DNA of 64,000 nt from Octopus vulgaris (lineage: Eukaryota), in contig OX597815.1 in NCBI GenBank assembly GCA_951406725.2, forward strand, positions 106,764,001 through 106,828,000, read 5' to 3'. The notes under the pieces are model-generated. The model saw only the letters and a list, made by a program, of their open reading frames with translations. It was not told where the DNA came from and searched no databases. The position numbers were made by a program, and so were the translations under genes. Positions 1 to 64,000 of the stretch are shown here, piece by piece. Each line of letters begins with the position of its first letter. Within the stretch, counting starts at the first letter, position 1.

Positions 1-99
1 TGTGTATATATATATATATATATATATATAATAGGTGTATATGTATATATATATTTATTTTTAATACATGTATATGTATATATATACACACACACACAT

Positions 100-130
<31 letters not shown>

Positions 131-147
131 CATACACACATACATAC

Positions 148-200
<53 letters not shown>

Positions 201-382
201 AACACACACACACACACGTATGAACGTATAAACAAATATATAGGCTTTCGAATAAATAAATTATAGTTATTGGGGAAACGAAGTAAATTGAGGATAGCTT
301 AGAATTCTTAATCCGGCTTACAAACTTTCATAACATAACTTCCATATTTTAAAATCCTCCTCCTCCTCCTCCTCCTGCGCGC

Positions 383-420
<38 letters not shown>

Positions 421-473
421 AATTAATAATAATAATAGCAACAACAACAACAATAACCACAACTATAAAAATA

Positions 474-504
<31 letters not shown>

Positions 505-745
505 AATTAATAATAATAATAGCAACAACAACAACAATAACCACAACTATAAAAATAATCTTAATAGTAATCATAATAATAATTGTAACAACAACAACAG
601 CATCAGCAGCAGCAACAACAACAACAGCAACAACAACCACAACCACAACAACAATAACAACAACAACAAGGAAAAACAATAATAATGATAATAAAAATAA
701 TAATGACGATGATGAGGATAGTAATAATCACCACCATTACTATCA
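383..745. repeat. Compound (AAT)n/(AAC)n/(GAT)n trinucleotide tract with a ~84 bp internal tandem duplication
   Basis: The block aataataat...gaaattaataataataatagcaacaacaacaacaataaccacaactataaa occurs twice. ORFs 308..679 and 411..755 are translations of it. Confidence 0.9.
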
Positions 746-2159
746 TATTCATTAAAAACATCAATGTCTATTCCGATCGGAAAGACACGTCACACTTATG
801 AGCGCGCACACACACACACACACACACGTGCATATGTATTCATACGCACGCATTCCCCCTCTCTCACACACACACACGAACGTCCACACACATGAGAACA
901 GTTACTAAAATTCCCACTCCTACACGTTTACATGCACTTACACAGAATACCATACACATACAAATTCATGCAGAAGACGCATGCGTAAACACACACATAC
1001 ACAAATACATGTTCGTTTTCCTAAAATACTTTTTAGGGGGAAGTATTATCCAACATATTTGTTGCCACGTTTTTCGTTTTATTTATTTATATTTTTTAGC
1101 AAAAAGTAATTAGAATATTTCTATAAAAAGAATCAAATACTATTTTAAATTGTTCCATATTCCTGAGAATATTGCATTTATATGTATGAAGATAAATATT
1201 TGTTTATCACATAGCAATATATGTTTTTATATCTTTTATCTGAGAGAATTTGTTATGCAACCTGAAAGGATATAAACTAAATCTAAGTAACCATTTGATT
1301 TTTTGTGCCTTCTATTGCGAGATTAAATACCTAAACATATAACCAATCTCTCCCTCCTCTCCTCTCTCTTCGTCTCTCTCTCTTTCTCGCTCTAATGTTA
1401 TACACACACACACACACACATACACACGCACTAAAGCAGTCCAGTAGCCATCATAAAGATACCAACTACCAGTACCACGTGAATCTCGCAACAAAGATAC
1501 GTGAACTGATATAAAGAACCAATATAAAGAAAGAATAATTCATTTAAATATATTTAAGTTATTTTCCCTTCTTTTGCAACATCACTAAATCGGATTTTCA
1601 AACGACTGAAACTGGTAGCATATTTTAATATTAAAAGTGAATATTGTTTTTTCTTTTGTCCATGATAAAGTTCTGAAAGCATTCTCTTCTTTATGATTTG
1701 TATATGTATATGTTTGTGTTTGTTTGAGTGTGTGTGTGTCTGTGTGTGTCCCTCTCTCTATATATACGCACACACGCGCATAAATGCATATGTGTGCGTG
1801 AGTACATGCTAACATGTATGTATTTATACACATATGCATGTATTATGTATGTGTGCATGTATGTGTAATGGTATTTGACATAAATCTGCGTTGCCAATTA
1901 TAAACACAGGCACAGTGTGACAATCAGAAGGATCCAATAAGAAAGGATCTTATACATGGTTGATCCATCTTTTAGAAACAGCAACCAAATTTCCCTCAAA
2001 TAATAGCCTACAATTAAAAAGGGCAAAGACACATATTTTCCATTGAAGTTTGATTATGTTTTAAAACACAGCATTGCTAACGTCCATAGCTTCACCAACA
2101 ATTCAAGCTCTTTATGTTCCTCAAAACAAATGTCTTGTTTGCTCTATTTATGTATACTC

Positions 2160-2413
2160 TTACTCTTTTACTTGTTTCAGTCATTTGACTGCGGCCATGC
2201 TGGAGCACCGCCTTTTAGTCGAGCAAATCGACCCCAGGACTTATTCTGTGTAAACCTAGTACTTATTCTATCGGTCTCTTTTGACGAACCGCTAAGTAAC
2301 GGGGACGTAAACACACCAGCATCGGTTATCAAGCGATGTTGAGGGGGACAAACACAGACACACAAGCACAGACACATACATACATACATACATACATACA
2401 TACATACATACAC

Positions 2414-2445
<32 letters not shown>

Positions 2446-3352
2446 ATATATATCTTTATATATATAAAACTGAGAATGTCTGTCTGTCTGTCTGTGTGTT
2501 TCCCTAAAACTTGAGAACTACACAACCAATTTCATTCAAATTTTACACATGCCTTACTTAGGGTCCATGTAGTTTCATGGGCAAAAAAAGTTCAACTTCT
2601 TGCCTAGAGCGAGCCCATAGCCGTATGATATCTTCTCCACTATTTCAATATTACGTGTTGAAAGTGAAACAAAAATATTTCTCTATTTTACGCCAGATGC
2701 TTTCAATTTAACAATAAAAATAATAATAACAATTGAATTATATGTAGTAAGTAATTATTAAAATCAAACTAAAGTATAATATAATCGTAACATACAAAAG
2801 TAAAAATAGCAATTGGTATAAAATTGCATCAATGATTTGAACTTGAATAAGTGGTTTCACATGAATGGGAGTAAATTAAAAATAAAATTAGCGTGCAGAA
2901 ATGGAATAGTCCAGATGGATAATAAAAAATTAAATTAAAGAAAAGACTATTATCAATAAAGTATACAATGTAGAGAAAAAAGAAGAGCTAACAATTCCAG
3001 TCTGTTATATATTTTGAGTATTGTTATCACTAGCGATATCAAGATATAACTCTGTATTTTGCATTTTATGTGTAGATGTATATATATAGATGTACATGTA
3101 ATATGTACACATATATATACACATATATACATGCACTAGCACTATGACCCGGCAATGACGGGTCTTTAATGCTAGTATATATATATATATATATATACGA
3201 CAGGCTTCTTTTAGTTTCCGTCTACCAAATCCACTCACAAGGCATTGGTCGGCCCGAGGCTATAGTAGAAGACACTTTCTCAAGGTGCCACTGCACCTGA
3301 ACCCGGAACCTTGTGGTTGGTAAACAAGCTACTTACCACACAGCCACTCCTG
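2160..3352 (-). mobile_element. tRNA-derived CORE-type SINE (octopus OR-like), split by a Helitron in its central microsatellite
   Basis: Head at 3352-3198 (minus strand ggagtggctgtgtggtaagtagcttg...ggttccgggttcag...gaagcctgtcg) and tail at 2392-2160 (ggcggtgctccagcatggccgcagtcaaatgactgaaacaagtaaaagag). Both match the unbroken copy at 40866-41310. Confidence 0.85.
2453..3175 (+). mobile_element. Non-autonomous Helitron
   Basis: Starts A|TCTTTATATATAAAACTG. Ends with hairpin gacccg-gcaatga-cgggtc then CTAG|T. The 5' end resembles the Helitron at 20145. Confidence 0.75.
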
Positions 3353-3818
3353 TATATAATTTATGTGTATATATAATCAAATAAATTCTAATTCTTCTTG
3401 AGAAAGAATTTATGAAACAACTCTTTGCATCGATAGATTCAAACGAAAATATTGTAATGAATCGGGTTGTGAATGATATAATTTAGAAATTTACGAAGAT
3501 AAAAAAGCTTGGAAATACGAAAATATTGAAGTCCATTATCGTAAACGGCATATTAATCACACGTCATTATTCTATCGTTTAACCATGCATTGAACGTAGC
3601 AATACAGAAATACAAGACACGCAACAAACGAAAGGGCATAGCATAAAAATAATTTCTAGTGAATAGTTTTTATATATATGTTTTTATATATATATGTATG
3701 TATATATGCATATATATATACATATATAACTGCATATATATGCATATATATATATATCTATAAGACATATCAATTCATCAACAATCTATCTATCTATCAG
3801 TCTGTCTGTCTATTTAGG

Positions 3819-4075
3819 CTTTTCTTTCCACGGGTAAACCTCACCGGTCCTCCCCTTTACACTTTATATTGACATTTCTATGATAACGATCTCTATTGAT
3901 CGATTTTTTTCCTTTTATTTTTACCCCTCCCCCTTTTTTTGCTTTCCTCTTTCTTTCCTTTTACGATCCCTTTTGATCGAAAACCAAACCCCCGTTTTTT
4001 TATCCCCCAAAAGAAAAGCTCTACTTGTAATTTGTCCCGTCGGTGTGCAGCCCGGTGTGGCTAATAAAGAAACAT
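3819..4075 (+). mobile_element. 3' UTR fragment of a Tx1/L1-clade LINE
   Basis: Homologous to the 3' UTR of the element at 62552-64000 (gatctctattgatcg, cgatcccttttgatcgaaa, tgtggctaataaagaaacat). Confidence 0.75.
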
Positions 4076-4087
4076 ATTTATACGTAT

Positions 4088-4345
4088 ATCATCATCATCA
4101 TCGTCATCGTTTAACGCCCGCTTTTCATGCTGGCATGGGTTGGACGGTTTGACTGAGGGCTGGTGAGCCAAGAGGCTGCATCAGGCTCCTATCTTTCTAC
4201 AGCTCGATGCTCTTCCAATGTTTCTACTGCTGGATGCTCTTCCTAACGCCAACCACTCCGAGAGTGTAGTCGGTGCTTTTTACGTGTCACCGACACGAGG
4301 GCCAGTCAGGCGATACTGGCATCGGCAACGCTCGAATGGTGCTTT
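4088..4345 (-). mobile_element. SINE/RTE-type 3' fragment with (GAT)n tail
   Basis: Minus strand gttggcgttaggaagagcatccagcagtagaaac...ccaacccatgccagcatgaaaagcgggcgttaaacgatgacgatgatg is a typical RTE-partner tail. Confidence 0.65.
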
Positions 4346-4482
4346 TTACGTGTGATTATTGGTTGCTGAAAAGATCTGAATGAAAAAGATCAATACCTTG
4401 CTTCTGGTTATTTTGTCAATGTTGTCGTTGTAACGGATGGGATGCACATGCAACAAGACGGGACCAAGAAAAGAAAAACAAA

Positions 4483-4576
<94 letters not shown>

Positions 4577-4859
4577 GCCACTGTTCGATAGGGTGGTGCA
4601 GAGAAAGATACACACTAAGAGATTGCTTGGAAATTTGAAATGGAAGAGAAATGGTTTGGTACTATCACAAGCAGGGAACTACTAGTGAAAATAATTACTT
4701 TAAGATCCTGCGAGATTTTTCAGTGAAAAATGACCATGTAAAAGCATCAACAGATCTAATTAGGATAGATAAAGAAACACAAAAAGACGTAGATAAGATT
4801 TAATTAATTAATTTATTATCGACTAAGATTGCAATGTTAGTTTGGTTACATAGTAACTT

Positions 4860-5272
4860 CTTCCTTTTATTTTTAACTTGTTTCAGTCATAGGACTGGTG
4901 GAGAACTACCTTGACAGGTGCATTCAAAGAAATCAACCTCAGGACTTAGATTTTTAGATTTTTAAGGCTGGTGTTTATTTAATCAGATTCTTATGCCAAA
5001 CTGCTAGGTAACAGCGGTGTAAACAAACCAACACCAGCTGTCAAGTAGGAGAAACAAATACAAATACAAGCGGACACATGCATACACATATATAAACGCA
5101 TGCACCAGACATGCTTCCACACTAGTCTCATCTACCAGATGCTCTAGCAAAACTTTGGTCAGCTCAGGGCAACAGTAAAAGACTTTTGCTCAAGGTGCTA
5201 TGCAGTGTTATTGAACTGGAGACCACATGGTTGAGAAGCAAGTTTCTCAACAACATAGCCATGCCTGCACCA
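4860..5272 (-). mobile_element. Older decayed copy of the CORE-type SINE
   Basis: Diverged head (gcaggcatggctatgttgttgagaaacttgct, caccttgagcaaaagtc) and tail (atgactgaaacaagttaaaaataaaag). Confidence 0.7.
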
Positions 5273-5337
5273 TGATCAACAAAGACAATAGAAAGGTACA
5301 CCATCTTCATCATTATCATCATCAACAATGATATATA

Positions 5338-5430
<93 letters not shown>

Positions 5431-5465
5431 GTATGTATATACATATACATACATGTATATATATA

Positions 5466-5546
5466 TTGAAGATTGAAGGCTTCGAATGTCCCGTCCGTGT
5501 TTTTTGTATCGTCTTCTAAATGTTTTGCGTTCTTGTCCCAGTTTGT

Positions 5547-5643
<97 letters not shown>

Positions 5644-6020
5644 TTACATATATATATATATACTTACATATAAGACCAAAGGGGTACGGGCGCCGCTATA
5701 TATATATATATATATGTAAAAAATACAAACTGGGACAAGAACGCAAAACATTTAGAAGACACGGACGGGACATTCGAAGCCTTCAATCTTCAGTCAAGAA
5801 CCGGATCATCCTCGCAATTTCGGCTGATTAATCTTGAGATTGCTCCGATCTGGCCAGCCCCAAAGGAAAATCTAACCCAAGCGCATTAGATTCCTTGGAA
5901 GAAAGCCTCGAATGTATACAAAACAAGGACGGAAAAACGAACGATGTTACACGAATAAGAATACAAAAATACGTAAAAACAATAATGATAATAATAATAA
6001 CAAAAACAGGACGTCACAGA
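5466..6020. mobile_element. Tail-to-tail pair of a structured short repeat (5466-5555 +, 5715-6020 -) across a (CA)n/(TA)n tract; probably PLE-terminus derived
   Basis: gaagattgaaggcttcgaatgtcccgtccgtg...gttcttgtcccagtttgtatttttt is present on both strands. The longer copy has nested hairpins plus GAAA and CUGAAGA boxes. Confidence 0.6.
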
Positions 6021-6292
6021 CATGTATATGTATGTGTGTGTGTGTATTTATGTATAGTAAATGCTGGTAGGGCCACCGTATTTCGTTCTACGACTATAAT
6101 ATGATATCAAGTATATTAAAGGTTTATAAGTCAATAGCGAGCAATACTTTTCTGTTAGCAGTAACTTGGTCTATCCTGTAGTGTTACACCGCTGAACTTA
6201 GTGGCTATTTAAGCAATGCATTCGTAGTGTACACGAAACATCGTAACTTTCAGTGTTGGCTCTAAATTCTATTGAAAACCTGTAGAGATAAA

Positions 6293-6337
<45 letters not shown>

Positions 6338-6338
<1 letters not shown>

Positions 6339-6480
6339 ACACATTAAGTACAGGACAACACCAACGAGTGAAAAATACGTGAACACACGAGAGAGAAGTA
6401 CAGGACAAAATACCAAAAGAAGATAACTCGCTCATGAGTTGTCGACTGTTTTGCTGATCCATTTCGACAAAATAAGAAAG
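6338..6480 (-). mobile_element. Decayed copy of the HHR-like 'gtcctgtaccca' short element
   Basis: Minus strand gtcgaaatggatcagcaaaacagtcgacaactcatgagc...gtcctgtac followed by (TA)n. Homologous to 26961, 28850 and 59030. Confidence 0.55.
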
Positions 6481-6509
6481 ATAAGAAAACTTCTTAAGGT
6501 ATATATATA

Positions 6510-6788
6510 TATAGAAGAGGAAAGAATAATAAGGCAGAATGCTAAACTGAAAGTAAAATTTTAATTAAAATGGGTGTATGAAAAATTAAAAAAAAGAAAT
6601 CAATCCAGCTTTTATTGCAAAGCAAAGTTTCAAGATTTGGAAGGAAATTTTTTTTTGTAAATTGAGGAAGGAGAAAAAAGAAATTTACAGTGTTTTTTCA
6701 AAAAAATAAATTTAGCATTCTGCGCCTTGTTATTTTTTTCCTCTACTATCATTTCTCCACGTGTGGTTAACACAACCCCACCTATTGA

Positions 6789-6792
<4 letters not shown>
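6510..6792. mobile_element. PLE-tail-like module with an inverted partial copy, between two (TA)n runs
   Basis: gaggaaagaataataaggcagaatgctaaa (6517-6546) is an imperfect reverse complement of tttagcattctgcgccttgttatttttttcctc (6711-6743). An extra tail follows only the right copy. Confidence 0.5.
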
Positions 6793-6869
<77 letters not shown>

Positions 6870-7559
6870 GTGTGTTTTAGTCATAACAATGGGGGTTCAG
6901 CAAAATACTCATTCTGTTTCGCTGTTAGGATCTTCAGAGACAGCTTTAAGGTTGAGATGTGGTTACAGCTAGTAATATACAGAAAATAGGTAGAAGACTG
7001 ATATACAAAGAGCAGGAAAATGATCATACTGATGGCAGTCAGATTATGGCAAGAGGGGGTAAAAAGTTGTACTAGGGATTGTGGTGAAGATGGTAGTGAA
7101 GGGGTTCGTGAAGCTGATGGTAGTACGGTTAATATTGAAAGTGCTAGTGCATGCGCCCCAAAGGGATAATGGTGATGATAATGATACTGGTGCAGATGAC
7201 GTCGAAATAATGAAGGTGGCATACGTTCATACATATTTATTGATACGCTTGTAAACATGTATATATCCATGACTGTATAAGGTGTGCTAAATTATATAAA
7301 AACTCAAACATCCCACAAGTGATACAGCGTTATTATTTTCTCATGAGGTATTGTTTATTGATCATCAACCAAAATTTGACAAGTTCCCCTTTAAATATTC
7401 ATAAATATTCACACGCATTAAGAGAACTTACAACATATTTGTACATGGTTGGGTAAATATTGTTACAGGAATGATTAGATACGTACATACAAAAATAGAT
7501 ACGTGCATACATATGTGTTTATCTGCATACAATCTTACTAAATTTTATGGACATATGTA

Positions 7560-7628
<69 letters not shown>

Positions 7629-7639
7629 GTGTGTGTTTT

Positions 7640-7717
<78 letters not shown>

Positions 7718-8881
7718 GTATAGTGTATATGCATATTCGGTAACTGGATATTATTGCCTCAAATAGGAAAGGCCCTACACCGGGCCAGGGTCAAACATTC
7801 ACCGTGTTTGGTTGATATGAAACTGGAGTAACATAAATGTATTTAATAATTACGGTATAAGGAATAATCAGAAAGTGATTGAGGACTTAAGTCCTCTTCT
7901 CTCTCTCTCTCTCTCTCTCCACACACAGACATACATACACACACGCACGTACACACACACATGCACGCATACACACACGCACGCTTACACGCACATACAC
8001 ACATACACATACACGCACGCATACACACACACGTACATACACACACTCTCACTTTCTCTCTCTCTCTTACCCACACATACGTAGGTACATACCAACTATA
8101 TTTGGCTCCATTGAAGAGGCAAAGGGAACAAGTGTGGTCAGTTTCATATTACTGCCAGTTAATGCAGAGATGAAAAAGTTATCTCTTGCTCCAACATAAA
8201 AATGTTCAATTTGTAACCATGTTTGGTCTAGTTAACCACTCTCAATTACTTGAACCGAAGCAAGCTAATAATATGCCATCACCTGCCGGTCTGATAGAGG
8301 CATATGTCCATACACAAGTCTAATTGTGATGATCGTGAATTACTTTAACTAAGAAGAAGAATTAAAGTAATAGTAGTGATGAAGACTGTGAAATACTACA
8401 TACTATATAAAGTAATTCGAAGGAATGTACTTACGTTCTTGAAACTTATGTGAGACTGCTCTTAACACCCGCGAACCATTTACTGAATACATGGTAAAAA
8501 ATGCTAGTACCATTATTTACCAACAATTACTAGTTAGGGACAACGTGTCCCGTTAATTGGTTCAACATAAATATTATATCTACATATCTCTATGATACGC
8601 AACTTAGACAGGTTACTGAATCGGTTCTCATACAAAAATACAAGTCCCAATAGAGCGATAAAAATGTACTACTCTCTAGAAATGCATATTTTCCTTTCCC
8701 TATTTAAGTTACTTTTATATACCTATACTTTTGCCAATGGATATGTGCATATGTATGCGCTTATATGTGCATGTATGTGTGTATATATACATGCATATAC
8801 ATGCGAGTGTGTTTATGTATACATACATGTCTATGTACGCATACGTATGTATTAGTATGCGTATGAGTGTATGTATGTTAA

Positions 8882-9112
8882 AGGCGGAGAGCTGGCAGAA
8901 ACGTTAGCACGCCGGGCGAAATGCGTAGCCGTATTTCGTCTGTCGTTACGTTAAGAGTTCAAATTCCGCCGAGGTCGACTTTGCCTTTCATCCTCTCGGG
9001 GTCGATAAATTAAGTACCAGTTGCGCACTGGGGTCGATGTAATCGGCTTAATCCCTTTGTCTGTCCTTGTTTGTCCCCTCTGTGTTTAGCCCCTTGTGGG
9101 TAGTAAAGAAAT
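8882..9112 (+). mobile_element. Full-length tRNA-derived SINE with Meta-domain-like body and Tx1-like 3' tail
   Basis: A/B-box-like head (ggcggagagctggcagaaacg...gagttcaaattcc), body gtcgactttgcctttcatcctctcggggtcgataaattaagtaccag, tail tttgtcccctctgtgtttagccccttgtgggtagtaaagaaa. Confidence 0.85.
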
Positions 9113-9248
9113 ATATATATATGCGTATAACTATGCATGTGTGTGATTGTGCGCGCGCGAGTATTAAAGCTTGTTTTATGTCGAGTTACAATAAAAACAA
9201 TTTAATATTAAGCTAAAGAAATTTTCAGTGCTTTTAGTAGAGTACATA

Positions 9249-9365
9249 TACTTTTCCAAGAAGAAGAATGACAACGACTTCGAGATTTCGGTTTGTTAGT
9301 TTCAGACTTTCGAAGGCTAGAAGGCAAAAACTTCGAAGTCACTGTCACCCTTCTCCTTGTAATTG
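9249..9365. mobile_element. Short inverted pair of HHR 3' halves plus tails (same family as 56286-56585)
   Basis: The right side aaacttcgaagtc-actgtc is GAAA/palindromic stem III/GUC-like. The left side gacaacgacttcgagattt is its diverged reverse complement. Confidence 0.55.
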
Positions 9366-9369
9366 AATA

Positions 9370-9438
<69 letters not shown>

Positions 9439-9641
9439 TGCGAAATAGAAAGATGAATAATCTTGTAGCAGATTAATCAAAAGTTTAACCGATACCTTGG
9501 TAGCAAAAATCACAGCAGAAAACACCACGGTTGGAGGTACAACATACACTGATAAACAGTTTTGCCATGGGCTCTTAGGAGCTTAGTTCGATTTGTTTTG
9601 CTCCGCCTCTGTTCTGTTTTTGTTTTTTCCAACGGATTTCC

Positions 9642-9735
9642 TATTTCTTCCTGAAGAGAAAGACACAATATGGTCTCATTATTCAATCGGATTTTGGTAA
9701 ATTGTGCCTTTCGAAACACGTGTAGAATGAAATAA
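9642..9735 (+). ncRNA. Type I hammerhead ribozyme motif, intact core, long stem II
   Basis: ttc CTGAAGA (9651-57) gaaagacacaat...attgtgcctttc GAAA (9713-16) cacgtg TA gaa. Stem I extends tatttc-ttc/gaa-t-gaaaata. About 55 nt of tail then (TA)n. Confidence 0.8.
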
Positions 9736-9786
9736 AACGATTTCTGTTCAATCTTCGTTCAGCTCCATTTCTTCAATTCACCAATA

Positions 9787-9877
<91 letters not shown>

Positions 9878-9960
9878 ATAAGTATATGAGTGTATGCATA
9901 TATGGATATATATGTGTGTATGTATATGTATGCTTGCTTACACATGGGTATACGTGTATA

Positions 9961-10078
9961 TGTCGAAGAGCGTAGGCTCTAAACGTGAAAGACTTTTCCA
10001 TTCTTCCCGAACATTAAACTAATATACTATTATACTTGCTTGTTGTTCCTACACTCGTCTTCTGTAAATTTGAACTAT
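9961..10078 (+). mobile_element. Minimal-HHR-like short element (gaagagcgtaggctc family), decayed
   Basis: tcgaaga gcgtaggctc taaa cg tg aaagac. Homologous to 28690-28815, which keeps GAAA CG TT. Confidence 0.5.
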
Positions 10079-10558
10079 GTATATAATGAAGTATGTACAA
10101 TCACATTCTTTATTTTATAATGTTATTTGCGTTACTTCTTGCTTAACCTTTGTCTACCCATCCAACACCCCAGATTTTGTTAATGTAAAATGAACACTTC
10201 GAAGAGGCACCGACCTGTGAAAAATTTACATGAATGCAACAAACATATGTCTCTAAACTCAAAAGAAAAGAAAAAAGAAATAAGGTCCCAAACCTATAAG
10301 AACTCGCTATTAACAGGTTTTCAAGTTGCATTGGAAGCGTCGTAGTGACCCAGTCGTAGTTCTGCGTCGAAAATTTTGATCCCTCATGAAATTTATATGT
10401 ATACGTATATATTTAAAGTGAATTTAACAACTTTGTATGTCATAATGTAAGAACCTCAGTTTCAGCACCCGGTCTCAGATTAAGCTACTTCTTACACAAG
10501 TATGACTTCGTAACTGCAAAACATTCAGCTGGGCTAAAGAGTAAACTTCTTTTTAGAC

Positions 10559-10690
10559 CAGTAGTTCTCAACCAGGATCCATTTGGCCCCTGATGGTCGA
10601 TATAAAATTTTTGGGGTTCAGACAATGAAATAGTAAATTCGGGATCAACAATAGTATTTTAATGGCTCCCTGAAAAAAATTTGTTTTAAA
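10559..10690 (+). mobile_element. hAT-type MITE end fragment
   Basis: cagtagttctcaacc TIR-like start. Similar ends at 25720 (cagtggttcccaacc) and 24090 (gttgagaacccc). Confidence 0.5.
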
Positions 10691-10864
10691 TGTATGTTTT
10701 GGTATGTTTTGCAAGAAACAGCTAGGTTTCTTTATGTATGTATGTATGTATGTATGTATGTATGTATGTATGTATGTATGTATGTATGTATGTATGTATG
10801 TATGTATGTATGTATGTTTGCATGTATGCATGTATGTATGTATATATGTATGTATGTATGTATG

Positions 10865-10898
<34 letters not shown>

Positions 10899-11752
10899 TG
10901 CATGTATGCATGTATGTATGTATGTATGTATGTATGTATGTATGTACGTATGTATGTTTGTATGTATTATGTATATGCGTGTATGTGTGTGTCTGTGTGT
11001 GTATGGATGTATGTATGTGAGGGGGGGGCCTAGTGTTGTATTCACGATTGCCTGATCATGGTTGTCGACTTGGGAAAAATACTTCATCGCACGTTGCTTT
11101 TCGATCACTTTGACACTTAACGCGTGGCACATCCTGCACCTGTAGAGATAATGTCGACTTGATGGCGGGAGTGAACTAATGCACAGCATAAACATTTGAC
11201 CACTATAAACAAATCATCTGTGCAAGAACAGCAGATGTACATATAAGTCTGTATGTCTGCGTTTATGCTTACCGGTGTAAAAACGGATGCTCCGGACTGA
11301 AATCGTTTCGTATCTATGCTAAAATAGTTATGTCACTTTGGTCATCCCTCTAAATATTTGGTGGAATTCCTAAATTTCATGAATTTTCAGTTTGTCTCAG
11401 TAGAAGCGCCAGTTTCAAAACTATGTGAGAACAACGCTCATATAGTAGTCACTGCGCCAATCGTGTATGAACTAAACACCCGTTGAAAATTAAAATTCCT
11501 TTCAAGGAAAAGGAGATGTATGTACGCTTATCTTAATGACTATATATGTACGTTTATTTTGAAGGTTATATTGATCTATTTTACGTGTCATTCCGTTTAA
11601 ACTGTTGCTTTAAACAAAAAATATATCTGCGAAGAAATACTCTCGTTGTATCTACGAATTATTCCTATTACTAATATATCAGGAGACATTTACATATACA
11701 TACAAACGCACACATAAACACATAATGTGATGCATGCATGTATGTAAGCATG

Positions 11753-11863
<111 letters not shown>

Positions 11864-11918
11864 ATTATATATATATAATTATATATATATGTATACATAT
11901 ATATATATATGTATATAT

Positions 11919-12003
<85 letters not shown>

Positions 12004-12310
12004 GTATATATATATATGTATATGTATATATATATATTTATATATATATATGTATGTATGTATGCACAAAAACACACATAAATCGATTGGCATATTTAAT
12101 GTCGTTATAGACATCGGAAGATATAAACATGGAGACATATAAACATACCTTCTTATAGAGATAATGCGTACATGTACACACACACACGTGAGGCACAGTC
12201 TACCAAATTTCACTTGTAACTCGAAGCTCTAGTGTGTGTGTGCGTGCAAGTGCTAATAAATGACGAAGGAAAACCCCATCTTCATCTTCGAATAAATGAA
12301 TAAATAATAT

Positions 12311-12441
12311 TTCGTTTTTGGATTTGGTTTGCAAGATTCTTTATATGAGTCGATTAACATAAAAATAAGAAACAAGTGGAAATTTTAGTGTTTCATTATA
12401 AGGCACAAAAAGAAAATGACTCTCCCCAGACATGACAGAAC
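12311..12441. mobile_element. Internally inverted PLE-tail module with 9-bp TSD aaataatat
   Basis: Same family as 13660-13855. The first ~40 bp are in the same orientation and the rest is inverted. aaataatat occurs at 12302-10 and 12442-50, but only once in the paralogous arm. Confidence 0.75.
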
Positions 12442-12606
12442 AAATAATATCTATTATATTTATTGAATATTTCTCTCCATCTTCGTTTGTAAACACATAA
12501 ACAAACGCACACACATACAAACATATATACTTTATGTACATACATATACATATATTCATATACGTGCATACATATGTACATATCCGACGGGAGTGTCCTT
12601 CATATA

Positions 12607-12659
<53 letters not shown>

Positions 12660-12762
12660 ATACATACATACAACTATCTATATATATTTCGACAATGGCA
12701 TTATAATTGATAAAGAGTGTAGGCTGTCGGATCTTCATGCGCGAATCCGACGGGAGAGCCCT

Positions 12763-12819
<57 letters not shown>

Positions 12820-13302
12820 CATAAATAATATACATAAACATGCATCCATATATGCAGATAGACACATGCACATATATGAGTGTGTCTGTGTTTGTTTACG
12901 TTTAGTTGTGTAAAAACCGGTCTTATGAAAAAAGAATTAAATAAGCCGTTCGATTAACATAATTCGATAAAATATGTACCATACTGAGATAGATACTGGA
13001 TTCAATATAATCGAATAAAAAGAAAAAACTGCTATAGTCAGTGCTTCAGCATGGCCGCATGCATGTAAATGAAACCAGTAAAACGTAAAACAATACGTCA
13101 AACACAAATTTAAACAAAACCTAAAAGTAACGCCATATAAAACATCGCTTGTGTGATATCAGTTTACATCTCCCAACTAAACTACTGTGGTGTCCTGACA
13201 TTTAAGTGGACTGTAGATGCGTGGGATTAAGTGTACTGCGCAAATACGTAGCGGAATATTTTCTGTTGATATCAACATATCAACCGAAAACATATCAAAA
13301 AA

Positions 13303-13364
<62 letters not shown>

Positions 13365-13530
13365 GTGAGGGATAGAGTGACAGAGAAAAAGGAAGAGCGA
13401 GAGTATGTAGTCATTCGATCTAGTAGAAACAGCAACAAAATGTCCATCAGACTTGTACTTTACCACCGCCCCACATAGAGTCGAATCAAACTATTAAATA
13501 TGTTGAGTGGCCTCTTCTTTCGTTTGTCCA

Positions 13531-13627
<97 letters not shown>

Positions 13628-13659
13628 GTATATATATATGTATATATATATATATATAT

Positions 13660-13855
13660 AATTTTGGGATTTGGTTTGCAAGATTCTTTATGTGAGTCCG
13701 TGTGTTGAAGCATATTCTGTTGTGTCTGGGGAGAGTCATTCACTTTTAGTGCCTTATAATTTAACACACTCACTGGTAAAGTTTCCACTTATTTCTTTTT
13801 TATTTTTCTAAAATTTTCGTTGTGTCTTGCAACCTTTTCAATAGTTTTGACTCTC
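13660..13855 (-). mobile_element. HHR-bearing PLE 3' terminus (U3-A8 core variant) ending in (TA)n
   Basis: Minus strand cta TTGAAAA ggttgcaagacacaac GAAA at TT tag, then ~145 nt tail and (TA)n. Confidence 0.7.
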
Positions 13856-13871
13856 ACGTCCGATTCGTATG

Positions 13872-13903
<32 letters not shown>

Positions 13904-14190
13904 TGTATGTATGTATGTATGTATGTATGTATGTATGTATGTATGTATGTATGTATATTTATATATATATATGAACGTACATAAAGTATATGGGTTTATA
14001 TGTTTGTGCGTTTGTTTATGTATGTTCAAACGAAATGGGAGAGAAATATTCAATACATATAGTAGATATTATTTATGCCTATATTCATTGGAAGATGGGT
14101 TTTCCTTCGTCATTAATAAGCACTTGCACACACACACACACACACGAGCTTCGAGTTACAAGAGGAATTTGTTAGACGTATGTATGTATG

Positions 14191-14224
<34 letters not shown>

Positions 14225-14277
14225 GAAATATGTTACAAAAAGAAAATAGAAACTACACGTGGTAATGTAAGGGGAAA

Positions 14278-14311
<34 letters not shown>

Positions 14312-14317
14312 AGGGCA

Positions 14318-14470
14318 AGGTAAAGATCCCTTTCGGTCATTAATGACCATCGGATTGCACCTAGAAATTTCCCCTCCGAGGCACAACATTGTTTATGGAA
14401 GACCAGTTGTCGCCCATGCATACCAGCCACTCCTTCCAAGCCAGAAATGTTATCCAAGGGAAAGGCTAAC
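14318..14470 (-). mobile_element. 3' part of a tRNA-SINE (family of 51572-51895)
   Basis: Reverse complement of gcctttcccttgga...atgcatgggc...ggaggggaaatttctaggtgcaatcc. Confidence 0.7.
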
Positions 14471-14758
14471 TTTAATGGCTCTTCGTCGGTTACGATGATG
14501 AGTCTTTCGCTTGATCAAATCAATAGAAAAGCCTGCTCGTGAAATTAACATGCAAGGGGCTGAGCATTTCACAGGCACAGATGTCAGTCCATACGGTGTT
14601 AATTCGGTCCTCAATCCTGGTCGCAGCTCTATCTGTCACCTCAGAATATAGTCTGTCATTGCTTAAACGTTCTAGTGCCAGTCTATTATATATTTCACAA
14701 GAAACAAAGAAAAGCCGCTGGAAAACCGATTATAGCAGCGACTCCATCAATTCCTAGG

Positions 14759-14797
14759 GATATCTGAAGAAGGAATTTTATTCCGAAATATCATATC
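14759..14797 (+). ncRNA. Minimal type I hammerhead motif, intact core
   Basis: gatat CTGAAGA a ggaat ttt attcc GAAA ta TC atatc: 5-bp stem I, 5-bp stem II, palindromic ATAT stem III, AUC site. About 90 nt tail then TA repeat. Confidence 0.75.
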
Positions 14798-15330
14798 AGA
14801 CTATGGATGATTAAATTACAATAGTTATTATAGTCCATTGTTTGTATTCTAGTGCATTTTTGTGTCATTCAAAATATTTTATTCTTTACATGTATATATA
14901 TATAATCTCTATTTCAGATTACATCTCCAGCGAGTTAACTTGGGATCCCTTCACGACAATGTAATCTACATTTAACTAAGGTATCTTCGGCCTGATAAGT
15001 AGGTAGTGTAGTACCTCTTCTTGAATAATCATTACTTCCGAAGTTCTGCCAGCAAGTAAACATATGTAACCTGGATTTTACCTACTCCATTCCCTCAATT
15101 TGGATTTATATTCGCATTCATAGCTAACCGTGAACTATAGAAAAAAAGGAAACTTTTTTCAGCTTATCGAACTTCGATATGGGAATAACTTACAATCTTC
15201 TACGCCGATAAACTTTTATTGTTCCTGAAAGTTCTTTTTTATACCTTCTACGGAATTGCACGCAGCGCACTAACTTCCTACACCTTGGATCTCATAATTA
15301 CATATCATTAGCATATATATATATATATAT

Positions 15331-15484
15331 GACCGGCTTTTTTCAGTTCCCGTCTACCTTATCCAATCGTAAGGCTTTAGTCGGCCCGAGGCTATAGTAG
15401 AAGACACTTGTCCAAGGTGCCTTGCAGTGGAACTGAATCCGGAACTATGTGGTTGGGAACCAAATTTCTTACCACACCGTCACT

Positions 15485-15486
<2 letters not shown>
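15331..15486 (-). mobile_element. CORE-type SINE head
   Basis: Matches 3198-3352 (tcggcccgaggctatagtagaagacacttgtccaaggtgcc). Confidence 0.8.
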
Positions 15487-15548
<62 letters not shown>

Positions 15549-15622
15549 AGGAACACACGAGTTGATATATATTAAAAAACAAGTAAAAAATAGAAAATGC
15601 TAAAATAATTTTATAGTGAACA

Positions 15623-15666
15623 TTTCAGTACCGGTTTCGGTCATTTTGAGACCTTTTCAACTGTAA
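15623..15666 (-). ncRNA. Minimal type I hammerhead of the PLE pLTR, U3-A8 covariant core
   Basis: Minus strand cag TTGAAAA ggtc tcaaaat gacc GAAA ccgg TA ctg, with palindromic ACCGGT stem III. Confidence 0.85.
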
Positions 15667-16383
15667 CGATTAAATAATTAAATTTAGAAAAATTAGAAGA
15701 AAAGTTTTTTTAAAAGAATATTTCTATAGTAGTGTTCAGATTTAAGTGGCATTCTGCCTTTCTCTGACTCCTTGTTTGCACTTGTGTGTTTGAGGTAGTT
15801 GTGAGTTCTTGGTAGGGTAGTAGAGGGAAGGCTGGTGAGGAAAGGGGTGGGAGAATCTGGGAGTGCCCTGATGGTCGTATTTTGAATGGTCAGTGGCGGC
15901 TGGCAGTCTCAGTTCAATTCAGGAGAATATTTATATTGACAGGCTTGTTTATAGAATTAGCGTAGGTGTTATACTAAAAAACATTAGTGACAAACTTAAG
16001 GGGTAGGGGGTGGAGAAGAAGAAGAAGAAGAAGAAGAAGGAGAAGGAGAAGATGATGGTGATGGTGGTAATGATTATGACGACGATGATGATGATAACGA
16101 TGATGATGAAGAAGAAGAAGAAGAAGAAGAAGAAGAAGAAGAAGAAGAAGAAGAAGAAGGAGGAGAAGGAGAAGATGGTGGTGATGATGGTGGTGATGAT
16201 GATGACGCCGATGATGATGATAACGATGATGATGAAGAAGAAGAAGAAGAAAAAAACAGAGAAGGGAGAATATGAATGGGTGTAAATATAGCTATGAAGG
16301 GGCTGATTAGTAATGGATTCTATGGAGTGTAGTATTTGTGTGTGTATATATATTTTTTTCTTTTATTCTAAAGTTGAGGTATA

Positions 16384-17010
16384 TTAATTGTTTGTCGTAG
16401 ACCCGTTAAGAAGTGGCTTGTATTTTGTAATAAAGAGATTTTCTTTACTTATTCTTTGTCTCGAGGTTGTATCGTCCCTAAATTGGTAGAGGGGGAAAAT
16501 TCTGAAGTTTGGTGTTTTTTTGTTGGCGCAAGTATCTATGTGTTGGCTAAAAGCTATTTTTCTGTTTTGGGGAATTTTTATCTGGGATCTGTGCAGGGCC
16601 ATTCGTTTACGCAAACCATTTTTTGTTTGGCCTATGTACTGCTCTTGACACCCGGAGCAGGTTAGTGAGTATATTAGGTTCTCCGAAGCACATGTGAAGT
16701 TGCTTTTCACTGTAAACCGTTGTCCCTGTTTGAAGGAGAACTCAGAACCCTCGATTAGATAGTCGCATATCCCGCAATTGGGTCTTCCACATTTTTTTAC
16801 TGTCGGCTTCTGTGTTGAAGAGTGAATTCGGGCTTGTGTAAGGAGACTTTTCATGGATCTAGGCTGTCTTTTGCTTTTTATGATCGTGTGTGTTTGGAGG
16901 ATTGTGTTCATTCTGTGGTCTTTTTTTAGGAGGGGTATGTTGTGGAGGATGGTGTCGAAGGCTTCGTTATTGAGAGGGTTGTGTGTGGAGATGTATGGTA
17001 AGGCTTTTGG
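16384..17010 (-). pseudogene. PLE linker + GIY-YIG endonuclease, separated from the RT by one frameshift near 17005-17025
   Basis: KALPYISTHNP...KRQPRSMKSLL...KKCGRPNCGIC (Neptune-type Cys linker), NLIYSLTCSGCQEQYIGQT, RMALH, HIDTC, KE...PLLN*. Confidence 0.92.
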
Positions 17011-18043
17011 TTGTAAGTTTTCTTTGATTTGGGATGTCTCAGTTCCTTGATGTTAAGTTGAAGGGCACGTTGAATGCACTTGTCAATAAGTGAAGGTGGA
17101 TAGTTCCTGGTGATTAGGGTATCTTTTAGTTCTTGTAGTCGTGTGTCTCTGGTGTTTGCGTTAGAGACTATAGTGCATATCCTTTTTGCTAGATTGAAGG
17201 GGATATTCATCCTGGTGTGTCTGGGGTGGCATGAATTGAATGGAAGATATTGCTTAGAGTCTGTAGGCTTATAGTATATGTCTGTTTCTATTATATTATT
17301 AGCTTTCTTAATGAGGATATCGAGGAAGGGGAGTTGTTGTTGGCTATATTCCATCGTGAATTGGATGTTTACGTCCAGTCCGTTTAAAATTTTCTGGAAT
17401 TCTATGAGTTTTTCTATATTTTTATGCCAAAGGATGAAACAGTCATCTAGATATCTCTTCCAGTTGTTTTCTATGTAGATGGAGAAAGGGCTGCCATATC
17501 TTTCTAGAACCTTACGATACAGACTGATCTCTAGGTATCCTATGACTAGGTTGGCAAAGGAGGGGGCCATTCGTGTACCCATCGCAGTCCCCGATTTTTG
17601 TCGGTAGAAGTTGTCATTGAAGGCGAAGAAGTTATTTTCCAGGATGAATTTAACCCCTTCTATCACAAATTCTTTTTTGATGCGGTGTGGTAGTTCGTTG
17701 GCGTGATTCTCTAGCCAGAATTGGATTGCCTCTAGTCCTAGGTTGTGGGGGATATTGGAGTAGAGGTTGACTACATCGAAGGATACCAGTATGGTGTTTT
17801 TGTTTATAGTATTCGGTAGGTGATTGAGCATATCTAAGTCGTCTCTTATATAGCTTTTGACATGTTTGAGGAGTGGTTTTAACAGGGTGTCTAAAAAGTT
17901 ACTGAGGCGGTGGGTTTCGCATGCGGGACCTGCTATTATGGGTCTCAATTTGAGGTCATTAGGATTAGGGACTTTAATTATTTTGTCTGTAGCTATCTTG
18001 CATGCGTTGCTTATTTTTTCACTTTTGTGGATCTTAGGTATAC
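17010..18043 (-). pseudogene. PLE reverse transcriptase (5'-truncated)
   Basis: IPKIHK, LRPII, SFDVVNLYSNIP, GTAMGTRMAPSFANL, RYLDDCF, LPFLD, YYKPTD, SCHP. Confidence 0.95.
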
Positions 18044-18124
18044 TCTAACAACATACCAAATGAAACACCACATAATACCACAATGGAACAAATCACTCAG
18101 AGATAGAAAGTTCGCCTTCTGGAC

Positions 18125-18800
18125 TGTCTATTTGTTTAAGTTGGTGAATGCTGCCATAATCCTTGCCTTCAATTCATCTTTGGTGTTACAAGGAGTTTTG
18201 TTGGTCTCTCGCTCAACTGCGACCCACACATAATAATCAAGGGGGTTGCAGTCTGGGGAGTTAAGTGGTTAGATGTGAGGAGTAATGTGGTCGCAGAAAT
18301 TGTCTGACATTCCTGATTGAGTTCTCCTGCTTGTGTGGCATGGTGCAGAGTCCTGTTGCCGGACATAGTGTTCCAGCTGCCAACTTCTTGACCCAGGGCA
18401 GCACTACCTCCTCCAGTCACTTGATTTCGTGTGTTGAGTGTGTGGCTGTGTGGGAAGATGAAAAGAGACATAACGTCGTCATCCCTAGTGATCACTTCAA
18501 ACACTATGATGTCGACTGGATGTTTGATATATATCACTCTCGGTACATGTTTTGGGGACACGGCAAGTCAGCGCTTGTTCTGTATGTTCACCATCTGTTC
18601 GTATTGGAGCTCCCGGCGCGAATGCCAAGCAGTACAGCATGTCGCTTCCAAATTTCTGTCAGAGCTAACTGCGTCATGGTACTGTTTTCTCACAGACTGT
18701 GCCTAACTGACCCTACTATACTATGTAGTCCACAAAATCAAAAACAAACAATGCGCATGCGTGAAATTAGAAATATAAAATGGCGACAATTTACCCATCG

Positions 18801-18805
<5 letters not shown>
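18125..18805 (-). mobile_element. Tc1/mariner (maT/DD37D-like) transposase remnant with one terminal region
   Basis: Minus-strand translation gives QDSAPCHTSRRTQ...PLNSPDCNPLDYYVW...TKDELKARIMAAF, with stops and deletions. Confidence 0.8.
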
Positions 18806-18852
<47 letters not shown>

Positions 18853-18875
18853 GTATATATATATATATATATATT

Positions 18876-19053
18876 CGTACGAACTAACCCAGAAATCGGT
18901 CCGATATGGTAATAATGGAATTTTTTAGAAATTTCAGTCGGCTTTTTTTCGAGTAGCATACCTATTGTGAAAAATTATATGGTAATGGACAATATGTCCA
19001 ATTTTCGGCATATTTGGCATTAGAAATTTTTTCGTTTGCCCTTATTTATAAGT
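18876..19053 (+). mobile_element. HHR 3' half + PLE-like tail between (TA)n runs
   Basis: GAAA tcgg TC (a variant of ACCGGT) at ~18891-18901, then ~150 nt tail and (TA)n. The CUGANGA half is absent. Confidence 0.45.
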
Positions 19054-19298
19054 TATATATATATATATATATATATATACACAAACACACACTCACACAC
19101 ACATATGTATGCATATATATATGTATATACTATTATAGCATCTGTAAAAAGCGACTATTTTTCTCAATATGAAAATATACCATCATAATGTGAATGGAAG
19201 GCTACGATATAGACAGTGACATTGGCTTAAATGCATAGCGATAGACAGTTAAGCTGATGATAGAAGTAAGGAGAAAGAAAAAGAGACATACACGCATA

Positions 19299-19380
<82 letters not shown>

Positions 19381-19652
19381 AGAGAAAGAGGGAGGGAATG
19401 AGAACGGGAAGCATATATGTCAATGTGTAGGTGTAAGGTCCATTAGTAAAGTGAACTCTATTGCATAATTACGAACTCTTTCACGACACTTGAATTATCA
19501 GTAAATGTATCTGTCTCAATATATACTTGTGTAGTTCTTAGTAAGTATAATTGTAATAGTGGGCAAGTGATAATTTGTTAGTCTCCTAAACTAGATACTG
19601 AAACAAAGAATGTCAGTTTCACTTTCTAACACAATTCGTTTAGTGAAATCTT

Positions 19653-19704
<52 letters not shown>

Positions 19705-19757
19705 GCGCGCACACACACATACACACACACACACATGTATAATAAAATTATATATTA

Positions 19758-19895
19758 CTTCGTTTTTGTATCTGCTTTGCAAGATTCTTTATGTGAATTT
19801 GTGTGTTGAAACAAATTTTGCTGTGTCTAGGGAGAATCATGAGAAAAGTCATTGAAAAGGTCACAAGTGGCAACAAAAGAGCTTTGACAAACCAA
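19758..19895. mobile_element. Tail (-) + inverted HHR (+) module, family of 13660-13855
   Basis: ttgcaagattctttatgtgaatttgtgtgttgaa...gtctagggagaatcat then, on the plus strand, TTGAAAA ggtcacaagtggcaac aaaa. Confidence 0.6.
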
Positions 19896-20144
19896 AACGA
19901 AATAAATTACTTACTGTTCAACTAAATTAAACAAATAATCGATTAGCTAGTTGGATATTTAATCAATTGACTAATAATAAAGGTGCGGAATTGAAACGGT
20001 GCGTGTGTTAATAATATTGGCATAATGACTATCTCTAGACACAACATAATTATATATTACTTAATGTAATATAATATAATTTTATTTAATTATATATAAT
20101 ATAGTATAATGTAATATAATATAATTATATTTAAACATATATAA

Positions 20145-20662
20145 TCTATATATAGAAAACTGTAGTTGTGTGAGTGTCTGTCTCCTACGATTTAGATTCC
20201 TAACTCCTCCCACATTTTGCGGTGCAGTTTAACCAAATTCGGGTATCTTATAGTCGTGATTAATATCGAGCCCGTCTGGCTATTAGCGCGCGTCTACGAT
20301 GAGTCTACGATTTTAAAAATAATTTAACATCATTTTTTTATTCCATTTTAATGCATTATTTTTCGTGTGTCGATGGCGGCGGAGTTGGCGTCCACGCTCA
20401 AACACCTGCACCTGTGTTTGCTTCTCCCCCTTCTTCCCTCCCTCGTGAAGCTGTGGGGAAGGGAGTTTAAGGAAAGCAACGTCGTAATGCGTTGTCAAGG
20501 AGACCAGCGTTCTTTTAGAACAACGACTTCATGGCTTGAAGACACCAAAACAGAAATGGCTAAGAAAGCCCGAATTGGCATCTATAAAGGAAGTAACTCT
20601 CTAAAAATGCTTATATAGTTATTTCCCTTACAAACCCGAGCAACGCCGGGCGATACTGCTAG
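20145..20662 (+). mobile_element. Non-autonomous Helitron
   Basis: A|TCTATATATAGAAAACTG start, subterminal hairpin cccg-agcaacgc-cggg, CTAG|T end. Inserted in an (ATATA)n tract. Confidence 0.88.
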
Positions 20663-21456
20663 TATATTATAATATAATATAATATAATATAATATAATAT
20701 AATATAATATAACATATAATAATATATATGTTACTACTTTTTAGCCAACTGGAAAAATATATAGTAACATCGTCCTGCGTAGGACTATATTATCCGAAAT
20801 GTATAGTATTAAATATCCATCATGACTGATCCTATCAATCGGTTTCGCACAATGAATACAATGGAGTGTTCGCTAACAATCCGATTATATAACTTTACGC
20901 CCATCAGAGTTAGCCGATATGGAAGGGAATATGGTGACTGCTCTCTATTGTCGGATGTGGATTAGCACAACCGGCAAGCGGCTGCCGTGAAAAAGGTGGT
21001 GAAATGAAAAAGAGCCAGAGGATTAGGTTAAGAGTTATGTTCCCTGGTTGGGTATGCTGTGAAGCCGGCAAGAGTTATCTTGAAGTGGGGAAAGTATGTA
21101 TTATTAATGTGGTGCTCCTGTGGGGATGTGATGTGTGGTATGTGTAGCGATGTCATATGTATAATTTTTTCCGATGATATAGGTATATATAGCTGTGTTC
21201 ATCGCTCTGTTTTCTTTATGTAAAGGATAAAGTCGTGGGGCTAATGATTTTGGAATATCTTGAAGCACATACATGAAGCTCTAAGTAACAGCATGTAAAT
21301 ACAGGGTTGAGAAGCTCTTTTTTGTATAGAAAATGCCGAAGTGTGCACGTGTGTTTGTGCAATTATGTCTATATTTGTATCGTGCATGTATGTCTATATT
21401 TGTATCGTTAAAGATGTATGTGTGTGTAATATAAACCAACCAACAAAATGTGCTTA

Positions 21457-21524
<68 letters not shown>

Positions 21525-22039
21525 CTGTCTGTCTGCCTGCCTGTCTGCCTGTCTGTCTGTCTGTCTAAGGAATAGATCTTGTTTTAGACATGTATTGAAA
21601 ACTCAACAGCGTTTTAGTTTTATGTTTTTAGTCATACTTTTGCATGAATTGCTTACAGTTTATTTAAACATATACATTTCTCAAACACCTCATCAACGTT
21701 CCTGGAATGATGTTTTGTTTGGCCCTTCGTGTTAGATATAGCTAATGTGGTGAGCGTAGGCCTTACCACTGGAAGCAATATTCACAATACAGCAGAATAT
21801 TAAAATAAGCTTACAGATATATGTATTCGTCACAGACAAAAATAATCGCCTGATTAGTATCGTATTTGCTGAAAGTAATCAAAGGATTACGATTCAAATT
21901 TTCATCTCTTCGTAAATCAAAACATTAGGATCAATCTGATCTGTTTTTAGTTTTGTGAAACCTTCAATAGACAAAGAATAATCATCCTCTGTCCACGAAG
22001 AATGTGGTAACTTGTAGACATTTATAGTGTATACAGTCA

Positions 22040-22185
22040 TAGATGCAAGCGTGGCTGCATGGTAAGAAGTTTGCTTCCCAACCACACGGTTCCGGATTCA
22101 GACCCACTGCAACAAAAGCCCCCGGGCCAACAGAAGCCTTATGAGTGAAATTGGTTGACGGAATATAAAAGAAACCAGTTTTTGT
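22040..22185 (+). mobile_element. Decayed CORE-type SINE head
   Basis: gcgtggctgcatggtaagaagtttgcttcccaaccacacggttccggattcagacccactgc. Confidence 0.7.
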
Positions 22186-22732
22186 ATGTATATCGTTTTT
22201 GGGGTTGTGTAATTTGTTTGAGAGAATACGTACCTGACTTTAAAAAAGTGCTACAATCAGTTTGCTCTTCGAAACATAGATATCGCTAAATTGGTTTGTC
22301 TAATTTGCATAGTTAGTGCATAAGATGACAACTTCAATAACATTTAATACTGTATTAGAGTATTTTGGAAATTTTCAAATGATGCTACAACGATCTTTCT
22401 TGACAGTCGCTCAAAAGGTCCCTGAATAAGAGTTGCTTAAGGATGATGAAATTCAAAGGGTGATTTACTCAAATTCCAAAGAACCCCTCTCAACACATGA
22501 CTATGATGCCCTCCCACTATTCCTGCTCGTGATCAGAGATGTACATATCGTCAGCCACTAAGGGGACATGCTCAACTGGTTATGGTCAAGCAACTGATAA
22601 GTAAATCTGCGATATTGAGAAGAATATTTTCTGTAGCCCATCTTTTACACCAATGTAAATCATGTACATGATAACACTTCCAATCAGTTAAGATCAGAAG
22701 CCATGGGAGCCACTGTCTGGCATTGATATTAA

Positions 22733-22935
22733 GGCGGCGAGGTGGCAGAAGCGTTAGCACGCTGGGCGAAATGCTTAGCGGTATTTCACCCGTTGCTACG
22801 TTCTGAGCTCAAATTCCACCGAGGTCGACTTTGCCTTTCATCCTTTCGGGATCGATAAATTAAGTACCAGTTGAGTACTGGGGACAATGTGATCGACTGT
22901 GTGTGTCCCTTCCCCCAAATCCAGGCCTTGTGCTT

Positions 22936-22940
<5 letters not shown>
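22733..22940 (+). mobile_element. Meta-domain-like tRNA-SINE with an alternative tail ending in (TTA)n
   Basis: Head and body match 8882. The tail is cccttcccccaaatccaggccttgtgc followed by (TTA)n. Confidence 0.85.
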
Positions 22941-23019
<79 letters not shown>

Positions 23020-23097
23020 TTGTTATTATTATTATAACTACAATAATAATAATAATAATAATTACTAGTAGTAGTAGTGGTGGTAGTGGTGGTGGTG

Positions 23098-23172
<75 letters not shown>

Positions 23173-23482
23173 ATTGATGTTGTTGTTCTCCAGCACTAGA
23201 TCTACTCGATCGGGTCTGATCGAACAAGAGTGTTTAAACAGTGAGCTGGACCACACACAAGGACCATGTTTTTTTTTGTTTTGGTCCTTTGTTGTGAAAT
23301 GCTTGTTGTTATTGTTGTTATCTAGCCTTAAGCTTCATTTGAGCGGATATTTTACTTATAATCGAAAGCAATCCAGTCATTACCATACCACTTTTTTTTT
23401 TAACAGACAACTATGGACTCCTTTGGTTCTTATTTCACTCTATTGGTCTCCAATAGGCATTTGATGTTTAAAAATTCCAGGC

Positions 23483-23930
<448 letters not shown>

Positions 23931-24745
23931 ATGAATATTTTCATTATTAAATTAGGAATTGTATTTAAAAAATATTGTTTGAATATTTGGTGTAATCTAG
24001 ATGTATAAAATAATTTATAGCTCACAAAATTTAACATAAAATCTTAGATGGGTCCTCAAGGGCCATATAGACCCCTGTTGAGAACCCCGGCATTTTCCGA
24101 TGTATCTTCTCCCCAACATCCAGAATGATCGAATGTTATTTGAAAGAAATTTTGCAGCTATATCGAGCAGGTCGAGCTGCCACGTACACGCTTCTTCACT
24201 GGATAGCTGGATATGTGTTATGTTGTGTTTATATGATGAGGTGATGATGACGTATGTATAGATACATTAAAACCAGTGGCTGGCTGACATATTCCTTCTA
24301 TCAGCTTCTATCCACCTGTCTCTTTAAATATATCCGATACTGACGTAGCACATCTTATGTAGAGATGATGTAATGGGAGTTCCCCCTTTACTGAACACAC
24401 ACGCAAAATACCTCATACCCAGATATCAGTCTTAACACGTTCACACGTACACACATGCATACATATGCACACACACACACACACGTACATATTACAGTTG
24501 GCACATAGCGCATAACACATAAACAAGAAGTAAAAAGCAAACGTAAAACAATTTTTATGCAGAGTGGGTGGGGAAGTGACGAAACTGACCACAATGACGA
24601 TGATGAAAATGATGATGATGATGATGAAGAGGATGACTATGATGGCGGTGGCAGTAGTTGATGGGGACGGTGGGGATGGTGGGGGGTTGACGGTTGCCAT
24701 GGTGATCATAGCTAATATGATAATTCAGAACCACGACGGTGTTAG

Positions 24746-24779
<34 letters not shown>

Positions 24780-25326
24780 AAGGGGGTGCCGGTGGTGGTG
24801 ATGGTGGTTGCCATGATAATCTTAGAAAATATGACAATTCACAACCATGATGATGATGCTGATGCTGCCACTGCTGGTGTTGTTGGTGGCGGCGTTGATG
24901 GTGGTGGTTGTCATGATAATCATTGACAATATGACAGTTCAGAACTATGATGATGATGATGATATTGATTATAATAATGACGATGAGAAAGTGATTGTGG
25001 TAGTGTTTGTTTGCTAATGGCTATTACGTAGGTGAAATTTTGCATAAGAAAACAGATGTCATCCTGTGGCGGGCGAAAGATTAATGTACGAAGGCTGCAA
25101 AAATCGGAATAAGCGTGTGGAGGGAGGCGCAGAAAGAGAGAGAAAGAGAAAGAGAGAAGGATAGAGAGACAGAGAGAGGATAGGGAGAATGGTAAGTAAA
25201 GAAAAAAGAATGAATGGAAAAATCAGTTCGAAAGAAAGAGAGATGAACAGTGAGAAAAATAATATGTGTGCGCGCATGTGTACGTGTGTGTGTGTGTGTG
25301 TGTGTGCGACCGCTGCAGTAATATAC

Positions 25327-25357
<31 letters not shown>

Positions 25358-25411
25358 GGAAATCACCTGGTCAAATAAATGTGTTCAATTCCTCAAACTC
25401 CCGACTTTCTG

Positions 25412-25459
<48 letters not shown>

Positions 25460-25460
25460 C

Positions 25461-25555
<95 letters not shown>

Positions 25556-25658
25556 TGTGTGTGTGTGTATGTATATATATATGTATATATATATATATTC
25601 ATATACATATATATATATATGTGTATATATATGTATATATATTCATATACATACATAC

Positions 25659-25699
<41 letters not shown>

Positions 25700-25976
25700 A
25701 ATACACACACACATATAGCCAGTGGTTCCCAACCCAGGTCCATATGGTCCTTGGTGGTGGGAGATATAAGATTTTGTTGTTAAAATTTATCTGCAATAAA
25801 TTCGTTATATTTCTACAATGCACAATATATATTTTACGATGTTCTTTTCATAAAATTCCTAATAACATTTAATTGCAAAAATACATGACTTTTTTAAAAA
25901 AAAAAAAAAAGAGTGGCTATGGGGGTATATCCGAATAAAATAAGAATAAAAATGGGTCCACACGCACTCACGCACT

Positions 25977-26064
<88 letters not shown>

Positions 26065-26575
26065 TATGCAAACCTATATTAACAGAGAAAGAGAGAAAGA
26101 GAGAGAGAAAGAGAAAGGGAGACAGAGAGAGGAAGAGAGAGAGAGAGAGAGAGGAGAGAGAGTGCGTGTGTGTATTGTTTTGAGAAGGGAGGAATATATT
26201 TTTGCATCTAGTTACACGTTAATACATAGATACTCGCACATACACAGGCAAACGCACACGCGCGCGCACACACACAGACATACACACTCACACACAATAC
26301 ACACACGCACGCACGCACACTAACTTGTCAACCGCGTACTTTTTTTTTCTTACACTTTTATTACTTTCAGTAAACGGGCTGACGCCATGCGGGGGTCAAC
26401 GTCATGAAGGCTTTTCAAAATTATTTTTGTTTTAATTGATCATATGGACTCGAACAATTATTTCTACCTGCTGATTTATTTTATCGATCTGAATCCCTAA
26501 TTTACGGGATATAAAGAGCTACAAACATAAACAACATCAGTTTTTAGGCTTTAAATATATACCTAAACACACACA

Positions 26576-26620
<45 letters not shown>

Positions 26621-26895
26621 CTTCTCTCTTTGTCTCTTTCTCACTCTCATATAAGGTCAGTGTTATGTATTCAACACATATTTAGTATATATATTCCAAA
26701 TTTCTAAATACATACCACTACGCAGACAACACACATTATACATACATTACGAATGTATATAGTCATTGTAACTGTCACGCACAAACATACTTGAGTATAG
26801 ACATATACATACATGTCTATACTCAAGTATAGACATGCATATATATAAACACACACGCACACACATATATGTATATAATATAAATAATTAATATA

Positions 26896-26954
<59 letters not shown>

Positions 26955-26960
26955 GCATAT

Positions 26961-27130
26961 ATGGGTACAGGACGTTACCAACAGCAAACAATATAAAATA
27001 TGAAAACAAATGAGTTTAATACGCAAAGAATGAGAGAAACAAATGGAAAACAGGACAAATAACACAAAGAGCGATCCTTCGTCAGTTTGTCGGCTGTCTA
27101 TCTACTCCTAATTTCGAGAATACGCCGCTA
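26961..27130 (-). mobile_element. HHR-like 'gtcctgtaccca' element, 5'-truncated
   Basis: Minus strand attctc GAAA ttaggag TA gatag acagccgacaaa CTGACGA aggat...acgtcctgtaccca then (TA)n. Confidence 0.7.
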
Positions 27131-27720
27131 AAAGAGTTGAGGTAAAGTAGAAAGGAAGGAAGGAAGAAAGCAAGAAAGAAAGAGAGAGAAGCTGTAAGAA
27201 GTGAAAAAAATGAATGAAATTGACGAAAGAAAGAGAAATACTCAAGACTACTAATCAAATAATGAAAGAAGAATCTAAGAGCAAACGGAATGGAATAAGC
27301 AAGAAAGAAGTATAGAGAGAAATAACGAACGGAATAGAAAAGAAATCGGTAGGGATGAGTGAGAGAAGCGAAAAAGAAAACAAAAATGCTTTTGGTGAGT
27401 GTCGAGAAATGCCAGAGAATCCCGGTCTCTTGAATGAATGCATTTCTGTGATAGTGTATTGACAGACGATGTGTAAAATAACTGGAGACACTTGAGTGTA
27501 TATGGAGAGTGAGTGAGTGAGTGAGTGAATGAGTGAATGAATGAGTGAGTGAATAAGTGAGTGAATGAATGAGTAAATGAGTGAGAGCGTGTGGTAGAGA
27601 ATGACTAAGAAAGAGAGAAACTGGGAAACGTGTTACAGGTAGGTTAATGGGTAAACCATTATGTGCATGTGTATGAATATGTGTGTGTGTGAGTGTGAGT
27701 GAGTGTGTGTGTGAATGAGT

Positions 27721-28107
<387 letters not shown>

Positions 28108-28689
28108 ACACAAACACCTACATACACGTATGACGAATGCGACAAAAGTAAAGATGTTAACTAGCGTGCTACTAGCGTGCTACTAGCGAAGAAGGTGGCG
28201 GTGGCGACATTTGGCAAACTCACCGGTCACAAAGAACCGCCACTTAACGTACCTATTTCGAAAATCGAAAAAGCAACAGCGAAGCGAGAACAGACTCTTC
28301 CACCACGATCTCATCCGATCACCAGCATGCCCGAATGGCCAAAATGCTCACTTGGCAACTGAAAAAACTCTGGTTAGATAATTCCGCGTAACATCTTTGG
28401 CAGTGTCTTTCGCTAAAGTAGCTGGAGCTTTTTAAACGAGATCTTTTTGACAAAAGCAGTGTATAAACCAGTAATTTAAGGAGTCGTTTTGACACTGTGT
28501 GTCAAGTTGATTCCACCTGAAAATTACGTTAAGAGCTCGTAAGAGTAAGTATTTATGGAATTCTTAGCCATTTATACAGTAATTCAATGAGTAGAAACTC
28601 AGCCAATAGAACATCTTAATATTTACTGTCGAAAATTTTAAGCATTGACCTTTTAACTCAGACTCCTTTTTTCTTTCCCCTTATCTATG

Positions 28690-28815
28690 CTTTCTGTAGA
28701 AGACCGCAAGCTCGAAACGTTAAAGACTTCTATTTATCCTAAGCGCCAACCTAATATACACTCTGCTTATTGTTCTTTCACGTTGCGGTTGCGGTTGTGT
28801 TCTTCTTTACTTACT
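28690..28815 (+). mobile_element. Minimal-HHR-like element (gaagagcgtaggctc family)
   Basis: gctttctg tagaaga ccgcaagctc GAAA cg TT aaagac with palindromic ACGT stem III. Tail then (TA)n. Confidence 0.55.
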
Positions 28816-28849
28816 TATATATATATATATATATTGATCGAACTAGTTC

Positions 28850-29355
28850 TCCCACCTTTTCCCTATTCTTCTCCTCTCCCCTTCACCGTTCCCTCTCTCT
28901 CTCACGCTTCCACCCTGACTCTCTCGTTGCTCACACGTGACCAACGGCCATCCATTTTCTTTCTTCCACTTCCTTCCTAAAGACAAGACGTGCTTTTACC
29001 TCTCTCTTCTCAAAGCTCATTTTTCCAACGTTCATCACTTCACGTCGTTTGTTTTTACTCTTTTGTTCTCACTGTCCTGTTTTTGTTACCACTTTCATCC
29101 TCCGCAAAAAATCCCAAATTTTATTTAATTTGCTTTGCGGGAAGAACTGTTTTAACGAAGTCATATCTTGTCCCTACCTTCGCAACGCGGAGTAGATAAA
29201 ACGGGACAACTGATGAACAGAATGTTCTTTATGTTGCCTGTCTCGTTTTTCTGTTTGTTTCTTTCGTTGTTCGAAAAAAGTTCGTTTTCTATGTTTTTGT
29301 TTTTTATGGTCTCGTTTATCATTTTGTCTACGTTTTTTTGATGTCCTGTACCGCT
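28850..29355 (+). mobile_element. Long copy of the 'gtcctgtaccca' HHR-like element
   Basis: Colinear with 59030-59600 (ctcgttgctcacacgtgacca...ggagtagata...ctgatga...gtcctgtacc). Confidence 0.7.
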
Positions 29356-29419
29356 ATATGCATGTATATATACATATATATGTAGGCATGTAATTATATG
29401 TATGTATATATGCATATAA

Positions 29420-29477
<58 letters not shown>

Positions 29478-29482
<5 letters not shown>

Positions 29483-29790
29483 ACTTAGATAAAACTTAGA
29501 TATGTTTCGACCAGAGATTGGTCCAGGCCATGTCTAACTTAATAGCACCACCTGATAGGATTATTCGAATCCTGTTTAAGTCAAGTTTTGTTCAAGTAGT
29601 GAGTTCTTGTTGGGTGAGTTGTATCCAGTTTTGTTCAAGTAGTGAGTTCTTGTTGGGTGAGTTGTATCCAATTATGGGTGGCTTATCTGGTATTCTTTGA
29701 AGGAATCTATCCAGACTCTGTTTGAAGTTGATGGGATCCTTTTCCTCTTTGATCTCCCTCGGGACAATGTTAAATAAGGCAGGGCCTATA
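29478..29790 (-). mobile_element. CR1-group LINE 3' end with a local ~35 bp tandem duplication
   Basis: GPALFNIVPREIK...FKQSLDRFLQRIPDKP...NSLLE, 3' stem-loop gacca-atctc-tggtc, and (tatctaagttt) x2 tail. Confidence 0.8.
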
Positions 29791-29969
29791 TACATACATA
29801 CATATAATTGAAAAAAGTTCCTTATAGGTATAAGATGTTATAAACAATTATAGAAATGGAGAAAAGATGTTAAAAAATCAAAACTAGATTTAATAAGTAC
29901 ATACGAACGTTTCAAAGGCAATACAAATATGTGAGAAAAAATCATAATTATAATTAAAGTTATGTATTG

Positions 29970-30004
<35 letters not shown>

Positions 30005-30599
30005 TATGTGTGTATGTGTTTGCGTATGCGTGTGTGTGTGTATGTATGTGTGTGCGAGCGTACGTGCCTCCATGCATAAATATAACACGATTGCAGCGTG
30101 GAAGACACAAGCTAGTCATTCAGAAGCACATAAGCACTCAGAAAGGCCGTTGACTTGACTTAAAAGTTTATTGTTTGTAATATGGTTTCAAAATCTTCTA
30201 CACTCGAAATTGCGACCTGCGTGGCTAACTTGTGTCTTTCACAGTGCAGTCATTTCTATCTCAACACACGATCCCATATCCAAACGCTTGCCACGACCAT
30301 GTAAGTACATCTCCATCATATATATATATATATATATATAATAATGAAGAAATAAGTGATATAGGTATCCACTTTATACAGCACAACCGATTAGCGCTCT
30401 GTTAAAGCTTCAGGAATATAAAATTAAGGAGAGGAGAAAACAAATTCAAAGGCCGATATATATATTCATTCAATCCACATTGACAAAATTCTCCATGGTA
30501 TACAAAGAACATACGTAGATGCATTTATCTATATTATATATAAAAAATTTCTAAGAATTCATAAATACATACATATACACGAAAATTTATACACATAAA

Positions 30600-30818
30600 C
30601 AAATTTATAAACACATAAAATTAAAAAATATAACTACATAAAAAGTGTAAGTCCATAAATGTATTCGTGAAGTCTGAATGAAGAGGTGATAAAGCGGATG
30701 TAAAATGATTCCTAAGGAGTCTCGAACATGTATAAGGTCTATGAATAAAGTCGTACGGCCGTTTCGAAAAGATAGGTTGCTGTGGACGAGCTAACTCCAA
30801 CCATAGCAATACTTTATA

Positions 30819-30830
<12 letters not shown>
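30600..30830 (-). mobile_element. HHR with long stem II, cut by (TA)n, plus PLE-like tail
   Basis: Minus strand (tat)atga gagagagata...ttgctatgg/ccacagcaa...tatcttttc GAAA cggccg TA cgac. Confidence 0.55.
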
Positions 30831-30912
<82 letters not shown>

Positions 30913-30917
<5 letters not shown>

Positions 30918-31143
30918 AATCAAGGAACGGCCATAATAGGCCATTCACCCACTAGAAATAACAGCCAAAAGCTTCAACCGCAAAATAACATCAATTCCGT
31001 AAACCAGGAGAAAATTAAAAAACATTTACCCTGTTTTTTAATTTTCTCCTGGTTTACGGAATTGATGTTATTTTGCAGTTGAAGCTTTTGGCTGTTATTT
31101 CTAGTGGGTGAATGGCCTATTATGGCCGTTCCTTGATTGTGAT
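30913..31143. repeat. Near-perfect palindrome: 112-bp arms, 7-bp spacer, 1 mismatch
   Basis: 30913-31024 is the reverse complement of 31032-31143, spacer tttaccc. The left arm starts at the edge of a (TA)n run. Confidence 0.95.
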
Positions 31144-31244
31144 GTTGAACTTAAAAATGGTTTATGACTATTTAAATTTTTTCCCACTAGGCCGCTGGTG
31201 GCAAAAGAATTCTACAAAATTTTTTTTTGCCACCCTATATTGAT

Positions 31245-31307
<63 letters not shown>

Positions 31308-31589
31308 AAATATGTATGTGTGTGTGTGTATATATATATGTATGTATCTATCCATCTCTCTACACATCTATCATTTTAGACTCATGCACACAGATATGTA
31401 TGCATGTGTGTATGTATTTGCTTAAACTATAGATGATATCTATTTCGTAATGTATATACATTTCTCCATGTTCCTGTGATATTCATATGTATTTTGATAA
31501 ATGAAATTTTTGTTCTTTTAGAACATTTTCTCGGAGCGTTAGACTATCCATACATATATAGCTATGTAAAGATTACGTTTGTCCATCAC

Positions 31590-31685
<96 letters not shown>

Positions 31686-31860
31686 CCTGTCTGTTTATAT
31701 ATATATATATATATATATATGGGCATGTGTTGTGTACAAAGAGACAGATGGAAAGAGGCAGATAGGAAGATATAGATATGTAACAATAAACACATACTCT
31801 CACTCACACACACTCTCACTCACACACACTCTCACTTACTCTTTCTCTCTCATACAGATA

Positions 31861-31902
<42 letters not shown>

Positions 31903-32501
31903 CTCTCTCTCTCACATACACCATACACACATTCACTCTCGTCCCTCACAAACACACACGCACACACACACATACGTATATATTCTTTGTGTGTGTGTGT
32001 GACAAAGAGAGAGAGAGAGGTAGAGAGAGAAAGAGTGGGGTAGAGAGGGAGAGAGAGACAAAGAAAAGGATAGATTGAATGAATGAGATGGAGAGATGAA
32101 TATACATTACGAAATAGATATCACCTATAGTTCATGCAAATACATATGCACATGCATACATATCTGTGTAGATGTGTAGAGAGGATAGGTAGATGTGTAG
32201 AGAGATGGGTAGATAGATACACGCATACATAAATACATACATACATATATACCTACCTACCTACCTACCTACCTACCTACCTACCTACCTACCTACCTAC
32301 CTACCTACCTACATACATACATACATACATACATACATACATACATACATACATACATACATACTGGCACATTTTCATAAATTTGTGGGTGGTTTGTGAA
32401 TGAGATAAACAGCTAACAGATTTACCGACAAAATATAAGAGAAATGAAATTAGTGAAAAGAAGATATTAAAAAGTACCGAGAAGACAGACTGGCAAATGG
32501 G

Positions 32502-32602
<101 letters not shown>

Positions 32603-33344
32603 AAAGAGATAACAAGATAGAGACAGAGATAGTGAGAACCTGTGAGTCTGCGATTTACATAGAGAGAAAGAACGAAAAAGGAGGTAAGAACGAAGAGAGG
32701 AAGACGGCAGAAGACAAAAATTAGAAAAGAATTATAAGCCCATACATACATACATACATACATACATACATACATACATACATACATACATACATACATA
32801 CATACATACATACATACATAAATACATACATACATACATACATACATACATACATTATAAACACATACATACGTACACATGTATGTGAGTATACATACGC
32901 ATATTTCTGCATATGTGTGTGTGTGTCTATGCTGAAAACGAGAGATAGAGAGGGAGAGAGAAAGAGAAAGCGAGAAAAGGAGTGAGCGTTAAACATCTAT
33001 GTGTTAATATGCACGTAAAAAGTAAGTGGATCCTTCATCGGTTTCGACGGTGAATGTTTCAGTTATTCGATTGTCAACTGACTCATTGAATTATACTGTA
33101 AATGGCTGTATATTTCACAGAACACGTGTATCTTTAATGTAAACGTAATTCTCTTGCAAAATGAGCGTGACAGAGTCTGTGACAGGGTCGACCATTTGAA
33201 TTCCAGGTGCCGTCTTTCGACGGGTTTCCATGCTTTCTCTCTGCCAAATTTAATTTTCTTTTACTTTAAGTTCGACTCTTGCCCAAGATGCCTTACAATT
33301 AAATAGAACCAGTGATCTCATGATTACTAAGCGAACTTCTTAAA

Positions 33345-33705
33345 TAGGCGCTGGCATGGCTGTTTGGTAAGAAGTTTGCTTTTCAGTCACATGGTCTCAG
33401 GTTCGGTCCCACCGCGTGAAACCTTGAGCAAGTGTCTTTTACTATAGTTTCGGAATGACGGAAACATATGTGTGTATGTGTGCATTTGTTTATGTCTGTC
33501 CCCCACTCACGGGTGGACAACCGGTTTTGACGTTTTTTATATCGCCCCTACCCACCCCACCCTAATTTAGCGGCTCTGCAAAAGAGCTAGACTTTAAAAA
33601 AAGCACTTAATTTGTTTGATTTTAAAAACTGTTCAAAGTGATGCTCCAGCATGGCTGTAGTCAAATGACTAAAACAAGTAAAAACCAAAAAAAAAAAAAA
33701 AAAAA
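33345..33705 (+). mobile_element. Decayed CORE-type SINE
   Basis: ggcgctggcatggctgtttggtaagaag...accttgagcaagtgtc...gtgatgctccagcatggctgtagtcaaatgactaaaacaag. Confidence 0.8.
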
Positions 33706-33759
33706 AATAGAACATTGCCACGGCTGCATCTATAAACACACACAAACATACACATACAC

Positions 33760-33790
<31 letters not shown>

Positions 33791-33944
33791 CATACATACA
33801 CATATATGTATTTGCATGTTGCTAATCCGGATAATGGATTATTATTTCATAACTAAAAGTCTCGTTCGGTTGACCATAATCATCTGTACGTGTCACCGAG
33901 TCTGAAATAATTTCATGATTATTCCCGACTCACCGACCTGTAGG

Positions 33945-33982
33945 CTCACTAACACGAACCGCACGAAACCTTTAGGTATGAG
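33945..33982 (+). ncRNA. Decayed minimal hammerhead motif
   Basis: ctca ctaacac gaaccgcac GAAA cctttagg TA tgag. Stems I and III are intact; the CUGANGA box is mutated. Confidence 0.45.
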
Positions 33983-34451
33983 ATATTAATCCAGTTTACC
34001 AACATAAACATAACAGACAGCACATCTGTTATATCTGTATTATAGTGTGTATGCGTGTGACGCCTGTGTAGATATATCTGTATAAGTAGGTGTATATATG
34101 CGTGAGTGTGCGTGTGTTTGTATAGATATAATATATGTATACAATATATTTATGTGTATGCACACACTCACACACGCATACACACACTCACACTCATACA
34201 AACATATATGATTAACGCCAAGTATACGAACACTATAAGAATAATCCGTTTTTATCATCATGCAATTACCAAACATTATACACGCTCATAATACGGATGT
34301 ATATTCAGTGAATCGCTTTTTGCATGAAAACGCACACAGACACACACATACACACTCTCTCTCTCCCTCTCACCCTCTCTCTCCCTTTATACATGCATTC
34401 ATGCATACATACATACCTACACTCACAAATCTACACACACGCACACACACA

Positions 34452-34549
<98 letters not shown>

Positions 34550-34656
34550 TATATGTGTTTTGACAAAGTTGACAAACGCAGTTCGATCGCGAGGCGGCGT
34601 AACCAGAACCGCAAAATATTTACCAACGCGCCGACTGATGCATGCATGTATGTATG

Positions 34657-34687
<31 letters not shown>

Positions 34688-34719
34688 GCATGTATATGTA
34701 TACGTCTGTGTATTTAATC

Positions 34720-34840
34720 GGCTATGTGGCAGAGTCGTTAGCGTCTCAGGTAGGACGCATTGTGGTATTCACTCCGGGGTTTAGGGCTCAAATTGCGTCG
34801 AAGTCAACTCTGCATTTCATTCTCTCGGGGTTGATCGATT
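34720..34840 (+). mobile_element. Decayed Meta-domain-like SINE
   Basis: tggcagagtcgttagcg...aagtcaactctgcatttcattctctcggggttgat. Confidence 0.65.
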
Positions 34841-35547
34841 CTCTTTCTCACTTTACCTTTCCCTCCATCGCATCTCTCTGTTTTTCCATCTCTCTTTCGG
34901 TCACTCACTCAGTAATCATTCTCTCTCTCTCTCCCTCCCTCTGAAAGGAATCGGCTGTGTTCAGGTAACGGGGAAAGTAAAACGCATCACAGCGGCGTCC
35001 CTACGACTCCACCAGGAGTTGAGGGCCCAAAGAAGGAAGGATATATATGTTTGTTTGTATGTATGTTTATATGTACGAAATCCATACACGGAAAATATGG
35101 ATTGAAAAAAAAACATTTCTGCATATTAGTTAGTCCCATGTAAAGAAAACAAGAATTGTCAAGTAACACAAAGAAACTGAAGAAACTGGAAGATTACTGG
35201 AATACCATATTCCCCTCCCCCCACTAATAGTAGTTCTTTTAAGTTTTGGTATTGACGAAGGTATCTGCCCCAGGATCTTCGCAGGTTTTCCGAACCTGGA
35301 ATATACATTAGAATGCAATGGACGCTCTTAGGTATGTTTCCAAAGACACGTCCGAATCTTGATTTTATAAGAAAATTGTTAAAGTAGTTTTCAAACCACG
35401 AACAATATAAATGATTTCTTCATGTTCAAATGTTAGAGAAAAATCTATGAAATACACAAAATATATACGATGCTTATGATTACTTTCATTTTATGTATAT
35501 ATTCGTACATACATATGTGTTTGTGTGTGTATGTGTGTATATGTACA

Positions 35548-35606
<59 letters not shown>

Positions 35607-35648
35607 AAATATACATATATATATATGTGTGTGTATATGTACATATAG

Positions 35649-35720
<72 letters not shown>

Positions 35721-36282
35721 AGTGAATCCTAACACAGAACAAATAAGAAAAACAATAACAATATATATATATATATATGCGTGTGTGTGTGTGTGTGTGT
35801 GAAGATATTTTATATAATGTGAAATATGATAACTAATGGTTAAAGACTACAACAAGAAGTCTGAAAAACTTATTTGAAAGAAATAAACGGAATAACTCAC
35901 CGATAATAATGAGAACCAACAGTGCTGGCCTGTATGTGCAAATCATGGCCAATAAGACTAGTAGAAATGTTGTATATTGCTGAGCCGACGAAATTTTTTT
36001 CACTGTAAAACGTGTCTCCCATAACACGGAACCAGCTCCAACATCGTAGCTATTAAACAGAGTAACTCTGTGGTTCGATGTACATTCTACTTGTTACGAC
36101 AACAGGCAGGTACAGATACCTATATAGTCATGTAGATACGTTATGAGTGAGCGAGTGAACGAGGGAGTGAAGGAGTGAGTGAATGAGTAAGTGATTGAGG
36201 TGTGTGTCTGTGTGTATGTGTGTGCGTGTGTGCGTGTGTGTAAATGAATGTTTATGTATTAAGTATCTGTATGTATTTACCC

Positions 36283-36327
<45 letters not shown>

Positions 36328-36381
36328 TATGTATGCATGTATCTATCTATATTTGGATGTGCGTATATATGTATGTATGTG

Positions 36382-36428
<47 letters not shown>

Positions 36429-36588
36429 GCACATACATACATACATATGTGTGTGTGCGTGTGTATGTATGTATGTATGTATGTATGTATGTATGTGTGT
36501 AAATCTATACTTTTCTATAAACGTTAATATATTTTATAAAGAATTCGAAAAATATCCTACGAAGCGTTGATTCAAGAAAAGCCTACAG

Positions 36589-36636
<48 letters not shown>

Positions 36637-37113
36637 CTGTTTCTATATATGTATAGACGTATGTATATACGATATGGTGTGTTCGTGTGTTTTTGTTCGC
36701 ATGTGTGTTTGTGCGCTGATGTGTGTTTGTGCGCTGATGTGTGTTTGTGTGTGTGCGCATTTATGCGTGTATGCGGTTATTTATGTATTGTATATATGCG
36801 TTTGTATTATTTTTTCCAAAGTTCTTCACGGAATTCCCGCCGGTTACAAAGCGACGAGGTTCCTTATGTTTTGATTGTGTCAACACCGTTCCAAGGATTT
36901 GCGATTAGTTAGGGTTAACGTTTTTACCTCACATATGTATATGGGAATATCTTGGTAATCATGTAATAGATGTACGTTTCTTGTTTAGCGTATGACAGTG
37001 TGCGATTACTCTTTAACTCTGTATGTTTGCATGTGTATGTGCACATGTGTGTGCGTAGATGTATGTATGTATGTATGTATGTATGTATGTATGTATGTAT
37101 GTATGTATGTATG

Positions 37114-37196
<83 letters not shown>

Positions 37197-37198
37197 AC

Positions 37199-37251
<53 letters not shown>

Positions 37252-37445
37252 CATACACATATATATGCACACATATCTATGTATTTTTTTATTTATTGAA
37301 TACATATATATGTGTATGAATGTGTGTTTGCATAGGTATATGTAAATATGTGTTGGTTTTTGCATTTTTATTCAATGTTAACTAAGTTATTATGGAACTT
37401 TTATAGTATGTATGTAGGGACATACACACACGCGTCTGTGCATGT

Positions 37446-37476
<31 letters not shown>

Positions 37477-37859
37477 ATTTTCCATTTTTATTTTTTATCA
37501 ATAAACCTATACACACTCATACATACACAGACAGGTGCGCGGCGAAACACTCGAGTTGCTGCTTGTACACTGTTTGATGAAGTGAAGTTTCACCTTCGCT
37601 TTCTCAGTTTCTTCCTCATTCGCTCTTTTACTCCCTCTCTTTTAATTCAATATACGTTCTCTCTTTATCTCTCTCTCTCTTTCTTCCTCTCTCTTTCTCG
37701 CTCTCTCTTTCACTCTTTCTCTATCTCTTCCTTTCTTTCTCTCTCTATCTATTTCTTTTTTTTTCATCCGCTTTTCTTTCTCTTTTTCATTCTCTCTATC
37801 TTTCACTGTCCACTCGTCTTGGTAGCATTAGTCACACACTTTCGATACCCAATTCTCGA

Positions 37860-37928
37860 AGATAACGATGACGACGAACGACGATGACAAGCAAAGGCTC
37901 ATAACGGCGACGACGACAAAGATAGCAG

Positions 37929-37959
<31 letters not shown>

Positions 37960-38242
37960 AATAATGATAATGATGATGATGATGATGATGGCAACGATGA
38001 CGACGACGATTACTACGATGACAATGATTATGATGGTGATGATGATTATGATGGTGATGATGATTATGATGGTGATGATGATGATGAGGAGGATTGTGGT
38101 GATGGTGTTGAAGATGACGATGATGGTAGTTGTCAGAGAAATAACCACAACAATGACGGCGTCCTTAGCGTCGGTGGATTGTGTGGGGCTGGGTGTTCTG
38201 TTATCGCAGACGGCGGCATGGTAGCTGAAGCAACAGCAACAT

Positions 38243-38340
<98 letters not shown>

Positions 38341-38500
38341 TTGCTGCTGCTGCTGCTACTGCTGCTGCTGCTGTTGCTACTGTTGCTGCTGCTACTACTA
38401 CCACAACTACCACCATCACCACCAGTAGTAGCAGTTGTGGTGGAATTGACGTTGTTGTTGTTGGTGCTGCTGATAGAGCAATTGTAGTAGTCGTAGTATT
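37860..38500. repeat. Compound (GAT)n/(CTA)n/(CTG)n tract
   Basis: Seen directly. The poly-M/L/S/V ORFs here are artefacts. Confidence 0.9.
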
Positions 38501-38798
38501 GGAAGCTGATAAGATAGAAGAGTTTATATAAAGAAAATCGCGAGCTTAGAAGAGAACTTGGAAAATATAGTGTTATAAATACATGTACACGTAAACATAC
38601 TGAATATATACATACATGCTTGTATGCCGCGAATTCGCGGAAATACAATTATCATACATATAAGTTAATATTTCTTTTTCCTAACATTTCTTTTTCCTAT
38701 TTTTATTCCACACTTCTGTTCCTTATTTACTCATGTAAAATGATTCCGACAACTTCTAGTTATATAGGATGCAAATAGCAAAAGAAGTTAATATAATC

Positions 38799-38905
38799 TA
38801 GACCTGAAGATTGGCAATATAATCGTTTTAATATGGTATTGTATTTCGAGACTTTCTATTTCAGCAATATCGAGGAATATGTTGTCGTGAAACACGCGTA
38901 GTTTA
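38799..38905 (+). ncRNA. Type I hammerhead motif, intact core, very long stem II region
   Basis: tagac CTGAAGA (38804-10) ttggcaatat...atatgttgtcgt GAAA (38889-92) cacgcg TA gttta. Confidence 0.65.
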
Positions 38906-39187
38906 TATAATGTAATGTATATGATTTAGAATAAGAATTGTAGATATTAATTTTAATAATTTTTAATATTTAGTCCTATATGTACCTATCGTGGATAATG
39001 TCGTTCAATGATGATTGAGTTGTTTGAGGGCGATTCTGTCTCTTAAACCTGTCTATATATATGTATTAGTACTACTAAATTGAACTTCTCTCCCCCTGTG
39101 GACTCGGAAATAACTCCCCTAATATCAATATCAATATTGTTTTATTGTTTTACTTGTTTCAGTCATTTGACTGTGGCCATGCTGGAG

Positions 39188-39235
<48 letters not shown>

Positions 39236-39257
39236 CATATATATATATACATACACA

Positions 39258-39362
39258 CAGGTGAGCACATAAGTGCAAAACAAGGTGCCACAACTGTCCG
39301 ACGAACGGGAACGTGAAACTCTGAGCAATAGCTTTGTGATAATTTTGCAGTTCTAATAAAAT
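39258..39362. mobile_element. Mini 'tail + inverted HHR' module, an older relative of 45570-48642
   Basis: aggtgagcacataagtgcaaaacaaggtg (tail end, minus) joined to ctgt ccgacga acg ggaa cgt GAAA ctctgag ca atag...taataaaatg then TA repeat. Confidence 0.75.
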
Positions 39363-39387
39363 GTGTATATATATATGTATATACTAT

Positions 39388-40050
39388 GCAGGCAGGTGGC
39401 AGGTTGGATCCTTAGATCTTTCAGGACCAGGAACAGAGACACAATGCTTCTGCTTTGGAAAACCTTTGTCCTTAGACTACTGCTCCTACCTGTGGTCCCC
39501 ACAGAGTGTAAAACTAATTGCAACTACACAAAGAAGATAGACTCAGTGAAACACATGGGATACTGGGACAATTTGAAGGAACCGGAATTCTACTCCCTGG
39601 AGAGGAGACGTGAGAGATATGCAGTGCTATACATATGGAAAATAATGGAGGGACTAGCTCCAAATTTCGAAATCCACATCTACAACAATCACCGAGCTGG
39701 ACGGCACTGCACAGTACCAAAGGTCGCATCTTCTCCATCGAGGATATGAACCCAGTATTGTAATAGCTTGGGATACTAGGGACCACAACTTTTTAATGCC
39801 CCATCACAGAACACCAGGGATCTGCAAGGTATAGACATGGAAGTCTTCAAAAAATGTCTAGACAGCTTTTCATTTGCAATACAGGATGAACACACATCGT
39901 AGCAGGAGGCACAAAGAAGAGCGGCAACGTCCAACTCGCTACTTCACCAGAAGTAATACTGGAAAAATCCTCGGATGCAGTAAGGGCGGTGCACCAGCAT
40001 GGCCTCAGCATCTGGCTGAAACCCATAAAAGAAATAAATAAAAAGAAATA
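39388..40050 (+). mobile_element. CR1-group LINE 3' portion
   Basis: GWILRSFRTR..DTMLLLWKTFV, YWDNLKE..YSLERRRERYAVLYIWKI. Ends ggcggtgcaccagcatggcctcagcatctggctgaaac. Confidence 0.88.
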
Positions 40051-40057
40051 TATATAA

Positions 40058-40410
40058 CGGGTCGACACTGCACAGTGCCAAATATTCCAGCAATACCATT
40101 ACGCTTCAGGCCCAGTTACTGCAAAAGCCTGGGTTTCAGGAGCCCACAGCATTTTAATGTTCTCCCAAAGAGTTGAGGGACATACACAAAGTGGATGTAA
40201 GTATTTTCAAATCAAAACAGGATCTCTTCCTATCGAGAGTCTCAGCTGAACCAACCTCGCGGCAGGAGGTGCAAATGAGGGTAGCGGCATCAAACTCCCT
40301 TATTTACCAAACACCACATATTAGAGGAGGCTCTCAATAATAACTGTGTAGCAAAACGGCAGTGCCCCTGCATGACAACAGCTTTGAGCTGAAACTAATA
40401 GAAGATAGAA
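40058..40410 (+). mobile_element. Second CR1-group LINE 3' end in tandem
   Basis: GRHCTVP...FKSKQDLFLSRVSAEPT...ASNSL, tail ggcagtgcccctgcatgacaacagctttgagctgaaac. A short duplicate of 39542-39620 follows at 40441-40519. Confidence 0.8.
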
Positions 40411-40519
40411 TATATATATATATATGTATGTATATAATTGTTCAGTGAAACACATGGGCTACTGGGACAATTTGAAGGAACTGGAATTCTACTCCCTGGA
40501 GAGGAGACGTGAGAGATAT

Positions 40520-40672
40520 TAATAACCACCTTTGTTTTACTCTTAGTTGAGAAAGTCGAAAAGACAGAAAGTGGTACTAACCATTATAAAATGCATTTCA
40601 TGACAAAATTATTTAAGCATTTTCTACTTTGTCTTTTTCTTTATACATATCAACTCGTATTTCACTTTTCAA
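40520..40672 (+). mobile_element. Decayed 3' end (HHR + tail) of the Neptune-type PLE family
   Basis: ttag TTGAGAA agtc gaaaa gaca GAAA gtgg TA ctaa (40543-80). The tail aaaattatttaagcattttcta...atatcaactcgt matches 15545-15620. Confidence 0.75.
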
Positions 40673-40711
40673 CATTCTACACACACAGACACAGACACAG
40701 ACACAGACACA

Positions 40712-40808
<97 letters not shown>

Positions 40809-40865
40809 AGACACACACAGACACAGACACACAGACACACACACACACACACACACACATACATT

Positions 40866-40999
40866 GGCGCAGGAGTAGCTGTGTGGTAAGTAGCTTGCTT
40901 ACCAACCACATGGTTCCGTGTTCAGTCCCACTTGGGCAAGTGTCTTGTATATAAGCCTGGGGAGTGGATTTGGTAGACGGAAACTGAAAGAAGCTCGTC

Positions 41000-41061
<62 letters not shown>

Positions 41062-41310
41062 ATATGTGTATGTGTGTGTAAATTTGTGTGAGTATCTGTG
41101 TTTTTCCCCCATAATCGCTTGACAACCGACGTTGGTGTGTTTACGTCCCCGTAACCTAGCTGTTCGGTAAAAGAGACGATAGAATAAGTACTAGGCGTAC
41201 GAAGAATAACTCCTGGGGTCGATTTGTTCGACTAAAGGCAGTGCTCCAGCATGACCGCTGTCAAGTAACTGAAACAAATAGAAGAATAAAAGAATAAAAG
41301 AATAAAAATA
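40866..41310 (+). mobile_element. Full-length CORE-type SINE with internal (TA)n
   Basis: ggcgcaggagtagctgtgtggtaag head, ttgggcaagtgtc core, tail ggcagtgctccagcatgaccgctgtcaagtaactgaaac plus (aaagaata)n. Confidence 0.88.
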
Positions 41311-41639
41311 TATAGATGTATATACATATAGACAGAGAGTAGGAAAGTGATAAAAGATGAAGAGATGCAGACAAAATAATAGTGATGGTTAGACGAGAAA
41401 AAGTGATGGTTAATGTACGAGTAGAAGTTCTTGAATGAAAATATTTGGCAAAGGTTATGGAAAGATTTTTCAGAAGGCGGTGCTCCAGCATGGCCGCAGT
41501 CAAATGACTGAAACAAGTAAAAGAGTAAAAGAGTAAGGAAGGTATTTTAAGTTTCGACTCACGTATTTGTAGCATTTATTTGCATGTATTTACATGTGTA
41601 TATGCACTTATTACACGCTAAACTTCTGGTATGTTTTGT

Positions 41640-41960
41640 ATAATTTCACAGTGTCTTTAATGCCTTGTAGCCGTAGTATCCTAATGAACAGTATCTTTTT
41701 TGAATTTGTAAAGCCCGTCTTTTCATACTTGGTGCTGAGGCAATTAATTACGTATCCCAGCGTCACATGATTATAGATATAAATCTAAAGCTGTAGCCTT
41801 GGTGGATATACGGATATTTCTCATTAGTTCGATACAAATGCTTTATTCCCCACTAATATTTAAGGACTACATTGTGCAACCACTATTTTGAACACTATCC
41901 TTTCCTCCGTTCTAGAGTTCCAAATCAATATGTCTTATTTTGCTAGCATTTTATAAAGAT
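41640..41960 (-). mobile_element. Highly decayed RLE-type (R4/Dong-like) LINE C-terminus
   Basis: Weak colinearity with 43125-43470 (tccaaatcaatatgtc is the PDI.IW region; tacgtatcccag is LGYV). Confidence 0.5.
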
Positions 41961-42052
41961 CTTTACAGATTATATCCAGGGTTAGAACATGTATGTAAAT
42001 AAGTATGTATGCATCCATACATGTATGTGTGTGTGTGTGTATGTATGTATAT

Positions 42053-42998
42053 GTGCAGATTTGTATGTTTTGTTTTATGTATGTATTCTCATAGTTGTAT
42101 ATCTAGACATGCTCATATTTTACAGATTTTACAGATTTTTACAGTTCCAGTGATGAATTGGATCTGTAATCTTCGAATTAACTTTTTCTCCTTTCTGGTT
42201 TTGAGAAGCCTAATTTCTCAAGATTGCTATTTAGGCAGTGTGCCATATATTCCAGGGCCCCTAGAATTACAGGTATAAAACTGAACTTGTAAACTGAATA
42301 GAGTAACTGCAGATTTCTCTTTTTCACTGATCTTCGGCTTTATGTTAATATCTGCTGGGCAGCTAATTTCCACAACTGTACACAGTTTCTCTTCTTTATC
42401 TCAAATCATTATATCAGTCCTGCTTACATTTTATTGAGGTCTTCACTGGGACATTCCACCAATACTCCTTTTCATTAAGAGTGGCTATGGCTTCTACCAT
42501 ACTGTGGGTTCTTATTTCTTTGTCCTCGGGATTATCCTTCCGACGAATTTCATTATAGAGTGTCCTAGCTATGTCATGTCTCATCGGTAGATAATACTGC
42601 GAGGACATTTTCGGACAATTGCTTATGATATGGGTGATATCTTCGGTGTTAACTACAGAAAGTCTGCATCGGTTGTCACACATTTTACTGCTTTTTCTGC
42701 ATCTCTATCCCTTTTGTGCATCAGGTACTTGGTTGATATTTCCTGTTCCTGGATTGCAAACACATACCCTACAAAGTGGGAGTTGGTAGTAGTCCGGCTA
42801 TTGGTCCATAATAAACTGCTTTGAAAATCGATGTTACTATCATCTCGCAGCTTTCTACTAATATATCCATGCATAGTAATCTGCTCAAATAGGCTCATCC
42901 TTACATTTGATGATACGTTGCGGTAGACTTGTGCGACTTCTTTGGGCATGTCTTGTAGGTTGTCAGACAAAGAATGTTACTGAAGGACCTGCCTTCCA
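42053..42998 (-). mobile_element. R4/Dong-like (RLE) non-LTR retrotransposon 3' part, copy 1
   Basis: HGYI, AIQEQEISTK, CRL...EDITHIISNCPKMS (CCHC), RHD, YWWN, VEISCP, IPVILGALE. Flanked by (TATG)-type repeats. Confidence 0.88.
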
Positions 42999-43052
42999 AT
43001 GTATGTATGTATGTATGTATGTATGTATGTATGTATGTATGTATGTATGTAT

Positions 43053-43720
43053 GTGCAGATTTGTTTGTTTTATGTATGTATTCCCATGCATATAGTTACA
43101 TATCTAGATATGCTCATATATATTTAGATGATAAACTTCTGGAAAGTTTTACAGACTTTTACAGTTCCAGTGATGAATTGGATCTATAATCTTCGAATTA
43201 GCTTTCTCCTTTCTGGTTTTGAGAAGCCTAATTACTTAAGATTGGTATTTAGGCAGTGTGTTACATATCCCAGGTCCCCAATAATTGCAGGTATAAACCT
43301 GAGCTTGTAATCTGGATAGAGTAACTGCAGATTTCTCTCTAGCTCAGCATATGTGTTCTCTTTTTCATTGACCTTCAGCTTTATGTTAACATCCGCTGGG
43401 CAGCTAATTTACCCAACTGTGCACAGTTTCTCTTCTCTATCCCAAATCATTGTATCAGGTCTGTTGTGCTTACATTTTATGGAGGTCTTCACTGGTACAT
43501 TTTACCGGTATTCCTTTTCATTATGAGTGGCTATGGCTTCTACCATACTGTGGGTTCTTATTTCTTCGTCGGGATTATCTTTCCGACGGATTTCATTATA
43601 GAGTGTCCTAGCCACAACGTCATGTCTCATCGTTAGATAATACTGCGAGGACATTTTCGGACAACTGCTTATGATGTGGGTGATATCTTTAGTATGAACT
43701 CAACAAAGTTTGCATCGGTT
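43053..43720 (-). mobile_element. R4/Dong-like (RLE) retrotransposon 3' part, copy 2
   Basis: HIISSCPKM, RHDVVARTLYNEI, KHNRPDTMIWDREEK (PD-(D/E)xK), IIGDLGYV. 3' end aaatctgcac followed by (ATAC)n. Confidence 0.88.
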
Positions 43721-44715
43721 ATGCATGTATGTATTATGTGCGCATGTAAGTATGTATGTATCAATGTATGTATGCATGTATGCCTATATACGCGTATGTA
43801 GGTATGTATGTATGCATGTATGCGTGCATGCACAAATGCATGTATACATATATGTATGCTTGTATGTATGTATGCATGTATTTATGCATGCATGTATATA
43901 TGTCTGTATGTATTCAAAAGTACATTTGAGTTTCTCCTTGCGTTTTAATATTGTTTTCGCAAATTCTCGCCATTCAAGCACCATCACCTAAGTTTGTTAT
44001 AAGTTTCGGTTTCCGGTTCACAGATAGAATAACAAGCTTCTTGGAATAATGGCATAAGATACCTACTTGCTGAAATACCAATTGAAATTGTTGGGCAGTA
44101 CAGGTGTAGATTTACCTTACGTGTAGTGGTTATTGCTTCAGTGCATATATTGCTAATATGCTGAATCTAACAGTAAAATAAATAGTTTTCTCTAATTGAT
44201 TTACGAGTGAACATTATATTTATGAAGAATTTACCATCTCTTGTGACTGCGCAGCACTCAGACAATACATCCATAACCTAAGATCCAACAATCTATTGAC
44301 AAACTATCTTGAAATAAAACTCAATAATGGCATAAATATATGCATGCATGCATACATACATTTACATAATACATACATACATACATACATACATACATAA
44401 TACATACATACATACAAACATACATACATACATACAAACATACATACATACATACATTCATATAAACATACATACATACATACAAACAAACATACATACA
44501 TACATACATACATACATACATACATACATACACGTGAGTGCGTGCACAGAGCCACACACAAACATACGCACATCTGAAAAAATTAATAGAAATAGCTCTT
44601 CTGATCATTTTTCCGCTTTAATAATTAGGTGTTTATAAATAATATACATTCATACATACATACATATATATATATATATGTATATATGTATATACATATA
44701 TGTATATTTGTGAAT

Positions 44716-44766
<51 letters not shown>

Positions 44767-45286
44767 CATATACTTATACATATACACAAACCAAAGCACA
44801 CAAACCTATACATGCATACACACACACACAAACACACGCACACGCACACACAGATTATGAGAGAGGAAAGTACAGTGATGATAGTGATGCGTCCTGATGA
44901 GAGAAAGCAATGGTTATTATAGAAGTTCTTCAGCTAGAATGTTCGGTAAAGGTTATGGAAAGATTTTCAGACGGAAGGAATTTGAAGTGAGTGTATGCGT
45001 ATGCCTTCCTTTGTGTATGTGTGGATGTGTATCATATTGTTTCTGTTGATATGGTTGTGTTATTGCATGTTACTCTCTCTCTTCTTCTCCGTCTCTATCT
45101 ATCAATCTTTTTGTTTATGTCATGGTAACATTGTGTTCATTTCTTTACTCACCTTGTTTGTTCTTGTGTTTAAGCATGATAACGTATCTAGGCACATAAG
45201 CCTGTTTGTATGTATATGAGTACGTAAGTAAGTATTCCTGTATGTAAGCACATATGCATATATGTTTGTATGCAGATATATACGTA

Positions 45287-45332
<46 letters not shown>

Positions 45333-45340
<8 letters not shown>

Positions 45341-45516
45341 TTAAGATTCAGTTGAATAAGGTACTTAACTTGATGCACCAATCCGGTATTATCCGCAAGG
45401 GTCAAAGTAAGGTGAATGAAAGCAAATAAGTAACAAGGATATCAAGGTATTAATGCAATACGGCCGTTTCAGGCCATATTGCATTAATACCTTGAGATAC
45501 TTGTTACTTATTTGCT

Positions 45517-45520
<4 letters not shown>
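45333..45520 (-). mobile_element. Tail + HHR 3' half + inverted copy (hairpin module) between two (TA)n runs
   Basis: gcaaataagtaacaaggatatcaaggtattaatgcaata pairs with tattgcattaataccttgagatacttgttacttatttgc around a loop that reads cct GAAA cggccg TA on the minus strand. Confidence 0.7.
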
Positions 45521-45571
<51 letters not shown>

Positions 45572-45668
45572 GGAGTAAACACATAAATGTGAAACAAGGT
45601 GGAAAAAAGAGTACTCAAATACCAGTGGTAGAGTAATATGCTTTATTTTAAGCAGCAGAAAATTCAAC

Positions 45669-45716
45669 AAAATCTGTTACTCTGAGTTTCTCGTTGCCGT
45701 TCATCAGACAGTTTTT
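45669..45716 (-). ncRNA. Minimal type I hammerhead (left-arm copy)
   Basis: Reverse complement of 48567-48614. Confidence 0.8.
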
Positions 45717-46720
45717 GCTAGAATGGAACATATATATTAATTCAATCTATACTCTTACAAACGCTACACCTTTAAAAAGAAATGGACTTGTTTGATTGGC
45801 CCTTTAGAAAAAACGGTCAATCTTCGAGCGATAAACAAAAAGGTCAAAAATATATGTATATATATATAAAAAACTTATAAAAATTATAAAATCCGAGGAA
45901 AAAACCGAGGAAAAAACCTATTGCCGTTAATGAAGACAGTACAAATTAATGCATAGAAATTAAACCTGTTATAAATACTGCAATACATATTTATATTAAA
46001 ATCCACATATATATATCAACATACACAAAAGGATGCGCGTAAACGCCATACATACATATACAGACGTATGAATATGAATCTAAATTATACACATAAAAGC
46101 ATGTGTACATATATTCACGCAAACCGTCTCGCACGCAAGCTAAAATTCATCTATGTAGCAATTCTCATATACTGAGCAAGGAGGGGGAACGAAAGAAAGG
46201 GAAAGAGAGAAAAAAGAAATGAAGGAGGGGTGGGGAAAACTTGTAGCGATATTATTGGCATCTATAGAGGCCAGTATACATACACAAGTTTGAATTGATA
46301 CATATACATACCGTCGTGTGTATGCGTGCTTACGCACAAGCATACTTTCACTTACACATACACAGATACGCATGCTTACAAATATATATGCTTTGCTATA
46401 TACAAACTTATATAAACATTCTAAATTTGACAACATTGCTTTTTTTAAAAAAAACATTGCTTTTAAAAAATGGGTGCATTAATAAAAATATATACGAAAG
46501 ACATATAAAATAAAATATAACATCCTATTTTGGGTCATTTATAAATAATCAAGGTAATATAAATAATCAAGGTAATCTTATGCAATACAATAACATGAAA
46601 ACAAAGTTTGTAGGTTTTTCCTAATATATATGTAGAAACAATAAGACTTTGCTATATGTCCGTCGTAGCGCTCAAGAGTCAAAATCAAAATCAAAAAAAT
46701 CAAAATACAAAATATATACT

Positions 46721-47068
46721 CTATCCATATGGTATATTTATATTCGACATTTTAAATTTAGCCGTGTGCCTACATAAGTTCATTAATTCACTTCTTTGAT
46801 TCAAAGAATTATTGTCTTTGAATAATATGTGCATTTTTTCTAATAAGCAGAGCCTGCACTTGAAATTATATTTGTAAGCTCCATGCCTGTATGGTGTCGC
46901 CCTGTCCAGAATGCTCCATGTCACGTTGAAAGGTGGGGCTTCCTTTTCTTTTAGTTCCCAGACATATTTTGCTAGGCTGGTTTTCTTTCTGTTCTCTGGG
47001 TATTTAAAAGAATTCTTATGAGAATAAAATCTCGTTTTAAATGAATTTTCTGAAGCCCCTGTGTATGT
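46721..47068 (-). pseudogene. PLE GIY-YIG C-terminal half (left-arm copy)
   Basis: Mirror image of 47215-47562. Confidence 0.85.
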
Positions 47069-47214
47069 CGGAGCATTCTGGACAGGGCGACACCATTCAA
47101 AGAATTATTGTCTTTGAATAATATGTGCATTTTTTCTAATAAGCAGAGCCTGCACTTGAAATTATATTTGTAAGCTCCATGCCTGTATGGTGTCGCCCTG
47201 TCCAGAATGCTCCG

Positions 47215-47562
47215 ACATACACAGGGGCTTCAGAAAATTCATTTAAAACAAGATTTTATTCTCATAAGAATTCTTTTAAATACCCAGAGAACAGAAAGAA
47301 AACCAGCCTAGCAAAATATGTCTGGGAACTAAAAGAAAAGGAAGCCCCACCTTTCAACGTGACATGGAGCATTCTGGACAGGGCGACACCATACAGGCAT
47401 GGAGCTTACAAATATAATTTCAAGTGCAGGCTCTGCTTATTAGAAAAAATGCACATATTATTCAAAGACAATAATTCTTTGAATCAAAGAAGTGAATTAA
47501 TGAACTTATGTAGGCACACGGCTAAATTTAAAATGTCGAATATAAATATACCATATGGATAG
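47215..47562 (+). pseudogene. PLE GIY-YIG endonuclease C-terminal half, Naiad-like (clade tentative)
   Basis: YTG..FKTRFYSHKNSF..TSLAKYVWELK..WSIL..PY..CRLCLLEK..LNQRSEL..CRH. The first 12 codons of ORF 47179 come from an inverted fragment. Confidence 0.85.
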
Positions 47563-48566
47563 AGTATATATTTTGTATTTTGATTTTTTTGATTTTGATT
47601 TTGACTCTTGAGCGCTACGACGGACATATAGCAAAGTCTTATTGTTTCTACATATATATTAGGAAAAACCTACAAACTTTGTTTTCATGTTATTGTATTG
47701 CATAAGATTACCTTGATTATTTATATTACCTTGATTATTTATAAATGACCCAAAATAGGATGTTATATTTTATTTTATATGTCTTTCGTATATATTTTTA
47801 TTAATGCACCCATTTTTTAAAAGCAATGTTTTTTTTAAAAAAAGCAATGTTGTCAAATTTAGAATGTTTATATAAGTTTGTATATAGCAAAGCATATATA
47901 TTTGTAAGCATGCGTATCTGTGTATGTGTAAGTGAAAGTATGCTTGTGCGTAAGCACGCATACACACGACGGTATGTATATGTATCAATTCAAACTTGTG
48001 TATGTATACTGGCCTCTATAGATGCCAATAATATCGCTACAAGTTTTCCCCACCCCTCCTTCATTTCTTTTTTCTCTCTTTCCCTTTCTTTCGTTCCCCC
48101 TCCTTGCTCAGTATATGAGAATTGCTACATAGATGAATTTTAGCTTGCGTGCGAGACGGTTTGCGTGAATATATGTACACATGCTTTTATGTGTATAATT
48201 TAGATTCATATTCATACGTCTGTATATGTATGTATGGCGTTTACGCGCATCCTTTTGTGTATGTTGATATATATATGTGGATTTTAATATAAATATGTAT
48301 TGCAGTATTTATAACAGGTTTAATTTCTATGCATTAATTTGTACTGTCTTCATTAACGGCAATAGGTTTTTTCCTCGGTTTTTTCCTCGGATTTTATAAT
48401 TTTTATAAGTTTTTTATATATATATACATATATTTTTGACCTTTTTGTTTATCGCTCGAAGATTGACCGTTTTTTCTAAAGGGCCAATCAAACAAGTCCA
48501 TTTCTTTTTAAAGGTGTAGCGTTTGTAAGAGTATAGATTGAATTAATATATATGTTCCATTCTAGC

Positions 48567-48614
48567 AAAAACTGTCTGATGAACGGCAACGAGAAACTCA
48601 GAGTAACAGATTTT
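48567..48614 (+). ncRNA. Minimal type I hammerhead (right-arm copy)
   Basis: aaaactgt CTGATGA a cg gcaa cg a GAAA ctcagag TA acagatttt. The 10.1-11.1 pair is A/A here but A-U in the relative at 39305-14. Confidence 0.8.
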
Positions 48615-48641
48615 GTTGAATTTTCTGCTGCTTAAAATAAA

Positions 48642-48691
<50 letters not shown>

Positions 48692-48964
48692 TGATAGGGA
48701 GAGGGGACGACAAAATGTTCACACAAAATTGGGGATATTTATGTTTCTAATTTTTTTTTTGTTAGGTGTTCGTTTGTATGTCCAAAGCTGTAGATATGTA
48801 AGTTCCTTAACTTATTTTGAGGGAAATTCAAATTACTCACAGAAGATAGTAGATCTTCCAGTTTTTTTACAGTTGTTTTTTTTTTCAGTTGTCCTGCTGG
48901 GTTAGCTGCTGATAGGGCAGAGCAGCGAAGAACACACGTCCGAGCTGGGCGACGTGTCCAGCAA

Positions 48965-50050
48965 CTATAAAAATCGGATGTCCACCAAAGCTGCTGAGGA
49001 TCATTACGTCTTTCCATGATGATATGCAAGGCACCATACAGCACAATGGTTCAACATCAGCCGCCTTCCAAATAAAAAAACGGGGTAAAGCAAGGTTGTG
49101 TCCTCGCTCCTACATTATTTGGTATTTTCTTCTCGCTCTTGCTCTCACATGCCTTTCAGACATCAGATGATGGAGTGTTTCTGCACAGTAGAAGTGACGG
49201 GAAACTGTCCAATCTCTCGCGCCTGCGTGCCAAGACCAAAATCAGAAACGTCCTGATCAAGGAGATGCTATTTGCTGATGATGCCGCTCTGGTATCACAC
49301 ACAGAAGAAGCTCTCCAAAGGCTCATTAACTGTTTTGAGTAAGCATGTAACGACTTTGGCTTAGCTATCAGCCTTAAGAAGACCAACATCATGGGTCAGG
49401 CTACATCGGACATCCCAAACATACATATTGGAGACCACAGATTACAGGAGGTGGAGAAGTTTACCTATCTTGGCTCTACCGTCACCTACAACCTATCCTT
49501 TGACGCTGAGCTCAATATACGCATTGGTAAGGCAGCTGCTGCGATGGCCCAACTCTCCAAACGGGCATGGGACAACAATAAGCTGACCAAGACTACGAAA
49601 ATGAAGATCTACCAGGCATGTATACTTAGCACTCTACTGTATGGAAGTGAGACTTGGACGCTATACACACGCCAAGAGCGTCGCCTAAACATCTTTCACC
49701 TGCGCTGCCTCCGGAAAATCCTCCGCATCAAATGGCAGAATCATATCCCCAACAAAGATGTCCTCAAGCAAGAAGGTATACCAAGCATGTTTGCACTCCT
49801 CACACAAAGACGTATGAGATGGCTTGGGCATGTTAGCCGTATGAAAGATGGCAGAATCCCCAAGGACATACTCTACGGAGAGCTTGCTAGGGGTACTAGG
49901 TCTGTGGGTAGACCGTTCTTACGTTACAAGGATGTTTGCAAAAGGGACATGAAGGCCTGCAACATCAATATTAGCAGTTGGGAAGCAATTGCCAGCAACC
50001 GTGGATATGATATTGGCGACGTACCGTAAAAGAGGGAATACAAAGGAGTG

Positions 50051-50092
<42 letters not shown>

Positions 50093-50306
50093 AATGGAAA
50101 GACAGGAAAGGACGTCAACAAGGAACTATGACACTACAACCAGCCAGGAACAGTCTTCGCTACATTTGAGGTACCTGCCAGAGGGAGTGTTTGTCTAGGA
50201 TAGGACTACACAGCCACAGCAGGAAATGTAACAGGACATGAAATGTAAAAACCGGACTGGACTATTTTATGCGCAACTCCATTGTCTCCCGAGACAAAAA
50301 GGATGC

Positions 50307-50315
<9 letters not shown>
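48965..50315 (+). mobile_element. RTE (BovB-like) LINE, 5'-truncated, several stops and frameshifts
   Basis: KIGCPPKL, GVKQGCVLAPTLF, LFADD, FTYLGS, LLYGSETW, RWLGHVSRM, PKDILYGEL. 3' stem-loop tgtctcccgagaca followed by (CAA)n. Confidence 0.95.
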
Positions 50316-50388
<73 letters not shown>

Positions 50389-51239
50389 AATATATGTATG
50401 TATGTCTGTATGTATGTATTAATGTGTGTATATGTGTGTATATATGTGTCTATAACTTAGTACAGAAGAAAAAACCAGAAGAAACTTGTATGTACGTATA
50501 TATGTATGAATAAAGGTATGCATGTACGTATGTTCCCCTTGTTCCATTTTACGAATTTCTCAGCAATGGAGGACCAGGTTTCTAACCCTCAAACAGGTCT
50601 CTTTCATAAGAATATTGATAATATCAACGAGTAGTCTTGTATGTATGCATGTGTGGATGTATGTATGTATGTAAGTATGTACATATATATGTATGTATCT
50701 ATTATGTAAGTATGTATGTATGTACGTATGTGTGTCCTGGGTATGACTTTAAACTGCACCCGGTTGCGGGGACTGGTTCAGGAGTTCTCGGTTTTGAACA
50801 GTATGGAACCAACTCTTAGTTACTATTGCTTCTAGGGCTACTCTGACCCGGAGTATTAGCACCTGCCAGGCTCCCAGAAATAGGTTAACTAGTGTATGCG
50901 ATGACAATCCAACTGAGCGCGAGGATGTAGAAATACCCTTAGTTGGTGTTAATGTGCGCAGTAAAACCACCGGAGGTAAGGTACTCTAGCTTTTATTAAG
51001 CCACCCTTTTTGAAGAGGGACACTGATGTAAAATCTGCGGTATAATGTGATTACTGATCATTTCACTTCAGCCTTTCATGAGGTAGTAGTTACAGAGACC
51101 TAGAGAGTGGTACACGTGTTGTATAAGCGTTTATCATTATGATCCAATTATGTCCAAATGTCTCTTTATGGTGACCTCATTCGTTATTAAGTATTTACTG
51201 AATGACCGTTGGTGATGGAGGGGTGGCGACATATGCAGA

Positions 51240-51415
51240 TCTAAGTGTGCAGTAAGTCACGAATTTCATGTCACCTCTGCTTAAAAGCATGCAGGTCTGT
51301 AACGGGACTAAATGGTCATCTGAAAGGCCATGGAAAGAAAGTCAGAAATGCCATCGACAGCGAGGAAGTACAAGAAGACGGGAATCACCTGCGTAGATGG
51401 AGCAATCATCATGTT
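51240..51415 (+). mobile_element. RTE-type LINE extreme 3' end
   Basis: C2H2-like CHLCLKACRSVTGLNGHLKGH then a short UTR ending caatcatcat. Confidence 0.55.
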
Positions 51416-51571
51416 TTTCGGTCTGCATGTATAGATGTGCGTATATGTATATCCATACCTATGCCTTTATGTAAACATAGATGTTGTTACATGTGTCGAT
51501 TGTGTGTTTGGACTAGTGTATGCGTACACATTCCTTTATTTAAATATTTACATGTATGTATATGTACTAAG

Positions 51572-51895
51572 TGAAAGCACATGGCTCAGTGATAACGGCG
51601 TCGGGCTTACATTAGTGAGGTTATGAGTTCGATTCCCGGACCGGGCTGTGTGTTTATTCTTGAGCAAGACGCTTTATTTCACATTACTACAGTTCACTCA
51701 GCTGTAGAAATGAGTCACAGCATCACTGGCGACAAGCTGGATTAGTTAGCCTTTGCCTTTCCCTTGGACGACATCGGTGGCGCGGAGAGAGGAGACTGAT
51801 ATGCATGGGCAACTGCAGGTCTTCAACAAAACAACGGTGCCCGAACTTGGAGGGGAACTTTCTAGGTGCAATCCCATGACTTTTTATCCGTCATA
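51572..51895 (+). mobile_element. tRNA-derived SINE (third family)
   Basis: tggctcagtg A box, gagttcgattcc B box, cttgagcaagacgctttatttcac core. The 3' part matches 14318-14470. Confidence 0.8.
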
Positions 51896-51949
51896 GGTAC
51901 TTATTACATGTTAAACTTCTGAAATGTTTTACGTATCTTCACAATGCTT

Positions 51950-53290
51950 TTAATAGTGTGTAGCTGTAATTCCCCAATTAGTCGTGTCCTTTCTGGTTTC
52001 GTGAATGCCAGCTTCTCAAGATTGGCCGTTTGTCCAACACAGATTACTTTGGTTATCAGTGTTACTGTTACTTTGCTGCTTTCTGACATTCTGCTGATAT
52101 ACATACTCTTAGTGACCTGTTCCAGTAGAGTTGTGCTTCTTCTCTTGGTATGTATCCATGAATATCAATTGGGGAATACTTACTGCGGAGTTCCTTTCCG
52201 ACTCTCGTGAGGTTATTTGCCTCATTTATGTAGGCATATAATTCCACCTATTGGGGTTAGTAAATGTTGTTGAAGACTGTTTGAATCGATGTAAGCTCCT
52301 GCCACCTTGTTTTTGATTTAAGTAGAGTCGGTCTACGGATATCATTTTTGTAATTTCTTTTCACCATACTGTATCCTGCTTAAACCCCTTTTCCTCACTC
52401 CAGATTTTTCTCCAGAATTCATCCATATCTTCCTGGGAACAATCCTCTGTCACACTTATTGATTATGGCCTCATATCTTTATAAACTGCTGACTGGCATC
52501 GATTAAATTTCTTGTTGATTTTTTTCCTCCTCGCTACTGTCCTTTGTCGAAGCTTTTCACTAGCAGCATTTAATTTATACTCAAGTGTATTCAATTTTTC
52601 CCTTTCTATTTTATTGTCTCGCTTTGTTGGCAGAGAGTGTAGTTATTTATGTTTGCATGTATTAGTAACGCTACATAACATAGTTTTCAGTCCATCAACG
52701 ATCTTTTTTATTTTGCCAAATCCATCATGGCACATTTTTAATGTTTTTACCTTTCTTTGACTCTTCGGTATCTTTAAGATACTAGTTTGCAGTTGCTTGG
52801 ACGGCATATAAACAAACATTAATTTGCCAAAAATGAAGAGACATTACACTGCTGTAAATCTCTTTAAAAACCTCGCTAAGAATACACCTCAGCTGCTTCA
52901 CTGACAGAATGTTGTGAACTGTCAGGGAATATGGTGTAGCAGTAGGGTGGTCAGCATATCTGTGTGTAATACAGTGGCAGTAGGAACCAGATTTGTTGCG
53001 ACACACTGTATCAACGTTGTTGACGGTATGTCTGTCTAAGAAAGTGGCCTACCTGCTGTTATTTGTGTTTTCTCCATACTTTTGGGAATAATATTACACT
53101 CATCATTTTTCGGACTAAAATTAGAATAATCGAATTCTTGGATACAATAAATGTCGCTTGTTGGCGTAATTATTTTGCCATAAAAGAATTTATTTCTTGG
53201 TGTAATTTGTCCCAATATGTTGGCCATATGAGTTTTCTCATATGGCCAACATATTAGGACAAAAGGATCTTGCTTTCCCATCATGAGAGA
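51950..53290 (-). mobile_element. Decayed LINE ORF2 N-terminal region (APE endonuclease-like)
   Basis: SDIYCIQE motif and AGRP. Non-repetitive, A-rich minus strand with many stops. Clade not determined. Confidence 0.45.
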
Positions 53291-53610
53291 AGACTTAGAT
53301 TATGGGTGTGGATTACAGATTTGTGAGCCCTTGAGACTTAAAAATTAAATTTCAATTATTCTAGTTTAATATTATAAAAGGGTATTCTTTAATTAAGTGG
53401 GGGCTTAAACAATAAATTTAAATCTAATTACTACGCATAATATATAGCAATTTTGCTTCTAGAATGTTTATCTTATCACCAAAACAATTCTATATCTACG
53501 CTTTCACTTCAGCTATAACAAAAGTCCGTATGGCCCATAAGGGAGTTCCTACCTGGTCGCTTGACTTGTTAGAAATAGCTGCCAAATCTTCCTCTAATAA
53601 TACTCTACGG

Positions 53611-53879
53611 CAGTGGTTCCCAAAGTTTTTCAGGCTGCCGCCCCCTTCATACCCGGACCACGTTCCTAGCACTTCAGCCACTACAAACATTGACCACTTT
53701 CTGAAGCAAATTCAAACAACTGTATTTCGTAAGTGAAATTAACCAATTACTTGGGGTTCTTATTTTACATCCATTGACCCCTTTGGCGTCCCCATTATCG
53801 TCCCACTTTTCTTCAACGCCTCCTCTGGATCTCTCCATCGCCCTCATGGGGGCAGTACTACTCACTTTGGGAACCACCG
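53611..53879. mobile_element. hAT-superfamily MITE with 16-bp TIRs and 8-bp TSD
   Basis: TIRs cagtggttcccaaagt / actttgggaaccaccg. TSD ctctacgg (53603-10) / ctctacag (53880-87). Confidence 0.9.
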
Positions 53880-53923
53880 CTCTACAGTTTTAATTAAGAA
53901 ATAAGGTGGGTTTAGATTCTCTG

Positions 53924-53988
<65 letters not shown>

Positions 53989-54399
53989 CAAGAAAACGTA
54001 TGTGTATATATTAATCAAGTCTTACGGCTCTAAAACGTCTGAAGCAATTTTGACCTCACCAAATATATATGCTTCACTCCGAGAGTTATTCAATCATTTC
54101 GCAGAATTGAAATCGTCAGTAACAATACGTGCGCGCGCACCACGTGTGTGCGCGTGTGTTTGTACGTGCGTGCGTATTTTTTGTTTCTGAATCAAGTTTT
54201 ACTTACTCAGTGGTAAAGATGTAAAGGAAATATATTTCCGTTTAACCCAAAATAAGTCTTGCTCTTTTCCTTATGTACATAATGTATGTTTGTATATATC
54301 ACCGAATAGTTAAGAAGTACACTTTAATCTTAGGTTCGATATCACTAGCTGACATCATGAAACAGCTGATGATGATGTCATTGAATTATTTACAAAACC

Positions 54400-55400
54400 T
54401 TATATATATCGCCATTTCAGAGAAAGGGAATGTGCGAAAGAGCAATAATTATAGAACTGTTGCCCTTACATCTCATGTAAGCAAAATTATTCACAACTGG
54501 CTTGAACTAATTTCGGAAAGGAAATTGCCTGCAGAAGTTTGTTTTAAGAAAGGAATGGAAATAAGAAACAAAATTGCAAATCTGTGATGAATAACGGAAG
54601 CATCTAGGAAGAAGTGCAAGTAGCTTGTGCATGCTTCATCGATTAAAGCAAAACTTTTGTGTAAAATATTCAACGATAGTCGTGGATGAGAGGAATTGAT
54701 GTGCCGAAGCATTTAGTCCTGATATGAAACCGTTGTACGGTACAAAAAGTTACAGTAAGTTACATAATCCGAAAATACTGGATAGTTTACAGTCAAGGAA
54801 AGGATTAGACAAGGTTGTATACTTACCCCTAAATTTTTCAACTGGTCCTGTGGAAATGCAATAAACCATGACTGGATGTAGTGGAAGGAGTTAATATTCA
54901 AATAATAAGACAAACAATAAGTTACCTGAAATACGCATTTGACTCAACCATCTTGACAGAAGATGAAGGTTTGAGAAGAATGTAGGAAAAGATAGATGAA
55001 AGTACAAAGGTTTTCACTAAAGTTATGTCAACTTCATGCTAAAAGGAATATAAGAGTGCAGTTCAGATGGTGGAAATAATAGATAAGTTTGCTTTTCTTT
55101 AGCTCTAGGCTGGAAGAAGTGGAAAGTGTTCAAATTAAATTAAACGAAGAGCTGCCATGTTGGGATTACAGACAATAATGAATGATTAAGAAATGGGCAA
55201 AGAACAAAAGAGAGAGTTAAAATATAAAGTGGGCAATTAACGAGACGAAAAGAAAATTGAAGCATCAAAAGTGATTTTAGAGAAGGATATTGTTCTCAAT
55301 ATCATGTTGGAAAGAACAAAGAGAGTGTTACAGTAGTAGGGGAAAACTGGCAGTACTTGGGAAACAATTGTAATTAACTTCCTTCATATGGTTATATTTG
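54400..55400 (+). mobile_element. Ancient decayed RTE-clade RT
   Basis: KGN...NYRTVALTSHVSKI, CFID, RQGCILTP remnants with many stops. Confidence 0.7.
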
Positions 55401-56175
55401 CACCAGTTTAAGCAGAACACTGACTGCATTAATCTTGAGGAGGGTCTACAAATGCTATGCGCACAGTCATTTATGTCAGACCAAAATAATAATAACAAAA
55501 ACGACCAATATTCGAATGCTTTAAAAAATTCCAGTTACATATTTTTCGTCATCTAACGTAGGTGTTCTCGTTTTCAGAGATGACGACCTAGTGCTAAAAA
55601 TCTTTAGCGATACAATTGCATTTTGCTTAGAACTTTTCATATACTTATTTCCATGCTGTCACATAAGTACTAGTGATGTTAGCTTATAGTTGGACAAATT
55701 TGATATCATTTTCAATCTTTCCCAGATTAATAAATTGTTTGCTTTTCTTGCATTCACTTACTGCTATCTTACATTATTATCTTAATTACTATTTTATTGA
55801 CATTTATATATAATCCATGCCTTCAAATTGTTTTTATGATCCTACAGAATCTATTCAGGAATTCTTTTATCGTGCCAAAGTTTAATATTATATACTTATA
55901 TATTGCGCATTTTGCACATCCTACAATGTTCACTCAGTTTCATGGCACGTTCGACCAATACAAATACGAATTGCATTATACTTCTGCATAATATATGTGT
56001 GTGTATGTGTTTGTGTGTGTGTGTGTGTGTATGTGTGTGAGTGTGTGTTTATACAGACATCTATCCCTCTGTATGTGTGGTGTATGTCCGTCCGTACGTA
56101 CGCATGCACGTATGTCTATATGTATGAATGTATGCATGTGTATTAAGTACATTAATATTTGTTTTCATGTCAAGT

Positions 56176-56223
<48 letters not shown>

Positions 56224-56285
56224 AATTCAATTCAACATCAAAAAGAAGGATTACTCAATACTTTTTAGCAGTGTACATTTTTATT

Positions 56286-56585
56286 AACTTTCACAAGAGA
56301 AAGATTGACAGTGACTTTCGAACTTTCAGTTTCTTCGCCGCCGTCACATTGTGATTTTGTTTGGTTCTTCCTGTCTTTATACAGTTGTGATAGAAAACCA
56401 TAACTTGGCATGAAAACATAATTGAAACAAGAAAGGATGCAGTAATATCCTATATACTCCTCTATAAAGAATATACTGAAACCCACCTAGAAACAATATC
56501 TGAAAATACGAAAATACAACTGCGCTGATAAAGGCGAGCAAACTGAAACTTCGAAGTTACTGTCAACCATTACCTTGTAAAAGTA
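56286..56585. mobile_element. Outward-facing inverted pair of decayed HHR + tail modules (MITE-like appearance)
   Basis: Right: ctgataa ag..ct GAAA cttcgaag TT actgtc. Left (minus): acaat gtgacgg..ct gaaa gttcgaaag TC actgtc. About 50 bp of imperfect inverted homology. Confidence 0.6.
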
Positions 56586-56720
56586 AATATATATAATACA
56601 TACATATTATGTGCATACATGTGTGTGTGCGTGACAATGTATGTGTGCGAATATACATATACATAAATACATATATACATACATAATACATATATGTATA
56701 TACATACATACTTACATACA

Positions 56721-56773
<53 letters not shown>

Positions 56774-56984
56774 CAGATATTCTCTGTATACAATACACTT
56801 CGTAGTGCTCGAGAGATTTAAACTTGAGCAGGTTGAGGAGTAAACGTAATGATAAGCAAGTTAGGCAAGTCGATATACAAAAAGTATTAAATAGATTTAA
56901 TACATTTAATATAATTGTATTAAATGTATTTAATATTTTGTGTATATGGACTTGCATAACTTGCTTATTCTTAGAAATATTCCT

Positions 56985-57250
56985 TTCAAAATCCTTCCTA
57001 AATGCCTGAGAGACCTGCACGATCTGGATATGGTTTTCTTTAAAACTAAACTCGTTCTCTTCTTGTCAAGGATTCCAGATGAACCTACCTCTCAGCAGAA
57101 AACACAGATGCAGGCGTCGGCGTCGAACTCTCATGTTGACCAAGTGCCACGTATCAGAGGTGGTTTCACATACTAGTGTGACACAGTCAACGGTGGTGCC
57201 CCGGCATGGCCGCAGCTTTCGGGCTGAAACATTTTTAAGGATTTAAGGAT
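56985..57250 (+). mobile_element. CR1-group LINE 3' end
   Basis: LPKCLRDLH..FFKTKL..FLSRIPDEP..ASNS, then ggtggtgccccggcatggccgcagctttcgggctgaaac. Confidence 0.85.
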
Positions 57251-57649
57251 ATATATATATGTGTGTGTATGTGTGTGTGTATGTGTGTGTGTGATTGTAT
57301 ATATATATGTGTGTGTGTGTAAATATGGATATACATATACATGCTCATACACGTACACATACACACACACGAAATATATATTATATATTATCTGCTAGAT
57401 TAAGTATAGTGGAATATAAGATATTCAGTAGTCCTACCGTGAAATTTGCATATTCCACTATGCCTAATCTGCTGGAAAATATAGCCGTTATTAACAAAGA
57501 AATTCAATACTTTTAGAAATAGTAAATGTATGCTTAATTATTCAGGCGAGAAGTACTAACCAACGTCTGTTACAAATGATACATATCTATCCGGTAGACA
57601 AAAATATAGTGTATCTCTTCTTAGTAATTCCATTAACATCAATAGAATG

Positions 57650-58640
57650 AATAAAATCCTTTATTGCAACAAACTCAGTAGTACGTGCAACTGTAGGAGT
57701 CATGATAAATGCCCCGTAAATAACCAATGTCTGAGAAATAAGTTAATATGTAAATTTTCCACTAAAACACCCAGTAACGTCTGTTATTATATAGGCGCCA
57801 TCCAACTGAGGTCGACTTTGTTTTTCATACTTTCGGGGTCGATAAAGTAAGTACCAGTTGAGCACTGGAGTCGAAGTAATCGACTTACCCTCTCCCCGAA
57901 ATTTCTGACCTTGTGCTAAAATTTGAAACCACAATTACATGTGAGTTACAGCTTCCAAATTCAAGACCATATTACGTAACCATGTTCACTACTCTAAGTA
58001 CGAATGAAGAGAACAAAGTACTTCACCGGCTAAGTTCATCAAGAAGAAAAATATAGACTACTTAATTTCGTAGTCAGTTTTAGGTTGTGCTCTTCAACAC
58101 AGAGGTAGGAGTAGTAGCTGTAATTTTTGCTCGGTAATTTTAATTTAATCAGTCAACATAATGAGTATCAATCCGTTTCTTACACTTATTTAATAAAACA
58201 TTCCTAAAAATTCACAATAAAATTCCACATAGCTGACAAATTTATTTTGATTCAATCTATAATAATGCTAGTGTTCTTGATGACCTCATGACCTACCAGG
58301 GATCGAAGGGTTAACGGGTTTTTACAAAATCAAAGAAAGTGATCTGATATGTCCGTTATCTACAATGTCTATCCACTGAAATATCTTGGATAGGGTGGAT
58401 ACACGCTTATAAATTTTTTACTAGAATATTCTGCAACCTATCATCTTTCAATATATTTATTGGAAATTCTCAAAATAAATCAAAGTATTTATAACAGATC
58501 TGATGAAGTGGATTATTGTTTGTATTTATATAAATTGTATATGTTCAAACCAACGTGTAGATGGGTGACATGGTTCTAGTAGCTATCGAAACGATGAAAC
58601 GATCGCAACCATTTAGTTGATGCATAACACCATCATCTTT
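57650..58640 (+). mobile_element. Old Naiad-like PLE EN remnant interrupted by a SINE (57805-57935), with a decayed HHR at 58570-58612
   Basis: CNCR..KCPVNNQCL..YYIG, resuming after the SINE as KFKT..NH..STS..CNFC. Downstream atggt...atcg aaa cgat GAAA cgatcg ca accat. Confidence 0.65.
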
Positions 58641-58747
58641 TGTTTGTTTACATAATTCACTCGTTTTTCCCTGGTTTGTTTATGTATTTCATGTTATTTG
58701 CACCGTTGGTGATGTCCTTTACCCATATATGCATATATATATATATA

Positions 58748-58904
58748 CCGGAGTAAACACATAAATGTGAAACAAGGTGGAAAAAAGAGTACTCAAATAC
58801 CAGTGGTAGAGTAATATGCTTTATTTTAAGCAGCAGAAAATTTTGTTGAACAGATTTTGTTGAATTTTTAATATATATGTTCCATTCTAGCTGCTTAAAA
58901 TAAA

Positions 58905-58905
<1 letters not shown>
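58748..58905. mobile_element. 158-bp scrambled mini-derivative with the same two termini as 45570-48642
   Basis: The left ~95 bp match 45570 onward (ccggagtaaacac...cagcagaaaatt). The right end gctgcttaaaataaag|(TA)n is identical to 48627-48642. Confidence 0.9.
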
Positions 58906-58962
<57 letters not shown>

Positions 58963-59029
58963 CTTATTATCTAATTGAACGCGATGCATCTATTTCCAAG
59001 TAAGTTTATCTTCACCTTTTTGATGCCAC

Positions 59030-59600
59030 TCTCTACTCTATTCTGTTTTATTCGTCCGTCCTTCTATAATTCCTATTTTCTCCTCATCCTTCCTTCACCG
59101 TTTCCTATCTGTGTCTCTCTCCCCTCTTTCTCTTTTTCTCGTTGCTCACACGTGACCATTGCTCATCTTGCTTTTTCTCACGTGACCATCTTTCTTTTCC
59201 TGCCCGGACGCTTAAACGAACAGATGTGTTTTTCTTTCTCTGTTCTATCCTTTCGCTTTTCAAAAAAATGGTTCTCCTAACGTTCACTAATTTCCTCTCA
59301 TTCTAGTCTGTTTTCGTTCGGTTTCCTTGTATGTTTCCACTGTCATTTTTTTGTTCCCAACTTTGACCTTCCATAAATCCTAAAGTTTATTTTAGAATTT
59401 ATGGGACCAACTATCTTTGAAGACTCATATTGTCGTTGAATGCTCGAAATGAGGAGTAGATAGACAGCCGACTACTGATAAAGGGTATTTTCCCTGTGCT
59501 AACTCGTCCTGTTTTCCATTTTTTTCGTTGTTTACGTGTTTCACTCGTTTTTCCCCCTCTTGTTTACGTATTTGCACCGCTGGAGACGTCCTGTACCCAT
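59030..59600 (+). mobile_element. Long copy of the 'gtcctgtaccca' HHR-like element
   Basis: ctatc t TTGAAGA...aatgctc GAAA tgaggag TA gatag (59411-63), a second box ctgataa at 59475, ending acgtcctgtaccca plus TA repeat. Confidence 0.7.
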
Positions 59601-59605
59601 ATATG

Positions 59606-59647
<42 letters not shown>

Positions 59648-59649
<2 letters not shown>

Positions 59650-59750
59650 CGCTGGAGTGGCTGTGTGGTAAAAAGGTTGATTCCCAACCGCATGGTTCCG
59701 GGTTCAGTCCCACTGCGTGACACCTTCGGCAAGTGTCTTCTACTATAGCC
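59648..59750 (+). mobile_element. CORE-type SINE head
   Basis: ggcgctggagtggctgtgtggtaa...ggttccgggttcagtcccactgcgtgacaccttcggcaagtgtc. Confidence 0.8.
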
Positions 59751-59789
59751 TCTCAAAGTAGGTTGATGGGCAGATGAATTGGTTGAACT

Positions 59790-60840
59790 TCTCGGGGTCT
59801 GGTTTAGTCTGGAAACCCAGGTGGACAGAAACTGAAATGAGGTTACGAACAGGATGGTCATCTCTGATAGGCCAAGTAGCAGCAGTGAATACTTAATCAA
59901 CTCTGTCATGTCTATTGCCTGATCGTTGTGCGTTGGCTCAGTTCCGTTTCCCCCAAATTGGAGCTTCTGTCTTTCCGCATCCTGTGGAAGGTACACGTTT
60001 CTTTGGGCAGGCGGTCCATCTGTCAGCAACGTTCTTTGGAGGACTTTCGGGCCGGAGACTATTGTAGACAACTTCCAGAAATCACTAGCCTGTCACTACC
60101 CGTTCAAGATAAACTGTATAGGTACGGAATTATTAGCAGGTGGATCTGTTCGAGATGCGCGCAAAGCGACGAGATAGTGCTGCATACACTTGTGCAGTAT
60201 CTTAACATTTCTAATTTGTGGAGTTATGTCGAAGAGCACTTGTTACGTCTAGGACGAAACCTGCACCACACGAGTCCATCGTGTGGGTCGACGAACCACC
60301 CATCTTTAACAAGGCGGGGATGGTGGTGTTCCTCTGTCTAGTTGCTATGGTGAAAGACGTATGAGGCTGAAAGTATTAGGACAGGCACCTTCCTCTTTGG
60401 TCAAGCCCTCATTGACTTTTTCAAGTTCCACATGGAAAGAAAATTAAGAGTGAAGAGGGAAAAACTCTCACTCGATGAATTTATTAAAAGGTTGATGGCT
60501 GTGGCTAAATGGTTTCGCTGAATGTGCATGTAATATTTGATCACCATGGATGCCAGCGTTCGCCCAGTAAAGGTTTGGCAAGGGCTTGTTTCCTTGGCAC
60601 TCAAGTGATCCTGAAGCTGTGAGGTTCCTTGATTAGCCCCTGTTAGTGGCTCTCCTGTATCAGGAGGACTGCATCATCCATATGTTTACATATTTTGTAT
60701 ACTATGTGTACTTTTTATCTCTTTTATCGCTTCTCTTCCTCTTTTCCCCTCATTTTTATATATTCGTCCACCTCCGCCCGAATTGTAAACTGTACTTGTG
60801 TGTCCTTTATTTAATACCACCGTGGTAAATAAAAGAAATC
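59790..60840 (+). mobile_element. Older Tx1/L1-clade LINE 3' portion
   Basis: LPVQDKLYRYG..CSRCAQSDEIVLHTLVQ zinc knuckle, LIDFFKFHMERKLRVKRE. Paralogous to 62552-64000. Confidence 0.8.
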
Positions 60841-60847
60841 CTTCGAG

Positions 60848-60878
<31 letters not shown>

Positions 60879-61096
60879 TATTGAGTGAGAGAGCAGCACA
60901 CGCAATCGAAATGAGGCTGGGTTACAAATATACGAAGCCCAACATGACTACCAGTCTGATAAGTGTACACCAGGCACATGCACCACAACCATATATGCGA
61001 AACATGTGACCTCATATTGAAATAACCGGCGCATGACATTGCAAGTGGTGCCCAGTTAGAATTTTCTAGCTAGCCCATCCCACTTAATTATTTCAA

Positions 61097-61181
<85 letters not shown>

Positions 61182-61414
61182 GATGATGATGATAACAGCA
61201 ACAACAACAATAATAATCATCATCATCATCATTGTTCGACCGTGGTCGAGACTTTCATAGTCTTTTCAAATGGCTAATAATATGTGCGCGCGCCACTACT
61301 ACTACTACTAATAATAATGATGATGATGATTTATTAATTATTAGCGAATGTCAACGAAGAGAATATACATATGCGTGTATAGAGATGAGAGAGTGAGAGA
61401 GAAAGATATATATA

Positions 61415-61497
<83 letters not shown>

Positions 61498-61973
61498 AGA
61501 GTGTGTATATGTGTGTGTGTGTGCGTATGAGTGTGTGTGTGTGTACGCGCGCGCGGAGAGGAGAGTGTGTGTGTGCGTGTGTGTATGTGTGTATGTGTGT
61601 GGATACGGCGTGGATAGGATAAAAGAGAGGCACTTCTAGAAACTAGCGTAAGAGCCTCACCTCATAGCTCGATGTCCGGCTAGCATCTCTTATTTTCATT
61701 CGTAGTTAAGTTAAAAGAGGATACTATCGATTTGGTAGTATGAACGATGAGGTGCTTTTATCTACTTCTTAATCATCGGTACTTTCCTTGTCTCATTCTA
61801 ATTGAGCAGAAAGATAGGGCGAAGTATATTGTACTTCAGAGGAAGTCAGCTAACAGGATGTTAGGAAGGGGGAAAGAAATTGGTTTAGTCTGCTAGCCGA
61901 GAATTACCAATCAGTCGCTACGGTCGAAGCACCTCCCACGCACTTAAACAATTACGGACGCACGCTCGCGTGC

Positions 61974-62061
<88 letters not shown>

Positions 62062-62443
62062 CACACACACACATACACACACACAGGTACAGGCACTTAC
62101 ATGCGCACACATATACGCATACGCACTTGTAAATAAAGCTGTATATGTATGTATAAATAGTTTTAGTTGTGATGGCTAAAACAAACTAAAGAATTAACGG
62201 AAACAAATACACGCTCACACATGCACACACACATACACACATACAGACACATGGACGCATATATACACATTTGACAAGTGTTATATAAGAAACTGGAAGC
62301 TTCTGCGTAATGTTTGCTGTGTTTATATACACATATGTAGAGACTAAATTAGATAAACAGATAGATAGATAGGTAGATAGATAGATAGATAGATAGATTG
62401 ATTGATTGATAGATAGATAGATAGATAGATAGATATTTAGATT

Positions 62444-62516
<73 letters not shown>

Positions 62517-62551
62517 AAAAAACAGAAGTATAGATAAATAGATAGATAAAT

Positions 62552-64000
62552 ATGTTTCTTTGTTAGCCACAGCGGAGCTGAACACAGAGGGGACAAAATA
62601 CAGAAAGTAAGCTTTTCTTTTTTTGACGGAAAAAAAAAAGTGGGGGGAGAATTTCGATCAAAAGGGATCGTGGAAAGAAAAAAAAGAAGGCGATCAATAG
62701 AGATCGTGTATCACAGAAATGTCATAATGTAAAGGTGGAAAGAAAAGCTTACGGAAAAGATCACGGTAACCTCGGGCAATAATGTCATGCAAAAGACACA
62801 TTACAGTAAGTGATTCTCTTTTTTTCATTTCTTTTTCTGGTTCATAGGATTACGCTCAAGATGCCTCCGTCATTCACACGTGCCATCCTTGCTACATTCA
62901 CCTATCTTTTTTTGAAACATTCACTAGACAAAACTTCCCTCACTACTCTCACCTTCCTCTTCAAGTGATACTTGAAGAAGTTGATGAGAGATTCCCCTGA
63001 GGGGAAAGTGTTTGTCTGTAGACCTTTCAGATGCGCCCACCATACACACTCTTTCGCCATAGCCACAAGTACGAGGAAAATGGCTCTTCCTTCCCGTTTC
63101 AAGGAAGGAGGCGCGACAGTATTCACGATAGACTCGGTTGATAAACTGACTCGTCCCGCACGCGATAGTAGTCGTTTGACATAGGCTCACAGGTCGGAAA
63201 TGGTTGGATACTGTACAAGTGCGTGCAGAACGGTTTCGTCGCTCTGACCGCATCTCGGGCAGGTCAGCCACGTGATTTCGAGCCATACCTGTAGAGTTTA
63301 TCCTGAATGGGTAGTGCTCCTCGATAGCACTGTCAGACCAGGAATCTCTGGCAGTTGTCCATAGGTCCCAGCCCGAAAGTCGTCTTGAACAGTCGGGTCA
63401 GGTATTCCTCGTTGACACCCAAGTTTGCCCCGAGATCGTCGTCGTACATTCCCTCCACTAATTCCCTATAGAATGCTTTGGTTGTGTTACAGTCGCTCAA
63501 GGTCGACCCGGGACGTCATAGTTGCTGGAGAGCAACGCGACACTCGCTGTGCCGTTCGCCCTTCCTTGGCCTCTTTTTGATCCGCGACTGCAGTTCAGTC
63601 ATGGAGACGAGGTGCGGGAAAGCGCGCCTCACAAACGGCGACCACAGCTGTTCACCGTCATCTACGTAGAGCTGGAGATGTCGCAGTCTCAGCACGTGTC
63701 TGCACATCATCAACCTCGGTATGCCCAACCCTCCTTTTGACGGGTGTTGGCAGCAAACAGATCGCCCGATCATCAGAACGCATCCTTTCCACAAGAAGCG
63801 GAAGAGAATGCGTACCAGTTTGATGATGGTAGGGTCGGGACAAAGCGGTCAGGCGGTAGTAGATGACGGACGCGATGTACGTGTTCGACACCTCTGCCCG
63901 ACCTTTTAGCTACAGCTTCCTCTCGGCCCATTTCCGGGTGAGAGTGATCCCCCTACTCGTTATCTTGTTCCAGTTATTCTCCGTTTGGAGGTTTGGACCA
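62552..64000 (-). mobile_element. Tx1/L1-clade LINE 3' portion running off the window, 3' end next to an (ATAG)n tract
   Basis: LKGRAEVSNTYIASVIYYRL, WKG...KGGLGIPRL, CPRCGQSDETVLHAL, FFKYHLKRKVRV, with frameshifts. Confidence 0.9.

Follow-up and report, generated by a model that had tools for sequence, protein, structure and literature searches.

At three loci in the window, a 64,000-nucleotide stretch of Octopus vulgaris DNA (contig OX597815.1, positions 106,764,001 to 106,828,000), Hydra-clade Penelope-like elements (PLEs) have inserted into (TA)n. The insertions are probably products of twin priming at fixed sites, in which reverse transcription would start just 5' of duplicated hairpins. 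All three, at 39258–39362, 45570–48642 and 58748–58905, are 5'-truncated inverted copies with a one-sided tail, and are flanked on both sides by TA or TA-rich tracts. The asymmetric layout described in the initial annotation, in which a tail in minus orientation is followed by an internal change of strand and a common short end, is borne out at each locus by alignment of the arms.

Architecture of the insertions

The 3-kb unit is composed as follows, with signed positions counted from the hammerhead cleavage site.

45570–48642: 3-kb tailed inverted unit, TA tracts abutting both ends (alignment and letters)
45570–45640, minus strand: one-sided tail of 71 nt, +38 to +108; long end at 45570
45611–45634, minus strand: copy 1 of the bulged Hydra 5' UTR stem-loop (pairing probability 0.98)
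45669–45715, minus strand: minimal type I hammerhead motif of the left arm (pattern scan and manual reading)
45641–47069, minus strand: left arm body, with the 3' UTR and, at about 46721–47069, the GIY-YIG endonuclease (C-terminal half)
47070–47213: centre, 27-nt and 119-nt pieces of element region 47366–47484
47214–47562, plus strand: endonuclease C-terminus, 5'-truncated, with the Hydra-type CxxC..E..N..CxH pattern
48568–48614, plus strand: minimal type I hammerhead motif of the right arm (pattern scan and manual reading; predicted cleavage after 48605)
48606–48642, plus strand: end of the short arm; short end at 48642, followed by (TA)n

The arms at 45641–47096 and 47187–48642 are inverted copies with a single internal mismatch (47033/47250), the left arm being longer by the 71 nt of the tail. 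Both contain the junction 47214/47366, and they meet with a 2-nt overlap. Given the predicted cleavage after 48605, the short end lies at +37 and the long end at +108; the distance of about 35 nt first proposed between cleavage site and short end is therefore about 37 nt as measured, and the short end does stop 71 nt before the tail end. Read by hand, the hammerhead at 48568–48614 contains the core, stem I, minimal stems II and III and the cleavage triplet, and its predicted minimum-energy fold differs from the active form. The window-family hammerhead was not detected by Rfam, which returned for the whole window only microsatellite-driven miRNA models, all below their thresholds. The near-perfect arms, together with a central junction that is not among the joints listed from public sequencing runs, might suggest an assembly or library fold-back artefact with ends shared by chance, but this is very unlikely: the flanks lie outside the palindrome, one site distinguishes the two arms, and the ends match both the 58748 copy and a family-wide junction recovered from four runs.

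The two smaller insertions are composed of the following arms.

58748–58842, minus strand: tail arm (+108 to +14), identical to 45570–45664, stem-loop at 58789–58812
58840–58905, plus strand: short arm of four pieces (+5 to +15, 0 to +19, −62 to −39, +22 to +37), ending at the short end
39258–39289, minus strand: diverged tail arm, only about +108 to +77
39287–39362, plus strand: diverged short arm, about −39 to +37, running from the edge of hammerhead stem I as far as the short end, without overlap with the tail arm

The tail arm at 58748 is 95 nt long, and the last base of this insertion is the same element base as 48642. At 39258, none of 2000 shuffles scored as well as either arm, and an internal deletion separates the arms; no target duplication is readable. 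Since this copy is a diverged relative whose ribozyme core is mutated, its end can be mapped only within a few nt, and the original assignment of all three insertions to one family is loose. The 1-kb flanks of the three loci gave no between-locus match at E<1e-3 and are alike only in microsatellite, which rules out segmental duplication as the origin of the three loci.

Further tailed units occur elsewhere in the window.

6514–6792: mirror-image tailed inverted unit, candidate PLE, between TA tracts
12302–12450: tail arm 12311–12352 and non-overlapping short arm 12356–12441; other family
19758–19960: tail arm, then flip at the hammerhead 5' edge; family of 12311 and 13660
45334–45519: 96-nt inverted arms and 87-nt one-sided tail; other family; TA tract common with the 3-kb unit
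56222–56589: inverted arms, degenerate hammerhead, left-side tail; distant relative

The same layout had been proposed for five such places in unrelated families. As single copies, it is present at 6514–6792, 12311–12441, 45334–45519 and 56222–56589; at 19758 the inversion is recognisable, the short end being unmappable. The 56222–56589 unit, whose left flank is CA, shows weak kinship with the main family (reached by 2 of 2000 shuffles). The 6514–6792 unit has a tail of about 48 nt, and inspection for a hammerhead found none. At 12311, 9-nt target duplications (12302–12310 and 12442–12450) enclose the whole inverted unit, a single duplication around inverted arms that lack internal sequence; a homologous empty site lies at about 14050–14090.

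Two priming events, as the annotation had suggested, are supported by these arms, which do not overlap at 39258 and 12311, while the short arm at 58748 contains sequence missing from its tail arm. A competing route would begin with a single priming at the long end, followed by fold-back or template switching on the nascent cDNA, with an endonuclease nick at the element's own AT-rich site producing the short end, akin to the “EN-mediated resolution” of PMC8557442. The short-end site is indeed AT-rich, the two arms of the 3-kb unit form a 99.9% palindrome and have one junction and rare alleles in common, and self-priming has been proposed for PLE palindromes (PMC3846280). Nevertheless, this route is quite improbable. 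It is largely refuted for the non-overlapping cases, where the tail arm does not include the short arm (that at 58748 includes only a part of it), and it survives for large palindromes. Even within the 3-kb unit, it is the short-end arm and not the tail arm that extends deeper into the centre (119 versus 27 nt), such that the fold-back route needs three switches. The non-overlapping arms at 39258 and 12311 thus rule out a simple fold-back and point to a process like L1 twin priming, except that the second site is fixed.

Identity of the element

The coding remnant in the window is the last 115 aa of the endonuclease, and the window does not contain the reverse transcriptase (RT). A Pfam search of this remnant returned no families. 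Its best match is a 713-aa protein (54% identity, E 2.6e-35), aligned at the C-terminus of that protein, in which an RT-like YRDD motif can be read by eye. The residues C72, C75, E78, N91, C100 and H102 are invariant in the endonuclease alignment and form the Hydra-clade pattern; the Hydra clade, C-terminal EN+ PLEs with a (TA)n target, is described with the same CxxC and CxH around conserved E and N (PMC8557442). The closest full-length protein has RWR, DKT and CxCX5C, read by eye in regions outside the window, and relatives from related loci have RWK. The layout of the window hammerhead is that of the Hydra hammerheads in File S2 of PMC8557442. The hammerhead itself differs from the listed Hydra-1_Obim, which indicates another family. 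A pattern search of viral contigs gave 62 pattern matches, of which none was confirmed.

Positions of the two ends

The recurrence expected of the short-end TA junction was found in all four public runs examined, each from a different study (30, 79, 40 and 4 contigs), as read from contigs in which the orientation of the copies, inverted or not, is not visible. Among the 24 of 900 loose-end rows examined, non-TA rows of equal size occur at 45647–45648. In one coral-type family, whose hairpins lie at +43 and +105, the end of 13 of 14 copies falls at +32 to +39 (10 copies) or +100 to +103 (3 copies) and one copy reads through, with about 11 of the ends being distinct. A second family has two of nine ends off-site (+15 and +73), and three alignments are too diverged for clean mapping. 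Six inverted pairs were recovered from related loci, of which three are clearly long plus short, two are compatible with this pairing and one is short plus short; the last (L005, 2713/6444) was discounted, as its flanks are duplicated as well.

In full-length relatives, both ends fall within the 5' UTR, before the ORF begins. This location bears on the earlier proposal that the short end is a transcript end or poly(A) site, a reading in which the long end would belong to a longer isoform. At all three window loci an AATAAA hexamer does stand immediately before the short end. However, the short end lies only 1–3 nt behind it, whereas RNA 3' ends usually lie 10–30 nt behind such a hexamer, which counts against a poly(A) site. 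Furthermore, the junctions are without poly(A), and in relatives the hexamer is missing there and the sequence continues into the ORF. As an RNA 3' end, the short end is therefore most improbable.

A duplicated bulged stem-loop

The 5' UTR of related full-length Hydra elements contains two copies of a bulged stem-loop, 59–68 nt apart, at 12 of 17 ORF starts, where L007 and L025 are not full-length UTRs; none of 6000 shuffles carries two such motifs. In these elements the short ends lie just 5' of copy 1 and the long ends just 5' of copy 2, which places the putative start sites about 2–11 nt 5' of a conserved stem-loop. Motif 2 sits 30–64 nt ahead of the ATG. In 310 kb, 54 of 59 matches to the strict motif lie behind a hammerhead or before an ORF. 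Copy 1 of the window family begins 7 nt 3' of the short end and has a 3-nt bulge, and its outer stem is ACTC/GAGT where that of relatives is GCTC/GAGC, a compensatory change. As copy 2 would lie beyond the long end, only copy 1 is visible for this family.

A plain 6-pair hairpin without a bulge was considered first and displayed little covariation (76 of 500 shuffles). With the bulged form, tried second, 36 of 37 distinct motifs have a complementary first inner pair (CG 18, UA 16, GC 2), against a shuffled mean of 24.6 and none of 10000 shuffles, although the inner stem was proposed after inspection of the same sequences and the shuffle tests ignore relatedness. This complementarity arises only with a 2-nt bulge. 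Covariation was found in 21 cells changed on both sides (0 of 500 shuffles). The counts for the plain hairpin, the inner pair and these cells all include row L025_2 of alignment A2, which is off its family's motif 2 position, the true one being in L024. The duplicated hairpin is also visible in published Hydra consensi; by eye, the Hydra-1_Obim consensus is without a clean motif. The other tailed families of the window (6514, 12311, 45334 and 30915) lack the stem-loop, which is thus clade-specific at best. No description of a duplicated stem-loop was found in the PLE papers searched.

Short ends often lie in AT-rich patches resembling the TA target, and annealing or nicking could accordingly help to set the ends. 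Taken further, the two primings might start wherever AT-rich RNA patches pair with the nicked TA primer, with the hairpins serving translation control, packaging or ribozyme folding. In the window family, as in family A, the element goes on with ATAT-like letters directly behind the short end, and the position of motif 2 before the ATG is a place where a translational element could sit. This explanation is unlikely, however, as the long ends are only weakly TA-like yet keep 36–47 nt to motif 1 in 10 copies. In addition, longer TA-like patches in the 3' UTR (45730, 46007, 46382 and 46622) do not occur as TA junctions among the 24 loose-end rows listed, rows near 45843–45883 left out, and the lizard element PAc starts at non-homologous RNA (PMC11167929).

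Proposed mechanism

The position, duplication and covariation of the hairpins are observed directly. The element's protein, probably as a dimer, may bind the hairpins and begin copying just upstream of each; a homodimer prediction covering the first 260 aa of the L065 ORF (score 0.01) speaks neither for nor against this. In fixed-site twin priming, the GIY-YIG endonuclease would nick both strands of the (TA)n target, as occurs in vitro in lizard PAc, and each 3'-OH would prime the RT at either of two start sites that lie internally in the RNA of the element, both downstream of an uncleaved hammerhead and upstream of the ORF start. One strand would take the proximal start and yield the short end. 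The other would take the distal start and yield the long end, its cDNA then including hairpin 1 and the spacer as the “tail”. Both cDNAs would stop variably, often near the other primer or on reaching the 5' edge of the hammerhead, and would be joined head-to-head by microhomology or template jumps, leaving a variable middle. The 3-kb palindrome could result from the same event on an RNA already holding a 5'-truncated copy joined to an inverted fragment. If each hairpin positions one RT, tail length likely equals hairpin spacing.

A more specific version is advanced tentatively, with slightly less than even confidence. The two-copy stem-loop would serve as a ruler, with one subunit of an RT-endonuclease dimer per copy, RT starting a few nt upstream, and one start per strand, such that the two nicked strands are primed by a single RNP in one concerted step. 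The tail would then be the spacer between two protein-binding sites, and the head-to-head insertion the normal product. A short, duplicated and covarying RNA element beside both ends invites a direct mutation experiment, and makes tail length predictable from sequence. If true, it would represent a minimal cis signal for internal priming by a telomerase-related RT, and would provide a boundary rule for curators of Hydra elements.

Comparison with known systems

The insertion unit of EN+ PLEs is known as a 5'-truncated inverted copy with a one-sided tail, a pLTR hammerhead and a microsatellite target (Craig 2021, PMC8557442; Arkhipova et al. 2013, PMC3846280), and the same truncated inverted copy, tail, hammerhead and target are found here. 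The published tail is 30–40 nt, in contrast to 71 nt here and a spacing of 59–68 nt in relatives. It has been put down to endonuclease resolution or self-priming, with no RNA motif named in the available portions of these papers (PMC8557442, PMC3846280), and the origin of the tail and inverted copies is treated as an open question (PMC8557442).

With PAc, a Poseidon element from Anolis, both strands are nicked and extended in vitro, and two internal RT starts bracket the tail (Frangieh 2024, PMC11167929). The RT needs RNA 3' of its two start sites, the target is AT-rich, uncleaved hammerhead RNA is a substrate and a dimer is predicted (PMC11167929). Thus, two RT starts and extension from both nicked strands are largely known from the lizard, and the additions here are the non-overlap argument and the duplicated hairpin. 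PAc belongs to a different clade; here both putative starts lie within the 5' UTR, each closely followed by one copy of the duplicated stem-loop. Start-site use by PAc displayed no strand difference in vitro (PMC11167929), which weakens the case for an obligate pairing of one long with one short end. In the available portions of that study, inverted insertions are left unexplained, one start per strand is not claimed and the later insertion steps are left unvalidated (PMC11167929).

In L1 twin or dual priming, both target nicks prime cDNA and an inverted pair results, in some cases accompanied by an internal deletion and a target duplication (Meyer et al. 2010, PMC2837659). There, the first priming is at poly(A) and the second site is variable, whereas here poly(A) is absent and both sites are fixed; the arms here can also overlap by more than 1 kb, as at 45570. 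The mechanism proposed for the window accordingly works like twin priming, but is not the L1 mechanism as defined.

Tailed inverted insertions in TA tracts

The asymmetric layout first annotated at 39258, 45570 and 58748, in which a one-sided tail is followed by an inversion and a fixed short end, is borne out by arm mapping at all three Hydra-clade Penelope-like element (PLE) insertions, with short ends at +37 or approximately +37 (signed positions are nt from the hammerhead cleavage site). The largest of these, a 3-kb unit, contains the following features:

45570-48642: inverted pair, arms 45641-47096 and 47187-48642, one internal position differing between the arms
48568-48614: minimal hammerhead, pattern read by hand, predicted cleavage after 48605

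The left arm of this unit carries 71 nt extra and (TA)n abuts both ends. Relative to the predicted cleavage site the short end lies at +37 and the long end at +108, in agreement with the annotated placement of the short end about 35 nt past cleavage and 71 nt short of the tail end. Rfam returned no match for the hammerhead at 48568-48614. The arms code for the last 115 aa of an endonuclease, with CxxC, E, N and CxH all invariant, as PMC8557442 describes for Hydra-clade elements. A profile-free protein search with this 115-aa end retrieved 3745 proteins at E <=0.001, the top match being 713 aa long and 54% identical.

The tail arm of 58748-58905 consists of 95 nt identical to the 3-kb unit, followed by four plus-strand pieces, the last stopping at +37. 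A diverged relative occupies 39258-39362; its tail arm covers about +108..+77 and its plus arm about -39 to +37, and each arm is matched in 0/2000 shuffles. Apart from microsatellite, nothing is shared between the three loci in their 1-kb flanks, which argues against segmental duplication of one event. The same layout had been assigned to five further loci; it held at four (6510, 12311, 45333 and 56286), and at 19758 the inversion was recovered while the short end could not be mapped.

Two different tailed inverted units (45334-45519 and 45570-48642) lie within one TA tract, which suggests that the same target was used repeatedly. At 45570, 48642, 58748, 58905 and several related loci, noted without a formal count, the flank starts with T (element, then TATA) at both ends where unambiguous, pointing to an A/T nick position on both strands of the TA tract.

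One priming event or two

If the cDNA that carries the tail folds back, the short arm it yields can only be one that is contained in the tail arm. The arms at 39258 and at 12311 do not overlap, and the short arm of 58748 holds -62..-39 and 0..+13, outside the tail arm; simple fold-back is thus ruled out at these three loci, and the two priming events suggested as one option in the initial annotation are supported. At 12311, 9-nt direct repeats bracket the whole inverted unit and an empty homologous site lies near 14070, which together indicate a single entry event via staggered nicks. Both arms of the 3-kb unit stop at the same base, adjoin an inverted fragment at one common junction and have in common alleles (e.g. 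46333, 46401, 46850) missing from nearly all other contigs; they therefore originate from a single template molecule or a single source locus. In the simplest reading, two cDNAs would have been copied 27 and 119 nt beyond the pre-existing junction and would have met in an overlap of 2 nt; a fold-back route is possible for this unit if three switches are allowed.

A duplicated bulged stem-loop in the 5' UTR

Related loci were drawn from public contigs, comprising five from one MAG in genome contigs and the best 80 of 136 from metagenome contigs. The MAG (CBDDTI01) is filed as a bacterium and carries animal Hydra-clade PLEs on five contigs (L001-L005), and thus contains host DNA. In full-length relatives the region past the hammerhead is 5' UTR, with the ATG approximately 140-180 nt beyond the cleavage site. 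Upstream of the ORF start a bulged stem-loop occurs twice in 12/17 cases, once in 3/17 (5'-truncated, contig-cut or mutated) and not at all in 2/17 (truncated next to the ATG); a second element copy in locus L012 has two motifs as well. The two-motif starts represent about eight sequence families with a copy spacing of 59-68 nt, and 0/6000 dinucleotide shuffles carry two motifs.

The motif is built of a GCTC/GAGC stem of 4 bp, a 3' bulge of 2 nt whose first base is U, and an inner stem that varies in sequence. When motifs were gathered by the outer stem alone (37 distinct), inner pairs 1, 2 and 3 proved complementary in 36, 31 and 26 of them (against shuffled means of 24.6, 15.7 and 14.6; 0/10000), and with other bulge sizes the first inner pair is complementary in just 2-12 of 37. 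Both-side changes occupy 21 cells of a 19-row alignment (0/500 shuffles); these shuffle controls take no account of relatedness, and the choice of inner stem followed inspection of the data. Of 59 strict matches in 310 kb, 54 are located downstream of a hammerhead-like pattern or upstream of the ORF, and two more are located 40-42 nt from a TA end.

Element ends lie beside these hairpins. In family A (reference L065), with hairpins at +43 and +105, 10 of 14 aligned copies stop at +32..+39, three at +100..+103 and one reads through, about 11 ends being distinct loci. Family D has hairpins at +53/55 and +114/116 and ends at +48..+51 or +104..+110; two ends fall away from these sites, at +73 and, at the insertion of another element, at +15, while three are so diverged that their mapping is poor. 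Locus L057 stops at the base immediately preceding hairpin 2 of L067. In the window tail, hairpin 1 (+44) is 7 nt away from the short end; A-U replaces its outer G-C pair and its bulge is 3 nt long. Six inverted pairs in related loci comprise three long plus short, two compatible with long plus short, and one short plus short with duplicated flanks.

Six Hydra consensi from File S7 of PMC8557442 were also inspected by eye. Hydra-1_Ajap starts 2 nt ahead of motif 1 and has motif 2; Hydra-1_Crog begins 6 nt ahead of a variant motif with C-G replacing a U-A pair; Hydra-2_Amil and Hydra-2_Ajap have motif 1 and about 25 nt at their ends; Hydra-1_Amil ends short; and no clean motif was seen in Hydra-1_Obim.

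End positions in public contigs

Contigs from four public runs, representing four studies and two organism labels, were aligned to 45556-47099. Among the 24 loose-end rows listed of 900, the sole internal place with TA is 45636, the short end extended by 5 nt of element sequence that resembles TA. The recurrent TA junction predicted for the short end is present in 4/4 runs (30, 79, 40 and 4 contigs), though contigs do not distinguish inverted copies from non-inverted ones. Rows at 45647-45648 equal those at 45636 in size and have no TA; one resembles a 2-nt indel variant. Their consensus (~+31; 45-55 contigs in each of three runs) is A-rich and of low agreement, pointing either to diverged subfamilies or to tail arms terminating shortly beyond the short start site.

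In 4/5 opposite-strand joints listed, the plus arm begins at -35 to -37, where stem I of the hammerhead has its 5' edge, and is joined to a tail arm that ends at +72, +39, +34 or +29. The 39258 junction is located at this edge as well, the full-length relatives L065 and L068 start there, and summed contig depth falls 3.1- to 5.9-fold there in 4/4 runs. The edge is a third preferred point, perhaps the RNA 5' end or an RT stop; the depth step could alternatively be caused by subfamily divergence.

Other repeats in the window

The near-perfect 227-nt palindrome at 30915-31249, absent from the initial annotation, lies between TA tracts and has the same layout, extending on one side by about 105 nt; neither hammerhead nor Hydra motif was found in it. 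An inverted pair of 117 nt at 56768-56968 has a left-hand tail in which, at 44 nt from the TA end, there is a GCTC..GAGCAC outer stem; this fails the strict bulged-motif test. At 5467-5960, an inverted pair of another repeat has a microsatellite and a 25-nt insert in its centre and a much longer right arm. Older palindromes at 33835-33993, 53206-53263 and 57384-57483 show neither clear tails nor flanking TA, and 60094-63316 is an inverted pair that has diverged. A direct duplication of 700 nt (42003-42674 and 43001-43720) spans 42003-43720, and sequence near 49000 (48900-49200) may be a LINE RT fragment, which it resembles. Finally, 13660-13870, 12311-12441 and 19758-19960 form a second family with a hammerhead-like core, TTGAAAA, that fits the U3-A8 variant reported from Schistosoma PLEs (PMC4209133).

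Proposed mechanism and relation to known elements

The Hydra-clade elements have two fixed ends, independent arms and a duplicated, covarying hairpin beside each end. For PAc, a lizard (Anolis) PLE of the Poseidon clade, PMC11167929 reports that in vitro both strands are nicked and extended, that two internal RT starts bracket the tail, that the RNA region 3' of the starts is required, and that ribozyme cleavage is not needed. A probable account is that each hairpin would position one RT, each nicked strand would take one start, and the resulting cDNAs would be joined head-to-head. The main rival shares the two primings and lets AT patches, in place of hairpins, set the start sites; we consider it unlikely. 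With the hairpin pair, the question of the PLE tail and inversion becomes open to direct test.

Neither the duplicated motif nor PLE twin priming was found to be described in the available portions of PMC11167929, PMC8557442, PMC3846280, PMC4209133, PMC2837659 and bioRxiv 10.64898/2026.07.22.740005, or in library literature, which mostly excludes subscription papers; a supplement text search gave 0 matches for 'stem-loop' and 'hairpin'. The inverted copy with a one-sided tail of 30-40 bp is already stated for PLEs in PMC8557442 and PMC3846280. The architecture and the two-start idea are largely published, and what was initially annotated is an established PLE product, for which part of the explanation is already in print.
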